The position numbers were made by a program, and so were the translations under genes. Under the pieces are notes generated by a model, which made no database searches, was not told the origin of the DNA, and was given only the letters and a program-made list of their open reading frames with translations. Shown here piece by piece: positions 1 through 64,000 of a stretch of 64,000 nucleotides of DNA. How positions within the stretch are numbered: position 1 is the stretch's first letter; each line of letters starts with the position of its first letter. The stretch is from Negaprion brevirostris (Eukaryota): contig JARDVH010000193.1 of assembly GCA_030324005.1 (NCBI GenBank), forward strand, positions 86,991,550-87,055,549, read 5' to 3'.

Positions 1-1867
1 TTAGCACGTAATTTTCTGATTTTTTTAAATTACAAGATATTTGCCATTAATGCATTAACTCATGATTAGTGGAGGCAATTGAAAATCCTTTCTTTATTTC
101 TCGCTCACTAATACTGCTTATCCTTCTAATCCCCTATTGTGCTCTATATACTGCAATACAGAATACACAAAAGTTAATAAAATATTTTAATACAAGCATA
201 TTTCACCTTGATTTGTTGCTCTACATTAATCACGGTCGCTGCAGACTGTCTTCCTAATATTAGCGGATGTGAAAACATGTTTTCCTTCTTAATTGGCAAA
301 GTAAATAGTTTGGCAGGTTAAAGGTTAATTTATTGTGGTAAAGATGTTTTTCCTTAATCTCCCTCACATGCTCATGCAACAGTAACAAGTTTAGCTTCTT
401 AATCGTATCAGCCAGAGTTTGCAAAGGAGGTTTGTAACACTTTATTTATAGTACTTATTGCTCCACGCCAGTGATTCCACTCGTACTCATTCAAAGGCAA
501 ATAGAAATTAGCAAAAGAATATCTTCAATTATATTCTTGAGTTTAACCCCATCAAATTTAAACTACTCATTTGTCCTTCCACCAAATATATATATTATGT
601 ATTTTTCTCCTACATAAGTTACTTGACATTTTTCAGTTCATTTTAATCACTGTTTCTTTTGAAAGCTTGACCCCAGACCCTTTTAATCATACACTGAAAG
701 GTGTAAACTACCAGCAAAGCAGGGCATCAACTACTGATTTCCTCAACTGCTCTTCCATCTCCCCTCGTACTCACGAGCAGGATATGTTGCAGGGTCCAAA
801 GGTATCTCGTAATCTTCCAAGGCCACAGAAGGAATCAATGAGAATACACAGTTCCAGCATCCACCACTGCTGCACTCATTGGGTTCCATTGGGCACAAAG
901 GCATATCTGATGGGAATCCTGAAGCATCCTGGAAACACCCTCAAACACAATTCTAAATGCTACGAGGATGCATCAACTTCCCTCCCATCCTGTCCAGCTG
1001 CAGTTTGCTCTGCAGTTAAAATATGATCAAGTTCTGGTAGATCCAGATGCTATCTCATTTTCCCTCCCCAACACGAATTGCCATGGAATTGAGAGCTTCG
1101 ACTGTTAAAGTATTTTACAAGGAGAAGTATTTGCATGTGGTTCACATGGATTTTAGAAAAGCTTTTTTTTGAACCATCATTCATCAGAAGAGATTTATTG
1201 CAAACAAAATAGGCAGGATTTTTGACAGATAATGGAGGTGGGAATAGGATCAGGAATTACAAAAACGTAAACATTATTGCAGTAATTTTGAAATACCAGT
1301 GCCTTCCAAGCTCCATGCTATTTTTGCAGGTAAGGAAGGCTTTCGGTCACATAACCACACGCATTTCTTCTGAGGTAACCTTTGTGAGCCCTATAGGAAG
1401 TTTTGATTTGCTCCTATCTGCTATTTTAGGGTGCTGGTCCAGGGTTCAGAAGAACCTATCTCTTTGAAGAATTTATGACCATGGGATAAGTCTACTGAGG
1501 AGTCAGGAACATTCTAACAAGTGTTTAATGCTTTAACAATGTCAAATGTCACTAGTAGATGCTGTCTTGTAATGTAGTTAATGTAATGTAATGTTTCAAC
1601 TGCAGTGGTTCATCATAGGATTCTGTCCAGAAAAGATAAGTTGACCATTACATTGACTAGCATTATGTAAGTGTTAAGATGCATTGGAGTGGTTTTCCCA
1701 TGGAGAAAAGTGCCATAATGCATTCAAAACCATGGAAGGATGGGCTGGGAAATTCTCCTGATATGTTTTGGACTGAGACATAAATGTCCAGAGATCTTTA
1801 TCTTTGAAAAAAATCCCTGCAGTTGAAAGTTAAAACACTAAACATCTGCTCTACTCTATTAATGTTC

Positions 1868-2245
1868 CTTCTTTATTTTGTCATGGAATGTGGACACCAT
1901 TGGCAAAACCAGCATTTGTTACCTATCCCTTGAATTGAATGACTTTTTCAGCCATTTCAGATGGCCATTAAGAGTCAACCACATTACTGTGACGTGAAGT
2001 CAAATGTCAGCCAGGTAACGATGGCAGATTTCTTTCCCTAAAGTACATCAGTGAACCAGATGGGTTTTCATGGTAATCAATGGTAGTTTCATAGTCATCA
2101 TTATTGAGACAAGCTTTATTTTCCAGACTTATAAATTGAATTTAAATTCCATGAGCTGAAATGGTGGGATTTGAACCTGTGATCCCAGAGCATTAGCCTA
2201 GATCATTGGATTGTCAGTCCTGTGTCATTACCGCTACACCATCAT
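1868..2245 (-). mobile_element. tRNA-derived SINE, family 2 (shares its 3' tail with a CR1/L2-group LINE)
   Basis: Reverse complement of the copy at 23594-24035. Shared core gccatttcaga..aagagtcaaccacatt..gatggcagattt..ttccctaaag..agtgaaccagatggg, and a B-box-like ggttcaaatccc on the minus strand. Confidence 0.8.
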
Positions 2246-3129
2246 CTTCCCATTTGAAATGGAAAAGACATTCTACAGAGCTGGGTTGCTGTTCCCAAGA
2301 ACTGAGGCATGCTTCTAAGCAGGCCACCTCTCACCCACACTCTTTCCCAAAATTGTGCTGTGGCTTGCCAAAACAGAGCCTTCCCCATTTATGTCCCTCA
2401 GAGACCAAAATATTATGGAATTGGGGTTGGCAGGCTGGGGTTTCGGAAGTTGGAAATGGACTTCACTCACATTTTCTGAGCCAGAGATGAAAATCCAGAC
2501 CAATGGCTCTTGGAATTACATAAAACGCATTTATATTGTTTTTGAGGAGGTTAGGTTAGAAAGTTCAAGAGAAAGAGCAAGGGTGGAGGATGGGGCCAGT
2601 GGGAGGGAACTTAATTTGCATGAACAGGGTGAACACAAGTCCCTCCAAAGTGTTTTTTTCTCTTTAGATTATTTAAAGGAATGTGAGCATGTCCATGGAT
2701 AAGTTAGACACAGTTTCCCAGTGAACATACTGTGCATTAATGGAAGAGAGGGCACCCATCTGGCTGCACACCAGGCCTGAATCAAGTGATATTGTGCACC
2801 GATCAAAGACAGCTATCCCAGACCAACCAGTGATCCGTGGCGCTGGGATAGTGTTAGAGGGAATTCTGAGTTAGAGGTGTTCAGTCATAATCCCACAGAT
2901 GTTAGCTTCATACCATTGGTTCCTCAACCTGGCACATACACCCAAATGTCTGAACCTACGGTTCCACTTGAATTGTGCAGGATTTGTTGCCCATTCCTAA
3001 CTGCTTTTGGAAAGATGGAGGTGTGTTACCTTCTTGAACCATTGCAGATGAGGTAGCGGAGACCGTGTTGTTACAAAAGGAGTTCCACGATTTTGAACCA
3101 ACAACAATGCAATGACAATCTGGAGTTAG

Positions 3130-3400
3130 ATTTTACAGGACATCCATTTGGAACAGGAATGTACAAACTCCACACATCTGCTTGGCCCAGCTGCAGTATC
3201 AGCCATGGCCACCATTTCAAGTGATGCTGGCATCACTTGTTGCAAAGCTGCCAATCTCTGACTGAACAGCAGCTCTATGAGGCAAGACTTTCTCCTGTGG
3301 ACCAATGGAAGCCTCACCTTATTATAGTTAAAGGAACCATCAGCCAAAAAATTAAAGTGAAATGAGCTGGCCAAGCAGAGATAGGCTTGTCCCTGGCAGC
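3130..3400 (-). pseudogene. possible PIF/Harbinger Myb/SANT-like ORF remnant
   Basis: Minus ORF ...VHRRKSCL...PASLEMVAMADTAAGPSRC...CSKWM loosely follows the Harbinger Myb-like pattern VxxRRxxLF...AWxEVAxxVSA...RxxxQCRKR. Very degenerate. Confidence 0.3.
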
Positions 3401-3409
3401 AGTGCTGGA

Positions 3410-3570
3410 ATGTAGGGTTGATGTGGAGATGCTGGTGTTGGACTGGAGTAAAACAGAAAGAAATCCCACAACACCAGCTTAAAGTTCCCTCTAACACTAT
3501 CCCAGGTTTATTTGTAGCAAAAGCCGCAAGCTTTCAGGACAGGCTGTCCCTTCGTCAGGTGGCTGGGAGG
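3410..3570 (-). mobile_element. Penelope-like pLTR remnant containing a minimal hammerhead ribozyme (3522-3564)
   Basis: Minus strand reads agccac CTGACGA a gggaca-gcc-tgtcct GAAA gc TT gcggct, then aataaacc..ctttaagctggtgttgtg..agtccaacaccagcatctccacatc. Same family as 11490-11640. Confidence 0.75.
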
Positions 3571-3799
3571 TGGCTAGGAATGTAGGGAGCCTGTCCTCAA
3601 CATTCAATCCAGCCAATAGTTTATGTCAGAATGTCGTGTGGACTGGATGGGAAGTTGCACATGGTAATGTTCCCATGTGTTGTTGCCCTTGCTGTCTAAT
3701 GAGGGCCAGTGAACATTTTAAAGTGGCAATCAGAGTTTACAGAATGAAGGAAGTAAGAGTCAAGTCATCCTGGAAGAGCTACAAAAATTAATCAAAAAA

Positions 3800-4385
3800 C
3801 ATGGTCATCAAGACAAATTAAGAAGGCTTTTATATGCAGACAGTCAAATAACGAGGCTATGGAGATTTGGAGAGAGAGTTTCAGAGGATAGGATCAATCC
3901 GGAAAGCACCACTACCAATGGGAAGGAATACGTAGAGAAGGTCAGTCATACAAAGACTATATGAAAGATCTAAAGTTGCAAAGTTATGAGGGGACTTGAA
4001 TATGTTGGAGAAAATGTGTGTGTCAATGAGCATAGGCAAGTTGAAGTTTTGTATTGGACAAGTTAGTAGTACATCTATAGATATGTTTGGACCAGTTGAA
4101 CTTTATGGAGCTGGATTAAGGAAAGATGGCAAACCAAGTGGTGCAGATATCAAAGTTGAATGCAGCATAGGCCTGAACAAGAGTTTTGTCAATGGTGATA
4201 ATGAGCTAAAGGCAGAGGAAGATAATATTGAGGAGGTGGAAGCGTTTTTGGTGATGTTTAGGATTTGGATTTAAAGCTCAGCTCGGGGTTGAACAGGAAA
4301 CCATGGTTTCGTTCTGTCTGCTATAGTCAAAGCAAGTGACCAGGGAAGGAGTAGGTTTTGTGGTGGAGATCAAAAGATGAAGGCC
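3800..4385 (-). mobile_element. old L2-type LINE 3' fragment
   Basis: Minus strand near 4230-4320 encodes a degenerate RNxGFLFNPELSF..ILNITKNA.HLLNI, matching the L2 ORF2 C-terminal motif NLGVxFDxxLSF..HI..ITK.A.FHL.NI. Confidence 0.6.
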
Positions 4386-4394
4386 ATGGTCTAT

Positions 4395-4805
4395 AGTCTT
4401 GGCTCAGTTGGTAGCACTCTCATCTCTAATCAGAAAGTTGTGTGTTCAAATCTCACTCTAGAGGGTTTGGTACATAATGTAGGTTGATACTTCTGTTCAC
4501 TGAGGTGTGCTACACTACAGTCTTTTAGATGAGACGTTGAACCAAGGCCCATCTGCCCTCTCAAGTCAAAAGAAAATACAACACCACTCTGCATGGAAGA
4601 TCAAGGGAGTTTTCCCAGTGTCCTGGCCAAGATTTAACCGCCAACGAAAATCGGAAACACATTGCATTGTCTGTTATTTCATTGCTGTTGGTAGGAGCTT
4701 GCCTTGTGCTAACCAGTTGCTGCTCCTCCTACATTATAAAAGTGATTACGCTTCATGAGTACCTCATTGGCTGCTGTAAAACACTTTGTGATATTTCTTT
4801 CTTCT
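4395..4805 (+). mobile_element. near full-length DeuSINE-like (SacSINE1-like) tRNA SINE
   Basis: tRNA head ggctcagttggtagcactct...gtgttcaaatctcact, central gatgagacgttgaaccaaggcccatctgccctctca, L2-like tail cattggctg..taaaacactttg. Fragments recur at 6190-6445, 11165-11435/11640-11690 (minus), 41885-42065, 45715-45830 (minus) and 50525-50600. Confidence 0.7.
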
Positions 4806-4898
4806 CGTGTTCAGTTGGTAGAAATATTGATACATCCACAATGTGAGGTCAGTTTGATGAGGAGCTAAAGCTAGCACAGATACTGATGTTGATTTCAT

Positions 4899-5700
4899 GG
4901 CCAGGATTCTCCCACAAAAATTCCCCCAAGTGAGGGAAAATGTCAGTAAATCCCNNNNNNNNNNNNNNNNNNNNNNNNNNNNNNNNNNNNNNNNNNNNNN
5001 NNNNNNNNNNNNNNNNNNNNNNNNNNNNNNNNNNNNNNNNNNNNNNNNNNNNNNAATCCCATTTTTTTTAGTATGATTTCCAGAATGAATCTCTGACACT
5101 CAGTGCTTTACAGAGTACCCTAGCATGATTCACTCTGAAAATCTGTGGGCGCGGCCCATTCCCAATGGAAAGGTTTGTGGCATAGTGCTGAGGGTGGCAT
5201 TGTGCATGTGCCGATTTGTCAGAATGGAGACCGACATGGGCGCATTGGCCCCACATTGTCACTCCCACAAAACCTCCACCTATGGCCTTCTGACTCCTCC
5301 TGCCTACCTCGCCCCCCCTTGCGATCGCTGGCCTCCTGTACCACCCCAGGCAAGCCTTGATGTACCACCCGACCCACTCTCCCCTCCGTGCAGCCTTGAT
5401 CTTCCCAGCCCCCCACTCAGCCAGCCTCAAGCTCCCAGTCACCCCTCCAGATAGACCTGACCCCCAACCCCTCCTCCGGCAACCCTGATTTCGGTCATGG
5501 GCCTGCTAATGGAATGTAATGCACAATTTCCATATGTAATCAGTTCTAAGCCGATTCCAGCTGATTGTGCTGGAAATCTTAGTCTGGGAGACTTGTGGAT
5601 CTGTGACGCCAGCGAGAAGCCTGTGAAATGGCCTCCAATGATGTTTCCTGGCCCACTGCACTTCTCTAGCGGCACATCAGGCTGGGAGAATCACCCGTCC
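4899..5700. mobile_element. GC-rich PIF/Harbinger-type MITE
   Basis: Termini GGCCAGGATTCTCCCA ... TGGGAGAATCACCCGTCC. CAT flanks both ends (4896-4898 and 5701-5703), a 3-bp TSD. Internal motifs are shared with the other copies. Confidence 0.75.
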
Positions 5701-6523
5701 CATGTCTGGATGATTCTCTTGAAGGGTTCCATCCAGATAAGGTAGAAAGGACCATCAAAAGTTTTCTGGAGACATGAGAAGTGAGTATACAGGTGCCTGT
5801 AAAGAGAAACTACCACACTGGCTCTGCTGTGATAGGAAGGAATGGGACTACATAAGGCCAATTTCATAGAACTGGAATACAAAGGACAGACAATAGAAGA
5901 GGATGGTGTGGCTGGGGAGGTTTAGGTAAGAGTGAGGTAAGACTTAATAATAAGATCTATGCTACTGCCACCACCGGATGGGACAAAAGATTCAACAGGT
6001 CTGCTCTGTATAGCCAAACTAACAGATTTTATTTGGGTTGAATTCTGGACATGAAGCAACCAGCAACTTCAGGTATAGGAATACCTCAGGACCAAGTAGT
6101 CTGGAAATGCACCTATATATATGCTACATTGAGATAAGCATGCAACATTGTTTCTTACATAAAAAATCCATTGGATCATTCAAAGAAGGTCAGGGGCAGC
6201 AAAGATAGATTTTTGTTCCTGGTCTTCCAGTTAACTGTTATCAACCAACTAACAATGCATCAATAAAACAATTATTGGCTACCTATTTCCCTACTGTATG
6301 TGACTTCTTTCTGTGTGATAATTACCTGCCACATTAATGACATAATAATGATGACTGCACAATGATGAAAAGTAATTAATCATGGAACTGTTTGGGGTGT
6401 CCTGAGAATACAAAAGATGTTACCAAAGTGTTGCCTCTTTTCCTCATTCTCTTTATGTATTCTCTCTCACTTTCTCCTTTCTTTTTCCCTCTCTCTTTTC
6501 ATGTTGAAAGATACATGCAAGCA

Positions 6524-6525
6524 TG

Positions 6526-6556
<31 letters not shown>
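6524..6556. repeat. (GC)n(CA)n microsatellite
   Basis: gcgcgcgc followed directly by a run of ca repeats. Confidence 0.95.
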
Positions 6557-6974
6557 TCATTTGTAGGAACCAGAATTAACTGGCATTCTGTCCAAAATTA
6601 AATAGAAAGCTAAATTCTAAAAGGAAATGTATTTTTCACTGTAACTAGCAAATGAATATTATACTCTGAGTCTATGGTGCAGATTCTCCAGTATTTGTGT
6701 ATGTTGCAAAAACTTTCTGTATATAGCTTGGGATTCATTAATCTTGGAAACATTTTTTTAGCTTTGATTCAACAGTGGACGGGGATTCTCATATGACCAG
6801 AGATTTATTTGATGGAAAAATCAGCCAGGGATCCATTGTTGTTCATAATCCTTGATTTTGATGACTTGTGGCCAAGATTGGGACTGACTAATACCCTTCA
6901 TTTTAACATAGTTTGTGAAGATTTGTAGTAAATTGAGGTGATAATTTGTAGCAAGTGAGTGCAGGAGTTAAAAG

Positions 6975-7965
6975 GTAAGAACGTAAGAAGTAGAAGCAGG
7001 AGTAGGCCATCTGGCCCCTCGAGCCTGCTCTGCCATTCAATAAGATCANNNNNNNNNNNNNNNGACTCAGCTGCACTTACCCACCTGCTCACCATAACCC
7101 TTAATTCCTTTAATGTTCAAAATCCATCTCTCTGTGCCTTAAAAACATTCAATGAGATAGCCTCAACTGCTTCACTGGGCAGGAAATTCCACAGATTCAC
7201 AATCCTTTGTGTGAAGAAATTCCTCCTCAACTCAGTCCTAACTCTGTTCCCCCTTGTTTTGAGGCCATGTCCCTAGTTCTATTTTCACCCACCAGTGGAA
7301 ACAACTTCCCTGCTTCTATTTTATCTATTCCCTCATAATCTTACATGCATCTATAAGATCTCCCCTCATTCTTCTGAATTCAAATGAGTATAGCCCCAGT
7401 CTATTCAGTCTCTCCTCATAAGCCAACCATCTTAACTCTGAAATCAACTGAGTGAATCTCCTCTGTACCCCCTCCAGAACTGTATGTCCTTTCTCAAGTA
7501 AGGAGACCAAAACTGTACACAGTACTCCAGATGTGGCCTCACCAACACCTTATACAGCTGCAACATAACCTCCCTATTGTTATATTCCATCCCTCTAGCA
7601 ATGAAGGATAAAATTCCATTTTGCCTTCTCAATTACCTGCTGCACCTGTAAAGCAACTTTTTGTGATTCATGCACGAGGACACGCAGGTTCCTCTGCACA
7701 AGAGCATGCTGCAATTTTTTACCATTTAAATAATAGTCCATTTGGAGTTATTCTTACCAAAATGGATGACCTCACATTTACCAATATTATACTCCATCTG
7801 CCAGACCCTTGTCCACTCACTTCAACTATTTATATCCCTTTGCAGATGTTCTGTGTCCTCTGCACACTTTGCTCTGCCATTCATCTTACTGTCATCTGCG
7901 AACTTTGACACACTACACTTGGTCCCCAACTCCAAATCTTCTATATAAATCATAAACAATGATTT
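6975..7965 (-). mobile_element. CR1 (HER1-like) LINE, 3' ~1 kb, degraded
   Basis: Minus ORFs give NGILSFIARGMEYNNREVMLQLYKVLVRPHLEYCVQFWSPYL and LEGVQRRFT...YEERLNRLGLYSFEFRRMRGDLI. The tail cctactcctgcttct..ttcttacgttctta lies at 6975-7010. Confidence 0.95.
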
Positions 7966-7999
7966 TTTAATTTAAGTTTTTATGAGGCAGAATGTCAGT

Positions 8000-8330
8000 A
8001 TAAGTAAACGAGGATATGGGTATTAGATAGGTAAGCTTTATGTTGAATAGGATATGTGCAGCATTTTCAAGAATTTATTCATGGAGGGGGATAAAATGCT
8101 GACATTGGCGGTTTGAGTTTGGAAATAGCAAAGGGATGTATGGAAGTTTCCGTGACAGGACAATATTGGAATGGTAGAAGAAGTAAAGAATGTTGATGGT
8201 GGATAGGATATGAGATGTATTTCTCAGCTCTGGATAGAAAGTACAAATCGTCTTGATTGGCCTAAGTGGATGACAGGGAGGGAGACCAGTGTAAAGTCTC
8301 AAATCTAATCTGAGGAATTACAAAGAGGAT
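8000..8330 (-). mobile_element. old L2-type LINE fragment
   Basis: Minus frame FYPELRNTSHILSTINILYFF resembles the L2 motif FDPELSFxxHI...YFHL. Confidence 0.4.
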
Positions 8331-9649
8331 AATATAGGAACCATGAGAAGTGATTGCTAGCAATGTGCTGGCTGCAGTCAATAAGGCAAGAATGGAACCA
8401 TATAAATTTAATCTGACAAATGTGAAAGGTTTGATAAAGGCAAAGTGTAACTATGTAGTTGTAGTCATAGGCAATGTCACTCGACATTGCCTAGGCTGCT
8501 TTTTTGCTCTGTTAAGCGTAGAATCCAGGCTGGATAGATTCAGATCAGGAATTCAGCAATGGAGCATTTATACAAATAGCAATTTATTTGTGCCCTCATC
8601 TCAATAGCAGACTCAGAAATATACTTGAAAATTCCTTTACGCATCAGGTGGGAATGGTATGGGCGGGAGATGGATTAACACAAAAGGGAAGTTTGTTCCT
8701 CATTCTAAATGCACTTCAAAAACTCTTACCTTACTTGAAATCAGATGCAGGAAGGCTGTCCATCTATTAGGGTATGCATACCATCTTAACTGTGTGCTCA
8801 CACAGTCTCAATCTGCCAGCAGAAGCTGGAGACAGGTGGTAAGTGCCCACCAAGTGTTTAGTTTAAATTTTAAAGGTTCTTTGTGGGTTAAATGTAGTCA
8901 GGGTTCTTCCCTGACTGTGTTAGTTACCCATTTCCCCTTTCCTCATTTACTGGATTATTTCCCTGGGTCTCCATCAGCAGCCGATTCCCCTCTCCCCACC
9001 AACCCCTTTCATCCCTAACATGGACTTCCACTCCCACCCACTGACCTTAACTTAACCCTCACCTGTTTTGGGCAGAAGTCAGTATCAGAACATTCAAATG
9101 AAGCCTGCGAGTTAAAATCTCTGGAACATCATGCTCTGGGAAACCAGATGGAGTGCTGACTGCTTCAGCCTCTGATTTCCATCCCGAGTTAAAATTAGAG
9201 TTTGAGAGCCTAATAAGTTACTATCAAACTATAGCTTGTCACACAGGTAGCAATACATTCGAACATTAAACGCTTCAATTCACTCCTAGTTTGTGCACAT
9301 CGAGTTATTGTAAAGCTTAATTTAAATCAGTTTATCATTCTTTAAATGATTTTTTCCAATATTACTTCCTACCTTTTTCAATACCCCTCAGTCCTTGCAA
9401 CTCCCAAAGTTGCCGCTATACTCTGCCACTAACGCACAAGCTGTGTTGAACACTGTTCTTTGCCGTCACTCCCTGTCCCACGCTCACTTGGCACTGTTAC
9501 ATTAGTTTCCGCCCCAGTGCTCATCTAGCACTTATTAATCAACCTCTTGGTACTCATGTGTTACCTTGTTGTTACCTCTCCTTGATTTGATCAACATAAC
9601 TATTAAACTCCACTTTTACTTTAAATTGTAAATGCTTGAAAATTTGAAA

Positions 9650-10020
9650 TATTATTGACATTGATAAAAGCACCACTTTTACCTAAGGATTGCTGCCCCA
9701 ACCACTGAACTCAATATTCATCCCTCCATTGTTGGCTTACTGTGGCTATACTATTTACTATCCATGGGATACAATGCAGCTAGATTACTTTGGCAACATC
9801 TCTTTCAACTTGTCCCTGGTGCTATGAGGCAGCAGTGTTAGCCACTGTGCTACCATCTGTACCATCAGGAAGGGCAAAAGCAGTTGTGTTTTTGGGACAT
9901 CATCACCTCCAAGTTACCTTCCTTGTTGCTTAGCATCCTGACTTCAACATGTATCACACTTACCTTCATCTGTACAAGCTCTTGGAATTCCCTACCCAAG
10001 AGTATTGTGGAAGTTAAAAT
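9650..10020 (+). mobile_element. CR1/L2-group LINE 3' fragment with an embedded HE1 head fragment (9811-9855, minus)
   Basis: Similar to 54840-55010, 55323-55380 and 56387-56440 (aacatccactccc..., accatcctgact..., tggaattccct.cc). The HE1 head appears as ccctggtgctatgaggcagcagtg. Confidence 0.6.
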
Positions 10021-10778
10021 GCTCAGATTTGAAAAATTCATGCCTTCTGTACAACAGTTTGTGAGAATGTTATCAGTTTCAGACCTTCAAGGGAATCTAT
10101 ATGCTTTCAGGATAATCTTCTTTTGCATCGGCCTCATAACATTCTGCTTTTTGACCTTCATTGGAGGGTGAGCAAGATCAAACTTTTCCATAACAAATAT
10201 CAAAGACAAGATATGGGGATATGCTACGCAAATGAAGGATTATCAGAAGTCAACTTTTTATCAAATGAAAAAGGGCAAAAAGCCAGGTTTTAATTTACAA
10301 TATGTATGTCAATAAAGAATGTGAACAAAATGCTTGTTCCTGATTTGCTGTAATTGACCATAACTGTGAAGTTCAGAACACCTCTATCATTTTGATGGAT
10401 GAGGGGAGTTCTCCTTGTGCACAAGTAATTAAAAACCTTTCGTTGGATACATGATGTCCAGCGTTGTTTGTATTAAGAGTCAACTAAGTGTGCCTAAGGT
10501 TGCTGGCACCCAAGGATCTCTGAAGATCACCATAAGGACTACAATAATTCAAGGTGAAAACTCATCACTGCCATGATTGGAGAGCTAGGGACGGACAATA
10601 GATTGGAGAGCTAGGGATGGACAAAGTCTTGCCAACATTGGCAAAATCCTGGGTGTAATTTTTGAAAATAAGAAAGATGAGATTGGCAGTGAGATGGGAA
10701 GCACCTCCTTGGGCTAGCACACAGTGTGCTTTGCAAATTTGTTTCTTCTACCAGGTGACCCTTCCAATGCATTACCAA

Positions 10779-11050
10779 GCATGGTAGCACAGTGGTTAAC
10801 ACTGCTGCCTCATAACACCAGGGACTTGAGGTGAATTCTGGCCTGGGGTGACTGTCTATGTGGAATTTTCACATTCTCCCATGACTGTGTGTGTTTCCTC
10901 TGGATGCTCCAGCTTCCTCCCAAAGATATTCAGGTTAGGTGGTAAATGCAAGGTATTATGAAGAGGGTCTGGGTAAGATGCTCTTCAGAGAGTTAGTGCA
11001 GACTCAATGGACTGAATGGTCTGCTTGTGCACTGTAGGAAGTGTATGACA
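10779..11050 (+). mobile_element. HE1 SINE
   Basis: Head gcatggtagcacagtggttaacactgctgcctca..cagggac, central cacattctccc..gtttcctc, CR1-like tail gtgcagactcaatggactgaatgg. Confidence 0.9.
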
Positions 11051-11439
11051 ATGTGAATAAATTGAGGTACAGTGCCCAGGTTATATAATCCATTAAATAG
11101 GCTGATGACCGTGGAGAACCTTAATGGGTCAACCACTGCACTTGATTTATATAGGATCTTTCACATCTGCAGGATGCCCCAAATGACTTATTTTTAAAGC
11201 ATTGTCACTTTTGTAACATGGGCAGACATCACAGGCAATTTTACACAGCAAAATCCAACAGAAAACAATTAGTTAAATTACAACTTAATCTGTGGTAAAT
11301 ATTACTTAAGACATTGAGGAAAATGCTTCTACTTTTCTACAAGAAAACATCCAGTCTAGGGGGACTGATCATTTAAAAGAAGGGCATTTCTGATATTGCA
11401 GCATTAGCTCAATATTTTACTGAAGTGTCGGCTTCTGCT

Positions 11440-11640
11440 ATAGAACTTGTAAATTATCTTGTAAATTGAGTTTGTGTCTATGTATGACCTGTTTGTGAAC
11501 ACAAGTCCTCACTCACCTGTTGAAGGAGCCTGAGACTCTGAAAGCTAGCACTGTCAAATAAACCTGCTGGACTTTAATCTGGTGTTGTGAGATGTCTTAC
11601 TGAGCTTACCCTAGTCCAACGCTGGCATCTCCACATCATA
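11440..11640 (+). mobile_element. Penelope-like pLTR remnant (mutated hammerhead core), inserted into a DeuSINE-like copy
   Basis: cacCTGTTGAaggagcctgagactctGAAAgcTAgc, then aataaacctgctggactttaatctggtgttgtgaga..agtccaacgctggcatctccacatc. The flanks are two halves of a minus-strand DeuSINE-like copy. Confidence 0.7.
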
Positions 11641-12713
11641 AGATTTGAATCCATGACCTTCAACTCAGGTGAGAGTGCTACCTCTGAAACGAGAATAACA
11701 TTTCAAAATAATTAACAGGATTGCTTTTTCTCCATGTTACATGGGGTCACCACAATACTGGCTAATCAGCCTTCATATCAACAAAGGGTCTTTATTGGAT
11801 TTGATGGGTGCTTTCACCATTGGATGCTCTTGCTGTCATTATAAGCCTGCCCTCATGTATTTACAACTCTTCAAAGACAAATAACTTCTGGAAGTCGTAC
11901 TTTTATATGCACTTTGTGCTAAAATTATATTGCTATTTTAAATTTTGCTGCTTTTCTCCTCATTGTTTGATGTTCATTTTGAAAGTAGGAAATAACTGTG
12001 TGCTGCAGCTTCAAAGCTCTCCTTTGAGCTATGTTCTGACATGGTTGATCTGATTTGAAGAACGTAGTCATTGACATGCAGACACTTGGTAGCATTGCCA
12101 ACAGGAAGCAAAAGCTCCTCCCCAGTCAAAAACCAACTAACTTTAATGATTGGCAACATTGATGTGTTTACAATGGTTTGGCATTAGAAATAAGCATCTG
12201 ACTTGAAAGTTGAATCTTTTTTTGAGGATGTTTTTCTTTATGTCTGAATGATTATGAGTGCAGCCAGGGTGAAAGCCAGGACACTGATTTGTAAACTTAT
12301 GGTTGTAGCATTTAAATTAAAGACACATCAGGTGTCATTGTCGAAATGGGCTCAGTCCTTTCCAACAAAAAGACAGGTTGTTTGAGCCTAAAATAAGAAG
12401 GGCATGCAATGGATACCAATAACAAGGGCCCCATTCTGAGTTCCAGGCTGTATACGGAGATCAGAACAACATTGTTTCCCAGAACAATTCCAACATTTCT
12501 CCCATTTAACAGTTACGAATGATGTTCTTCCTGTCCCATTAAAGATAATAAATATACTTAAATACAGTTCAGACAAACAGATTTTCATTCAAAAGCTGTA
12601 TGACCTTGACAGTAAGAAGGCTCTTGGCCTTGAAATCTCTCTAAATATCCTGGAGAGCGTTTTCCTGCCCAAAACATTGTTGTTGTCAGGTAGGTTATCA
12701 AGGTAAATTATAA

Positions 12714-13020
12714 GGGTGGCATGGTGACACAGCGATTAGCTGTTGCCTCACAATGCCAGGGACCTAGGTTCAATTCCCAGCTTGGGTCATTGTCTGTGTG
12801 GAATCTGCACGTTCTCCCCATTTCTGCGTGGGCTTCCTTCAAGTGCTCTGTTTTCCTTTCACAGTCCGAAAGATGTGCTGGTTAGATGCATTGGCTATGC
12901 TAAATCCTCCCTCAGTGTACTCAAATAGGCACCGGAGTGTGGCGATTGCGGAATTTTCACATTAACTTAATTGCAGTGTTAATGTAAGCCTACTTGTGAC
13001 ACTAATAAACTAAACTAAAA
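12714..13020 (+). mobile_element. HE1 SINE, variant with (taaac)n tail
   Basis: ggcatggtgacacagcgattagc..gcctcacaatgccagggacctaggttcaattccc; tail gttaatgtaagcctacttgtgacactaataaactaaactaaa. Confidence 0.9.
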
Positions 13021-13194
13021 TTATCTTAATTTAAATGGCAGAAAGGGTAGACAGGGTTTTCATTTTAACACAAATTTGGGTGGGCGGTGGCTGAGTAATC
13101 ACATCTTAGTCAAACTAATTTTACAATATTTATAATGGATGATAAAAATTTATTCAGAACTTATTTAAGCATGATTCAAAGGCCCAAACTGTAT

Positions 13195-13360
13195 TCAAAA
13201 ACAGAAAATGCTGGAAAAACTCAGCAGGTCTGAAAGCATCTCTGGAGAGTGAATAGAACCATCGTTGAAGGGTCATCCAGACTCACTGCTGTCAGACCTG
13301 CTGAGATTTTCCAGCATTTTTTGTGTTTGTTTCAGGTTCCAGCATCCACAGTATTTTGCA
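13195..13360. mobile_element. palindromic Penelope-derived repeat with a central deletion
   Basis: aaaatgctggaaaaactcagcaggtctg ... cagacctgctgagattttccagcatttt form inverted arms. Confidence 0.75.
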
Positions 13361-13857
13361 CAAACCATAATGGTTATTTCATTTGATTATGCTGAATGAT
13401 CAAACTTGAATTGAGAGTGGGGCAGAGAAAGGGAGAGGAGTCAGGAAATCCAACCATTGCTCCATGGAACTGAGGCTGATACATTCACTAAAGATGGGGA
13501 AGCCAGCTGTCACAGGAGGGCACAGAAGGACAGCAATGTTCAGTTGCCCTGGGTGCAGGATCTGGTTTAAATATAGCCATATTCCAGAACTGATTTCTGC
13601 CCATTTCAAGTCATACTGAAAAATGGATTTGCGATAGGGGTCTCAGGAAAAGTTAATGGCTGGTAGTGATTTTAAAATTTTCTTATGCCTATCACTTCAT
13701 TTTTCAGCATGAAGAGAGAGTGAGTTAAATTAAAACTCCCATCAGCATTATGAAGCAGCTGTAGATACTGTGATTCAAATTTTTGACATCCTTTGATTCT
13801 ATATTATTGGTGGAGGATTGACTGTTTGGGATTTTTATTTGAATATGTTGCGATGAA

Positions 13858-14570
13858 GGGCAGAATTTTTAAGAACCTGAGAAGGTGAGGGGACGAATGC
13901 TGAAAACAATAGGGAAATCTTATTGGTCCTGTTCCATGGCATGTTCCCACCTCCATGGAATTCTGCAGGAGGTGGGGTGACGACAGGACTGGTTGCGTGT
14001 AGCTGCAGTCAAATAAGTCAGTTAAAGACTTAATTAAGAGACCTGTCCTCATGCCAGCTGGATTTTCCCACCAATGTGCTGGGTGCCCATCAAACCAGGG
14101 GATTGCTATGAAATGGGGGCAATCTCTCACTGGCAGGTCAGATAGCCATTGAAATTGAAATGGTCCATTCAATGGGAAAAACACTGCACTATTAAATGTC
14201 CATAACTGCAGCAGTGCCGTCGAGTGAGGAGCTTTCTTCTTTTTGTCTGACGGCCCTATTGCTTTTGATCTTTTTCATATCCTCCATTTGAGGCTGGAAA
14301 CTGGGAACAAAGGTGCCCTTGCACAACCCCACATACTTCAGCAGGGACTAATCTTACACTGGGATTGACAATCTTTCAGTGCTGCAGGGCTTTGTATTGG
14401 CAATCCAGACTCCGGAGCCCACCAGCCTTCATTCGATGGTCCCGATTGCAGACACTTAACTTGCTGCCTCCTCCAGAACCTACCCCGGGGTCCTGCTCCT
14501 GCCATTTCTGGGATGTGATCTGATTTCATCCTGACAGAGAGTTTGGAACCAAGGAACAAAAATTCTGTCC
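13858..14570. mobile_element. PIF/Harbinger-type non-autonomous element
   Basis: Terminal inverted repeats GGGCAGAATTTTT and AAAAATTCTGTCC. Confidence 0.6.
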
Positions 14571-15547
14571 TGTTGGTCTTAAAGTGTTGACTGTTAACTT
14601 TAAATACCGATGGACAACATTAGGTGGCCCAGTATTGAAGCCTCAAAGGAGTAAATATACGCAAAAAATCTTTGAATTCTGTAAACAATATAATGGAGTT
14701 CATTATCAACAAGGCTTTACATAAATACCCATTTGCTCACCATCTGATGGACTATTCATTTTAGCCACTATACAGAATAAATGAAATGAGCTAATTCTAT
14801 TGCAAAACTTAATGTATGAACATTTAGTTATTGGCATGACACCAAACTTGCAATACTTGATACAAAGAGGTTTTTGGTTTGCACGCCACCAAGGTTTGAA
14901 GGTCAAGTTAACATCATGATGTTTGCAGGCGGATAAGTGGATTAATTCACATTTGTCAAATTGTTCCAGTTGACTTACCATGAATGGTTCATTTATTACA
15001 GCATGTGAAATGAATGCTGCTGTTCCTCAATGGAGTATCAAGCGGCAAGCATTTTTGCTGTATGCTTAAATGACATCTATCATGTGCTCCATGACTTCAA
15101 TCATGTAATTTATGCATTGTTAGAAAACATTGCGTTAGATTTGAAACAGGATTCCAAAATCTTAAGCCAGTAAGTTAAGAGGTGGAACATTGTGTTTGAA
15201 ATGGAAAGTACTTACTGGCACAATGAGTAAATGCCACAGGGGCCCAGCTTTCCATCATATTTTCTAGGTTGTACATGAAGCTGATGAGCTGGAACTACTG
15301 TGGTTAGTTTACTGGTGAATTAATTAGAATTAATTGATTGCAGAGTATCAAAAAAACTGGTTAATATCTACCAAAAGGTTGGTTCAGATATGAAATGGAC
15401 AATAGTAGCTGTAAACTACACATGAGTTCATGATTGTATGTACCTTTACACTTTTTGGTGCTTCTAAACATCTATCACTTCTCAACAGAATTCAAAAGTC
15501 TTCCCTTGTGTGTAATTAACATTGATGCATATCTGAGCTGGAATTAT

Positions 15548-15675
15548 GGCTGGAATTCTCCCATCCTGCCCGCCACTGGAATTTTAGCGGCAGGTTGTGG
15601 AGAATGTGAAATGCCATTGATGGTCAAGCATGAATTTCCGGCTTTTAGACCAGCACAGCCAGAAATATTTATCCA
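15548..15675. mobile_element. short (~130 bp) Harbinger-type MITE
   Basis: ggctggaattctcccatcctgcccgcca..ggaatt..ccattga. Same family as 24500-24626, 37420-37556 and 50223-50345. Confidence 0.6.
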
Positions 15676-15807
15676 CTGGCTTATTCCAACTGTTTCAGTA
15701 CTTTTCTTTACCAGGCTTTGCCCAGTTCTGTATCTGGGCTGGTCCAAATGTTAAATCTTCTAAATAGCAGCTCTGCCAGAATGTACCCTGGGTCTATTCC
15801 ATAATGA

Positions 15808-16040
15808 TGTGGTAATGATACACTTTCTCAGACTTCGTTTGAAACATTAAAGGTAAATCATTCATAAGAAAAGCTATACCTGGGGCCATCAGTCAGCATG
15901 GCTGCTGGTAGGTCCCTACATGGCTACTGCCTCAGAGCAGACTCCACCCCATGGGGTGTCTACTCACACTGCCCCAGTTGGTCCCCCAAGCCAGGTGACC
16001 CTCTTCTGTGGTGTTGCCCTTAAAGGGACAAATCATCACA
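15808..16040 (-). repeat. 3' LTR of copy A (~233 bp), preceded by the polypurine tract at 16041-16050
   Basis: Minus strand reads AAGGGAGGCA | TGTGATGATTTGTCCCTTTAAGGGCAACAC...GAAGTCTGAGAAAGTGTATCATTACCACA. Aligns along its length with 56859-57085. Confidence 0.8.
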
Positions 16041-16074
16041 TGCCTCCCTTATACAACCTTCCATAAGTTGCTCA

Positions 16075-16150
16075 ATCCTAAATTTTAACTATAAATTATA
16101 CAGATAAATCCTAAATTTTAACTATAAAATATACAGATAAATTATACAGA
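16075..16150. repeat. ~33-bp tandem duplication in the 3' UTR of copy A
   Basis: atcctaaattttaactataaa(t/a)tatacagataa occurs twice, plus a partial third unit. Confidence 0.9.
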
Positions 16151-16279
16151 TATACAAATAAATTTTAACATTAATTATATAGATAATTATAAATTGAGGC
16201 TTCAAGGGTTTTTCTGTTTTTTGTGAAGTGGTGTAATTCTGAGATGCTTCCATGGATTAACACTGACAGGACTTGCAAT

Positions 16280-16555
16280 AACAAGTACCTCTTCTTCTCT
16301 TCTGGCACAGGCAGTTCATTATTACTTGCTTCCACAGAGACATCAGTTATGTCTATGACAGTTTGTTCAGGCACTTCAATGCTTACAAGTTTGACAGCAT
16401 TTTTTGATGGCAACACTGACTGCTGGAGCGTATCTCTACGCCTTAAGTGATCGATATGCTTATAAACAACCAATCCCTCCATGTCTACTGGGTACGACAA
16501 GGGTGCAGTCTCATTCTGCAGATCTGACTTGATCCACCAGCAAATTTTTATGTTA
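16280..16555 (-). pseudogene. Gypsy integrase C-terminal tail (copy A)
   Basis: ORF 16171..16569 contains ETAPLSYPVDMEGLVVYKHIDHLRRR...VPEEKKRY, matching the Gypsy integrase C-terminal motif TGPLSYxV...RRHxDHLRRR...RRYP. Confidence 0.8.
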
Positions 16556-16774
16556 TGACAACATGTCATATTATGTACTTAATATGGGTTTATTATTAGC
16601 GTAACACTGTCCACTGATGAGATCTTAAAGCTTGCATGTTTAAACATAAACACTTTTTTGGAAGGCTTTATCTATGACAGTTCCAAATGTACTGTTAACA
16701 GTTTTTTTTTCACAGTCTCAGTCTGTCACGTGTGAAGAAATGGTCGTAGTACTCTGTTTCTGGGATTAGATAGT

Positions 16775-17853
16775 GGGTGGAATTCTCCCAAAAATATTTG
16801 TGTTTGTGTGAAAAGTGGAGTAATACACGCTGTTTTTTTCAATGGGAGTTCAGTGAAGAATCTCCCACACTCTGTGCACTGCAGAGGCCACCAGTATGAA
16901 TATTATTAAATTTCAGGGGACAGGGCCTAGTCCCGTTGGAGAGGCTGGAATCAGCACTCTGAGCGGGCCACTGTGCATGCCCCGATCTGTCAGTGGTGAG
17001 ATTGGTGCATGTGTAGTGGCCCTGCACTGCTGGCATCCCGATTGCTNNNNNNNNNNNNNNNNNNNNNNNNNNNNNNNNNNNNNNNNNNNNNNNNNNNNNN
17101 NNNNNNNNNNNNNNNNNNNNNNNNNNNNNNNNNNNNNNNNNNNNNNNNNNNNNNNNNNNNNNNNNNNNNNNNNNNNNNNNNNNNNNNNNNNNNNNNNNNN
17201 NNNNNNNNNNNNNNNNNNNNNNNNNNNNNNNNNNNNNNNCCCCCCGCAGTGCCAAACCCCCAGCAGGCTGAATGCTCCCTCACCCAGATCGTTGCTGTCC
17301 CTGCTTCCTCCATCGATCCCGATGCAGAGTTGCAGCAGGAACCCCCACCAATTGCGTCCTAGCCCTGCCCCCATCATGCCCATCTGCCCAAGCCCTGCCA
17401 CCATATTCCCTGTCCCTTGGCATTGCCCCATGCCCAATGGGTAGTACCAAGGTGTCCCCTGAACATTGGCACTTTGCCCATTGGGTAGTGCTGGGGGCCC
17501 AGGCTGGCACTGACAGGGTACCAATGCCCAGGGGGCACTCCTCCTCATTGTCTGACCCTCTGGAGGGCCCCAATTGCCCCACTTCACTCCGGCAGGGTCG
17601 GGCTGCTAGTTTCCTGCAAGTGAGGAGCTACTGTAATCCTCGCTGGAGTGAAGTACTCTGACAGGGTGGGAAATACTAGAGGGCCCAGAGAGTGTTCAGT
17701 CCCAGGCCCACTAATCAAATTTGAATTATATTAAAATGACTATTTAAATGATCTTTGCTGATTTCCAATGCTGATCTGATGGTTCTGGAAATCTGGCATT
17801 GGGAGATACTAGCATGAACCCTGCAAATTGGCTGATGCAAGAAACTCTCGGCC
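16775..17853. mobile_element. GC-rich ~1 kb Harbinger-type MITE nested in copy A
   Basis: Termini gggtggaattctccca ... aaactctcggcc. Flanks agt/agc. Homologous, in reverse orientation, to 55382-56383. Confidence 0.75.
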
Positions 17854-19420
17854 AGCATATCTTTCATTGACCATTTTATCATATTGGTTCTTGTGTTTTT
17901 TTATTAATGTGACCATTTCAGCAATCGTGGCCGCGATTCTCCCACTGCAACGTTTCTGTCGGGTCACGGTGGGAGACGTGTGCCTGTGGCCTTGAACAGG
18001 GATTTGTGCTTGCGCCAGAAACACATGCGCATCTCCCAGAGCCAGCGAACAGTCACTGGTTAGACCACACTGGAAACCAGCAGGAAGGCAGGTAAGTAAT
18101 TTAGATCTGTTTTAAATATGCGCATTAGGTCATTATCTGATCGAATCTCCAACCCCACCAGGAGTATCTCATTCTAGTGGGGATCAGACTAGCTTCTCAC
18201 ATTCGGGGAACTAGCGGGGTACGCTGCTGGAATGAAAGGGGTGAATTGAGGCCCCCCCAGGAGGTTGGGCATGGGGGGTGGTGCCCCTAGGCATGGGCAC
18301 CCTGGCAGTGCCAGCCTGTGCCCCCTGCCACTGCCCAGAAGGCATTGGGCAGTGCCAAGGGGGTGGGGTCTACTGTGCATGGGACCTAGCAGCAATTGGT
18401 GGGAGTGGGTGTCCTGCTGCCACTCTGCAGACAGGATCGATCTGGAATGGAGGGAAGGCAGCAATTGGGGCAGGTTGGGGGGGCTNNNNNNNNNNNNNNN
18501 NNNNNNNNNNNNNNNNNNNNNNNNNNNNNNNNNNNNNNNNNNNNNNNNNNNNNNNNNNNNNNNNNNNNNNNNNNNNNNNNNNNNNNNNNNNNNNNNNNNN
18601 NNNNNNNNNNNNNNNNNNNNNNNNNNNNNNNNNNNNNNNNNNNNNNNNNNNNNNNNNNNNNNNNNNNNNNNNNNNNNNNNNNNNNNNNNNNNNNNNNNNN
18701 NNNNNNNNNNNNNNNNNNNNNNNNNNNNNNNNNNNNNNNNNNNNNNNNNNNNNNNNNNNNNNNNNNNNNNNNNNNNNNNNNNNNNNNNNNNNNNNNNNNN
18801 NNNNNNNNNNNNNNNNNNNNNNNNNNNNNNNNNNNNNNNNNNNNNNNNNNNNNNNNNNNNNNNNNNNNNNNNNNNNNNNNNNNNNNNNNNNNNNNNNNNN
18901 NNNNNNNNNNNNNNNNNNNNNNNGATGGGCATGTAACGTCAATTTCTTACTCTGTCTGAATTGTTGATTCTGCTGTCAGTTTCGATGCATTACCTCTTCA
19001 GCTAATTTCTCATTGACAAGTTTCCCTTCTTCAACTCTTATTCTCCTGATTCAGTTCTTCACTGGACTTGTTCTTATTTTCTGGTTGCTTTTCATTCATT
19101 ATCTCTAATTTCTCCTTCTTCTTAATTTCATTTTGTCAATTTTTGCAACTTCTTTCTTCAAGTTTCCCTGTCAGCCATTTCATCATATTGTTTCAACGTC
19201 TACTCTGGACCTTTATTTCTTCTTGCTGAAACCTTTCTATGTTCAATTGTTACTAACTTTTGAAGCCTTTAGTTTCTACATTTCTCCAGAGGAGAGTCCA
19301 TCATACCCTTAGTGGACACGTACATTTCACAAGTATAACCTATTGTAATTGTTGATCAGGTCTGTCTCCAGTAGAATGTTTACTTGTTTCCATTTTGCAA
19401 CTCACTTGTTGTCCTTCAAT
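17854..19420 (-). pseudogene. SYCP1: intronless SYCP1-derived coiled-coil segment in copy A (interrupted by a MITE and a gap)
   Basis: Minus translations KQPENKNKSSEELNQENK, EKLAEEV and IAEMVTLIKKHKNQYDKMVNE match vertebrate SYCP1 KQVENKNKYIEELQQENK, ENLLEEVEK and CQHKIAEMVALMEKHKHQYDKIIEE, in the same order. Confidence 0.8.
17929..18923. mobile_element. GC-rich ~1 kb Harbinger-type MITE nested in the SYCP1-like part; right end in gap
   Basis: Starts GGCCGCGATTCTCCC and is collinear with 55382-55990 (gaaaccagcaggaaggcaggtaag, gggcaccctggcagtgcca). Confidence 0.8.
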
Positions 19421-20626
19421 TGGTCATTTAGTCTCTTTGATTGCCCCTGTTCTGAGATCTTTAAATGCTCTTCAGGTGTCCTTCACTGCGTCCTTCTGGG
19501 GTCTTTTATTACCCTCCTTATGGGGTCTTTAAGTGCCCTTCTTCTGGGTCACCTTTTGCCAACTTTCTGAGGTCTTAGATTTTCTCCTAATAGAGGGTTT
19601 TTTTGCTCTCTTTGACTCCTGTAAGATCCCCCATCGAAGCTCTTTCTTGAAGCTTTCATTTCCTCCTCTAGGTCTTCTGTCGCTCAATCCTTGATGTATT
19701 CATTGCTTATGGACATTTTCTAAGGGTTGCCTTCTTTCCAGGGCTTCTCCAATTTTCCTGTTCATAGACTTTTGTTCCTTCTTTGGTTGCTGTTTTAATT
19801 ACAATATCACTTTAAATGTATTGCCACTTTAAGATGGTTATCTTTTATTTCATTGAACTGCCAGAGCTGCTGGCTCTCTCTGCGTTTTTCCCACGCTTTT
19901 AGAGTTGAGTTTTGGCTGCTCTTTTTATTTGAATTTTTAAAAATTCCGCTTTTACTGTTTGTGATCTGTGTTTTTTTTCTTCTGGCTACTTGGAGAGTCC
20001 TCTCTTTCTCTTTTTTGATGTGTCAGTCTTTTTTATCAACATCACTGGAACGCCAAGTTCCATCAGGCCCTTGTTTATATACTGGTTAACTTCTTTTGAA
20101 AATTGTTGAGCACGTCTCTTCTTTTCTACAAGTTCAGAACTGCTCTGTTTAAAGCCCAGCAGCACAGGGATTGCTGCTACTCAACCCCCACAAGCTCTTC
20201 TCTGATTGGGAACTTATCAATTTCAGCCTCTTTATTTTCCCGTGCTTTGGGATAGTTCACAGCAGCTACCTGGGGCATTCCCTTCTTTTTGACTTCAAGC
20301 CTGTTTTCTGTATTCTCTTTTCAAACAAAACTGTGCAGCAATTCTTTTAAAAAAAACTTAAGCTATATTTTCTTCTACTCATAAAGGCACAGCTCTCACT
20401 TCGCGGGGTTAGAGTCTCTTGATTTCTTTTTTTCTCTTTCTATATTTCTAAACTTTTAACTCCACCAGCCACTTCAGGTTTCTTCTGCATCTGTCCTTCA
20501 GAGTCTGGCAATATTTTAACATCTCAAGTGGGTCTATTCACCTAAAGAGGTATTCTGGTGAGTTAATTTTCTCAACCTTTGTTTTTATAGAGCACTGGCC
20601 CTTTTTTTGCTGTTAACGCATTCTGC

Positions 20627-20822
20627 NNNNNNNNNNNNNNNNNNNNNNNNNNNNNNNNNNNNNNNNNNNNNNNNNNNNNNNNNNNNNNNNNNNNNNNNNN
20701 NNNNNNNNNNNNNNNNNNNNNNNNNNGAGTGTGGAGATTCAGGTGAGGAGCTGAACTGACAGAACCATCTGGATTTAGATCAGTTTTCCTGCCAATTCAG
20801 CACTTTTGGGGGAATCACCCCC
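20627..20822. mobile_element. right end of a GC-rich MITE (rest in gap)
   Basis: cagttttcctgccaattcagcacttttgggggaatcaccc matches the ends at 56345-56383 and 63530-63580. Confidence 0.7.
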
Positions 20823-20824
20823 AC

Positions 20825-21050
20825 CACCCCTCCTCTTTTCTTGTCCCCATGACATCTTTGTTAAATTTCTCCTTAGTTCCCACGTATTCCTGACATTGAA
20901 TTTTGCTTCACCCACTCCACTCCTCTTAAACAGTATAAATCTATCATTTCTACCTCTCTAGCTCTGAAGAAGTCATACAGACTTGAAATATTAACTGTTT
21001 CTCTCCACAGATGCTGACAGACTTGCTGAGTTTTTCTGTTTTTATTTCTG
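20825..21050 (+). mobile_element. Penelope-like pLTR remnant with hammerhead core (20960-20996)
   Basis: gct CTGAAGA agtc-ataca-gact t GAAA ta TT aac, followed by tctctccacagatgctg.cagacttgctgag. Confidence 0.7.
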
Positions 21051-22489
21051 TGCATATCTAATCTGTTTGCCTTCCAATTCTTTTGCTATCAGAATGAACC
21101 TAGCACTTTGTTTCTTTTTACATAGCACTATTAATCTACTACATGACTATTTTATGTGATTTGTGTATTTGTACTGTCAGAATTCTCTACTCCTCTTTAC
21201 CAGCTGATTCTTATTTTCTCAGCTGTATGTGGCCTCCTTAATTCTTCCTACCAAAGTGGTTCTTTTGGAGGTTGCATCTATTGCTGGATGAACATGTGCC
21301 AAGATAAAACACTGGGCGATATTTACTATTGCCTCCTGTTGCAGCTTGACAGAACCCAGTGCAAAAGGCTGGCGTTTTGTTTTTTGGGGTGGAAGCCAGC
21401 CTGATAGGCCACTGGTGGGGGCAGACAACCCTGTTTCAGTGATCTGTGGGACATGGGGTTGCATTTTGTTGGCAGCAGCCTACTACTTGGTTGCTCTTTG
21501 GACTGTCAGCAGTCACTGAGAGCAGTAGCCCATCCCTAAGTCAATTGCTGAGGCAGCAACTCGCAGACTCAGCAGCATCACCATGTTCAGTGGCCATTGC
21601 TGGTAATGCACCTGAAAGAAGATAATACCGTGAGAGGCTGGTGCTTTCTCATCCAGATAAATGGGACCTTGGGGCACCATTGACAGTCAGACAAACCCCG
21701 TCAGGGGCAGAAGGGGAATTGGTGAAGGCACGCAACACCTTTACATTGGGTGCAACAGTTGTTATCTGGAGACCCTCTGTGGGGGTGGGGGGGTGAAGAA
21801 TGACAAGTAGTAGGAGCATCCCAGTCTTGAGAAGTCACGAGAGTTTACTTAGCAGTTCCCACATGTTGGAAACAACACCTCACCTGACCCTACCATTCCC
21901 CACAGTCCTGCTGGCTAAATAGACAGTGGGAAGGGGACTTTAATTGGCCATTAAGTTCTCAGTTAGACTAAGGGTAATGGGTCATCCACCATTTCCCCCA
22001 TTGCTGGAGGACGCCAGGCATTCCACCACTCCCCTTTCGTTTGCCATCCTGAGGCACACTGCACATTCCAGTTCATCCCCAAAGGGCCACTAAAATTCAA
22101 TTCTTTGATTACCACCAGCAGGACTACTGAAGTCAATGATCTGAGCTGAACAGATTTATTCAGCAAGTGGAAGAATTTATCCGTGGTCTTTTCAGTGAAT
22201 CAAATCTCCTCGTACAGGAACGCTCACTCTGATGTTGATCTGATTTGTATTATCAACTGTGTATCATATACTCTTTGGAATGGGGATGGAGTGCTACATA
22301 TAACAACTGTTGGCCTCATCAAATAGAAAAGTTGCCTTTACCTCAACTTGTTTTCCAATCATCCATTATTCCTGTGAACAGACAAAATCACATCAGAAAA
22401 CCCATCAAAGCCCTTAAAGATAGTATCAAACTTAAAGAAAAAAACATTAATCGGAGTAGGAGCTGAAAATATTTCGAGATATTGACAGG

Positions 22490-23485
22490 TGCTCAGGACC
22501 TGATCTAGCAATCATGTTGGCTGTGGACACAACTCCCGTAATGTCCACGAAATCTCACGAGTGGTCAAAAATGGGATTAGTGCTGGTGAGATCTAGCTTG
22601 AAATCTCCCTCACTCCCCCCCACTTCCACCAGTGGTGTAATCAGGGCTTGAACCTTGTTTTTATGCTTTTGTATATTTATGTTGTTGCATGATTACTTTA
22701 AGAGTTGATCACATAATTTCACAGGCATGAGCTCTTAGAATAAAGCTGTTTTGTGTTGGTTTGAATGTGTGCACGTGCAAACGGCATCTTTTCTTTAAAA
22801 CCCACAACACCTAACATAGTTCAGACATTATACATATATATCTTAATTAATTATCACATAATTGCTGCTTTTGGCATCATAGCATCTGCCCAAAATGTTT
22901 GCTTTCCCCCCAGAGGTGTGATGTCATGCCAGCGTGAATCACTACCAGTTTTCAAAAATGAAAAGCAGTTATGATAACCATGTGTGTAGGTGACTGTAGC
23001 CACTGGGGTTGAGGGACTTGCCTATGGATTTCCCCTGGGCACTGCCAAGGCCACTGCTGTGGGGCACTGTGGTGGGGGGGTTACCCTTGTTTATTTGGGG
23101 AAGTTTCCCCTTCTGTGCACAGGGGGACGATTCCCTTTAACCATGGTTGGCGTCCTCTTCTGTTGTGGGAGTTGGAGGTGTTCCCTTATCCAATGGCGAT
23201 CGGTCCTGATGTGAGTGGAGGAGGGGCCCACATACATGGTGGGGGGAGGGTTCCAATGCTTGTTAGATGGGGGTGTAGCCTTAAATATAACTTTGAGATC
23301 AGGGCATTCTTCGGCCCCACCTCTCCAGTTGGCTGTGTGATCCTCACCAGCACTGTAAAATTGCAGAGTGCCATTAAATCATTTGGGAAAAGGCAGCAGT
23401 GAAGCTGGTGAGTTTCACACAGTTTTTCTCACCTGACTTGTACATTGCCTGACCTGTTTGAGATGCCATGTGAATGATTTTGGCT
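22490..23485. mobile_element. old GC-rich Harbinger-type element with an internal unrelated insert
   Basis: Family motifs ccctgggcactgccaagg, cactgtaaaattgcagagtg and ttttctcacc. Termini are eroded. Confidence 0.45.
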
Positions 23486-23593
23486 ATTAAGAAATTTACA
23501 GTGATCAGGTTTATGATCATTTAAATACCACAGAAGAACAAATTTCAAATTTTCAGATCATATCAATTGATGGCAGCACATGGATTCACAGAG

Positions 23594-24035
23594 TAGGCGA
23601 TGGCCTAGTCGTATTATTGCTAGACTATTAATCCAGAAACTCAGCTAATGTTCTAGGGATCTGGGTTCGAATCCTATCACGGCAGATGGTGGAATTTGAA
23701 ATCAATAAAATAATTCAGGAATTAAAAATCTACTGAAGACCATGAAACCATTGTTGATTGTTATAAAAGCCCATCTGGTTCACTNNNNNNNNNNNNNNNN
23801 NNNNNNNNNNNNNNNNNNNNNNNNNNNNNNNNNNNNNNNNNNNNNNNNNNNNNNNNNNNNNNNNNNNNNNNNNNNNNNNNNNNNAAGGAAATCTGCCATC
23901 CTTACCTGGTTTGGCCTACAAGTAACTCCAGAGCCTCAGCAATGTGGTTGACTCTCAACTGCTCTTGGGCAACTAGGGATGGGCAATAAACGCTGGCCTG
24001 CCAGTGATGCCCATGTCCCACGAATGAATAAAATG
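23594..24035 (+). mobile_element. tRNA-derived SINE, family 2
   Basis: A box gatggcctagtcgta, B box gggttcgaatcc. Tail gggcaactagggatgggcaataaacgctggcc..gcccatgtcccacgaatgaataaaa is shared with the LINE end at 56500-56570. Confidence 0.85.
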
Positions 24036-24499
24036 GAAAGTGTTGTTTAACCACAAGTACAAAAAGTATCATTTGGAGAAAGGCTGAACCATATTCTTTG
24101 ATAAAGCATATGTTAAAAATTAACATACCAATTACCATGCATTGTGAATAAAGTGACACAATTTGAGGAATGGTTGTTTAGTGTCCGGAGTCTTTTCCTC
24201 CTCAAGATTTTGTCTTTTTCTCTTGTGAGGGATCAAGACTCAAACCTGGGGCTTCCTCAGCTCTATGAGTACATTCAATATGAAAATGGTTGCTTACCTG
24301 TTTAGTGTTAAAACATTTTGCACAAAAAGTGAACTGAGTTTGTCCAAAGCTGATCACTAATCCACAGCAGAGGATTGATCGAAGAACCAGGTGGTAGTGT
24401 AAACAGGAATTTCATTGATATTTTGCTGAAGTAATTAGGTGACTCCTGGGGAAATGCCCACAAGGAGTTATTTAATTGCTTATCGACTTTATACACAAT

Positions 24500-24626
24500 G
24501 GCCAGAATTTTACCTGCCCGCTCGCCATGGGAATTGAATTGGGTAAGGGGCGGAGCCTGGAAAAGTCCATTGATGTTGGATGGGGTTTTACGGTTTTGGG
24601 ATGAGCGAAGCTGTAAAATCCCACTC
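24500..24626. mobile_element. short Harbinger-type MITE
   Basis: ggccagaattttac...gtaaaatcccactc; family of 37420-37556. Confidence 0.65.
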
Positions 24627-24689
24627 ATTAATATCTTTTCAATTAAAGTTAAAAAGGAACAATCATTTTGTTTAGCTTGAGGAGTTATT

Positions 24690-24965
24690 ATTCAGGGACC
24701 ATCAATTTAAACTAGTCAGAATCAGGATAAGGAGAGATTTGAAGACATTTCTTTACTCGGAGATTTTGTAGAAAATTGAACATTTTTCTACAAGTGGCTA
24801 AGGTGTAATATATTGCTTGTCATCTGGGAAATTTGAATAAATATTTGAAGCAGAAGAGTGTAAAGAGCTTTGGGGAGAGCACTAAACAGTACAATTAGCT
24901 TTGGAATGCATTAGCAAAGAGTTGGCAGAATGAGATGAATCAAATAGTCTCCTTCTGTGCTGTTA
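24690..24965 (+). mobile_element. old CR1 3' tail fragment
   Basis: agggaccatcaatttaaact..ggagagatttgaagacatttctttactcggag ... tctccttctgtgctgt. Confidence 0.55.
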
Positions 24966-25446
24966 ACATGCATATTTTACACATTCTTCAAAAAACGTCA
25001 TTTTTGCACTCTACTTATTTTAGGGATAGCGTTGGTTTACATTGACAATTAGAATTTATGACTACTAACTTTTATCAGTATAATCTGAATTATAGTTATA
25101 GTGATGCAATATAGTTTATGGTCCATGATGTTAATGAGTGTGATATGAGTTATTGAAATATGTTAATTATTCTGAGGCATTTTGTCTCCGACAGCTTTCT
25201 TTTCTGCCTGAGGCACTCAAATCCTTCTTGCCAATCCACCTCTTTGATGCCTGCTCTTTTATGATTCCCGTTTATCTTCAGATTAGAAACTACAGAACGG
25301 GTATATATTGTTTGCATTTGTCGAGCTGGTTGGATACGATTGTCACCATCTTTCACATTCCCAGGCCTACTTTATTTCCAAAAATAAAATACTGTGCATC
25401 TTGGAAATCTGAACTATTAGTAGAAAATGCTGGAAATACTCAGCAG

Positions 25447-25753
25447 ATAGAATCATAGAATTGTTACAGTGCAGAAGTAAGCCATTTGGCCCATTGAGTC
25501 TGCACCAACCACAATCCCACCCAGGCCCTATTCCCATAACATATTTACGCTGCTAATCCCCCGACACTAGAGTTAATTTAGCGCGGCCAATCAACCTAAC
25601 CCACACATCATTGGACTGTGGGAGAAAACCGGAGCACCTGGAGGAAACCCATGCAGATGCAGGGAAAATATGCAAACTCCACACAGACAGTGACCCAAGA
25701 CTGGAATTGAACCCAGATCCCTGGCGCTGTGAGGCAACAGTGCTAACCACTGT
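25447..25753 (-). mobile_element. HE1 SINE, inserted in a Penelope-derived repeat (25390-25445 and 25755-26000)
   Basis: Reverse complement of the HE1 head (ctgtgaggcaacagtgctaaccactgtg) and atagaatcataga tail. Confidence 0.9.
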
Positions 25754-26139
25754 GGAGAGGGAAGCAGGATTAATGGTTGATCTCTGTGATCTGTCATCAG
25801 ATCTGCTGAGAGAAACAGGAATATTAATGAATTTTGATCAAGTGAAAGGGATGAGGTGGGATAAAGAACAGAAGGGAAGGTCTGTGATTCGGGGAGGGCA
25901 GAGGTGATTAAATGATAAAGGAGTTCAGGGTGCAGAACAAAATGAATAGGGAATAGGGGATAGGTAAGTAAAAAATGTATCCAAAGGAAGTGTGACTAAC
26001 TTTCTATTTATTATCAAAATATATCCAGCAAACGATTTTCTCATTACCGCTTCTCAATCCCTGCACTGCATCACAAATTGATACATTATTCATGCTCCGC
26101 TTCCAGGCAAAAGACTGCTACCAACAAATTTACTGCAAT

Positions 26140-28850
26140 TAACCACATGGTGGGGTGCAACATAAAGGGAAAAAAATAATTGGAGCTTGTCAGAAAGGCA
26201 CAGCAATAATCATGGGAGATGTTAAGTTACTTATAGACTGCAAAAGTCGGATGGACAAACATAGCCCAGATAAGGAGTTTGTTAATTATTTTCTGGGCAG
26301 TTTCTTAGAACAGCATATGCTGGAGTCAACCAGGGAACAGGCTATACTGGATGTGCAATGAGATGGGAGTAATTAATGATCTAATTGTGAAGGCTGCATA
26401 CAGGTAGCAGTAGGTAGGTGGCAACAACAATAATATGATTGAATTTTATATTGATTTTGAGGGGGAGAAATTTGAAGGTTGAGATTATGATTTTAAATTT
26501 AAATAAGGGCAATTATGAGAGCATGAAATCTGAGGTAGCTAAAATGAATTGGCAAATTTAGTTAGGGGATAGGTCAATAGAAATGCACTGGCAAACAATA
26601 AGGGAATTTTTCAGAATATACAAAATGCATACATTCCAACAAGTAACAAAAAGTCCAAGGGATGGACTCACAACCTGTGCTTAACTAGAAAGATTAAAGA
26701 TAGTATCAAACTTAAAGAAAAAAACATTCAATTGCGTAAAGACAGGTAGCAGGTAAATAAACAGCAAAGGATGACTAAAAGGTTAATAAGGAGGGAAAAT
26801 TTAAAGTATGAGAGAAAGCTAGCCAGAGAAGTAAAAATGAATAGTAAATGTTTTAGAAATACTTTAAAAAGAAAAGAGTTAACAAAGTGAACATTTGCCC
26901 ATTAGTAAGTGAGTCTGGGGAATTGATAATGGAAAACAAGGAGATTGGAGATGAACTGAACAAGCATTTTGCATAAGTCTTCACTATAAAGAATCCAAAT
27001 AACATCCCAGAAGCTGCTATAAAGCAGGAAATGGGATGGAGGGAGGAACAGTCACCAGAAACGTAATACTGAGCAAATTGTTGGAGCCGAAGGCTGACAA
27101 GAGCCCAGGTCCTGATGAACTTCATCTTAGGGTCTTAAAAAGAAGTCTCTAAAGAAATTGTTTCGAATTTTCCAAAACCCCTCAACTTGGAGAAGGTCCC
27201 ATTAGATTGGAAGCTGGCAAACGTAACTCAATAATTCAAAACAGAGTGGAAAACTATAGGCCAGTTAGCTTAACATCTGTTATAAGGAAAATGTTGGAAT
27301 CTATTACTAAATAAATTACAGCAGGGCACTTGGATTAGCTTATGGTAATCAGGCAGAGTTTGTGGAAGGGAAATCACGTTTAACCAATTTATTGGAGTTC
27401 CTTGAGGAAGCAAGATGTGCTGTAGAAAGAAGGGAATATGCGGGTGTATTGTTAATAATTTTCCTAAGGTACTTGATAAGCTGCAACATCAAAGGTTATT
27501 AAGGAAAATATAGCTCAAGGTGTAGGAGGTAACATATTGGCATGGATAAAAGATTNNNNNNNNNNNNNNNNNNNNNNNNNNNNNNNNNNNNNNNNNNNNN
27601 NNNNNNNNNNNNNNNNACTGGTGTGCCACAGAGACCAGCGCGGGGACCTCAACTGTTTACAATTTATATCAACAACTTGGATGAAGAGATTGAACAGATG
27701 GTTGCCAAATTTGCTGATGACGCAAGGATAGGTAAAAAAGTAAGTTGTGAAGAGGACATGAGGAAATTACAAAAAGGTACAAATGAGGTGTATCATCTAA
27801 ATAGTGAGAGATTGCAGAGATGTGAGGTGCAGAGGCATCTAGGTGCATGAATCATAGAGTAATTATTTTGAGGGAAATTTAATACAAAGTAGGGAGTTTA
27901 TGCTTCAACATTACAAGGAGGTTACATTTGGGAGTATTGTGTACAGTACTGATCACCTTATTGAAGGAAGGATGTAAGCATTATAAGCAGTTCAGAGAAG
28001 GTTTACAAAACTAATAAATGGATGAGGTTTCTTTATCATTCATGGAATGTGGGCATTGCCGGCTGGGCCAGCATTTGTGGAACATCCCTAATTGCCCATG
28101 AACTCAGTGTCTGACTAGGCCATTTCAGGATATTTAAGAGTCAACCACATTGCTGCGGGTCTGGAATCACATGTAAGCCACACCAGGTAAGAATGGCAAA
28201 TCTCCTTCCCTTAAGGACATTTCTAAACCAATGGATTTTCATGACAAATGGTTTCATGGTCATCACTGGACTTTTAGTTCCAGATTTTTATTGAATTCAA
28301 ATTTCACCATCTGCCATGGCAGGATCCAACCACAGGACACCAGAGCATTACCTTAAGCCTCTGGACTACTGGTCCTGTGACAATACCATCACGTCATTGC
28401 CTCCTTTATCTTATGAGGAAAGGATAGACAAGCTTGGCTTTTACCCACTAGAGTTTAGAAAAATAAGAGGCGCCCAACTGAAACAAATAAGACCTTGAGA
28501 GGCCATGACAGAGCGATGTGGAGAGGATGTTTCCTCTTGTGGGAGTATCTAGAACTAGAGATTACCATTTAAAAAAAGGGGTCATCATTTAAAACAAAGA
28601 TGAAGTGAAAATATTTCTCTGAAGAAGGTGGTGAGACTGTGGAACTCTCTTTATGAAAAGGTAGTCGAAGCAGGATCTTTGAATATTCTTAAGACAGAGG
28701 TGGATAGGTGCTTGGTAAGCAAGGGAGTGATAGGATATGGGAGATAAGTGAGATGCAGATTTGAGGTTGTTATCAGGTCAGATATTATTAAATGGCAGAG
28801 CGGCCTCGAGAGGCTGAATCACCTACTAATGCTCTTTGTTTGTATGTTCG
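26140..28850 (+). mobile_element. CR1 LINE ORF2 (endonuclease end, RT, 3' UTR), heavily mutated
   Basis: GACQKGTAIIMGD...FLEQHMLESTREQAILD; GVPQ...GPQLFTIYINNL...KFADD; SYEERIDKLGFYPLEFRKIRG. Interrupted by a SINE at 28032-28392. Confidence 0.92.
28032..28392 (-). mobile_element. tRNA-derived SINE, family 2, nested in CR1
   Basis: Same core as 1868-2245 and 59532-59848. Confidence 0.85.
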
Positions 28851-29444
28851 GAAATGTTCTGCTTCAAATCGATTCAACATTAAACTCAGAATTCTGGGTG
28901 CAGTAGAAAACAATGGAATTGTTCTTGTGTTTTATTGTGACTTGCTGAGCAATTTAAAAATAATTGTTCTTACTGAAACCTACACTGTATTTTCTATTTG
29001 TTGAATGCATTTTCGTGGTGCACGTACAAATCACATTAAAAATTGAAAAGCTTCTGCAATTGCATACCAGCAATGATGCTTTTGACAGTTGAAACCTTAA
29101 TTATCATACTTAGAAAGAATATAGGATATGGGTTTGATGCTTTCCTTGTAGCCCAATTGTTTGTGTCTGGCATATGAGATTGACAGGCAATCTGACTGTA
29201 AATAGACATTGACAAATTGGTGAATGAGTGGGCATGGTTTCAGGCAATTTCCCAATAACATATCTGCAGGAAAACACAATAGGACATATTGCCTCTGCTG
29301 TCCAAAAAAAGCACCTAAAAACAAGCAGAGCGATAATGAGTGTTAGCCCTTTTCTTTAATTTTGCATTTAAATAACATTGCATACATGGGAAGGGAGCTG
29401 AGGGTGATTCATACAAGAGGGAAACCTGAACTCAGCAGGGTCAT

Positions 29445-29720
29445 TTGATAAAAGCAAAATATTGCAGATGCTGGAATCTGAAACCAAAAGGGAAAATGCT
29501 GGAAAATCTCAGCAGATCTGGCAGCATCTGTAAGGAGGGAGAAGAGCTGAAGTTCCAAGTCCAGATGACCCTTTGCCAAAGCTTTGACAAAGGATCATGT
29601 GGACTCAACATCAACTCTTTTTTTCTCTCCGTACAGATGCTGTCAGATATGCAGAAATTTTCCAATGTTTTCTCTTTTGGTTTTAGATTCCAGCATCTGC
29701 AGTAATTTGCCTTTATTAAA
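29445..29720. mobile_element. ~275-bp palindromic Penelope-derived repeat
   Basis: Arms aaaggg.aaatgctggaaaatctcagcagatctggcagcatctgtaaggag and their reverse complement, centred on ctttgccaaagctttgacaaagg. Partial copies at 30025-30105 and 32583-32670. Confidence 0.8.
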
Positions 29721-30149
29721 GGGGAAAGTGATGAGGAAGAAAAGTGTAATTATGCATACAGAATTATTCTTTAACTGCAGGGAATTCATTTGTTTCCCTT
29801 TTAAAGCATTTTTCAACACTAAGTCCTACTTTATACAAAAAGTTTGTGTTTTTAGTGCAGTTAAATGGTATGCATGTGTATTGGTACGTATGTATTCTAT
29901 TGAATTTGTTGCACTAAAATAGTCATGATAATATGGTGTTTTATTCATTCACATCACTAGTAGGTGCTCTATGCTGGCGAGCAGTGTTGTCCCAGCTATC
30001 CAGATAATAATCCATGACATCTTAAAGCAAAATGCCAATCCTGGAGATCTGAAATAAAAACTCACGCTGGAAAAATTTGGCAGCATCTGTGGAGAGAGAA
30101 ATATAGAGGATGATTTTCTAGCTGCTTCATGCTTGACACAGATCATACT

Positions 30150-30902
30150 TAACTGGGAAAATTTTGTGTGCAAAAACCAGGTTTTGCGCCTGGTGCCAAG
30201 TAGTTTGTAATCATCCCATTCCCTCGCTACTGATGCAAACAGATCTCATCCAGAAAGGGTGTGAGGCTAACTTAGCGTATTTAAAGTAGCATTTAAATAT
30301 ATTTAACCTGTTAAAGGCTGGATTCTCCCAGGATCTCCCGACCCTCTGGCCCTGCAATAATCACTGCTGGTCTCTGCTAGCGGAGACCAGTTGTGATGGC
30401 CAAGCTGGGGGGCTTGGAAGCCATTGAAACCCCTGAGTGGTTGAGGACATGACTGGGCAGTGTCTACCAGTCATACTGACAGTGCCTGGTAGGCATAGCT
30501 GTTGTGCCAGAGTGCCAAGGGAATTGGGGCCCATTGAGGGGATGAGGCACGTGGTGGAGGTGTGGGGCATGATGGGGTTCAGCCACAGAAAGGGAACCTG
30601 ATGCCAGCAATCCATGTTGGGGAGGTGGTGAGAAAAAGTGCTGTCGAGTTGGAGGTGGAGGTGAGCCGGTGTCCCTTGGTCCACTGAAATTGTGGTGCTC
30701 TTTCAAATCTGTGCCTGATCGCTTTGCAGCCACTGGCATGCTGGGGCCCGCCCTCTTCAAATTGGCCCACAACTCACCACTCTGGCAAAAGAATGACAAA
30801 ATGGGGACGATTGTGGTCCGGTCTGCACTGGATGGAATAGAATGGATCAGTCCAGTTTCCTTGCAGTTAAGGCATCAGTAATTTTTTGGGAAAATTCTAC
30901 CA
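30150..30902. mobile_element. Harbinger-type non-autonomous element
   Basis: GC-rich body with family motifs gggcagtg..cactg.cagtgcc and terminus tgggaaaattctaccc. Confidence 0.55.
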
Positions 30903-31494
30903 ATAGTTAACAATTTGAGTCCAATATGGCCTTCTTGAGAACAATTCAAATTGGACTAATTTAAAAGTATAAATTGCCTGAAAAGGAAAGTGAAATTTAG
31001 TTGTTTTTTCTAAGCATTTGTTGCGATGTGAAATCTTGTGTCATCAAATTTGAATTTCTTTTTAGACTTTGATCTGAATGGGGATCATAACAGCACGTTT
31101 CCACCTATGCCAATCTTAGTATGTGTGAGCTTACCCAATGTTGGTTGGCAATTTACTGAGAAATTTGTTGGGGGAATACCACAGCTAACCCTGGTCCTGT
31201 CTTCACCTGATGGCACAGGTGTGTGTTTTACACTAGAGGTCATAGTTAGAATAGGAATCTCAGTTTTAATTTATCCATGCACTCTTGAGAGTGAGCCTAT
31301 AATTTTAATGTCAGCATTTCCACTTGCGTGTCAAAAGTTGAGGGGCTAAAATCCCAGTACATAGAGATTAGAATATGGGCTCCAATATTAAATTGGCAGC
31401 TGACTGGATACTCTTCCAGGTTGATTTGACCACTGGCTCAGAAAATTCAACCGAATTCAATTTAAGTTGGAAGGGTTGGGTTTAGATACCACTC

Positions 31495-32482
31495 ATAGAA
31501 ACATAGAAGCTAGACACAGGAGTAGGTCATTTGGCCCTTTGAGCCTGCTCTGCCATTCATTTGGAGCATGGCTGATTATCAAATTCAATATCCTGATTTC
31601 TCCCCACTCCCATCCCTTGATTCCTTTAGCCCTAAAGCTATAACTAATCTCTTCTTGAAATCAAACAATGCTTTGCTCTTCACTACCTGCAGTAGTGAAT
31701 TCCACACTTTCGTCACTGTCTGGGTGAAGGAATTTCTTTTTACGTCAGTTCCAAAAGATTTATCCCCTATCCTCAAACTATGGTCCCTCGTTCTAGATAC
31801 CCCCATCATTGGAAACATTCTTTCTGAATCTACCCTGTTAGAATTTTATAAGTTTTCTAATGAGATCCTTTCTCACTCTTTAAACTCCAGTGAATGTAAT
31901 CCTAACTGGCTTAATCTCTCCTCATCTGACAACCCTGCCATCTCGGGGATCAGCTTGATAAACCTTAGCTGTACGCCCTCTATAGCAAGGACACCCTTCC
32001 TTAGATAAGGACACCAAAACTGCACGCATTACTCCAGGTGTGGCCTCACCAACACACTATACAATTGCAGCAAAACATCTCTATTCCAATACTCAAATTC
32101 TTCACTATGATGGCCAATATGCCATTGCCTTCTTTACTGCCTGCTGTACATGCAATTACTTTCAGTGACTGATGCACGAGGACACCAAGATCTCACTGAG
32201 TACGTCTCGGATTATATGCATTCAAGTAATAATGTATCACCCTATTATTGCTCCCAAAGTGGATGAACTCAATTTATACACATACTGCATATGCCCACAC
32301 ACTTAGCCTGTCCAAATCACACAAATATTTCTGCATCCTCCTCACAGCTCACCCTCCCACCCAACTTTGTATCATCTGCAAATTTGGAGATAATATATTC
32401 AGTTTCCTCTTTCAAATCATTAATACATGATGTGAACAATTGGGGTCCTAGCACAGATCCCTAAAGAACCCCACTAGTCACT
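31495..32482 (-). mobile_element. CR1 LINE 3' ~1 kb
   Basis: Minus ORF MFPMMGVSRTRDHSLRI...FTQTVTKVWNSL; tail catagaaacatagaag..aggagtagg. Confidence 0.92.
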
Positions 32483-33089
32483 NNNNNNNNNNNNNNNNNN
32501 NNNNNNNNNNNNNNNNNNNNNNNNNNNNNNNNNNNNNNNNNNNNNNNNNNNNNNNNNNNNNNNNNNNNNNNNNNNNNNNNNNTGGACTCGAAACGCCAGC
32601 TCCTTTCTCTCCTTACAGATGCTGCCAGACCTGCTGAGATTTTCTAACATTTTCTCTTTAGGTTTCAGGGCCATTTGACCTTCGTGCTCAGTTCAAAGAG
32701 ATCCTATTTTGGTTGATCCAAGGGCCTTAATCTGCAATGTGGGAATCATTGATGGAATAGACATTTACATTCTTGAAGGGTCAACGGTTTGTTTAAGTGT
32801 CACAACCTGAGGGTTTGTAAATATATTATTCTTGATTGAAGGTATCAATGAGTTTTGAAAGAACCCCTCTGTCAGACTGCTTTGATTGACAGGCCATCTG
32901 GCATGGGTTAGAAATAAATTTATCATTTGTTTATGCAGTTGCAAAAAAGGTATTTGTTGACAATAGCCAAGAGCAATTATTATGCCATTATGAATGTGTG
33001 ACTGAGGTTCAAAAAGTACAGTTATCTCAACAGGGATCCTGAGTTCACAGTGTGAAAAACGTTTAAAGAGACTATACAACTGGTTGTCT

Positions 33090-33780
33090 TTTATTCAAAG
33101 GTCTAAATAGAAGTTTGTTTTTATAATACATCACCACTTGAAGAGATTTCAAAGCTTTGAATGTGTTCAATGAATCAAATATGCATGGGTGAGAGCTCTT
33201 TTGGATTGTTAAAAGTTTATTTTTTTCATCTTCACATGGATCCTGAGGTCTGCCCATGGAGGGGTTATTAGTTGAGTGGCTATGGGGATGGCATGGGGAG
33301 TATAAAGGGGCATGAGAATAAATAGAGCGCCTGAGATGACATGGAACTGGTAGGAGATATGAGGCAACATGGGGGCATGAATTAGCATGGAAAGGGTCCA
33401 TGGGATTGATGAACCATGGGGGAAATAAAGGGAGTATGAGGGGTTAGGGCTAGAGTACATCACAGCCTCTAAAACAACTGGAATAAAGTCCCAAGGAACA
33501 GAGGCTAGCCAGATAATCAATCCCACTTTGGCACTCACCAGTTACTGTGGCCAGTTAGGTTCAGTAGTTCTGACTTGATCCTGTCCCAACTCAGGACCTA
33601 ATGGAGCTGAGGTGGGTCTGCTGAGTCAGGAAAGTTGTGAGCTATCTTATTTGAATGCTGAGGAAGGGTAAAAACGCAAGGTTCCTGGGCAGCTGCTGAA
33701 GTAAGTTGATGATGCATCTCCTCCGCCATATGCACCTGCTTCCACCACATCGTAGGAAAGCCCCTTCTGGCAGACTGCAC
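33090..33780. mobile_element. old Harbinger-derived repeat (related to 40200-40900)
   Basis: G-rich ggcatg/gggcatgag block shared with 40280-40470. aacgcaaggttcctgggcagctgc translates to NARFLGSC, like the transposase motif ARFPGSCHD. Confidence 0.4.
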
Positions 33781-34107
33781 AAACAACTTTTACGACCAAT
33801 GTCCCTGCAGTATCATTCTGGATACCTACAACTGATATCCCCATACCTCCACCTGTTGCTTGGAGCAATGGATCCACTCTTTTACTAGTTCCCACTAAGA
33901 CAGTTTGTGGCAACACACATACTACTACATGGAGTGTTGCAGCTCCGGTATATCAGAATGTACCAATTCGTAACAAGAGAAACCTTTCAGAAACATCGAG
34001 AGTTGTGATATGCAATTTATGTGTATGGTGCAAACACTTATTTGAAAGCTTATCATTCATAGTCAGATAATAATCTTGCTAAGTTACCAGCCAAAAATAA
34101 AGATCCT

Positions 34108-34402
34108 AAAGTAAAGTAAAAGTGAAGTTTATTTATTAGTCACAAGTAAAGCTTACATTAACACTGCAATGAAGTTACTGTGAAATTCCTGTAGTTGCCA
34201 CATTCTGGCACCTGTTCAGGTCAATGCACCTAACCAGCATGTCTCTCAGACTGTGGGACAAAACCAGAGCACCCAGAGGAAACCCACACAGACACGAGGA
34301 GAATGTGCAAAATCCACACAGACAGTGATCCAAGCCAGGAATCAAACCTGGGTCCCTGGAGCTATGAGGCAACAGTGCTAACCACTGTGCCACCGAGCTG
34401 CC
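34108..34402 (-). mobile_element. HE1 SINE, variant tail
   Basis: Reverse complement of the 12714-13020 type, with an aaagtaaagtaaaagt tail. Confidence 0.9.
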
Positions 34403-36715
34403 CAATCCTTTTGACCTCTGACTTCTGATCCTTCTGACTTGCCCTCCCAAAGGACATTAACTGTAAGATCCTTGAATGCTGCTGGCACCTTTATGGCTCA
34501 AGGAAGCGTTCGGACTTTCTCTTCATTTCATGACAGTCACCAAAAGCCCATGGGGTGTCTCCTTTATTTAAAGTGGTCCTCAGAATGAATTCAACTAGCC
34601 AGTCCCTGGTCTGGAAGGGCACACTTCTGGTGTTTTCTACGCTAGTTGATTCCATACGACACAGAACTTCTACCTCTTAGGTTTATTAGTATGTTATTCA
34701 CTGGTAATATGCAAGGGTTACATCAAGTCTACACCAACTGTATGAGCACATTAACTATTGGCTATCCATGTCCTTTGTATCAATGTCTTCTATGTCAAAT
34801 GCTGCAGAAAGGAGTTGATATGACTATAACCACTGTGCCAAACCTCACTGCATCAACTGCATAAACCAACATTTACATGGGCACTATTTGAATTGTTTAG
34901 ACTTTTATTTATTGGAACTGAGAAGGTAAAGAGTCAACCTTATAAATGCCTTAAGTAAAGAGTTAGCCACAAAGTATCATCCCTTTGTTGGCTTTCAACT
35001 CTCTCCAAATTTCCCCAAATTCTTACAGTTATGGAATATGGGAGGTAAATACAGAAGTATTATTCTAAATTGATGTTAAAATGTTTATTTTAATATTGAA
35101 ATTCTTCAGGTAATTCTTGAGATCCCCAGTTTGTTCAGTTCGTGGTGCAGGGTCAACACAGCGAAGCATCTTAATGAATAGTTACCAGGTCAGGGACCCA
35201 AAGATAAAACTGTCCAATAACATCTCAGCAATCGATGTCAGGCAGGAATTCTCTTACAGCTAAATATTTCATGTCAATTGTTGCATTCAATTAAATCTCA
35301 TATGAGAAGCAAGGGAGAAAAATTAGAACCTCATGCAATGATGGAGGTTCAGTAATGAAGCAATACAAATGTTAAGTGAGAATGCATAGTCCATCAAACC
35401 TCTCACACAATGCTTAATTTATAACCAGCAGCAGAGCGGTAATTTAATTTACACTCTCGTCATTTGAAATGACCTTTGTAACAGGTTGTAAAAGTTAATG
35501 GGATCATTGAGCTGTAATGTAGCCTTTTCTGGATGCCTTCAGGAGAACAGTGCAAAGAGTTGTTTTAAAAATGTGACAGGAAAACATAAATAACACTGAA
35601 GATTGAAATTCACTAGAGACCTTGTAGTTAAGTAAAATGAGCTCTACTTTTCATCTCAACCTATGAGTGTTTCATGGGTTGAATAAAGGGACTTCTACCC
35701 TGTATTCAGCCTATGTTGTACCTAACCTGAATATGCTTACAACTTGCACTGGGAACCAAAGCTAGAAACAAGAAAACAATTCCGTCTCTGCTATAAGCAG
35801 TCTGCCATATTGTGGCTTTCTACACTCCAGTCCTTTATTTCAATGAGCACAAACTTCATCAATTAATTTACTGAGCAAAATAAAGGATAAAAAGATTTCT
35901 CGAGTAGNNNNNNNNNNTAGCTGGGTTGTGATTACTTCTGTCTGCCATTTAACCGTCCTGCAGCTTCTGATTCTTATCTTACTAGATATTGTTGTATCTT
36001 GATCGCATTTAAGAAATGTGCTGATGTTTCCAGCTAGTTTTCTGAATACATGGCTATAATCTGCTCCACTTGGATTTATATTTGATCAATTATTGCCACA
36101 TGTTTTGGGATACTGTGAAAAGTATATAACTATAATTGCTGTCGTGGCTACTGCTGTAACTGTGAAACCACAAAGAAACAAATTAAAGCAAGGAATTAAC
36201 TGAGTGTCAAGGAGAGAGGGATGAAAGGGCAACATGCCAATAAAAGAGAAGTACAATTTTAAAAACACATTATGCTATTATATCACTAGCTGCAAAGTCA
36301 TCCGCCATAGGTGTGGTGGTGGGGGGGGGGAATCTGGCAGACTTCTANNNNNNNNNNNNNNNNNNNNNNNNNNNNNNNNNNNNNNNNNNNNNNNNNNNNN
36401 NNNNNNNNNNNNNNNNNNNNNNNNNNNNNNNNNNNNNNNNNNNNNNNNNNNNNNNNNNNNNNNNNNNNNNNNNNNNNNNNNNNNNNNNNNNNNNNNNNNN
36501 NNNNNNNNNNNNNNNNNNNNNNNNNNNNNNNNNNNNNNNNNNNNNNNNNNNNNNNNNNNNNNNNNNNNNNNNNNNNNNNNNNNNNNNNNNNNNNNNNNNN
36601 NNNNNNNNNNNNNNNNNNNNNNNNNNNNNNNNNNNNNNNNNNNNNNNNNNNNNNNNNNNNNNNNNNNNNNNNNNNNNNNNNNNNNNNNNNNNNNNNNNNN
36701 NNNNNNNNNNNNNNN

Positions 36716-37335
36716 CATAGATTATTGCTGATGATAAACGGTTGTGGTGGAAGGATCTCTTCCACTGGTCTTTAGGTTCATGTTGTTTTATTGTAAGCCT
36801 CTCCCTCGGAGTAGAGTCCAACAAGGATCTCAGCCCCCAAAGTGTTGCAGATGATTCTATTTGTAACACAATCAATGTCGCAAGTTTTACTGGCAATTCT
36901 CTTAACAAGGTGATTGTCACACTCTGTATTGACATAGACATTCTGGCCATTACTTCAGTCACCTCTTCAAAAATTTGCAGCAGTTTTATGAGGCATGACA
37001 TACGCTTTACAAATCCATGCGAGTGCTTTCTGAACAGCTGAAAGTTTTTATGTCCTTCATTCACCCGATTCTCAATTATAGCTCTAGGAATTTCCTGTCA
37101 ACAGGCTAACTGATCCATAAATTCTCTGGTTTCCTCCTCTCACTTTTTTTAAATAGCAGAGTGACTGGCACAATTTTCCAATCTTAAAGGAATGATTCCT
37201 GAATTGGGAGATTGTAGTTAGGCCACCTAGGTATTCTCACCTGCTTCCTATAAAAACTACGGCTGGAAATTATCTGGTCCTGGGAGTTTGTCACTCATGT
37301 TCAGTGTCATTAATTACTTCACTGAATTTTCTTTT
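36716..37335 (-). mobile_element. CR1 RT fragment
   Basis: Minus ORF HGFVKRMSCLIKLLQIFEEVT matches the CR1 motif QHGFxKGRSCLTNLLEFFEEVT. Confidence 0.8.
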
Positions 37336-37419
37336 GTTAATTTGGAAGAGTTCCTGGCCTTGGCAGTTCTCCACTAGAAGTCATTTTCTCCATGATACTT
37401 TCAAGAACTCAAACTCCAT

Positions 37420-37556
37420 TGGTGGAATTTTCCCATCACAACCGCCGTGGGAATTGGAGCCGGCAGGACAGAAAATCCAGCAGATCATGCAAAGGATTGT
37501 TGACCTTAGGCAGGAATTTCCAGGCCTGGGGATAGGGTGACCAGAAAATCCCGCCC
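37420..37556. mobile_element. short Harbinger-type MITE with CAT TSD
   Basis: cat | tggtggaattttcc...gaaaatcccgccc | cat. Confidence 0.75.
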
Positions 37557-38303
37557 CATGACACTGTCCCTTTAATGTTGTCCTCTCAATAGAGTTTGGA
37601 AATTTCAGCAACATGCTAGATCATTGTGTGCTTTTTAACAATTATTTGCAGTGACAAAGATTAATGAGACTATTGTTCGTGATCCCAATTGCTGAAATGG
37701 AACACAATATTAAACAAAACAAAGGCTGTTTTGTGTTAAGGTGAGGCGATATTGTAAATTCAAATCATTGATAAATCAGTAACAAGGTGACTATGCCACT
37801 TGTACTTAATAAGAATGACTAGATTATCTGCAAAAGTATTTAATGCAAGGTAAGTAGGTGGCTAAAAATATTGTGAAATTGATATTTTTGAGAGGGAATC
37901 ACTGTGCTCAGGACTGAAGAACTATTTTTGATTGAAGTGTTTAATGTTATTCATATAACAGTAAAATAAGGAAGAAATTTAATCATTTAGTTGACAATGT
38001 TGAATGGCTGTTAAAATGAGAGAGGAAAAATGAATATATACTTGTCACTTGTGTGCCAGAAACTTGACATTTCTGAATATTCCAATATATTATCAATTTT
38101 CCCTCCTCTCCTGAAGTTACTGATTCTCCTAGGGGTGCAGTTCAACAAGTGCCGGTTACTCTCCTGTTCCTCACCTAACTAGTCATTCCTCATGTGCAAA
38201 TCTGGTGTTGATTATTATGTGACCTTGCACACTTCTTTTTATAGGATGTGTGTGTTGCTAACTGGGCCAACATTTGTTGCCCATCCATAATTGTCATTGA
38301 GAA

Positions 38304-38652
38304 GGGTGACACAGTGGCACAATGGTTAGCATTGCTGCCTCACAGCGCCTGGGACGCAGGTTTGATTCCCAATTGGATCACTGTCAGTGTGGAGTGTGCA
38401 CATTCTCCCTGTGTCTGCATGGGTTTCCTCTGGGTGCTCCAGTTTCCTCCCACCTTCCAAAGGTGTACAAACTAGGTGGATTGGCCATGCTACTTTATCA
38501 CTTAGTGCCCCAAGATGTGTGGGTTAGAGGGATTGGAGGGATATATACATGGGTTATGGGGATAGGGCCTGGATAAGATGCTTTATTTGAGAGTTGGTGC
38601 AGACTTTATGGCTGAATAGCCTCCTTCTGCACCATGCGCTTTCTACGATTCT
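38304..38652 (+). mobile_element. HE1 SINE
   Basis: gacacagtggcacaatggttagcattgctgcctcacagcgcctggg; tail ctacgattctga. Confidence 0.9.
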
Positions 38653-41137
38653 GAGTTTCTGGTAAGCTTGAACCACTGTAGGCTATGTGGGTGAGAATTC
38701 TCCAACCTCACCCATGGCTGTTAGGAAGGGAGTTCCTGGATTTTGACCTTGCGACAGTGAAGGAACGGCAAAATATGTCCAAGTCAGGAGTGTGTGTGGC
38801 TTGGAAGGGAACTTGCAGGTGGTGTTGCTTTCATTGAGGATTGAGTGGATTGTGATCAGGATTGAAAACTTTGTTTTTTCCCTCCTAACCTCAGCACTCC
38901 AGAAGTCAATTTTTGCACCATCACTCTAGCCAAAATCAGCTGACTCAACATATACTTGTCATACCCGAACCTTGCCAGTTTATGTAGTTCAGCTGCAATT
39001 TTAACAACTTGACTATTGAAAAAATAAGGTTAAAACTCCCTTTTTGTTCAGGTTTTTCTTTGCTTTATTCCTGATCTCTTTGTGAAATTCATCGAGCGGT
39101 GGTATACCATTCAATCATTCACAGAAAGTGTTAAGATCAGCGGATGGCAAGCGTGTGACAAATGCCTGGAGTCAATTCTTGCTCCCTTTTCACACCTTTT
39201 TGCCCCTAACAATTGCTTGACAAAATTTAAATCTGCTTTACTGGGTAATTTTTCTTCTGGAAATTCAACATGTAAATACATCATACGTGTAGCACAGAGA
39301 CCACATAAAGTAAGAAAGTTCCAGATTACCCTGACCTATTGTAAATGAGTTGACCTCAGCAGAGGGAAGTGTAGAAATGTTAGGCCCGGATTTTCACTGA
39401 GTCATGGAGATTCCGTAGAGATGCCAACATCAGAGTTGGACCAAGAATCTGGAAAGCTAACCCCCATTTCCAACAGGTCCGATTTTCATCAGTTGGGAAA
39501 AGGGGGTGAGACTTAGTTGAGTTTAAATAGTTCTCAATTTTGCAGAAGCAAGGGCCTTAATTTGCAGTTTGGGAGTTACATTTATTTAGAGTAGTTGTAA
39601 ATGCTCTCAGAAGTTAGATAAGACCTTTAGAACTGTCAGGTTGTAAAGTNNNNNNNNNNNNNNNNNNNNNNNNNNNNNNNNNNNNNNNNNNNNNNNNNNN
39701 NNNNNNNNNNNNNNNNNNNNNNNNNNNNNNNNNNNNNNNNNNNNNNNNNGTAAAGTTATTTAATTACCCAACTCCTCATAACAAATTTTTAAAAACCTGC
39801 TCGTCTCAGTAAGAGGCAAAAAACTTAAGCTGTGAAGTTATTTAAATCCCTCGCCCTTTAAATGTTAAGAAATTGGCTGCTGTATCACTGAATGTTAAGA
39901 TTATTCTTCTCTAACAGTTATAATAATTGTTTGTTGACATTACCTCAAATACTGTTATTACATTATTAATATTTTCTAGCTTTTCACAACACATCAATAT
40001 CTCAGTAAGGTCTATCAGGTTCACAGTTTGATTGACAGCTCAAATAAGTTATTAAAGAACATGACATCTTTGATGTGGTGCTATGAATACAAGTCTGATT
40101 TTACAAGGATTAAGTACTTGAAGATATTTAAGTGCTTTCTGTGGACTTGCATGAATGGAAATATTTTAAATATAGTGAAGGCTACTAAAATTCAGTCAAT
40201 CTCAACATGACTCCTTCGGTCTTTCCATGGTGGATATTGGTGAGTTGTCATGGAGAGTTTAACTACAAAGGTTAGTGGGTGGATTGGCACAAGTTGATAT
40301 GAGTTGGCTTTAAATTGACATGGGACTCTGAATTGGCTTTAAGTTGGCATGAGAGATATAAAGGGCCATGAGACTGGGTGGTGGTATGGATTGGCTTGGG
40401 TTAGCACAGGTGGGAATTGTGTGTGGGGGAGTGAGGGAATGTGATGGGTAAGGATTAGAGGGCCTAATATTTAACAAAACAAATGGGGCGATGTCCCAGA
40501 CAGCCGAGGTGAGCATTACAATCAGCCCATTGCAGCACCCAGCAACAACCTGTCTCTGATCTGTATCCAGAATCGTTGGGCTCAACTCGATCCCACACCC
40601 ACACTTCTACCAGAGTAAGGATCCCGCCATTTGGGGGAGTTTCTCCTAAGGTTTTGACATGGAAGCAAACATCTGGGTGTTAGAATTAACCAGGGCTCAG
40701 GAGGAAGTAATTGATCACAAAACAATGATTCCTGCTAGAACACATCCTTGCAGAATTCTTCGGAACAAGAGATTCTTCCCCTTCCAGCACTTCTTCCTTT
40801 GCACATGTTTTTGCATGGCTTTCTCAGCAATCGCATCCTATGTGTTGGGTAGAAGTTGCTTCCGATTTCAGGGTCACACTAACCTACTTTTCCTCTGACC
40901 CAAACATTTAAGAAATGGATGAGCTATTTCTGTAAACATCTGAATGATTATGCTTTGTTTCATTTATGCTTGATTGTACATTGATTAAGGAACAACAGAG
41001 CATTTGACTATCAAATATTTTTCAACTTAAAGCAAAATAAAGCAACTGATTATAGAAATTAATTACTTAATGTTCTTTCAAAGATTGCCACTCTATTGTT
41101 CATTGCCACTTATATTTCAGCTGAAATGTCAAATCTT

Positions 41138-41790
41138 GGGCTGAGTTTTCACCCCTGGGATAGAAAACAAGAGATGGGACTTTTTCCATATCCTGAGAAA
41201 CAGTTACTGGTTTGATTTTTGACAGATGCCCCACTTAATTAGTCTGGAGACACATTCCATGTCCAATTAAGAAATGTGAACAGGCATTTCAAATTGGAGG
41301 GTCAATTAGAGACCTTCCAATTTCAGAGCAGGAAATGATGCTACACTGAATGGTAACCTCAGTATGGAAGTGTCCTCTCAGCGACATTTTAAAAATCAAT
41401 TAAATAAAGAAAGAAAACTCAGGCCATCCCTCTGAGGGTGCTGGGGTAACCCCTCTACAGGGTAGCTTTTGGCTGATCCTACATCCAGGCAGGCAATGAA
41501 AGCTTGAAGGCTAAGTCAAGTATTAAGACCTCAGCGTACCAGCTTACACTTCCTGAAACTTGCGATCACCTGGAAAATCCAGCTATTCTTCATTAACAAT
41601 GGTCTTAATAAACCTGATTGACTCCTTACTCCTCAGGCCTGCTGGCCCCGAATTTGCCTCAGCCAAGAGGGCTGACATCTAGGATAGGACTGGGAAACTG
41701 GCATGATAGTTGGTGTCAGTGTTTTCAGGACAAATCCACCACCATTCCTAACATCTGCAGGCACAAAAACCCTGTCTCAAATGTCTGGCC
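41138..41790. mobile_element. old Harbinger-type non-autonomous element
   Basis: Termini gggctgagtttt ... aaatgtctggcc; internal cttaatt/ccaattaag motifs as in 13858-14570. Confidence 0.45.
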
Positions 41791-42309
41791 TTCCAAGTGG
41801 CATGAACAATACTTTTTGAAGAAGAGTGTGAGAGATTTTTAGGTACAGTACGCGATTTCTCGAATATATTTCTTCCTCACTCGAACAGCTCCATGATCAT
41901 TTATCTTGCTTTTGTTTGTTGGAGTTTTTTTTTGGGAGCAAATTGGTTGCTACATTTCCTACCTTCCAACAGTAGCTGTATTTCAAAACTACTTCACTGG
42001 CTGTGTACCATTTCTGGGTGCACAAAGATATTGAAAGGAAATACATTCTTATGTTCCTCTTTTATTTGTATGCAGAGTAAAGCTGCACATAAAAGTTAAT
42101 GCATGCAAACAATAGGGGAATTGGCAAACCCCTGTCCAGAGAGCCATAGGATGAATTTTTTCTTCAAGCTCCAAGACCTCAATGTTGGGATCAAGTAAGA
42201 GGGTCCAGAGCCCTACTCCCTTCAACTTAGTCAGAAATTCCCTCATAAATAGGCAGATATAACAACTGTCTGTTATGGCTTCCTTTGGCAACCTTAGTGT
42301 CCACATGTA

Positions 42310-42483
42310 GATGTCCATAACAAATAATGATCTGGAGGTGGGGCGGGCTGTTAACGCCGAAATAAGTGAGGCGTGCAGGAATGGAACGGCGATAATTATG
42401 GGGGACTTCAATCTACATATTGATTGGTTGACCCATGTTGGACGCGGTGGGCTCGAGGAGGAGTTCTTGGAATGCTGCCGGGA
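42310..42483 (+). mobile_element. young CR1 endonuclease fragment running into a gap
   Basis: Open, CpG-retaining frame EISEACRNGTAIIMGDFNLHIDW...EEEFLEC. Confidence 0.85.
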
Positions 42484-43699
42484 NNNNNNNNNNNNNNNNN
42501 NNNNNNNNNNNNNNNNNNNNNNNNNNNNNNNNNNNNNNNNNNNNNNNNNNNNNNNNNNNNNNNNNNNNNNNNNNNNNNNNNNNNNNNNNNNNNNNNNNNN
42601 NNNNNNNNNNNNNNNNNNNNNNNNNNNNNNNNNNNNNNNNNNNNNNNNNNNNNNNNNNNNNNNNNNNNNNNNNNNNNNNNNNNNNNNNNNNNNNNNNNNN
42701 NNNNNNNNNNNNNNNNNNNNNNNNNNNNNNNNNNNNNNNNNNNNNNNNNNNNNNNNNNNNNNNNNNNNNNNNNNNNNNNNGAAGATCAAATGTGACTGAA
42801 GGAGTGTGTAGGGTGATAGCTTCCAGCTCTCAGGACACTGTCCAAGTGTCCAGGGACATAGCTCCAATAACATGAAGAGGTCTCTGAAGTACAGGTCAAG
42901 GACAAAGCTGTCCATGGTAAGGTGGGTGGAGATTAGGGTGTGGTCAATGCAAAATATAGGGCTCTGTTGCAGGGCAATATAAGGCATCATGTCCTTTATA
43001 TTTGAATTTATATGTCCATTCATGTTTTGTTTGATTTCAGTGTAATACATTCAGAGCTACATAGAGCAAGCCCAGAGAGCCAGGCCTCAAAAGAGGGTAG
43101 AAAAGGTTTAAGCAGACAGCTAGAGGTCTTCTCTGCCAACAAATACAGATTAATGCACACTATCAACTTCTAATGTGCCTAAGATCTTTTTGAATTATCA
43201 CGGCAATGGGAGAGCCAGCATTAAGACAACCAGGCTTCATATAGTCTAGGGAGATCATAGTCTTCTGTAAAATATAATCACCCCGCAGAAGGGAGGGAAA
43301 TGAGTAACACATCGTTGTACATTGGTTGGGCAAATACAATGCTTTGACATTATAACCTGGAAAACGGAACTGTCCAGCGAAATGATGAACAAAAATGTAC
43401 TGAACAATGTATCTTGTATCCAATTTGAGAAATTAATATGCTAATGTAAACCTTTGCAACTCAAAAAATTATAGTAACATGTACAAATCTACGATGGACA
43501 GAGAGAATGCGCAGGCAACATGAAATTTTGGCCAGTGAGTAAACTGGATGGCTCTTACCAACCCACAATAGACTACACCAGTCTCAACAAAAACGTAGTA
43601 AGGCAGCATCCCATGGTGGCAAGCTCAACCACGATATGGAATAACCTTTGCCCAGAGCAGAATGTGTTTTCAGTATTAGACATTGCCAATGGATTCTGA

Positions 43700-44367
43700 T
43701 CCATCCTGATATACACCGATAGCCGTTACGTGTTTGGGGTAATTCATGACTATATGATAGCTTGGGCTTAATGGGGATACATAACTTCCTCAGGGGGGCA
43801 TGTACAGCATGAAAATTGCATAAGGGAGTTGGTGGAGGTAGCCAAAGCACCAACGGAAGCTGCAGTAATCAACATAAGTACACATAAAAAGATACAGACA
43901 CCACAGCAGTGGGGCAATGATTATGTAGACAGGGCAGCCAAAACCCTCACAGCACAAACTCCGAGACTGCAGGGGGAAGATGTAAAATCAGTTGCTGCAG
44001 ACGAGCACAATTCAGATAGCGTAGGGAAAGTGCAAGTAGCAGCAGAAGGGGAAGAGACAATGGGAAGGAAGAAAGAGGGAGCTGTAAAATATTCAGATAA
44101 CATCTGGAGAAAGGATGGGCATATAGTAGCACCCGCAGTGTATAAGGCAAACCTTAATGAAAGTTTACCATGGGCTAATACGCATCGGGAGAGATAAAAT
44201 GATTAAGCAAATGAGCAGGTGTTGGTGGTAGAAGGGCATGGGGAGAGACATAGCCAGACACTGCCAGCAATGTGTGGTCTGTGCCCAGTGTGAACCTGGG
44301 AAAGCCCCCAAGATAAAGCTGAGGTATCAGCCCAGACCATAGGGGCAATGGCAGCAATTGCAGATAG
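43700..44367 (+). pseudogene. endogenous retrovirus pol fragment (RNase H plus integrase HHCC zinc finger)
   Basis: IYTDSRYVFGVIHDYMIAWA*WGYITSSGGHVQH...AAVINISTHKK...GNDYVDRAAK, then across frameshifts YHGLxHxGRDKM...HCQQCVVCAQCEPGK...GQWQQLQI. Confidence 0.9.
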
Positions 44368-47300
44368 NNNNNNNNNNNNNNNNNNNNNNNNNNNNNNNNN
44401 NNNNNNNNNNNNNNNNNNNNNNNNNNNNNNNNNNNNNNNNNNNNNNNNNNNNNNNNNNNNNNNNNNNATAGATAACACTGTTTTATCCCAAACCCACAAG
44501 AGATGACTAAATATTTCTCAGTGATGGAATGTGAACCACCAACTGACATTGAATATAGACAAACGAATAACTTCCGACAAATTGCCTCCAATCATTGTCT
44601 TGCCAAGGCTGATTATTCTGTGGCGTATTGTTGGGAATAGAACAAAAAATTTATGGATGCAGTTTGAAAATAGTTTTATTTTAAGAAATCTTATATGTAA
44701 GAGTGTAGTTAGTATGGTACTTCTAATGATTCCAGTTTGCAGCAACACTTAAGTGACTGTTTAACTCTTAAATAATTTCCCAATCCAGGCTGCAATGGTT
44801 CGAGACTCCTTAGGGGTGTCATCTGACATTAGTTGAACTCTAACAAAATATGTAGTCATATTTTCATATGCCTATGATTCAGACTTTACTGCTGGGATAA
44901 GGCCATTGAGATTACTTTAGTATTGGAGATGGAGTGGGGGAGGGGTTAGGGAAGAGAAAACTTCATATGAATAAGGCTCCCTCATTATTCAAACTACTGA
45001 AGTGCCAAAATGTAAAAGTGCCTTAAGGGTAGCCACAATGGAACTCCATGGGTCTCAGAGCAATTGCAGCAATCATGTTGAAATATTCATAGAGCTTTAT
45101 GCAGCTCAGTTCTTAATAAGATCTGGGCAGTTTTTTACTTGAATGGTTTTCATCTGAAACTTTAGGTGTGTTGCAAAATAACATTTTGGAATCCTACTCT
45201 CCAAATGAATCCTAATAATAATGCATGTACTGCTGTGCCTTTGTATACCTGTGGATTTTCCATATACCTCCAGATTTTCCATATACCTCCTTGTGAAGGA
45301 ACCCATTGTAAAAGAAATGTTTGCTTAATAAACTATTCTGTAAAAAGATTTAAAGAAATATATGAAAGACTATAAGACCAGAAGAGGAGAAAAATGTTGA
45401 TAGTGATTGTAAGTGATAGAAGATGAGTGTCAAATACCTTTACATACTTGCCCGTCTTTCCATCCACAGCAGTGATATTTTGGGGGTTCATACGTCTACA
45501 TTGTGTGCATGAGTGTGATTGAGCCATCCCTCCCCAGTGCACATTTATTATTCACAGAAATTAGACTGAATGTCCATTGCTCAGACTGACTTTCTCCCAA
45601 CTGAAGGAAACTGGCTACAAATGTGAGAGTGGGAGGGTTTTTAAAAAAAATGAAGAATTTCACAGAAATACACACAGCCTCTCAACTAATCATTGAAAAC
45701 TATAAAAAAGGATGACTCACATTTTTATAGTACTATTCATAACCTCAAGATATCCCATTACTCATTAGTCAATAAGGAATTTATGAAGTGTAGCTATTGC
45801 TTGCTATAATGTAAGGAACGTATGTTAAATGATATAAAAATAACAAATAGCAACGACAAGTGCATTTCACAACAAAAAGAAGTTCTCATTTTCCCCTCTC
45901 TTACAAATTTTGCAATATGGTACAAAGTTGGCAGCTGAGACCTCAATCTGTTCTCAATTTTGACACCAGTTAAAAAGAATCGTGCATTGGACAGCCTTAG
46001 CAGGTTCCCATTTTGTCCTTCTTCTCAGTGAAAAACTGATTTATTGCCACTTGCCATAAACTTTCCATTTCAATGGCTGAGAACAGTGGCTCGTGTGCAC
46101 GATTGTGGATCTGAATCCAAATCCCAAAATCCATGAAGTAGCATTTAGTCCTACAATGACGCACCCCAATGGGAATATTTAATCACACTTCTCTTCTTGT
46201 GGAGAGATATTACCAGGTCATCTTTTTATCTGACAGTTATTAATCTTTGCTGCCTGGACAAAGTCTCTACAGAAAGGATGCTTTGAGGGTTTAAATGCAT
46301 AGGGTCTGAGTTCCATCAGGAACAAGAGCTTTTTTAATTTATAAAGGATTTTATTATCGTCACCTTATTCTGGATCCGTACTCTGAAATCTGAATTACTT
46401 CCCATTCCAACAAAACTAATTGTTTTAAAGGAAAACTGCTAGAGGCTTGTAAAATGAGTCTATTACTCCAAATTAGGCAAATATGATGCATGTAGGTGTG
46501 ATCCGATTTATCTCATTAAAATAATGTCCAAGGTGCAAAACAAGTGAAAAAAAGTCACCAAAAATAAATTGAACTATAAGTTGTGGTCAAAATAAGAACT
46601 GGGATTTGTTTGTGTTCTTTGNNNNNNNNNNGATGATTATGGTGTGAATTTTGTGTGTGTGTTGTGTTTGCTGCGTATGTCAAATTTTGAAGTATTGAAG
46701 GTTTTCCATGTAACATAAAGTTGTCTATTTCTCCAGAAGCCAATGTTCTCTGTTGTATAGTTTTTGTAAATTGAGGCAAATGTCCTTGCGTGCTTGTATG
46801 TGTGTACATGTGCACAGGAGTGTTGTACATCAGATGTTATATGCTTTCAAAATATTTTCATGTCAGTTAGAATGATTGCTTACAGTAGTCAGTTTTCCCA
46901 TTTTCACACACCAATCTTGCAATCCCAGGCCAGCCCATTCCTGAGCATTTGCAGATTGATATCATATATGTTGGATATTGGTTTTCAATGGATTGTCCCA
47001 ATATTGTCTCTGGTACCTCTTAAGAAACAATTTTCATTAACAATATGAGAAATAGTAAATTTTTCAAGTGAAGTTTATCAAATGTATCTGGAACAATGCA
47101 TGAAATGTAATTTAAATAAACATTTTATCATATTTTGTAGAGAAAATTATTATTCATTTATTGACTAGACTGTTTATATACACGCTTTTTTTTTACATCT
47201 ACACCACTGAAGGAGGTACTCTTGTACAGCCAGGTACTGCACTTCAGTTGCAACTATTCGCTTTTTCTCTTGCAACATTTTTCCTTTTGTGATGAGATAC

Positions 47301-47574
47301 AGACCAAAAGGTATTCCAACATTACCCAGCTGACCATATGAACTGGATAATCAAGATAATTTTTAAATCATGTGCTCCTGGAAAATTATAGTTTGTATAT
47401 AGTGTATGCTGGAATTCCTGACATAAAAATATATTGGCCAAAGAGTGAAATCCCAAAGCAGATTAATCTTGTGTGTGTGTGTGGTACTATACATATAAAA
47501 TATATATATTTACTATATATACTCAGAACTCCATAGCTATGAATTCTGAGGAAGGCAATGGAAGAGTTTCCTTT

Positions 47575-47878
47575 AGAACGAAGAAAATTACAGTACAGGA
47601 ACAGGCCCATTGGTCCTCCAACCATGCTGCCTGACTGAACTAAAACCCCTGACCTTTCCGGGGACCGTATCCCTCTATTCCCATCCTATTCGTGTATTTG
47701 TCAAAACGCCCCTTAAAACTCACGACCGCATCCGCTTCCACTACCTCCCCCAGCAACCAGTTCCAGGTATCCACTACTCTCTGTGTAAAAAATCTGCCTC
47801 GTAGATCTCCTTTAAACCTTCCCCCTCGCACCTTAAATCTGTGTCCCCTAGTAATTTACTCTTCCACCCTGGGGGAAA
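47575..47878 (-). mobile_element. young CR1 3' end
   Basis: Minus ORF RGGRFKGDLRGRFFTQRVVDTWNWL...FKGRFDKY. Confidence 0.9.
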
Positions 47879-47879
47879 G

Positions 47880-48509
47880 CTTTCAGAGTCAGCACGTTAC
47901 ATGGGGGAGGGGCCTTTCGGACCCTTGAACTCTTGCCAAATAACAGCAAGGTAATAGTCAATGTCCTGCCATTAAAAGAAGCTTTTAAAGCCATACAGGT
48001 CGGCCTGACACAGTGGTGTTTCATCACACCAAAGACGGAGATAATCACAGGGGGGGTTCTCCTGTATGGCTACAAGTAACAAACTCTTTTAACAGTGGGG
48101 GAATTTCACCTCCCTGAATGAACATCAGGCTATCTATTTGGGGCCTGGTGGGATGACTCACCGTATATTGACATTGGACAGAATTATCTGACAGGCCATG
48201 CACCAAGCAACAGAGCTCACTCAGGAGTATCAGGCAATCAACAGATCAGGTATGTAAGGGAAGGATCCAGGTGGACCTAGCCATCAAGACCGCCACCTAG
48301 GTGGAAGTCTTGGGTCACAACATTGGTGGGATACATTCATTCCAGGGTTAGTAGGCAACCAATTTACAGATGGGTGGGAGATAATTAGAATAGGGATGAC
48401 AATCAATATAGACGTAATGCTGGTGTGGGCAAACAGTTATGCGCTGTCAACAAAGGAAAGTGGGTAAAACTCAATCTGTCCTTCAACATGCTCCACTAGC
48501 AGCCATCAA
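47880..48509 (+). pseudogene. possible retroviral env fragment
   Basis: Broken frames give AIQVGLTQWCFITP, a heptad-like QAMHQATELTQEYQAINR and IQVDLAIKTA, then SQHWWDTF followed by a hydrophobic IIRIGMTINIDVMLVW. Confidence 0.4.
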
Positions 48510-49989
48510 NNNNNNNNNNCAAAGGATCCCAATTTAGGAGAATCATGGCTATAGAATAGACACTTCCACCTGTTTTTATTTTGCATGAAATACTCACACT
48601 TATTCAAGTAAACTTCCAGCAGAAGTCCAATATGGCTGCAGCAGAATGGCTGCAAACTCAGTTAGGATACAGTCCAAGGCTTTAATTGCCTGAAGGTCTT
48701 GCGAGGAAAGAACTTCCAATCTCCCCCTACACAAGAAACTGAGCTGTAGAGGAGTTGAATCAGCGATAAGGACTCCCTGAGTCAGGAACTCTTACACCTG
48801 CACAACATTGGCATCAGTCTGTCAAGGTCAGTGAGCAGAATCACCAAAGATTGGTGAGGAAGAATAACCTTTTAAGAAATTATTAAATACGTATCTGACA
48901 CAGCAGTTTTTTTGGAGAAGGATGAGGTGCGGTTGCGCTCCAGGTGGCCAACTTTCTCCATTTCCAGCATACCTGATAAGCATGTCATAGCTGTGCCTGA
49001 ACTACTGAAGGTCTGTACCTGGGGGCCCTCACATTAGCCACACAAACTTTAATGGTAAATTCTGTTGGCCTGCATGGATTTACTGAGCCAATGCTTCTAA
49101 CGCTATGAGAGAATGGACATCTTCAACTATTCTTTAATTTAAAAAAATGACACTTTGGGCAGACACCTAAATGTAACCATGGAGAGAACCATCTAAACAA
49201 CTTGGATTCCTTTCCTCATGGCTGAGAGTCAGAAAATATACATGCAGGATGGATGCTTTGTTTCCAATAACCCAAAGATATTGCTGCCCCCAGATCTAGC
49301 CCATGTCTGGGATCAATTACTGTGCCATCAGGAGAGGCAATGCCTCCTATTATTCCTATGCAAATCTTTGTAATGATGAGTCACACCACTAACAGAGGCA
49401 ACATAGGAACTTCTCTTTTTTCTGCACCCACACATCAGGACTGTTCCAGGAAATACATAATTCATGTTAATGGAGACACTCTATTAGATTCTCCAATGTT
49501 TAATCCATCTTTGGCTTCCATTACACAGCATCAAGTTCACTGCAATAAATTATAATATTGTTAATGAATTCCTGCAGAAATGATACTCTGTATCAATAAA
49601 TAACGAGCCTTTCTTCTGAACACAAAGCTAATAAATACTGAACTAATAAACCAATGCTCATAAAAATGGACTTTCACGGTTCAGTTATGATGTCATTATC
49701 TGAAGACAAAAGTTAGGATAAAAATATCGTAACTGATTTGGTTTGTGTCCAGTTCTCTTCATCTTTGCTGCACCCAGGTTATTGAAATTGTTCCAGCTAC
49801 AAGAACAGAAAAATGTGTCAATGTTTTTCTGATGTTATAGTGAGTAAGGACAATGTGTACCTGAACCATGCAGAATCAGACTATCAATCCTGATGGTAAA
49901 TCTCCTGCTGGGTGCAAGTCCACAGTCCTCTGCAACTCATCAGTACTTCACACGATTCCAAGAAGTGTTAGCAAGCTGTTCAGCTGATA

Positions 49990-50222
49990 GAACTGTCAAG
50001 TCTATCCTTGTTTTCAAATCCCTTCCAATCCCTGTAATCTTCTCCAGCCCCACAACACATTCAAGTATTTGCCCTCTTTTAATTCTAGCTTGGGGCACAT
50101 TCTCAGTTATAATCATCCCATCATTTGGTAGCTGCGCCTTCATTGCCTTGGCTCCAAGCTCTGAAATTACCTCCTGTGCCTCACTACCTCACGCTCTACC
50201 TCTAAGAGGCATCTTAAAACCT
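49990..50222 (+). mobile_element. L2-type LINE 3' fragment
   Basis: atccttgttttcaaatccct...ctgcgccttca..gcct.ggctccaagctctgaaatt. Confidence 0.55.
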
Positions 50223-50966
50223 ATGAGAATGATCTTGCCTGCCATTCATGCCACCCTCTCACTACAGCAAGGTTGGGGAATTTGATGGCCAGGCAAATGT
50301 CTGTTCACTGCAGTGAGATGGGAAAATCCCATTGGTGTGAACGGTGATAAGATTCCTCCTCAACTCAGGTTTTAATCTTCTGACCTTTTGCCTGGAATTT
50401 TACTGCCTCACAGTTCCTCACAGTCTGGAAATCTCCATTGGCCTCAGGCTGGATCTTACGATCTCACCTGCCCTAAAATCCTACCCTTTATCTCTTTATG
50501 CAAAGAGGTGTCACACTTTGTTTTATAATGCCCCTGTGGCGTGTTTTAGGAAGTTTCATTGTGTTAGAGGTGCTCTATCAATATACGTTGCTGTTGTTGT
50601 TGATCCAGTCTGTACTTTATATTTGAATACGCAGGTTTCACAGCCGTGCCCCCTGAGTAATCACCACTGTGATGAACACTGGCTGAATTCATCGCCTTCC
50701 TCAACTCCAGATACTGAGCCGATTATAACATGGCAATTGCTGCCCTGATTGAGATTAGCTAACCCAATACTGAGCAGGGATTGTGAGTTGGTACTGAGAT
50801 AAAATCACAAGAAAAGGGCTGACTGGCTAATAACTTGCTGACAAATTCATGTCAACTGCCATTTTGATGAGACCCTTTAAATAACAGAGAGGCTCCCTCT
50901 TGAGACATCCAGGAGTCTCGTAACACATTTGAATCAATAATGATAATGGCGAGGGCTCTCAAAACC

Positions 50967-51990
50967 TTTTTTTTTGCAAAAATATACATTATTGAAATTA
51001 CAAAACATATCCAATTATTATAACAGGATGGTATGATGAAATTCATATTTCCTCCAGAGATCAAGATTCACTCTGAGATGCTTCAATTCAGTAATGTGAA
51101 CATTAAATGTTTTCAACGTTTCGATTCTAGATTGTACAGTTTTTTATAAATTGTATGCATCGGTCATGTTGCACTCTGCAGTGCTTCGATAAAGTTACAT
51201 ACGGTTAGAATTAAGCACAGTCCGAGGGGTTTTGTACAGTTACCAGCCCTTCGGTGAAGATTGGCTGAAAGGTCTTACAGAGAGACCTTTCCCCACTGGA
51301 CCTTGGTGATGACTATCCCAAGCTGGAATGCATTCCTCAGCACAGCGTTCTGGAATGTTCCAGTCTGCAACACTTGGTCAAGGACAATTCCTTGCACTGG
51401 AGATCAACAAGTTTCAGACAGATCAAGGAGCATCATTCACTGAGTTGATGATCCTCCAGCAGCATTTGATGTTTGTCTTAGTGTGTGTCTCTGGGAACAG
51501 CCCATTGAGCACAGAGCCCTGCTCAGAATGAACTTCCACAAATACCACTGCATCTCTCACCATACCTTTATTGCAAAGGCACATTCCACAAGGAGGTGTG
51601 AAACCATGTCTCCCCGCCACAGCCACTTTGAGGACAGCACATGGTGGTCCAGACTTCGGACATGCATGAAGAATCTGATGGACGGAGTCCTTCTCACCAC
51701 CAACAAAGCTAGATGTTGGTGCATCATGTGGGCAGGGTGGGTCACCAACTCCAGAGCAGACCTGACCCAATTTGCAATGACCTTGGCTAAAATTTTATAG
51801 TCCACATTCAACAGTGAACTGGATCACCAACTTCCAATTTCTTCCCTTTCCCCCTTCCACTTTTGATGAGGTTAATGATGCCTTTCCTCATGGATTCTGA
51901 CATGCAGTTGTCTAAAAGCATAGTCTTATACACTTCCAGCCTGTCTGGGCTGATCCAGTCCCACTGATCTCAATACNNNNNNNNNNAATG
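50967..51990 (-). mobile_element. internally deleted Tx1 (L1-clade) retrotransposon with polyA end
   Basis: Minus ORF NVDYKILAKVIANWVRSALELVTHP (RT start) is fused to HQHLALLVVRR...SHLLVECAFAIKVW and SVLNGLFPETHTKTNIKCCWRIINSVNDA (zf-RVT/C-terminus). The 3' end is aataatgtatatttttgc followed by an A run. Confidence 0.85.
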
Positions 51991-52545
51991 TCAGCTGGCT
52001 CCCACTTGAAACAGCCAGGAGTCTTGTTACACATTTAAAAAAGGGTGCTATCTGAATTTTAATATCCAAGCTGGTTACATCAGCTCCAAAGTCCTCCCAC
52101 GTGCACTAACTGAATGGAACAGAACCAAGCCAACAGCCCAGTAAATTATTGCTAGATAGCTCAAAATACATTCTGTTGCTCACAAAAAGCCCTGCTAAGC
52201 ATTGCCTATCCTACCACCATTTCCGGCCAATCACACAGTCTCTTGTTTATAAGGTGACTGACCAATCAGCTCTTTGTGTGGGCCACTGAATTCCCTATCT
52301 CTCTCCTGATTGGTCTGCTGCTTACTGGTATTTGTTTAGCACATTGCTCTCCCCTCCAAATGTGGTGTAACCATAAAAATGGTTCAGGCCTCTTTTGAAC
52401 TTCATGAGACAGGGAGTGAGCTCACCCTGTCCACTGCCCACCACTCATCCAATGGATATGGTCACATGCAAATAACTATATATATGTCCTTACATGTACT
52501 TTTCCCATCTTTTGTGTAAAGACCAAAAATATTTCCATCAGATGC

Positions 52546-52619
52546 GATAGACTGACCAAGTAGTGTATGGCTTTGGATTAAGGCTCCAGTATCTCAGGGA
52601 GTGTGGATTTGAAACCCCA
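52546..52619 (+). pseudogene. tRNA-Leu(AAG) pseudogene
   Basis: Contains tggattAAGgctccagt (anticodon loop into the long variable arm) with decayed D and T arms; lacks the acceptor-stem 3' strand. Confidence 0.75.
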
Positions 52620-52731
52620 AGGAAGAGATAAATAGTTTGTTAGATTTTATGGCATCAAGTGGTACGTGGACAAAGCAATAATGTGACATCGAGATAGAGG
52701 ATCGGTCATGATCATATTAAGAAGCAGAACA

Positions 52732-53063
52732 ATAGCACAGTGGTTAGTGCTGCAGCCTCACAGCACTAGCGATCCGCATTTGATTCCATCCTTGGGTAAT
52801 TGTCTCTGTGGACTCATTCTCCTATGTTTGCGTAGGTTTCTCTGGGTGCTCCAATTTCCTCCCACAGTCCAAAGATGTGCAGGTTAGGTGGATTGACCCT
52901 GCTAAGTTGCCCCTTCGTGTCCTTAGATGCGTAGGCTAAGGGGTTTCAAGGGGTAAACATGTGGGCTTATGGGGATAAGGCCTGGGTAAAATGCTCTCTT
53001 GGAGAGTTGGTACAGAATCAATGGGCTGAACAGTTTCTTTCTGTACTGTAGGGATTCTATGAT
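52732..53063 (+). mobile_element. HE1 SINE
   Basis: tagcacagtggttagtgctgcagcctcacagc...gggattctatgat. Confidence 0.9.
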
Positions 53064-53659
53064 AAGGCTAGATATGTATCATTAAATTACTTTACACTCA
53101 GCTAGTGAACATATGCAGCTAGAATCAAAATCCACTTTCTTCATTTAACTTCAAACCCACTTCCTGAATCAGAAAAATAAAGCAAGCTACCTTTCCTGGG
53201 TTAACAGGTTTATGAATCTTGCTTTGATCAGTGTAACATTAACACAGGGCTTGCTTGGCACTGTTTGAGCTGATCTCTTAACAAATCATCCCAAGTTATT
53301 AATTATATATGTGATCCTTCTGCCTGGAATTTACACAGGGGCTAACCTAATCGGACACTGTAACTTCAGCAGAAAATCACATAGACAGTTGCTGCCAAGC
53401 TTGTGGTAGCCGAACAGAAAGTCCCAAGAAAGTTTTATTTGATCTTTGTCTTTTGTTCATAACAGCTGAAGGGTTGTCTCCCTAACCTCCCACTCATTCA
53501 GGAGTTCGCCAGTTGATTTGTCAGCCAAATGGCTGCTCCATTCGCAAGGACTGAATTTCACCAGATATCTATTTCCCTGCTGGGAATTGAAGATTACTAT
53601 CTGAACTCTAGTGTGAAGCAACACTTGTTGTGGTAAAGAGAAAGGTATTTTCGCCCTTT

Positions 53660-53838
53660 AATAGAATCCATAGAATCCCTATGGTGCAGAACTGGCCCAT
53701 CAAATTGGCACTGACTCTTCGACAGAGCATCCCATCCAGACCCTATCCCCATAATCCCAAATATTTCCCCAGCTAATCCCCCTAACCTACACATTTTGGG
53801 ACACTGAGGGGCAATTTACCATGGCCAATCCACATGAC
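53660..53838 (-). mobile_element. HE1 SINE 3' half
   Basis: atagaatccatagaatccct...ggccaatccac. Confidence 0.8.
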
Positions 53839-54104
53839 CTTTGTCTCAGAAGTTGCAATGTTTGAAATATAAGGAATATTTTAAACTTTTGCAAAGTCAA
53901 TGATTATTTAATTGCAAAAAACTCCTGAAATATGACAGTGAGCATGTCACTTTGATAGGGATCTCAAGGTTAATTCCATCATTTATTGGTATCAATTTGC
54001 ACTGGAATATTAAATGGTTCAGTGTGAATCCTTGGTGCACTTGATGCATTTAAGGCAATTTGTCATGATTGTAGGCAATACATAATATAATTCGGGTCAA
54101 GTTA

Positions 54105-54480
54105 CATATAAGAACATAACATAAGAACATAAGAAATAGGAGCAGGAGTAGGCCATGTAGCCCTTCGAGCCTGCCCCGCCATNNNNNNNNNNNNNNNNNN
54201 NNNNNNNNNNNNNNNNNNNNNNNNNNNNNNNNNNNNNNNNNNNNNNNNNNNNNNNNNNNNNNNNNNNNNNNNNNNNNNNNNNATCTGCGCCACCAGCTCA
54301 TCCACTTTATTCCGAATGCTTCGCGCATTCAGATAAAGTGCCTTCATCCCAGCCTTCACTTGTACCCTATTTGCCATTACGCCACCAACCCTACTCGCAC
54401 TCCCTACTCCCTTTATTATTGGGACATTCTCCTCAGCCTCTAACTTCACCTGTACCCTCTCCTTAACTTTAGGCCCCGTA
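54105..54480 (-). mobile_element. young CR1: ORF2 start and 3' tail either side of a 100-N gap
   Basis: MKALYLNARSIRNKVDELVAQ (endonuclease start) lies right of the gap. The tail with (tgttctta)n repeats lies left of it. Confidence 0.88.
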
Positions 54481-55017
54481 ATATATATATGCATTTGTCT
54501 GTTGGGGGAGCAACTTTCATGGCATGAAATTGCCAGGCAATGACCACCTCTAACAATCGAAGCGAATTTAACCCTTTCCCCTTGATACTACCATTACTGA
54601 ACACCCCCTCCCCCCCACCATAAATATTCAGGGATTTACTATTGACCAGAAACTTATAACGGTCAGTCATATAAGCACTGTGGCTACAAAAGCAGCTCTG
54701 AGGCCGGAAATTCTGTAAAAAGTAGCTCATCTCCTCACTCCCCAAAGCCTGTCCACCATCTCTAAGGCACAAATATAAATATGAAAAATACTCTCCACTT
54801 GTCTGGATGAATACAGCTCCAACGACACTCAAAAGGTTCAACGTCACCCAGGACAAAGCAACCCATTTGATTGGCAATCCACCCACCACCTTCAACATCC
54901 ACTTCCCCTATCGCTGCTATACAGTGTGTACCATCTACTGCAGCAAGTCACCAAATCTCCTTCAACAGTGTTTTCCAAATGTGTGACTTCTATCTAGAAA
55001 TTTGAACTGTGCCACTG

Positions 55018-55322
55018 TAGGCAGCTCAGTGGTTAGCATTGCTGCCTCACAGCACCAGGGACCCAGATTAAATTCCCAACTTGGGTCACCGTATGTGTGG
55101 AGTTTGCACATTCTCCCCATGTCTGCATGGGTNNNNNNNNNNNNNNNNNNNNNNNNNNNNNNNNNNNNNNNNNNNNNNNNNNNNNNNNNNNNNNNNNNNN
55201 NNNNNNNNNNNNNNNNNNNNNNNNNNNNNNNNNNNNNNNNNNNNNNNNNNNNNNNNNNNNNNNNNNNNNNNNNNNNNNNNNNNNNNNNNNNNNNNNNNNN
55301 NNNNNNNNNNNNNNNNNNNNNN
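55018..55322 (+). mobile_element. HE1 SINE (3' part in gap)
   Basis: gctcagtggttagcattgctgcctcacagcaccagggaccc. Confidence 0.85.
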
Positions 55323-55381
55323 AACAGAACTACCTGCAAGTTCCTTTAAGAGTCACGCACACCATCCTGACCTGCAACTAT

Positions 55382-56383
55382 GGCCGTGATTCTCCCATCG
55401 CGACCCACAACTTTTCTGGCTGGTCGCAGTGGGAGATGCGCGTCACCGGCCTTGTTCTAGGATCTGCGCATGCACTGGGAAAGCATGCACATCTCCCAGA
55501 GATGGTGAACAGTCGCCGGTCAGACTATGCAAGAAACCAGCAGGAAGGCAGGTAAGCAGTTTGAATCTGTTTTAAATGTATTTTAAGTATATTTAGCAGT
55601 TAATTATTAGGAATTTTCCAGTCCTGATTGAATCTCCCACCCTGCCAGGAGTATTTCATTCTGGTGGGGTTTACACTAGCTCCCCACATTTGGGGAACTA
55701 ACGGGAAACCCCACAAGAATGAAGGGGGGCAATCGGGGCCCCCCAGGGGTTTGGGTGGTAGGGAGTGGTCCCACGGGTATGGGCACCCTGGCAGTGCCAA
55801 CTTGTGCCCCCAGCATTGCCCAAGGGGCATTTTGGCACTGCCCATCAGGCATTGGCAGTGTCAAAGAGGCAGGGGCTCTTGTGGGTGAATCCTAGGGGCA
55901 ATTAGTGGGGTTGGGGGGGTCCCGCTGCCAGTTAGCAGACTGGATCGGTCTGGGGTAGAGGGATGGCAGTGATTGGGGCGGTCTGGTTTGTGGGGGGGGA
56001 GGGGGAGTCGCCACTGCTTGGGGGGAGTGGGCTGTGCTCCGGGATGGGGGAGGTGTCAGGCCTGCCCGGAATTGTTGTGGAGTCTGTGATGAGGCTGTGG
56101 TGTTGGGGGGGGGAGGGGTGCTGGAGGGGCAGCACTGCGAGGGTCCCGGGCTGGCCAGCGGTCGAGAAGTCTGACAAATCAGGACCATTGCTCATGCGCA
56201 GAGTTCCGGAACTGTCAGACTCCAGTGCGAGTAGGCCGGTCCCCCTGGGTTTTCAATGAGATTCACGATTGGGACCCCTGCAATGCAAGAGTGGGGAGAC
56301 TCAGGTGAGAAACTGGACTGAGAAAAGAGTTGGGATTTAGAACAGTTTTCCTGCCAATTTAGCACTTTGGGTGAATTACGGCC
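55382..56383. mobile_element. complete ~1.0 kb GC-rich PIF/Harbinger MITE with TAT TSD
   Basis: TIRs GGCCGTGATTC and GAATTACGGCC (10/11 match). TAT at 55379-55381 and 56384-56386. The host LINE is continuous across the insertion. Confidence 0.9.
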
Positions 56384-56858
56384 TATATTGCCATTCCTTC
56401 TCCTTCATTGGGTCAAGGTTCTGGCATTCCCTCCCTAACTTGATGTTGGGTGTGCCATCATCATGTTATTCAAGAGAGCAACTGACCACCAGCTTCACAA
56501 GGGCAATAAGGATTGGGTAACAAATACTAACCTTGCTAGTGATGCTCACATCCCATGAATGAATTAAAACAAAGTAACCAATCTGAAAGGAATTGTGTAG
56601 GTTCCTTCTTCATCCACTGGGTAGCAGTATTGTAACACTTTAAATCTCTGTTTTGGTCTTGCTGGTTACACAATAGGGTGCAGCCTTAGAACCTGTGAAA
56701 AGGAATGCATCTCTCAATAATCCACTTAGTGCTGCTGAACCACAAACTGGATTATGACGATTGCCATCTGGTGGTGGGATAGAAATAGTAGCTCATAATC
56801 TGAAGTAAAAACAGCAGTGTGACTTGGTAGGGAACTGGTATTGATAGATGTATGGGAA

Positions 56859-57085
56859 TGTGGTGATTGACACTTTAATGGCAACACAGCTGAAAAGGGT
56901 GACTAGCTTGGGGGTGCAATTAGGAATGAGAGTGGGTAATCACCCCTGGGTGTGAAATCTGCTCCTGGGCAGAGAATATGAAGGGAGCTGGGACAGTCAT
57001 ATGGGTTGCTGGCCTCTCTACGGTTTTCCTAATTAACAAATATCTTTTGTGTTTCTAGTGAAGGCTGGGGAAGTGCATCATTACA
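56859..57085 (+). repeat. 5' LTR of copy B
   Basis: TGTGGTGATTGACACTTTAATGGCAACAC...GAAGGCTGGGGAAGTGCATCATTACA; homologous to 15808-16040 (minus). Confidence 0.8.
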
Positions 57086-57087
57086 TC

Positions 57088-57100
57088 TGGCGATGAAGAT
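57088..57100 (+). promoter_or_regulatory. primer-binding site, tRNA-Ser(GCT)-type
   Basis: TGGCGATGAAGAT, 2 nt after the LTR CA, matches TGGCGACGAGGAT (complement of the tRNA-Ser(GCT) 3' end) at 11 of 13 positions. Confidence 0.8.
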
Positions 57101-57179
57101 ACAATTATGAAACTGCCTCTGGCCCAACACCTGTGAGAATCTTGTTTTAATCGAAGTCTGAGAAACAGTACTCAGCCGA

Positions 57180-57660
57180 GTGCCTCTCTTTGGGTGAATC
57201 CCATTTGAGATGTTGTGATATTGCCAGGCCCTGAGTAATGGAAAATCAAGCTGCATGTTTGATAGAGAGAGAGCATTAAAAGACCACTGGGCCAGAATCC
57301 ACAGAAGAATGAGCAAAATGCAGAAAAGTACCTCGACTCACATTGTTGACTAGAGGCATGGTGGTCCGTGACACTCAGTGCATTGGAGAGATGGAGGGAC
57401 AGACACAAAACAAACCTAGATCAAGAACTGTGCTTTAACGCTAAAAATAGGAACAAAGAGTTGCTGCAAAGGTTTGTTTTGAAGGGAAAAAGAGAACATA
57501 GGAAGTAATGTTTTGGATTGAAGAATTTCCCCCAGGAGTTGTATTAGAAAGTCAAGAGGCTTAGATGAACAAGCTCCTTTTTGGAGCACAGCCTGCAGGG
57601 GTTCCATGGCAGCAATTGTTGCATTTGTAGACTTCAAACAGAGAAATTCCAACATTTTTT
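57180..57660 (+). pseudogene. degenerate Gypsy gag (counterpart in copy A at ~20130-20553)
   Basis: Broken frames give (M)PLFG..PFE, ..W..Y.ERM-like, TLLT.ACGP-like, DTK..QEL, LLQRF...RE and DFKQ, following the fish/shark Gypsy gag pattern MPLFGxxDPF..DWxQYxER..LLTACG..DTKxFxEL..QRxRF..LDFK. Confidence 0.6.
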
Positions 57661-57999
57661 GTGAAAAAGAGAAATCCTCGGCCTATCTGAAAAGAAGAAA
57701 TTAAAAATCTTTAACATAAGCAATGCTCCTGAATGGACCACGCTGGATCTTCCAGTGAAATTGATGGACACATCATAAAAGAAAATACAACAGATTCTCC
57801 AGGCAGAAATCACTAAAAGGGCTTTCTTTCAGTAAAATTGTTTTAAAAGTTCAAAAAAAAAGCAAAACTTCAAAAGCTCGGAAGAACGCAGAAAGTTGTC
57901 AGCTGCTAAAAAGTTCAATGAAAAATAAGTGAAAGTCTTAAAGTAATTCATTCAAAGTGAGTAATATATTTAATGTGGTAATGCACCTAAAGTAGCAAT

Positions 58000-58340
58000 G
58001 GACAGGAAAATTGGAGAAGACCCCAGATAAAGACCAATTCTCAAAAAAGGCCCATAGGCAATGAAGACCTCAAGGAAAAGGCAATGCAAGACTTCAGAGG
58101 AAGCACTGAAAATCTTAAAGAAGAGGCAAGGCCAGGCCTCAGAGCAGGCAATGCAGACATCAAGAAAGAGGCAACAGAAGATCTCAAAGAAGAGACAGCT
58201 AAGACCCATAAAAGTGGGCACTGTGAGACCCCAGATGGAGGGCACTGAGTCCCAAAGGGCAATTAAAGACACCAGAAGGTTAGGCAATTCAGGACCACAG
58301 AAGGAAGGCATTGAAAGATCCCAGAAAGCAAGCAATATAA
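58000..58340 (+). repeat. degenerate ~21-24-bp tandem repeat (~13 units); counterpart at 19430-19770 minus
   Basis: Units such as aatgaagacctcaaggaaaaggc, aatgcagacatcaagaaagaggc and aattaaagacaccagaaggttaggc. Confidence 0.8.
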
Positions 58341-58349
58341 GATCCCACG

Positions 58350-59060
58350 AGAAGAACGACAAGGAAATTGCAGAATGGAAACAAGTCAACACTTCATTGG
58401 AGGCAGACCTGATGAAATGTAAAGCCAAAAAGGGTTTGCTTGAAGTTAACACAAGTAAAATTGAAGATTCCATTTGAAAATGCATATGTCCAGCAAGAAC
58501 ATGACGGATTCACCTGGGAAGAAGTACAAATGAAAGACTTCAAAAGAAATTAGAAACTATTCAACATAACAAGGAATCAACAAAAAGAGTTAAAGCTCCA
58601 GAGAAAACAAAATATCAAGATGAAATGACTGACAGCAAGCTTGAAAAAAGAGTTGCAAAAATTTACAAGATTAATTAAGGAGTACTTAATGAGAGAATGT
58701 AGAATTAGCTGAACTCCATGAAAAGCAACTCAAAAATAAGAACAAATCCAGTGAAGAATTGAATCAGGAGAATAAAAATTTTGAGAAAAAAGAATTGATC
58801 ATGAGAAATTAATTGAAGAGGTAGAAAACATTGAATCAACTGTTCAGAGTCAACTATTCAGACAGAGAAAGAAACAAATTATGTGCCAGAACAAGATTCC
58901 TGAAATTGTCGCAACAATAAAAAAAGCACAAGAACCAATATGATAAAATGGTTAATGAAAAAGATGCTAAATTGAAATGCTGGAAAGAGAAGAAATTTTA
59001 TCTCATGATCTAAGTACCAGAAACAGAGTACTACAATATTCCTTCACATGTGACAGTTGA
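58350..59060 (+). pseudogene. SYCP1: intronless SYCP1-derived coiled-coil segment in copy B
   Basis: KQLKNKNKSSEELNQENK, KRIDHEKLIEEVENIE and MCQNKIPEIVATI/KKHKNQYDKMVNEKDAKL match SYCP1 KQVENKNKYIEELQQENK, KKISEENLLEEVEK and RCQHKIAEMVALMEKHKHQYDKIIEERDSEL. Frameshifts and stops are present. Confidence 0.82.
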
Positions 59061-59409
59061 AGATTGTGAAAGAACTGTCAAGACATAAGATTTTATTATA
59101 TCGTGATGACATATATCTACATGCAGTATAATATAAGGTGCTCAACAGAGCAAGGATCGATGTGAGATTGGAGAGTGGCACCATTCACAGAATGATGAAC
59201 GTAGTCAGATAGTCAGAGAATAATTTAGGAGAGAACTCAGTAACCAGCATACCTGCATGGAACAGCTCCATGCAAGATTACATTTTGAACTGTACACAGT
59301 TAAAACCTACCAAAAACACTTCATGTTTAACAAATTGCAGGATCTCATCAATGAGCCATGACCACTGCAAGTATAAAAAACACACATTAAGAACATAATA
59401 TGACATGGT

Positions 59410-59530
59410 GTCATAATATGAAACTTTGATAATGGGTCAAGTTGGATCCCCAGAATTATTGCCACTGAGACTGGACCCCTGTCATACCCAGTAGACATGG
59501 AGGGATGGATCATTCGTAAATATGTAAAAA
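59410..59530 (+). pseudogene. Gypsy integrase C-terminal tail (copy B); continues at 61305-61520
   Basis: NFDNGSSWIPRIIATETGPLSYPVDMEGWIIRKYV. 61305-61520 matches 16230-16445 (ccagcagtcagt.ttgccatcaa, aactgcctgtgccagaagag, ggaagcatctcaga). Confidence 0.85.
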
Positions 59531-59531
59531 G

Positions 59532-59848
59532 TTGTTCTTGGGATTTGGGTGTTCTTGGCTAGGCCTGCACTTATTGCCCATCCCTGAGGACAGTTAAGAA
59601 TCCACCACTTTGCTGTGTATATGGAATCACATGTAAGCCAGACCAGCTAGGGATGATAGATTTCATTTGTTAAAGGACATTAGTGAATCAGATGGGTTTT
59701 TAATGATAATGATTTCATGGTCATCATTGGACTTTTAATTCCAGCTATTTATTGAATTCAAATTTCACCATCTGCCATGGGGGATTTCATTCCAGGCCTC
59801 CAGAACATTGCCCTGGATTACTAGTCCAGCAACAATGCCACGACATCA
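59532..59848 (-). mobile_element. tRNA-derived SINE, family 2
   Basis: Same core as 28032-28392. Confidence 0.85.
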
Positions 59849-59859
59849 CTGTCTCTTTT

Positions 59860-60830
59860 ATCCTGATACACTTGCCTGCACCCTCCTGTGTAGTTATGTC
59901 TTCCATTTTGTGCCACTGTGAAGATATCCTCATGTGGAGGATGACCTTCATCACCCTTTTCCAGTTCCTGCCCATCTAAGTCTTCATCATCCAAGGAAGT
60001 TGGAGCCTCCTGCATATCTCTTTCTGGCAAGTGATTTTCCCCTTGTACCCTGCACAACCTGGTGATTCAACAGACACAATGATGCGGAATACCCTCTGTG
60101 AAGAGTATAGCAATGTCCCACTTAAGTCGTTCAAACACCAGGAGTATGTCTTCAGGATGCCAATGGTTTGCTCAATGATGAACCTTGACACAGAGTGTGT
60201 CACTTGTACCTCTCCTCTGAGGCACCTTAAGGATGACACATGGTGTAATAAACCATCTCTTCAGCAAGTACCCCTTGCCACCCAGGAGCCAACCCTGTAC
60301 ATACTGTGGTCCTTTGAATATCTGAGGCACCTGGGAGTGATTCAGGATCTAGGAGTCATGGGAACTCCCAGAGTACCTGGCACAGACATGCATGATCTGC
60401 TTCTGATAATGGCAGATCAGCTCAATGTTAGGAGAGTGGAACCCATTAAAGTTAATAAAGATCAAAGCTATTGCCAAGGAGTTCTTAAAGCAACATCTGT
60501 ATTCTCAGTTGTACCCTGCACTTTGGTGAAGCATGAAATCACTACAAATGCCAGACATCTCTCAGCTTGACTGGCTTTATCCCTTGTGAACTTTACATAA
60601 TGATGAACCTTACTGTATCCGTCACCTCCATTATAGATTTATGTGTTGCAGCCTGAGAGATGCTGCATCAGTTCCCTGTGGAAATAATTATGTATGACGG
60701 TGAGCTTTAGGGGCACTTTCAGAGATAGCCTCTTATTCCATGCAGCATATGCTTCTCTCATAGAATTTGGTAGATATTTGGATATGTGTGGCACTGCCAT
60801 CTACAAATAGGAAAGGTGTTTTCGGGCAAC
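59860..60830 (-). pseudogene. PIF/Harbinger (HARBI1-like) DDE transposase fossil; element extends to ~61300
   Basis: Minus strand gives FTKVQGTTENTDVALRTP...FINFNGFHSPNIELICHYQKQIMHVCARYSGSSHDS*IL and HSVSRFIIEQTIGILKTYSWCLNDLSGTLLYSSQRVFRIIV. Confidence 0.9.
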
Positions 60831-61519
60831 TCTTGGTAGTGCTAGTCACCCCTGTGGGATGGATCTAACTTCCTCAGCCTCTGGATCTTCCTGGGACTCC
60901 TCTGGACCATGCTCCTCAGGCTGAGACTCTTTTCTAAGCTGTGCTTGAGGTGTTAGACCCTTCTTTGCCTCCTTAGTCTGAGCACTGCCACCAAGAAGGT
61001 AGCACTGGATGCAATCTCCATTCTGCAATCCTCTTTCTTCCTGTGGACAGATAGATCCAAGCAATTAATATGGATTAGTTAGTCATTCTGATTCTGACTT
61101 CTCAATAAAGCGTTCATGACTTTTGTCAACTGAGACTTCATTTTCATTTTGAGAACACAAGTGTGAGGGTTCCTCCTGAAAGGGCCCCTAGAAAAGCCTC
61201 TTCCCATATGCATCAGATTGCTCCTTTAGAGATTTCCTTACAGTTTCATTTTTAAACTGATAAACTGCATCATTGAAGTGGGGTTTCAAGTTGATGGCTC
61301 TATTCTTCAGAAGTAGCGGGAGATTCCAGCAGTCAGTCTTGCCATCAAGAAACATTTATGAACCTGAAAGTGCCAAAGTACCTGATCAACCTGTAATGGA
61401 CGTAACTGATTTTCTCCATGGAAGCAAGTAGTAATTAACTGCCTGTGCCAGAAGAGGTACCTGTTATTGCAGTCCTGTAATCTGAGATGCTGTGGAAGCA
61501 TCTCAGACTACAGAATTAC

Positions 61520-62180
61520 ACTGGTTAGCCATGGTAATAGATAAGCAACAATCTGTCATATCAATAAAGAATTGGAATGGGTCAACTTCAATGGTGTGAG
61601 AACTGATCAGGCACAGGTAAATGGAATCAAAGACTGGGAGGTAAAATTATAACTGAACAATGGGATGTTTTTAAAGTTATAGTTCAGGCAGAATAAAAGA
61701 AAGGAGTCACAGAATGGGGGATGATGGTAGGGTAAGTAAACCTAGAGGTCCTTGAATGAAGAAAGGGATTGGGATTAAAGTGAAGCAAAAAAAAGATGCA
61801 GATGGTACATGTTAGATTTTAAGTGCAATTAAGAACTAGGTTGAATGTAGAAGGTTCATGGGGTGAAGTGAAAAAGCAAATAAGAATGGCAAAGGCAGAG
61901 TATGGAGACTGGCAGCTAACATAAAGGGGAATCAAAATTGGCTTATAAATAGAAAAGGTTGAAGAAGAGTGAGGCTGATTAGAAACCTAAAAGGGGATTG
62001 ACACATGGAGTCAGCATGGTTTAGGGACTAAATGAATACTTTGCATATACCTTATCAAGGAAGAAGATAGCACCTAAGGGTAAAAGGCAAGAGAAAGGAA
62101 CAAGTGAGTTGCTCTTGCAGAGCACTGATACAGAATTGGCAGGCTGAATGTCTGTACTACAACAATTCTATGACTCTATG
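61520..62180 (+). mobile_element. old CR1 ORF2 linker fragments plus tail
   Basis: EVKKQIRMAKAEY..LAANIKGN and LNEYFA motifs; tail aattctatgactctatga. Confidence 0.7.
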
Positions 62181-62606
62181 AAGCTTGGGCTGTTTTAATT
62201 GATGAGGCTGATTCAAATAATCTTCTGTTGTTTCTTGCCTGATGCTTCAAAGACATCAGGCCCAACTGGTGGGAATGGAAATGGTGGTGAGAACATGATG
62301 CCAGCATAAACCCACCATTATGAGGCATGTCATGGAGCAAGCTCTTAGAGGGAAGATTTAAGCAGTGAATAATCGTTACAGGTTTTCACATTTGCAAGGA
62401 AAATGTGTTCTGGATCTCCCATGCAGTTGGAATATAATTTTCCTTGATTAGCTAGCCTAACTTGACTGTTTAGAAAGATTAATCAATTTAGAATTATTAT
62501 TCCTTCTACAGTGAAAATGTCAAGTAATGTTGATATTTTACTTTAAATCTATTACATTTCTGTCTTTATCCAATTCTGTTGAAAGGTCTGAAATGTTAAT
62601 CAATTA

Positions 62607-63580
62607 CTCCAGGATTCTCCCATCCTGACCCACTAATTTTTCGGCAGTTGGGCCAGGAAAGTTGTGCATGCGCTAATTTGCGGGATTCGCACATGCGTTC
62701 CCGATGCACGCACATCTCCCAGTTCGGATATCTGGCGTGATCGGGACCACATTGGAAACGGGTGGGAGCAGCAGGTAAGTAATTTTAATCTATTTTTAAT
62801 GTTATTTGAATGCCATTACCAGGCTCAATATAATTTCACTCCAGCCGAGTTTAGAGAAGCTCCCCACTTTCGGGGAACTAGTGGGAGACACCACTGGAGT
62901 GAAGGGGGCAATCAGGGCCACCCAGGTGGTCGGGCAGTGGGGAGGTGGTGCTTGTTGGGCATGGGGACCCTGGCAATAACAACCTGTTCCTCCTGGTACT
63001 GCCCAGGGGACACCTTGGCATTGCCCATTTGGCATCAGGACCTAGGGCAAGGGGCTCAGGACAATTGGTGGGGGTGGGGCACCCACTGCCATTCTACATT
63101 GGGATCAATCGGGGCTGGAGAAAGACCAGTGATCGGGGCAGATGGGGGGGAATGCCTGCTGGGGTGACGGGCGGGGGGAGCGCGCTGGGGGGAAGGTTGC
63201 TGAAGATCAGAGCACTTCTGGCTGAGATGTGCGCAGCGGGGAGGGGTCAGGACTAGCCCGGGAATGCTTATGCGCACCACGATTGGGCAGTGGGAGACTG
63301 GAGGGCAGCACTAAGGGGGTCCCATGCTGGCCTGCAATCGAACTGGCCCACAAACCAGAGGCTGACAGATTGGGGCCACTGCGCATGCGTAGAGGCCTGG
63401 ACCTGTCAGATTCTGACATGATAGGCCACACCCCAGAGCTTTTAACGATATTTCCAATTGTGACCTCTGCATAAGAGCGTGAGAGATTCGAGTCTGAACT
63501 CCCACTCAAAAAACAGTCGTGATCTACACCAGTTTTCCTGCAAATTCAGCACTTAGAACTTTTTTGGGAGAATCGCCCCC
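62607..63580. mobile_element. GC-rich ~1 kb Harbinger-type MITE
   Basis: ccaggattctccca ... tgggagaatcgccc; collinear with 55382-56383. Confidence 0.8.
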
Positions 63581-64000
63581 GATCCTCAGGGCATCGATCA
63601 TATCCTGCTGAGAATTTACAGCATTTTCTGTTTTAATCTATGTTGAAGCTTTATTAATTTCACAGTACAAGAGGAATTTGATTTTTCTCGTACCTGACGC
63701 TATTCTATTCTTTGTAATGCAACACATTTTTCTTCACTCTGCAACTGTTAAATAAGGAATGATTTTGCCATATAATTTTATTCTTTTAACTATTCTGTTC
63801 TAATGCCCAATCAGTGCACTGTAACAGCTTTGGATACTTATTCATTATCCTAAGGGAAGATATGGGTGGTCAAGCAATTTTAAAATTATTACAAAATTAT
63901 GACAGGCCCATGAGCTGAGTGATTGATGGGATTTTGCTGTTGAACAACACTTGCTTTATCAAATAATATTTTCAAACTCCTAACGACAAACTGTAAGTTG

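Follow-up and report, generated by a model that had tools for sequence, protein, structure and literature searches.

A dispersed, non-autonomous Gypsy LTR family of Negaprion brevirostris carries a spliced and circularly permuted SYCP1 cargo, apparently copied from a circular RNA

Among the closest described systems are the mouse circRFWD2 pseudogenes, of which 33 copies carry the circRNA junction and nine more lack it; MMERVK10C-int is marked for them in the figure legends, and the mechanism by which circRNA-derived pseudogenes arise was called mysterious (Dong et al. 2016, PMC4897178). A second precedent is LTR-mediated retroposition, in which, according to the main text of Tan et al. 2016 (PMC5131818), host RNA replaces the internal ORFs between parts of an LTR element, the cargo can be partial, and the product can serve as a non-autonomous element in further cycles; the cases presented there are young retrocopies, and the words 'circular' and 'circRNA' are absent from that main text. 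The shark family described here shares with circRFWD2 a non-colinear exon-exon junction, many copies apparently derived from one circle, association with an LTR element and a few adenosines instead of a poly(A) tail. It differs in host and carrier (shark and Gypsy-type versus mouse and ERV), in number (76 copies aligned and about 10^3 candidates listed, versus 33–42), in showing a complete LTR-PBS-cargo-PPT-LTR arrangement with target-site duplications (TSDs), and in a cargo of about one full turn of the circle within a second LTR shell; moreover, the circRFWD2 study began from expressed circRNAs, whereas the shark circle is a putative one, read from genomic copies. Relative to the young LTR-mediated retrocopies, the shark family is ancient, permuted and amplified family-wide. 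By its motifs it presumably belongs to the Mag clade of Gypsy/Ty3 elements, with which it shares TG..CA LTRs, a tRNA primer-binding site (PBS), a polypurine tract (PPT), a 5-bp TSD and relatives with RT/RNase H before the integrase; unlike typical members of that clade, the copies studied here lack the pol core and retain only about 12 gag codons and an integrase tail.

Two copies, A and B, lie in the window, by which we mean the whole 64,000-nucleotide stretch that was analysed. Their parts are given below, with LTR1 denoting the LTR of the present element (family 1), LTR2 that of a putative first carrier (family 2), and host positions counted along the candidate SYCP1 circle.

15811–20584, minus strand: copy A, whole element (fitting the 15808–20600 of an earlier, sequence-only reading).
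15811–16040, minus: 3′ LTR of copy A, an LTR1 with a TG start and a decayed terminal CA (K2P 0.29 to the 5′ LTR of copy B).
16041–16052, minus: PPT, in a position matching the purine tract of other 3′ LTRs.
16053–16240, minus: 3′ untranslated region with AT-rich tandem repeats.
16240–16545, minus: decayed C-terminal tail of a Gypsy integrase; the same tail stands directly behind Integrase_H2C2/rve matches in L132 and L136.
16564–16714, minus: internal LTR2 remnant, the 3′ half of the putative first carrier's LTR.
16776–17852, unstranded: nested insertion 1, a dispersed GC-rich, MITE-like repeat of ~1.08 kb.
17853–17926, minus: SYCP1 piece, host positions 652–725.
17930–18927, unstranded: nested insertion 2, a dispersed repeat of ~1.0 kb, also at 55374–55986 and 62682–63150.
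18928–19224, minus: intronless SYCP1 pieces, host positions 189–415 and 528–644, with a shared 130–131-nt deletion between them.
19225–20517, minus: interior from the putative first carrier (family 2), a 5′ region and degenerate 23/45-nt repeats, free of Pfam matches.
20518–20584, minus: leader end and gag start; PBS and 5′ LTR lost.
56859–~61523, plus strand: copy B, whole element.
56859–57085, plus: 5′ LTR of copy B, an LTR1 with TG...CA ends.
57088–57100, plus: PBS, 2 mismatches in 13 nt to the 3′ end of this genome's tRNA-Ser(GCT).
57101–57217, plus: leader and ~12 gag codons of the presumably Mag-like outer shell, 72% identical to the region behind the PBS of a pol-bearing relative (L167+L139).
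57218–58527, plus: interior from family 2, with degenerate 23/45-nt repeats at about 57950–58350.
58528–58991, plus: SYCP1 pieces, host positions 90–142, 179–418 and 552–747, spanning six host exon junctions.
58992–59030, plus: what is left of the host exon captured first (about positions 51–85), downstream of later exons, a trace of circular permutation.
59103–59405, plus: internal LTR2, with 7 nt behind it that resemble the beginning of the family-2 PBS.
59421–59525, plus: integrase tail, part 1.
59526–61304, unstranded: nested insertion of 1.78 kb, a dispersed short repeat and a Harbinger-type transposase remnant (minus strand).
61305–61523, plus: integrase tail, part 2; PPT and 3′ LTR lost.

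Copies A and B are colinear, inverted homologues that are 65–73% identical, with matching blocks at 20584–20460/57149–57267, 20239–18943/57547–58874 (65%), 17929–17854/58892–58968, 16771–16705/59008–59074, 16696–16460/59274–59519 and 16447–16223/61305–61521, and with the 3′ end of A (16065–15812) aligning to the 5′ end of B (56839–57084). These colinear blocks confirm the common order of gag, repeat, SYCP1 and integrase tail that the sequence-only reading had proposed, the 5′ LTR and PBS coming from copy B and the PPT and 3′ LTR from copy A; a second LTR of either copy was not found in the window or in the 7,951 bp beyond it. The 'gag' label holds for the ~12 codons of the gag start, and a Pfam search of both copies in six frames found no gag, pol or SCP-1, its sole match being a Harbinger-type DDE_Tnp_4 domain inside the 1.78-kb insertion of copy B. 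Of the nested insertions that had been named, this Harbinger and an accompanying dispersed short repeat (23 of 167 loci) stand in copy B, as do two insertions in copy A, both of them dispersed (13/167 and 8/167 loci); no clear terminal inverted repeats were found on the latter, leaving 'MITE' unproven. The 3′ end of copy B was presumed from a motif to hold a CR1, a label to which Pfam and a comparison with the 167 loci gave no match. Rfam, run over the window, returned only an rRNA fragment, outside copies A and B.

Both copies were confirmed to belong to a non-autonomous Gypsy LTR family that is dispersed in the genome: the alignment comprised 76 copies, and searches listed about 700–1,300 candidates, bearing out the high genome-wide copy number suspected from the window. 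The family has the anatomy of a mobile element, as had been claimed. Its LTRs end in TG...CA and form terminal direct repeats, which differ by a K2P of 0.19–0.26 in the four family-1 copies where this divergence, suggested as a check, was determined; a tRNA-Ser(GCT) PBS with at most 4 mismatches in 13 nt stands behind 12 of 14 5′ LTRs and 0 of 18 3′ LTRs, and a PPT precedes the 3′ LTR. A TSD of 4–6 bp had been anticipated; among nine complete copies (A and B each lack one end), a 5-bp TSD is exact in two and has at most one mismatch in four, against 4 of 72 control pairs, while a good TSD is absent in five. The tree of 65 copies is star-shaped, with a median end branch of 0.12. The integrase tail was identified as the C-terminal part of a Gypsy integrase via pol-bearing loci in the same genome, with RT_RNaseH matches upstream of the tail in relatives L165 and L167, and with matches to H2C2 and rve in L132 and L136; most of these lie under the Pfam curated cut-offs, for which we cite decay. 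One relative with both pol and LTR1 was seen. Protein searches with the tail gave no homologues among 51 candidates, and a search of representatives returned four unrelated repeat proteins. The family is unreported in the non-subscription literature found on SYCP1, on shark and elasmobranch retrotransposons and on circRNA retrocopies.

The SYCP1 similarity of the cargo is real, as seen by tblastn with catshark SYCP1 and by 77–81% nucleotide identity to this genome's own SYCP1 exons. The cargo is spliced, with host junctions 7, 8 and 4 crossed in 38, 37 and 35 of 39 copies, respectively, and with one weak, distant match among 24 intron flanks. It is also permuted: relatives with fewer deletions show the 11th and last host exon joined exactly to the first, a continuation found in four of the five LTR-borne copies whose cargo extends to the end of exon 11 (exact in L081, at the same point with one substitution in L089, and with 4–5-nt gaps in L099 and L100; the junction of L088 is unreadable), whereas the LTR-less retrocopy L101 has a normal, colinear junction. 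In family 1, an exon-1 remnant lies downstream in 42 of 58 copies, versus 0 of 58 shuffled controls. The break coincides with two host splice sites, a donor and an acceptor that are separated by 137 kb in the gene. In L081 the agreement is exact to the base, and contigs of three organisms bridge the junction of this copy, which excludes an assembly error. No LTR-borne copy aligns past position 926 into exon 12, upstream exons having been checked at the protein level; the capture starts at about positions 80–98 and ends at 85, and the five to six host bases of positions 80–85 stand at both insert ends. The exon 11-to-1 joint is apparently what marks the cargo as a copy, of about one turn, of a back-spliced circular RNA. 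The sequence-only reading had missed this permutation at an exact back-splice junction.

The family has a two-shell anatomy, and LTR2 occurs on both ends in L085, L088, L099 and L100. The SYCP1 cargo appears to have entered another LTR element first, and the present shell to have closed round that element's interior and LTR at a later stage. The family-2 PBS resembles tRNA-Leu(CAG) poorly (7–10 mismatches in 18 ungapped positions), and the 5′ interior of family 2 may be gag-like. The two-shell chimerism, with the LTR of another family enclosed, had also escaped earlier notice.

We consider it probable that A and B were inserted independently and long ago, as copies of a non-autonomous, presumably Mag-like Gypsy family built in two steps around a cargo of circular SYCP1 RNA. 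In a shark germ cell, family 2 would have co-packaged a back-spliced circle of 11 middle SYCP1 exons (about 925 nt); reverse transcriptase would have switched templates onto this circle inside its first exon, travelled roughly one full turn, past the back-splice junction, and then switched back, the single turn possibly reflecting removal of the template behind the enzyme by RNase H. Following a 45-nt deletion, the family-2 interior and 3′ LTR would have been placed within another Gypsy element (LTR1, tRNA-Ser PBS), between its leader/gag start and integrase tail, either by recombination or by nested insertion and deletion. Family 1, with further deletions of 130 and 230 nt, would then have multiplied in a burst, reaching hundreds of copies or about a thousand, probably moved in trans by pol-bearing relatives.

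An identical exact junction would also be produced if about one unit had been captured from a linear mRNA, made by an ancient tandem duplication of the 11 exons or by trans-splicing. Catshark SYCP1 isoforms (P0002, P0004 and P0005) do carry a tandem repeat of a 35-aa exon right before the block, which, at the level of these proteins, shows that SYCP1 is subject to exon duplication or odd splicing. Nonetheless, we regard a linear source as unlikely: exon 1 is single-copy in the 200 kb of the host gene examined, none of nine chondrichthyan SYCP1 proteins repeats the 11-exon block, the similarly diverged LTR-less retrocopy is colinear, and, had the template been linear, the near-exact capture of one unit would have to be put down to chance. 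The same splice-site break makes it very improbable that a linear fragment was captured and later rearranged within the element by a segment swap or several template switches, with no circle involved, since random switches would seldom hit both donor and acceptor; the family does have a history of deletions and recombination, and multi-switch chimeras are described in the main text of Tan et al. 2016 (PMC5131818).

Two further readings concern the copies themselves. Local hopping, which the sequence-only reading had offered as one option, or an ancient local inverted duplication during the burst would fit the 36 kb between A and B, their weak sister grouping in a 17-row protein tree (77/82) and an AU p of 0.46, which neither establishes nor rejects that the two are sisters. 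Against this, their distance of 0.181 is close to the medians of 0.19, they rank 22nd (A) and 13th (B) of 65 as mutual neighbours, and by simple arithmetic, assuming 1,000 copies in 2.69 Gb, chance alone would place a neighbour within 41 kb of ~3% of copies. The flanks of A and B, compared over 3–4.5 kb, share just short matches, namely one dispersed repeat of 92 bp and a match of 31 bp seen in both orientations, in line with the unrelated flanks noted earlier; the comparison has little power, as the end present in one copy is missing from the other. A local origin is therefore improbable, hopping is unsupported, and separate old insertions rather than a recent segmental duplication are supported; the family-level conclusions would be the same either way. 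It is very improbable that the SYCP1 coiled coil was retained as a translated helper protein, for example in germ-line localisation or meiotic interference. The 45-nt deletion preserves the frame and the pairwise dN/dS of A and B is 0.34 (101 codons), but the frame is disrupted by the two deletions, of 130 and 230 nt, that family-1 copies have in common, the family-wide pairwise dN/dS of 0.60 equals that of a neutral simulation (0.53–0.72), and copies have a median of three stops in the host frame. For family 1 this reading is largely refuted; the cargo evolved neutrally, as a passenger and not a maintained protein.

In the dating tree (17 rows, with four family-1 rows left out), capture after the host/catshark split is disfavoured but not rejected (AU p=0.10). 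On the same tree, capture predating the split from sawshark was rejected (AU p=0.003). Returning to the circular-RNA origin, we tentatively raise a fuller version: on the branch ancestral to this shark and the catsharks, a Gypsy element would have packaged a meiotic SYCP1 circle, copied it for exactly one turn and multiplied it to ~1,000 copies. The family would then be a fossil from which a back-splicing event can be dated, probably to more than 100 million years ago by the age of the node, and the same circle may still be made in shark gonads.

The family preserves a whole carrier around a permuted cargo, with the colinear, LTR-less SYCP1 retrocopy as an internal contrast, and points to template switching by LTR elements as a route to circRNA retrocopies that is now testable. 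With this family, a phenomenon described for mammals and ERVs is extended to sharks and Gypsy elements, and a back-splice event can be given a date. The inflation of SYCP1-like annotations that had been feared was not seen in two insensitive searches, one with nine protein hits, all of 530–1003 aa and apparently real SYCP1, the other with no SYCP1-like proteins of 45–146 aa; in practice, hundreds of SYCP1-like decoys can mislead gene searches and read mapping in shark genomes.

The SYCP1-carrying LTR family in this shark genome is real, mobile and old: its SYCP1 cargo is spliced, permuted and one turn in length within complete LTR elements, and the family is built of two shells, dispersed with target-site duplications (TSDs) and decaying neutrally. 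A probable circular origin of the cargo was missing from the sequence-only reading.

The window (G000:C193:86991550-87055549 of a 2.69-Gb genome) contains the following features:

15811-20584, minus strand: copy A of the SYCP1-Gypsy chimera
56859-~61523, plus strand: copy B of the chimera
59880-61304: Harbinger-type transposase remnant nested in B, with 60% matches in 3/167 loci
2858-2985, minus strand: LSU rRNA fragment (78.9 bits)
43772-44197, plus strand: open frame similar to the RNase H part of a retrovirus, perhaps a piece of an endogenous retrovirus

Contig C143 carries the true SYCP1 gene, of which we placed 12 exons within 200 kb and read the edges, inferring six masked-gap bases from the catshark protein; host and catshark SYCP1 are 84-85% identical across the captured block, which marks the host as a shark. 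The copies span the junctions of the spliced exons (38/39 at junction 7, 37/39 at junction 8 and 35/39 at junction 4), and the 24 intron flanks gave a single weak, distant match. Along the 11 captured middle exons, the cargo runs from about position 80-98 of the first exon through exon 11 and then, where exon 12 would be expected, returns to the first exon (positions 1-85). This join, which links a donor and an acceptor separated by 137 kb in the host gene, is base-exact in locus L081, carries one substitution in L089 and has 4-5-nt gaps in L099 and L100, while L088 runs to the end of exon 11 and is unreadable beyond. The L081 junction is spanned by contigs of three coded organisms, X5 (0 differences), X1 (22 differences over 798 bases) and X3 (a 426-base record with 25 differences plus 5 gaps); because all three bridge it, the junction is real and predates their split. 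A decayed colinear retrocopy covering the 3' portion of the SYCP1 mRNA (L101, G000:C31:39579087-39582686) has the ordinary exon 11-12 junction, and a search of it for LTR1 or LTR2 parts found none.

The window's subfamily has fixed-place deletions of 45, 130 and 230 nt, the last of which takes out the exon 11/exon 1 junction itself. A downstream exon-1 remnant is retained in 42/58 junction-deleted copies, B among them, versus 0/58 shuffled controls; A has an insertion at this site, and its remnant scores 21 against a cut-off of 24. Near the gene itself, a 133-aa open frame, presumably lamin/intermediate-filament-like, shares its strand with an early true SYCP1 exon and lies ~450 bp upstream of it (L053:2109-2510, minus; G000:C143 near 37.396 Mb). 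In catshark SYCP1 isoforms P0002, P0004 and P0005, a 35-aa exon is in tandem duplicate right before the circle-forming block.

Family 1, which includes A and B, is bounded by LTR1, a repeat that starts with TG and ends with CA. A match to the 3' end of the same genome's tRNA-Ser(GCT), with at most 4 mismatches, lies behind 12/14 5' LTRs versus 0/18 3' LTRs, which are preceded by a purine tract. Two LTR1 variants, with and without a duplicated first 10-bp unit, occur (starts in L031, L042, L082, L084, L090 and others), and L039 has an extra inverted LTR1 ~0.8 kb outside the 5' LTR of a complete copy. Domain matches identify the element's tail as the terminal part of a Gypsy integrase, in agreement with the earlier label: the same tail sits behind Integrase_H2C2 and rve matches in L132 and L136, the latter terminated by LTR1, and RNase H matches lie upstream of it in L165 and L167. 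These heavily decayed, pol-bearing loci (L165-L167 with L132, L136 and L139) are Gypsy relatives of the outer shell, and the first 114 bases behind B's LTR match the leader of L167+L139 at 72%.

In L085, L088, L099 and L100 (family 2), the cargo is flanked on both sides by LTR2, a distinct repeat (about 270-300 bp) that has a purine tract of its own and a primer-binding site (PBS) that is Leu-like but matches poorly. In family 1, the space separating the LTR1 leader from the integrase tail is taken up by the interior of family 2 plus one LTR2. In many family-1 copies the inner LTR2 is followed by 7 bases resembling the start of family 2's PBS, a possible trace of recombination in which a reverse-transcription intermediate or a tandem took part; a nested insertion combined with a deletion would account for it too. 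The deletion states, none in L099, the 45-nt deletion in L088 and all three in family 1, order the family's history.

We propose that a germ-line circRNA was co-packaged with the element and that reverse transcription would have switched template onto the circle and later left it, along the lines modelled by Tan et al. 2016 (PMC5131818), with RNase H perhaps holding copying to one turn and the family probably mobilised in trans. The cargo could also have come from a linear mRNA if the exon block had been duplicated in the distant past, which we consider unlikely since the first exon occurs only once in 200 kb of the host gene. Rearrangement inside the element is more improbable still. We give equally little credence to a functional cargo, as family-1 dN/dS between copies (0.60) falls within the 0.53-0.72 of neutral simulations.

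Capture from a circRNA would not be a new kind of event, because pseudogenes of mouse circRFWD2 (33-42, with MMERVK10C-int sequence marked beside them) are known, their mechanism being left open (Dong et al. 2016, PMC4897178). What sets the shark family apart is its carrier, its scale, its age and the anatomy it has preserved, and we found no published account of it in the literature, repeat databases lying outside the search.

Searches returned candidate numbers, which are not copy counts. A 701-bp piece of B gave 709 first-look candidates, 40 of which were scored and yielded 41 matches (74-81% identity, window excluded) on many contigs; the SCP-1 family gave 349 (with 57 matches), catshark SYCP1 1,009 (with 47) and the tail of A 1,270, with 150/150 scored being matches and further parts of the element in 22/29 non-self tail loci. 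TSDs of 5 bases were exact in 2/9 complete copies and within one mismatch in 4/9, versus 4/72 mismatched control pairs, and LTR pairs of four copies diverge by K2P 0.19-0.26; the proposed mobility thus stands. One copy (L014:850-2412) has its SYCP1/LTR2 part duplicated in inverted orientation.

From an alignment of 76 element copies and one other retrocopy, the DNA tree of 65 copies (at least 300 aligned bases each; bootstrap not settled) is a star with a median end branch of 0.12. Median distances are 0.196 between copies and 0.152 to the host. The copies share 0/6 host-derived and 0/5 catshark-derived residues, have 6/10 host-plus-catshark states and retain the older state at 3. With batoid rooting, the AU test rejects a capture older than the sawshark split (p=0.003); one younger than the host/catshark split is disfavoured, not rejected (p=0.10). 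Going by node ages, the capture would probably be above 100 million years old.

Sensitive BLAST of 14001-23000 against 54001-64000 bore out the homology claimed for A and B, with inverted colinear blocks from 20584/57149 to 16223/61521 at 65-87% identity; the far end of A (16065-15812) also matches the near end of B (56839-57084), and the element therefore lies on the minus strand in A and the plus strand in B. One 227-bp segment is common to the start of B and the end of A. The 'gag' reported in both is present, reduced to ~12 codons. Their distance (0.181) is ordinary, ranking 22 and 13 of 65 among copies; sisterhood is not rejected in the 65-copy DNA tree (p=0.46), is weak in one small protein tree and absent from another. 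The flanks, noted earlier as looking unrelated, share short repeats alone, a comparison limited by each copy being without the end that the other has. Independent insertion of A and B is the simplest reading.

Follow-up and report, generated by a model that had tools for sequence, protein, structure and literature searches.

The window, a stretch of 64 kb from the genome of Negaprion brevirostris, holds two copies of a repeat family in which LTR-element sequence is combined with a fragment of the meiotic gene SYCP1. The parts of the better resolved copy, followed by the position of the other, are:

56859..57085, + strand: 5' LTR of type A, 227 bp, TG..CA; the identical type stands at both ends of other copies
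57088..57100, + strand: primer binding site (PBS) for tRNA-Ser(GCU); 11 of 13 bases equal the complement of a genomic tRNA-Ser(GCU) gene plus CCA
57170..57950, + strand: decayed internal region at the gag position, common to the A and B forms; no Pfam match
58020..58360, + strand: K/R/E-rich tandem repeat of the element, found with TRF; occurs in the A and B forms
58520..58993, + strand: first part of the SYCP1 insert, from base 80 of the parent exon for aa 524-563 through spliced exons to ~aa 755, with an internal deletion
58986..59023, + strand: last part of the SYCP1 insert, bases ~51-84 of the same exon (aa ~541-553), placed after aa 755
59102..59405, + strand: internal LTR of type B with its polypurine tract (PPT) deleted; similar in sequence to the two LTRs that bound long copy L039
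~59410..59525, + strand: first half of an integrase C-terminal tail, homologous to what directly follows the rve core of proteins P0030 and P0031
59526..61304, - strand: later insertion, not family sequence, with a DDE_Tnp_4 (PIF/Harbinger-like) remnant at ~60235-60468 (Pfam E 2.1e-7)
61305..61520, + strand: second half of the integrase tail and 3' internal region; joins 59525 directly in other copies
15815..20630, - strand: second family copy, interrupted by two insertions and gaps; PPT and 3' LTR-A present at 16044-15815

An earlier note on this DNA had recognised the type A LTR, the tRNA-Ser PBS, the R/K-rich repeat and the integrase tail, and all four stand. The PBS matches at 13 of 13 bases in another copy, L017 (the PBS evidence concerns the LTR-A form); the tRNA-Ser(GCU) gene itself was found with Rfam and missed by ARAGORN. 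TRF resolves the repeat of the window copy into 58056-58174 (period 45, 2.6 copies) and 58298-58356 (period 24). Homology of the tail to the post-rve segment of P0030 and P0031 was detected at E ~4e-4 among 1.84 billion proteins; two of the seven matched proteins carry rve, three have no Pfam family, and the top two are repeat proteins. The foreign nature of 59526..61304 is apparent from its 50-bp bins, each matched by 0-3 loci where those of the tail 3' of it have 28-33. The LTR of type B is missing from the element list of the earlier note.

A dead family of Gypsy-type LTR elements

The family is repeated genome-wide, as the earlier note had supposed: the search gave 760 candidates (40 scored), a further search with LTR-A gave 526 (40 scored), and LTR, internal and insert pieces are linked at many loci. 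Type A LTRs form pairs at both ends of L004, L008, L020 and L032, with 68-81% identity within a pair, and the terminal type B pair of long copy L039 is 76% identical. Polypurine tracts precede the 3' LTR in family copies, and a 5-bp target site duplication is exact in two of five copies, agrees at four of five bases in two and is absent in one. All copies seen are decayed. The family is best read as one of dead, non-autonomous Gypsy-type LTR elements, and it was as an LTR element that the unit transposed.

No reverse transcriptase, RNase H or protease family was matched by Pfam in the frames of the window, and no integrase core in 92 sequences, in agreement with what had been reported for this locus. 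The autonomous helper of the family was not found either, a pol core being present in no sequence examined, and no annotated copy-derived protein of another species came up in word-index searches of proteins, whether with the integrase tail or with a piece of the long-form ORF. The claim of a gag remnant fared less well: a genome search with the gag position scored 150 of 246 candidates, none of them clearly intact (longest frame 330), and Pfam is silent there; the region may resemble Mag-type gag motifs.

The oldest architecture in the family is a long form bounded by LTR-B, with no integrase tail between the insert and the 3' LTR; that tail is a component of another element, LTR-A, which received the SYCP1 cassette. 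The idea that SYCP1 had replaced pol in a single element is therefore not upheld, nor did 12 loci selected through an LTR or a flank include any empty or autonomous donor. Among six chosen by LTR-A plus PBS, one carries SYCP1, one is a deletion derivative (L084, a candidate empty element that retains 21 nt from the start of the insert) and four are interrupted or truncated before the insert position; among six chosen by the LTR-B flank, four carry SYCP1, one preserves just the exit site, next to a gap, and one is truncated. Linkage independent of a SYCP1 query is thus demonstrated in part, and, with no empty precursor found, both the microhomology between the element and the putative circular template discussed below and the nature of whatever the insert replaced are inferred.

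Identity, order and ends of the SYCP1 insert

SCP-1 is the sole Pfam family matched in the insert (58785-58940, E 9.8e-5, marginally below the curated cut-off), and the only two PDB matches are both SYCP1 and both weak (E 0.07 and 0.39). The parent SYCP1 gene lies on contig C143, and family copies share 75-86% DNA identity with its exons, which rules out generic coiled-coil similarity, the concern attached to the earlier assignment, as the source of the match. In the window copy, the first part of the insert matches the parent exons at 30 of 36 and 69 of 80 bases (the latter at 58934-59013), with tblastn concurring on placement, and the last part at 35 of 42. The SYCP1 homology proposed for 58350-59060 accordingly holds over 58520-59023. 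Genome-wide, 57 matches exceed the Pfam SCP-1 cut-off, 56 of them within profile positions 525-769; weak tblastn matches to aa 380-520 (20-29%, up to seven loci per bin) were treated, at this protein level, as coiled-coil noise. The parent exon set used here is without aa 564-636 (crowded out by the copies), aa 697-733, aa 765-789 and the exon preceding aa 524.

The insert is spliced: the exons for aa 637-656 and aa 657-696 adjoin (offset 0 or 1) in seven of the eight long copies having both, and the copies do not contain the parent intron flanks, where identity is 27-38%. The description as intronless cDNA is correct in this respect, and fails as regards collinearity. The insert runs from base 80 of the exon for aa 524-563 through the downstream exons to aa 812, and from there to base 1 of that same first exon and on to its base 84; in the parent gene the aa 524 exon sits 137 kb upstream of the aa 812 exon, so the order is reversed. 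Both junction exons carry AG/GT ends in the parent, and each was found once in the parent region. The junction is clearly splice-site-exact in five of nine long copies, with offset 0 from exon end to exon start (L031, L040, L067, L073 and L072); in L076 a deletion follows after 5 matching nt, small deletions interrupt L066 and L068, and L039 is unreadable. Sought across the genome with at most 3 mismatches in 27, the junction occurs at seven places, against none for the control. The next linear exon, aa 813-878, was found in one of 66 sequences, L062, which is an independent processed copy of the ordinary kind with the linear exon junction intact; a protein search covered the exon upstream of the putative circle. 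The insert therefore consists of spliced parent exons in permuted order, joined exactly at splice sites.

The ends of the insert are equally informative. Entry falls at base 80 and exit at base 84 of the same exon, a 5-nt overlap after one full turn. At the entry, which is readable in 35 of 58 copies, agreement with the parent is 20% over bases 60-79 and 74% over bases 80-86, positions outside the anchor; at the exit it is 72-89% over bases 80-84 and 6-14% over bases 85-87 (47 of 58 copies). Contigs from public runs, which behaved as DNA, end at the identical bases 84, 51 and 80. The switch points are common to all copies, and a single capture of SYCP1 RNA, followed by transposition with the family, is supported.

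Against this background the window copy appears to be a derived short form, in which the back-splice junction is deleted, LTR-B lies inside and the 3' LTR is missing. Neither a PPT nor a 3' LTR closes it (the best downstream placement of LTR-A scores 41, against >100 for real LTRs), and the purine tract that precedes LTR-B in long copies is absent. Its segment 58986..59023 would be what remains of the back-spliced end after a deletion; as the junction itself is gone, the permuted reading of this copy rests on the long copies.

At the junction the donor is of phase 0 and the acceptor of phase 2, and a stop follows within three codons; out of frame and almost immediately terminated, it was not part of a working gene. 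No long open frame exists in the insert, and most matches contain stops; a 980-aa open frame at C59 proved an artefact of an assembly gap. In all likelihood the insert is carried as a passenger and serves no function at present.

Origin of the insert

The reading that we favour, with a probability of roughly 0.8, is that of a dead non-autonomous Gypsy-type LTR family in which a SYCP1 circular RNA is represented by one full turn, acquired by template switching. The earlier proposal of a non-autonomous family that captured a transcript and transposed with it thus holds in its outline, and gives way as to the template, for which back-spliced circular RNA is a more likely candidate than mRNA. The setting would be a germ cell in which element RNA and a back-spliced SYCP1 circle of ~0.9 kb were packaged together; a 5-nt match may have let reverse transcriptase switch to the circle while it was making the minus strand. 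RNase H would destroy the circle behind the advancing enzyme, a step taken from retroviral biology, so that the template would be exhausted at the entry point after exactly one lap and the enzyme would jump back to the element. The resulting long form, with LTR-B, could then have relied on an autonomous helper acting in trans for its copying. A short form would have arisen from it through internal deletions and presumably passed into the second LTR element, LTR-A, whether by recombination or by nested insertion; there it would have shed the inner polypurine tract and given rise to most copies, that in the window included. Diagnostic residues would date the capture to the shark stem.

The same splice-site-exact junction is to be expected if the template was linear, either an exon-scrambled or trans-spliced SYCP1 transcript or the mRNA of an ancestral gene with tandemly duplicated exons for aa 524-812, captured by ordinary double template switching. 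Tandem duplication of exons is known in this gene, since SYCP1 models of S. canicula carry a repeated 35-aa block. We nevertheless regard a linear template as unlikely, because it leaves unexplained why entry and exit fall on the same 5 nt of ~900, and the out-of-frame junction with its immediate stop and the single occurrence of each exon in the parent region also speak against it. Still less probable, in our judgement, is a Campbell-type event, in which a circular cDNA or DNA of the circRNA recombined once, at 5 bases common to both, with an element that was non-autonomous beforehand; nothing would then have been replaced, and reverse transcription limited to one lap would not be required. 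Such a crossover should leave a single complete unit with a short duplication on either side, as is observed, and the long form has no pol remnant flanking the insert; however, none of the 12 loci is an empty element with contiguous flanks, L084 included, and the documented route is template switching with ~6-bp microsimilarity (PMC5131818).

It is very hard to credit that a linear SYCP1 mRNA replaced the pol of one Gypsy element and was permuted later by internal rearrangement, its retention perhaps favoured by a benefit to the element in meiosis from a gag-SYCP1 coiled-coil product or its RNA. Copies do rearrange internally through deletions, and the insert lies in sense behind the gag position, but a DNA or RT rearrangement would hit both splice sites with a chance of ~0.001 within the two exons alone, the most successful form has deleted parts of the insert, and the open frame that a product would need is wanting.

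If the capture of a circular RNA is accepted, the family has kept a circular RNA of great age on record and points to a way in which circRNAs enter genomes. Back-splicing of a meiotic gene would date to the shark stem, and a particular SYCP1 circle would be predicted in living sharks; moreover, a circRNA passenger could be relayed via two LTR families to high copy number. On the practical side, copies that exceed the Pfam SCP-1 cut-off can mislead the annotation of shark SYCP1 and read mapping.

Relation to known systems

SYCP1 RNA is known as a substrate of germline retroposition from mouse Sycp1 retropseudogenes, which are linear, lie outside LTR elements and have not been amplified as a family; the linear shark copy L062 is of this kind. 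No paper on a SYCP1-carrying LTR family of sharks appeared in the literature listings searched. The earlier statement that no family like this has been described is nonetheless too strong, as precedents exist (PMC4897178 and PMC5131818).

LTR-mediated retroposition in animals, with secondary spread, has been described by Tan et al. 2016 (PMC5131818), and that account shares with the shark family a partial spliced host sequence within an LTR element, non-autonomous spread and, probably, short shared sequence at the switch points. The templates there are linear mRNAs and the cases young and low in copy number; the word "circular" is absent from the main text. Maize Bs1, as presented in the same paper, is likewise an LTR element with captured spliced host fragments and common switch points, but it is a plant element with 1-5 copies and three linear mRNA donors.

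A close likeness is to the 33 mouse circRfwd2-derived pseudogenes found beside MMERVK10C-int (Dong et al. 2016, PMC4897178), which are also multi-copy and LTR-linked, show a non-collinear exon junction, contain circle exons only and exist alongside separate linear copies. That set is mouse-specific, with 33-42 copies in an ERV context; its mechanism was called mysterious, and no switch-point analysis was seen in the main text. The route of circRNA retrotransposition was thereby left open, and coinciding mapped switch points now offer a specific, testable mechanism. It is somewhat probable, we believe, that the shark family is a germline circRNA fossil from the shark stem, far older than the mouse and primate cases, whose geometry records the copying route (a switch on, one RNase H-limited turn and a forced switch back), and that the same rule should extend to circRfwd2-MMERVK10C and to undetected permuted gene-fragment repeats. 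The shark family differs from circRfwd2 in its Gypsy-type element, its putative shark-stem age, its hundreds of candidates, its entry and exit after one turn and its likely relay via two LTR types.

Composition and spread of the family

The element at 56859–61520 on the plus strand belongs to a family of LTR retroelements dispersed through the genome. The LTR that the earlier note had recognized at 56859–57085 (LTR-A) recurs at both termini of other copies, with 68–81% identity between the two ends of one copy, and a purine tract stands before the 3' LTR. Among five full copies, the 5-bp target duplication is exact in two, matches at four of five bases in two and is absent from one. The proposed tRNA-Ser primer binding site agrees at 11 of 13 bases with a tRNA-Ser(GCU) gene of the same genome. 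Segments 59410–59525 and 61305–61520, previously read as an integrase C-terminal tail, are indeed homologous to what immediately follows the integrase core in two proteins that carry rve (query, one natural copy; E about 4e-4; rve absent from five of seven matches), and the core, already noted as missing, appears in none of the 92 sequences examined. The identity of the supposed gag remnant was not confirmed, and the window copy has no 3' LTR. Some LTR-A copies (loci L084 and L032) have the terminal sequence tandemly duplicated at their start, over 10 bp.

Further features of the window
59526–61304, minus strand: later insertion, DDE_Tnp_4 remnant (PIF/Harbinger-like)
about 15815–20630, minus strand: second copy of the SYCP1-bearing family, interrupted

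The later insertion also contains a short repeat present elsewhere in the window. Some 36 kb separate the second copy from the first, and the two are oppositely oriented. A roughly 1-kb GC-rich repeat is found at 55408–56380, 62600–63560, 17000–18500 and 20727–20809, and two of its copies sit inside the second element.

Searching the 2.69-Gb genome with 58300–59100 produced 760 candidates, 40 of which were scored and gave 42 matches on many contigs, at 72–83% identity with the window itself excepted. The SCP-1 profile gave 57 matches, 56 within profile positions 525–769 and one a true exon. The linkage that the earlier note had proposed to check at other loci was recovered: LTR, repeat, insert and tail follow the window order at loci chosen via SYCP1 (61 loci, two pairs overlapping). 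Loci chosen without a SYCP1 query are mostly broken before the insert position; among six selected by LTR-A, one carries the insert, one has 21 nt of it and four are uninformative, and among six selected by the LTR-B flank (LTR-B being the second LTR type, internal in the window copy at 59102–59405) the insert is present in four. No long open frame was seen in any copy. At locus L015 the SYCP1 segment is present twice, in opposite orientations.

Spliced origin and permuted exon order

The parent SYCP1 gene lies on contig C143 (approximately 37.40 to 37.01 Mb, minus strand), and the genome's SYCP1 exons show 78–98% identity to Scyliorhinus SYCP1; the genome is accordingly taken to be a shark's. 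The comparison comprised six exons, with aa 564–636, 697–733, 765–789 and the exon preceding A outside the set.

Parent SYCP1 exons compared (numbering of database protein P0006; all with AG/GT ends)
A: aa 524–563 (118 nt)
B: aa 637–656
C: aa 657–696
D: aa 734–764
E: aa 790–812
F: aa 813–878

Copies are 75–86% identical to these exons but only 27–38% to the intron flanks, and B and C adjoin in seven of the eight long copies (nine loci with the fullest insert) that have both; therefore, the insert derives from spliced RNA, as its intronless appearance had suggested. The spliced origin of the captured RNA thus stands, whereas its reading as a collinear cDNA does not, the exon order being permuted. 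Copies start at about aa 552 rather than at either gene end, and in the best ones aa 525–553 follow aa 812. Exon E, present in 10 of 66 sequences, is joined to the first base of A with zero offset in five long copies (L031, L040, L067, L073 and L072); in L076 a deletion sets in after 5 matching nt of the junction, in L066 and L068 the junction bears small deletions, and in L039 it cannot be read. Genome-wide, a 27-base pattern spanning the junction was recovered at seven places, two of them new, with at most three mismatches (control, 0). In the parent gene, 137 kb separate A from E, with A upstream. The E-to-A junction, where a phase-0 donor is joined to a phase-2 acceptor and a stop follows no more than three codons on, is a back-splice junction. 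The control locus L062 (contig C31, 39.578–39.585 Mb), the sole sequence of 66 with exon F, keeps E then F in linear order; it is a separate linear processed SYCP1 copy spanning aa 711–993 plus a piece of the 3' UTR, with no LTR-A or LTR-B match.

In S. canicula SYCP1 (P0003, P0005, P0006) a 35-aa block is repeated in tandem (aa 421–490) without counterpart in S. torazame and rays, representing an exon duplication or an assembly error. From about aa 547 onward, the Mobula SYCP1 model P0007 no longer follows SYCP1 but runs on into a PF23055-type piece; splicing of the gene model into a retroelement within an intron is the probable cause.

Probable succession of host elements and age of capture

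None of the nine long copies shows LTR-A, and LTR-B was matched in eight, forming a terminal pair in L039 (76% identity) and a partial one in L066; the 3' copy is preceded by a purine tract. The majority of copies, the window copy included, are short: a deletion runs from exon D (about base 55–60) to exon A (about base 51), removing the E–A junction, and most of exon B is also missing. Inside them lies a whole LTR-B that lacks its purine tract; the integrase tail comes next, and LTR-A after it. L087 and L089 combine the short insert with a match to the long-form flank reaching into a stretch missing from the window copy, so both look intermediate. We infer a succession from long insert in LTR-B elements to short insert in LTR-B elements to short insert within LTR-A elements. 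It follows that the integrase tail arrived together with the second host element; the earlier proposal that SYCP1 replaced pol is not established.

LTR pairs diverge by K2P 0.22–0.43. Ten sites separate two Scyliorhinus proteins from two rays, the window genome siding with Scyliorhinus by test design; most copies carry the shark state at seven of these and the ray state at three. At three sites changed only in the window genome's lineage, copies keep the older state at all three. Some of the diagnostic sites rest on 5–11 copies. This fits a capture after the shark–ray split, near 270–300 million years ago, and before this genome's lineage left Scyliorhinus, a bound that depends on the species.

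One turn of a probable circular RNA

Anchored on exon A bases 87–100, parent identity rises from 20% at bases 60–79 to 74% at 80–86 (readable in 35 of 58 copies), which places the start of the insert at base 80. Anchored on bases 59–80, it falls from 72–89% at 80–84 to 6–14% at 85–87 (47 of 58), so the insert ends at base 84 and thus equals one circle length plus five shared bases. Contigs from four public runs, compared with the parent exon without any anchor, break off at bases 84, 51 and (a single contig) 80. Of the three organism labels among these runs, two show 5 and 13 differences from the window genome in about 320 bases, and the third may belong to the source itself.

The family is real, and more specific than the earlier note's reading: it very probably carries a single lap of circular SYCP1 RNA. 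The data show that the captured RNA was spliced, that it contains a back-splice junction, that the switch points coincide and that the family spread as LTR elements. As template, a linear transcript with scrambled exons, or one from a gene with a duplicated exon block, is unlikely, circular DNA integrated by a single crossover is less probable still, and a linear capture rearranged afterwards is very hard to credit. SYCP1 is expressed in germ cells, where a SYCP1 circle may have been packaged together with the element RNA. Synthesis of the one-turn insert would then have jumped onto the circle at the five shared bases and made a single lap, since RNase H would have removed the template behind the enzyme, forcing a jump back. 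No function is indicated for the insert, and the most successful form of the family has parts of it deleted.

No report of this family appeared in the literature listings searched; it may stand under an uninformative name in repeat databases, in subscription journals or in the supplements of preprints, all of them outside the search. In mouse, 33 circRfwd2 pseudogenes with a non-collinear junction have MMERVK10C-int neighbours, the mechanism being left open (PMC4897178, Dong et al.). LTR elements, according to Tan et al. (PMC5131818), capture linear mRNAs by template switching at about 6 bp of microsimilarity, followed by secondary spread. The SYCP1-circle family unites circRNA pseudogenes (PMC4897178) with LTR template-switch capture (PMC5131818).
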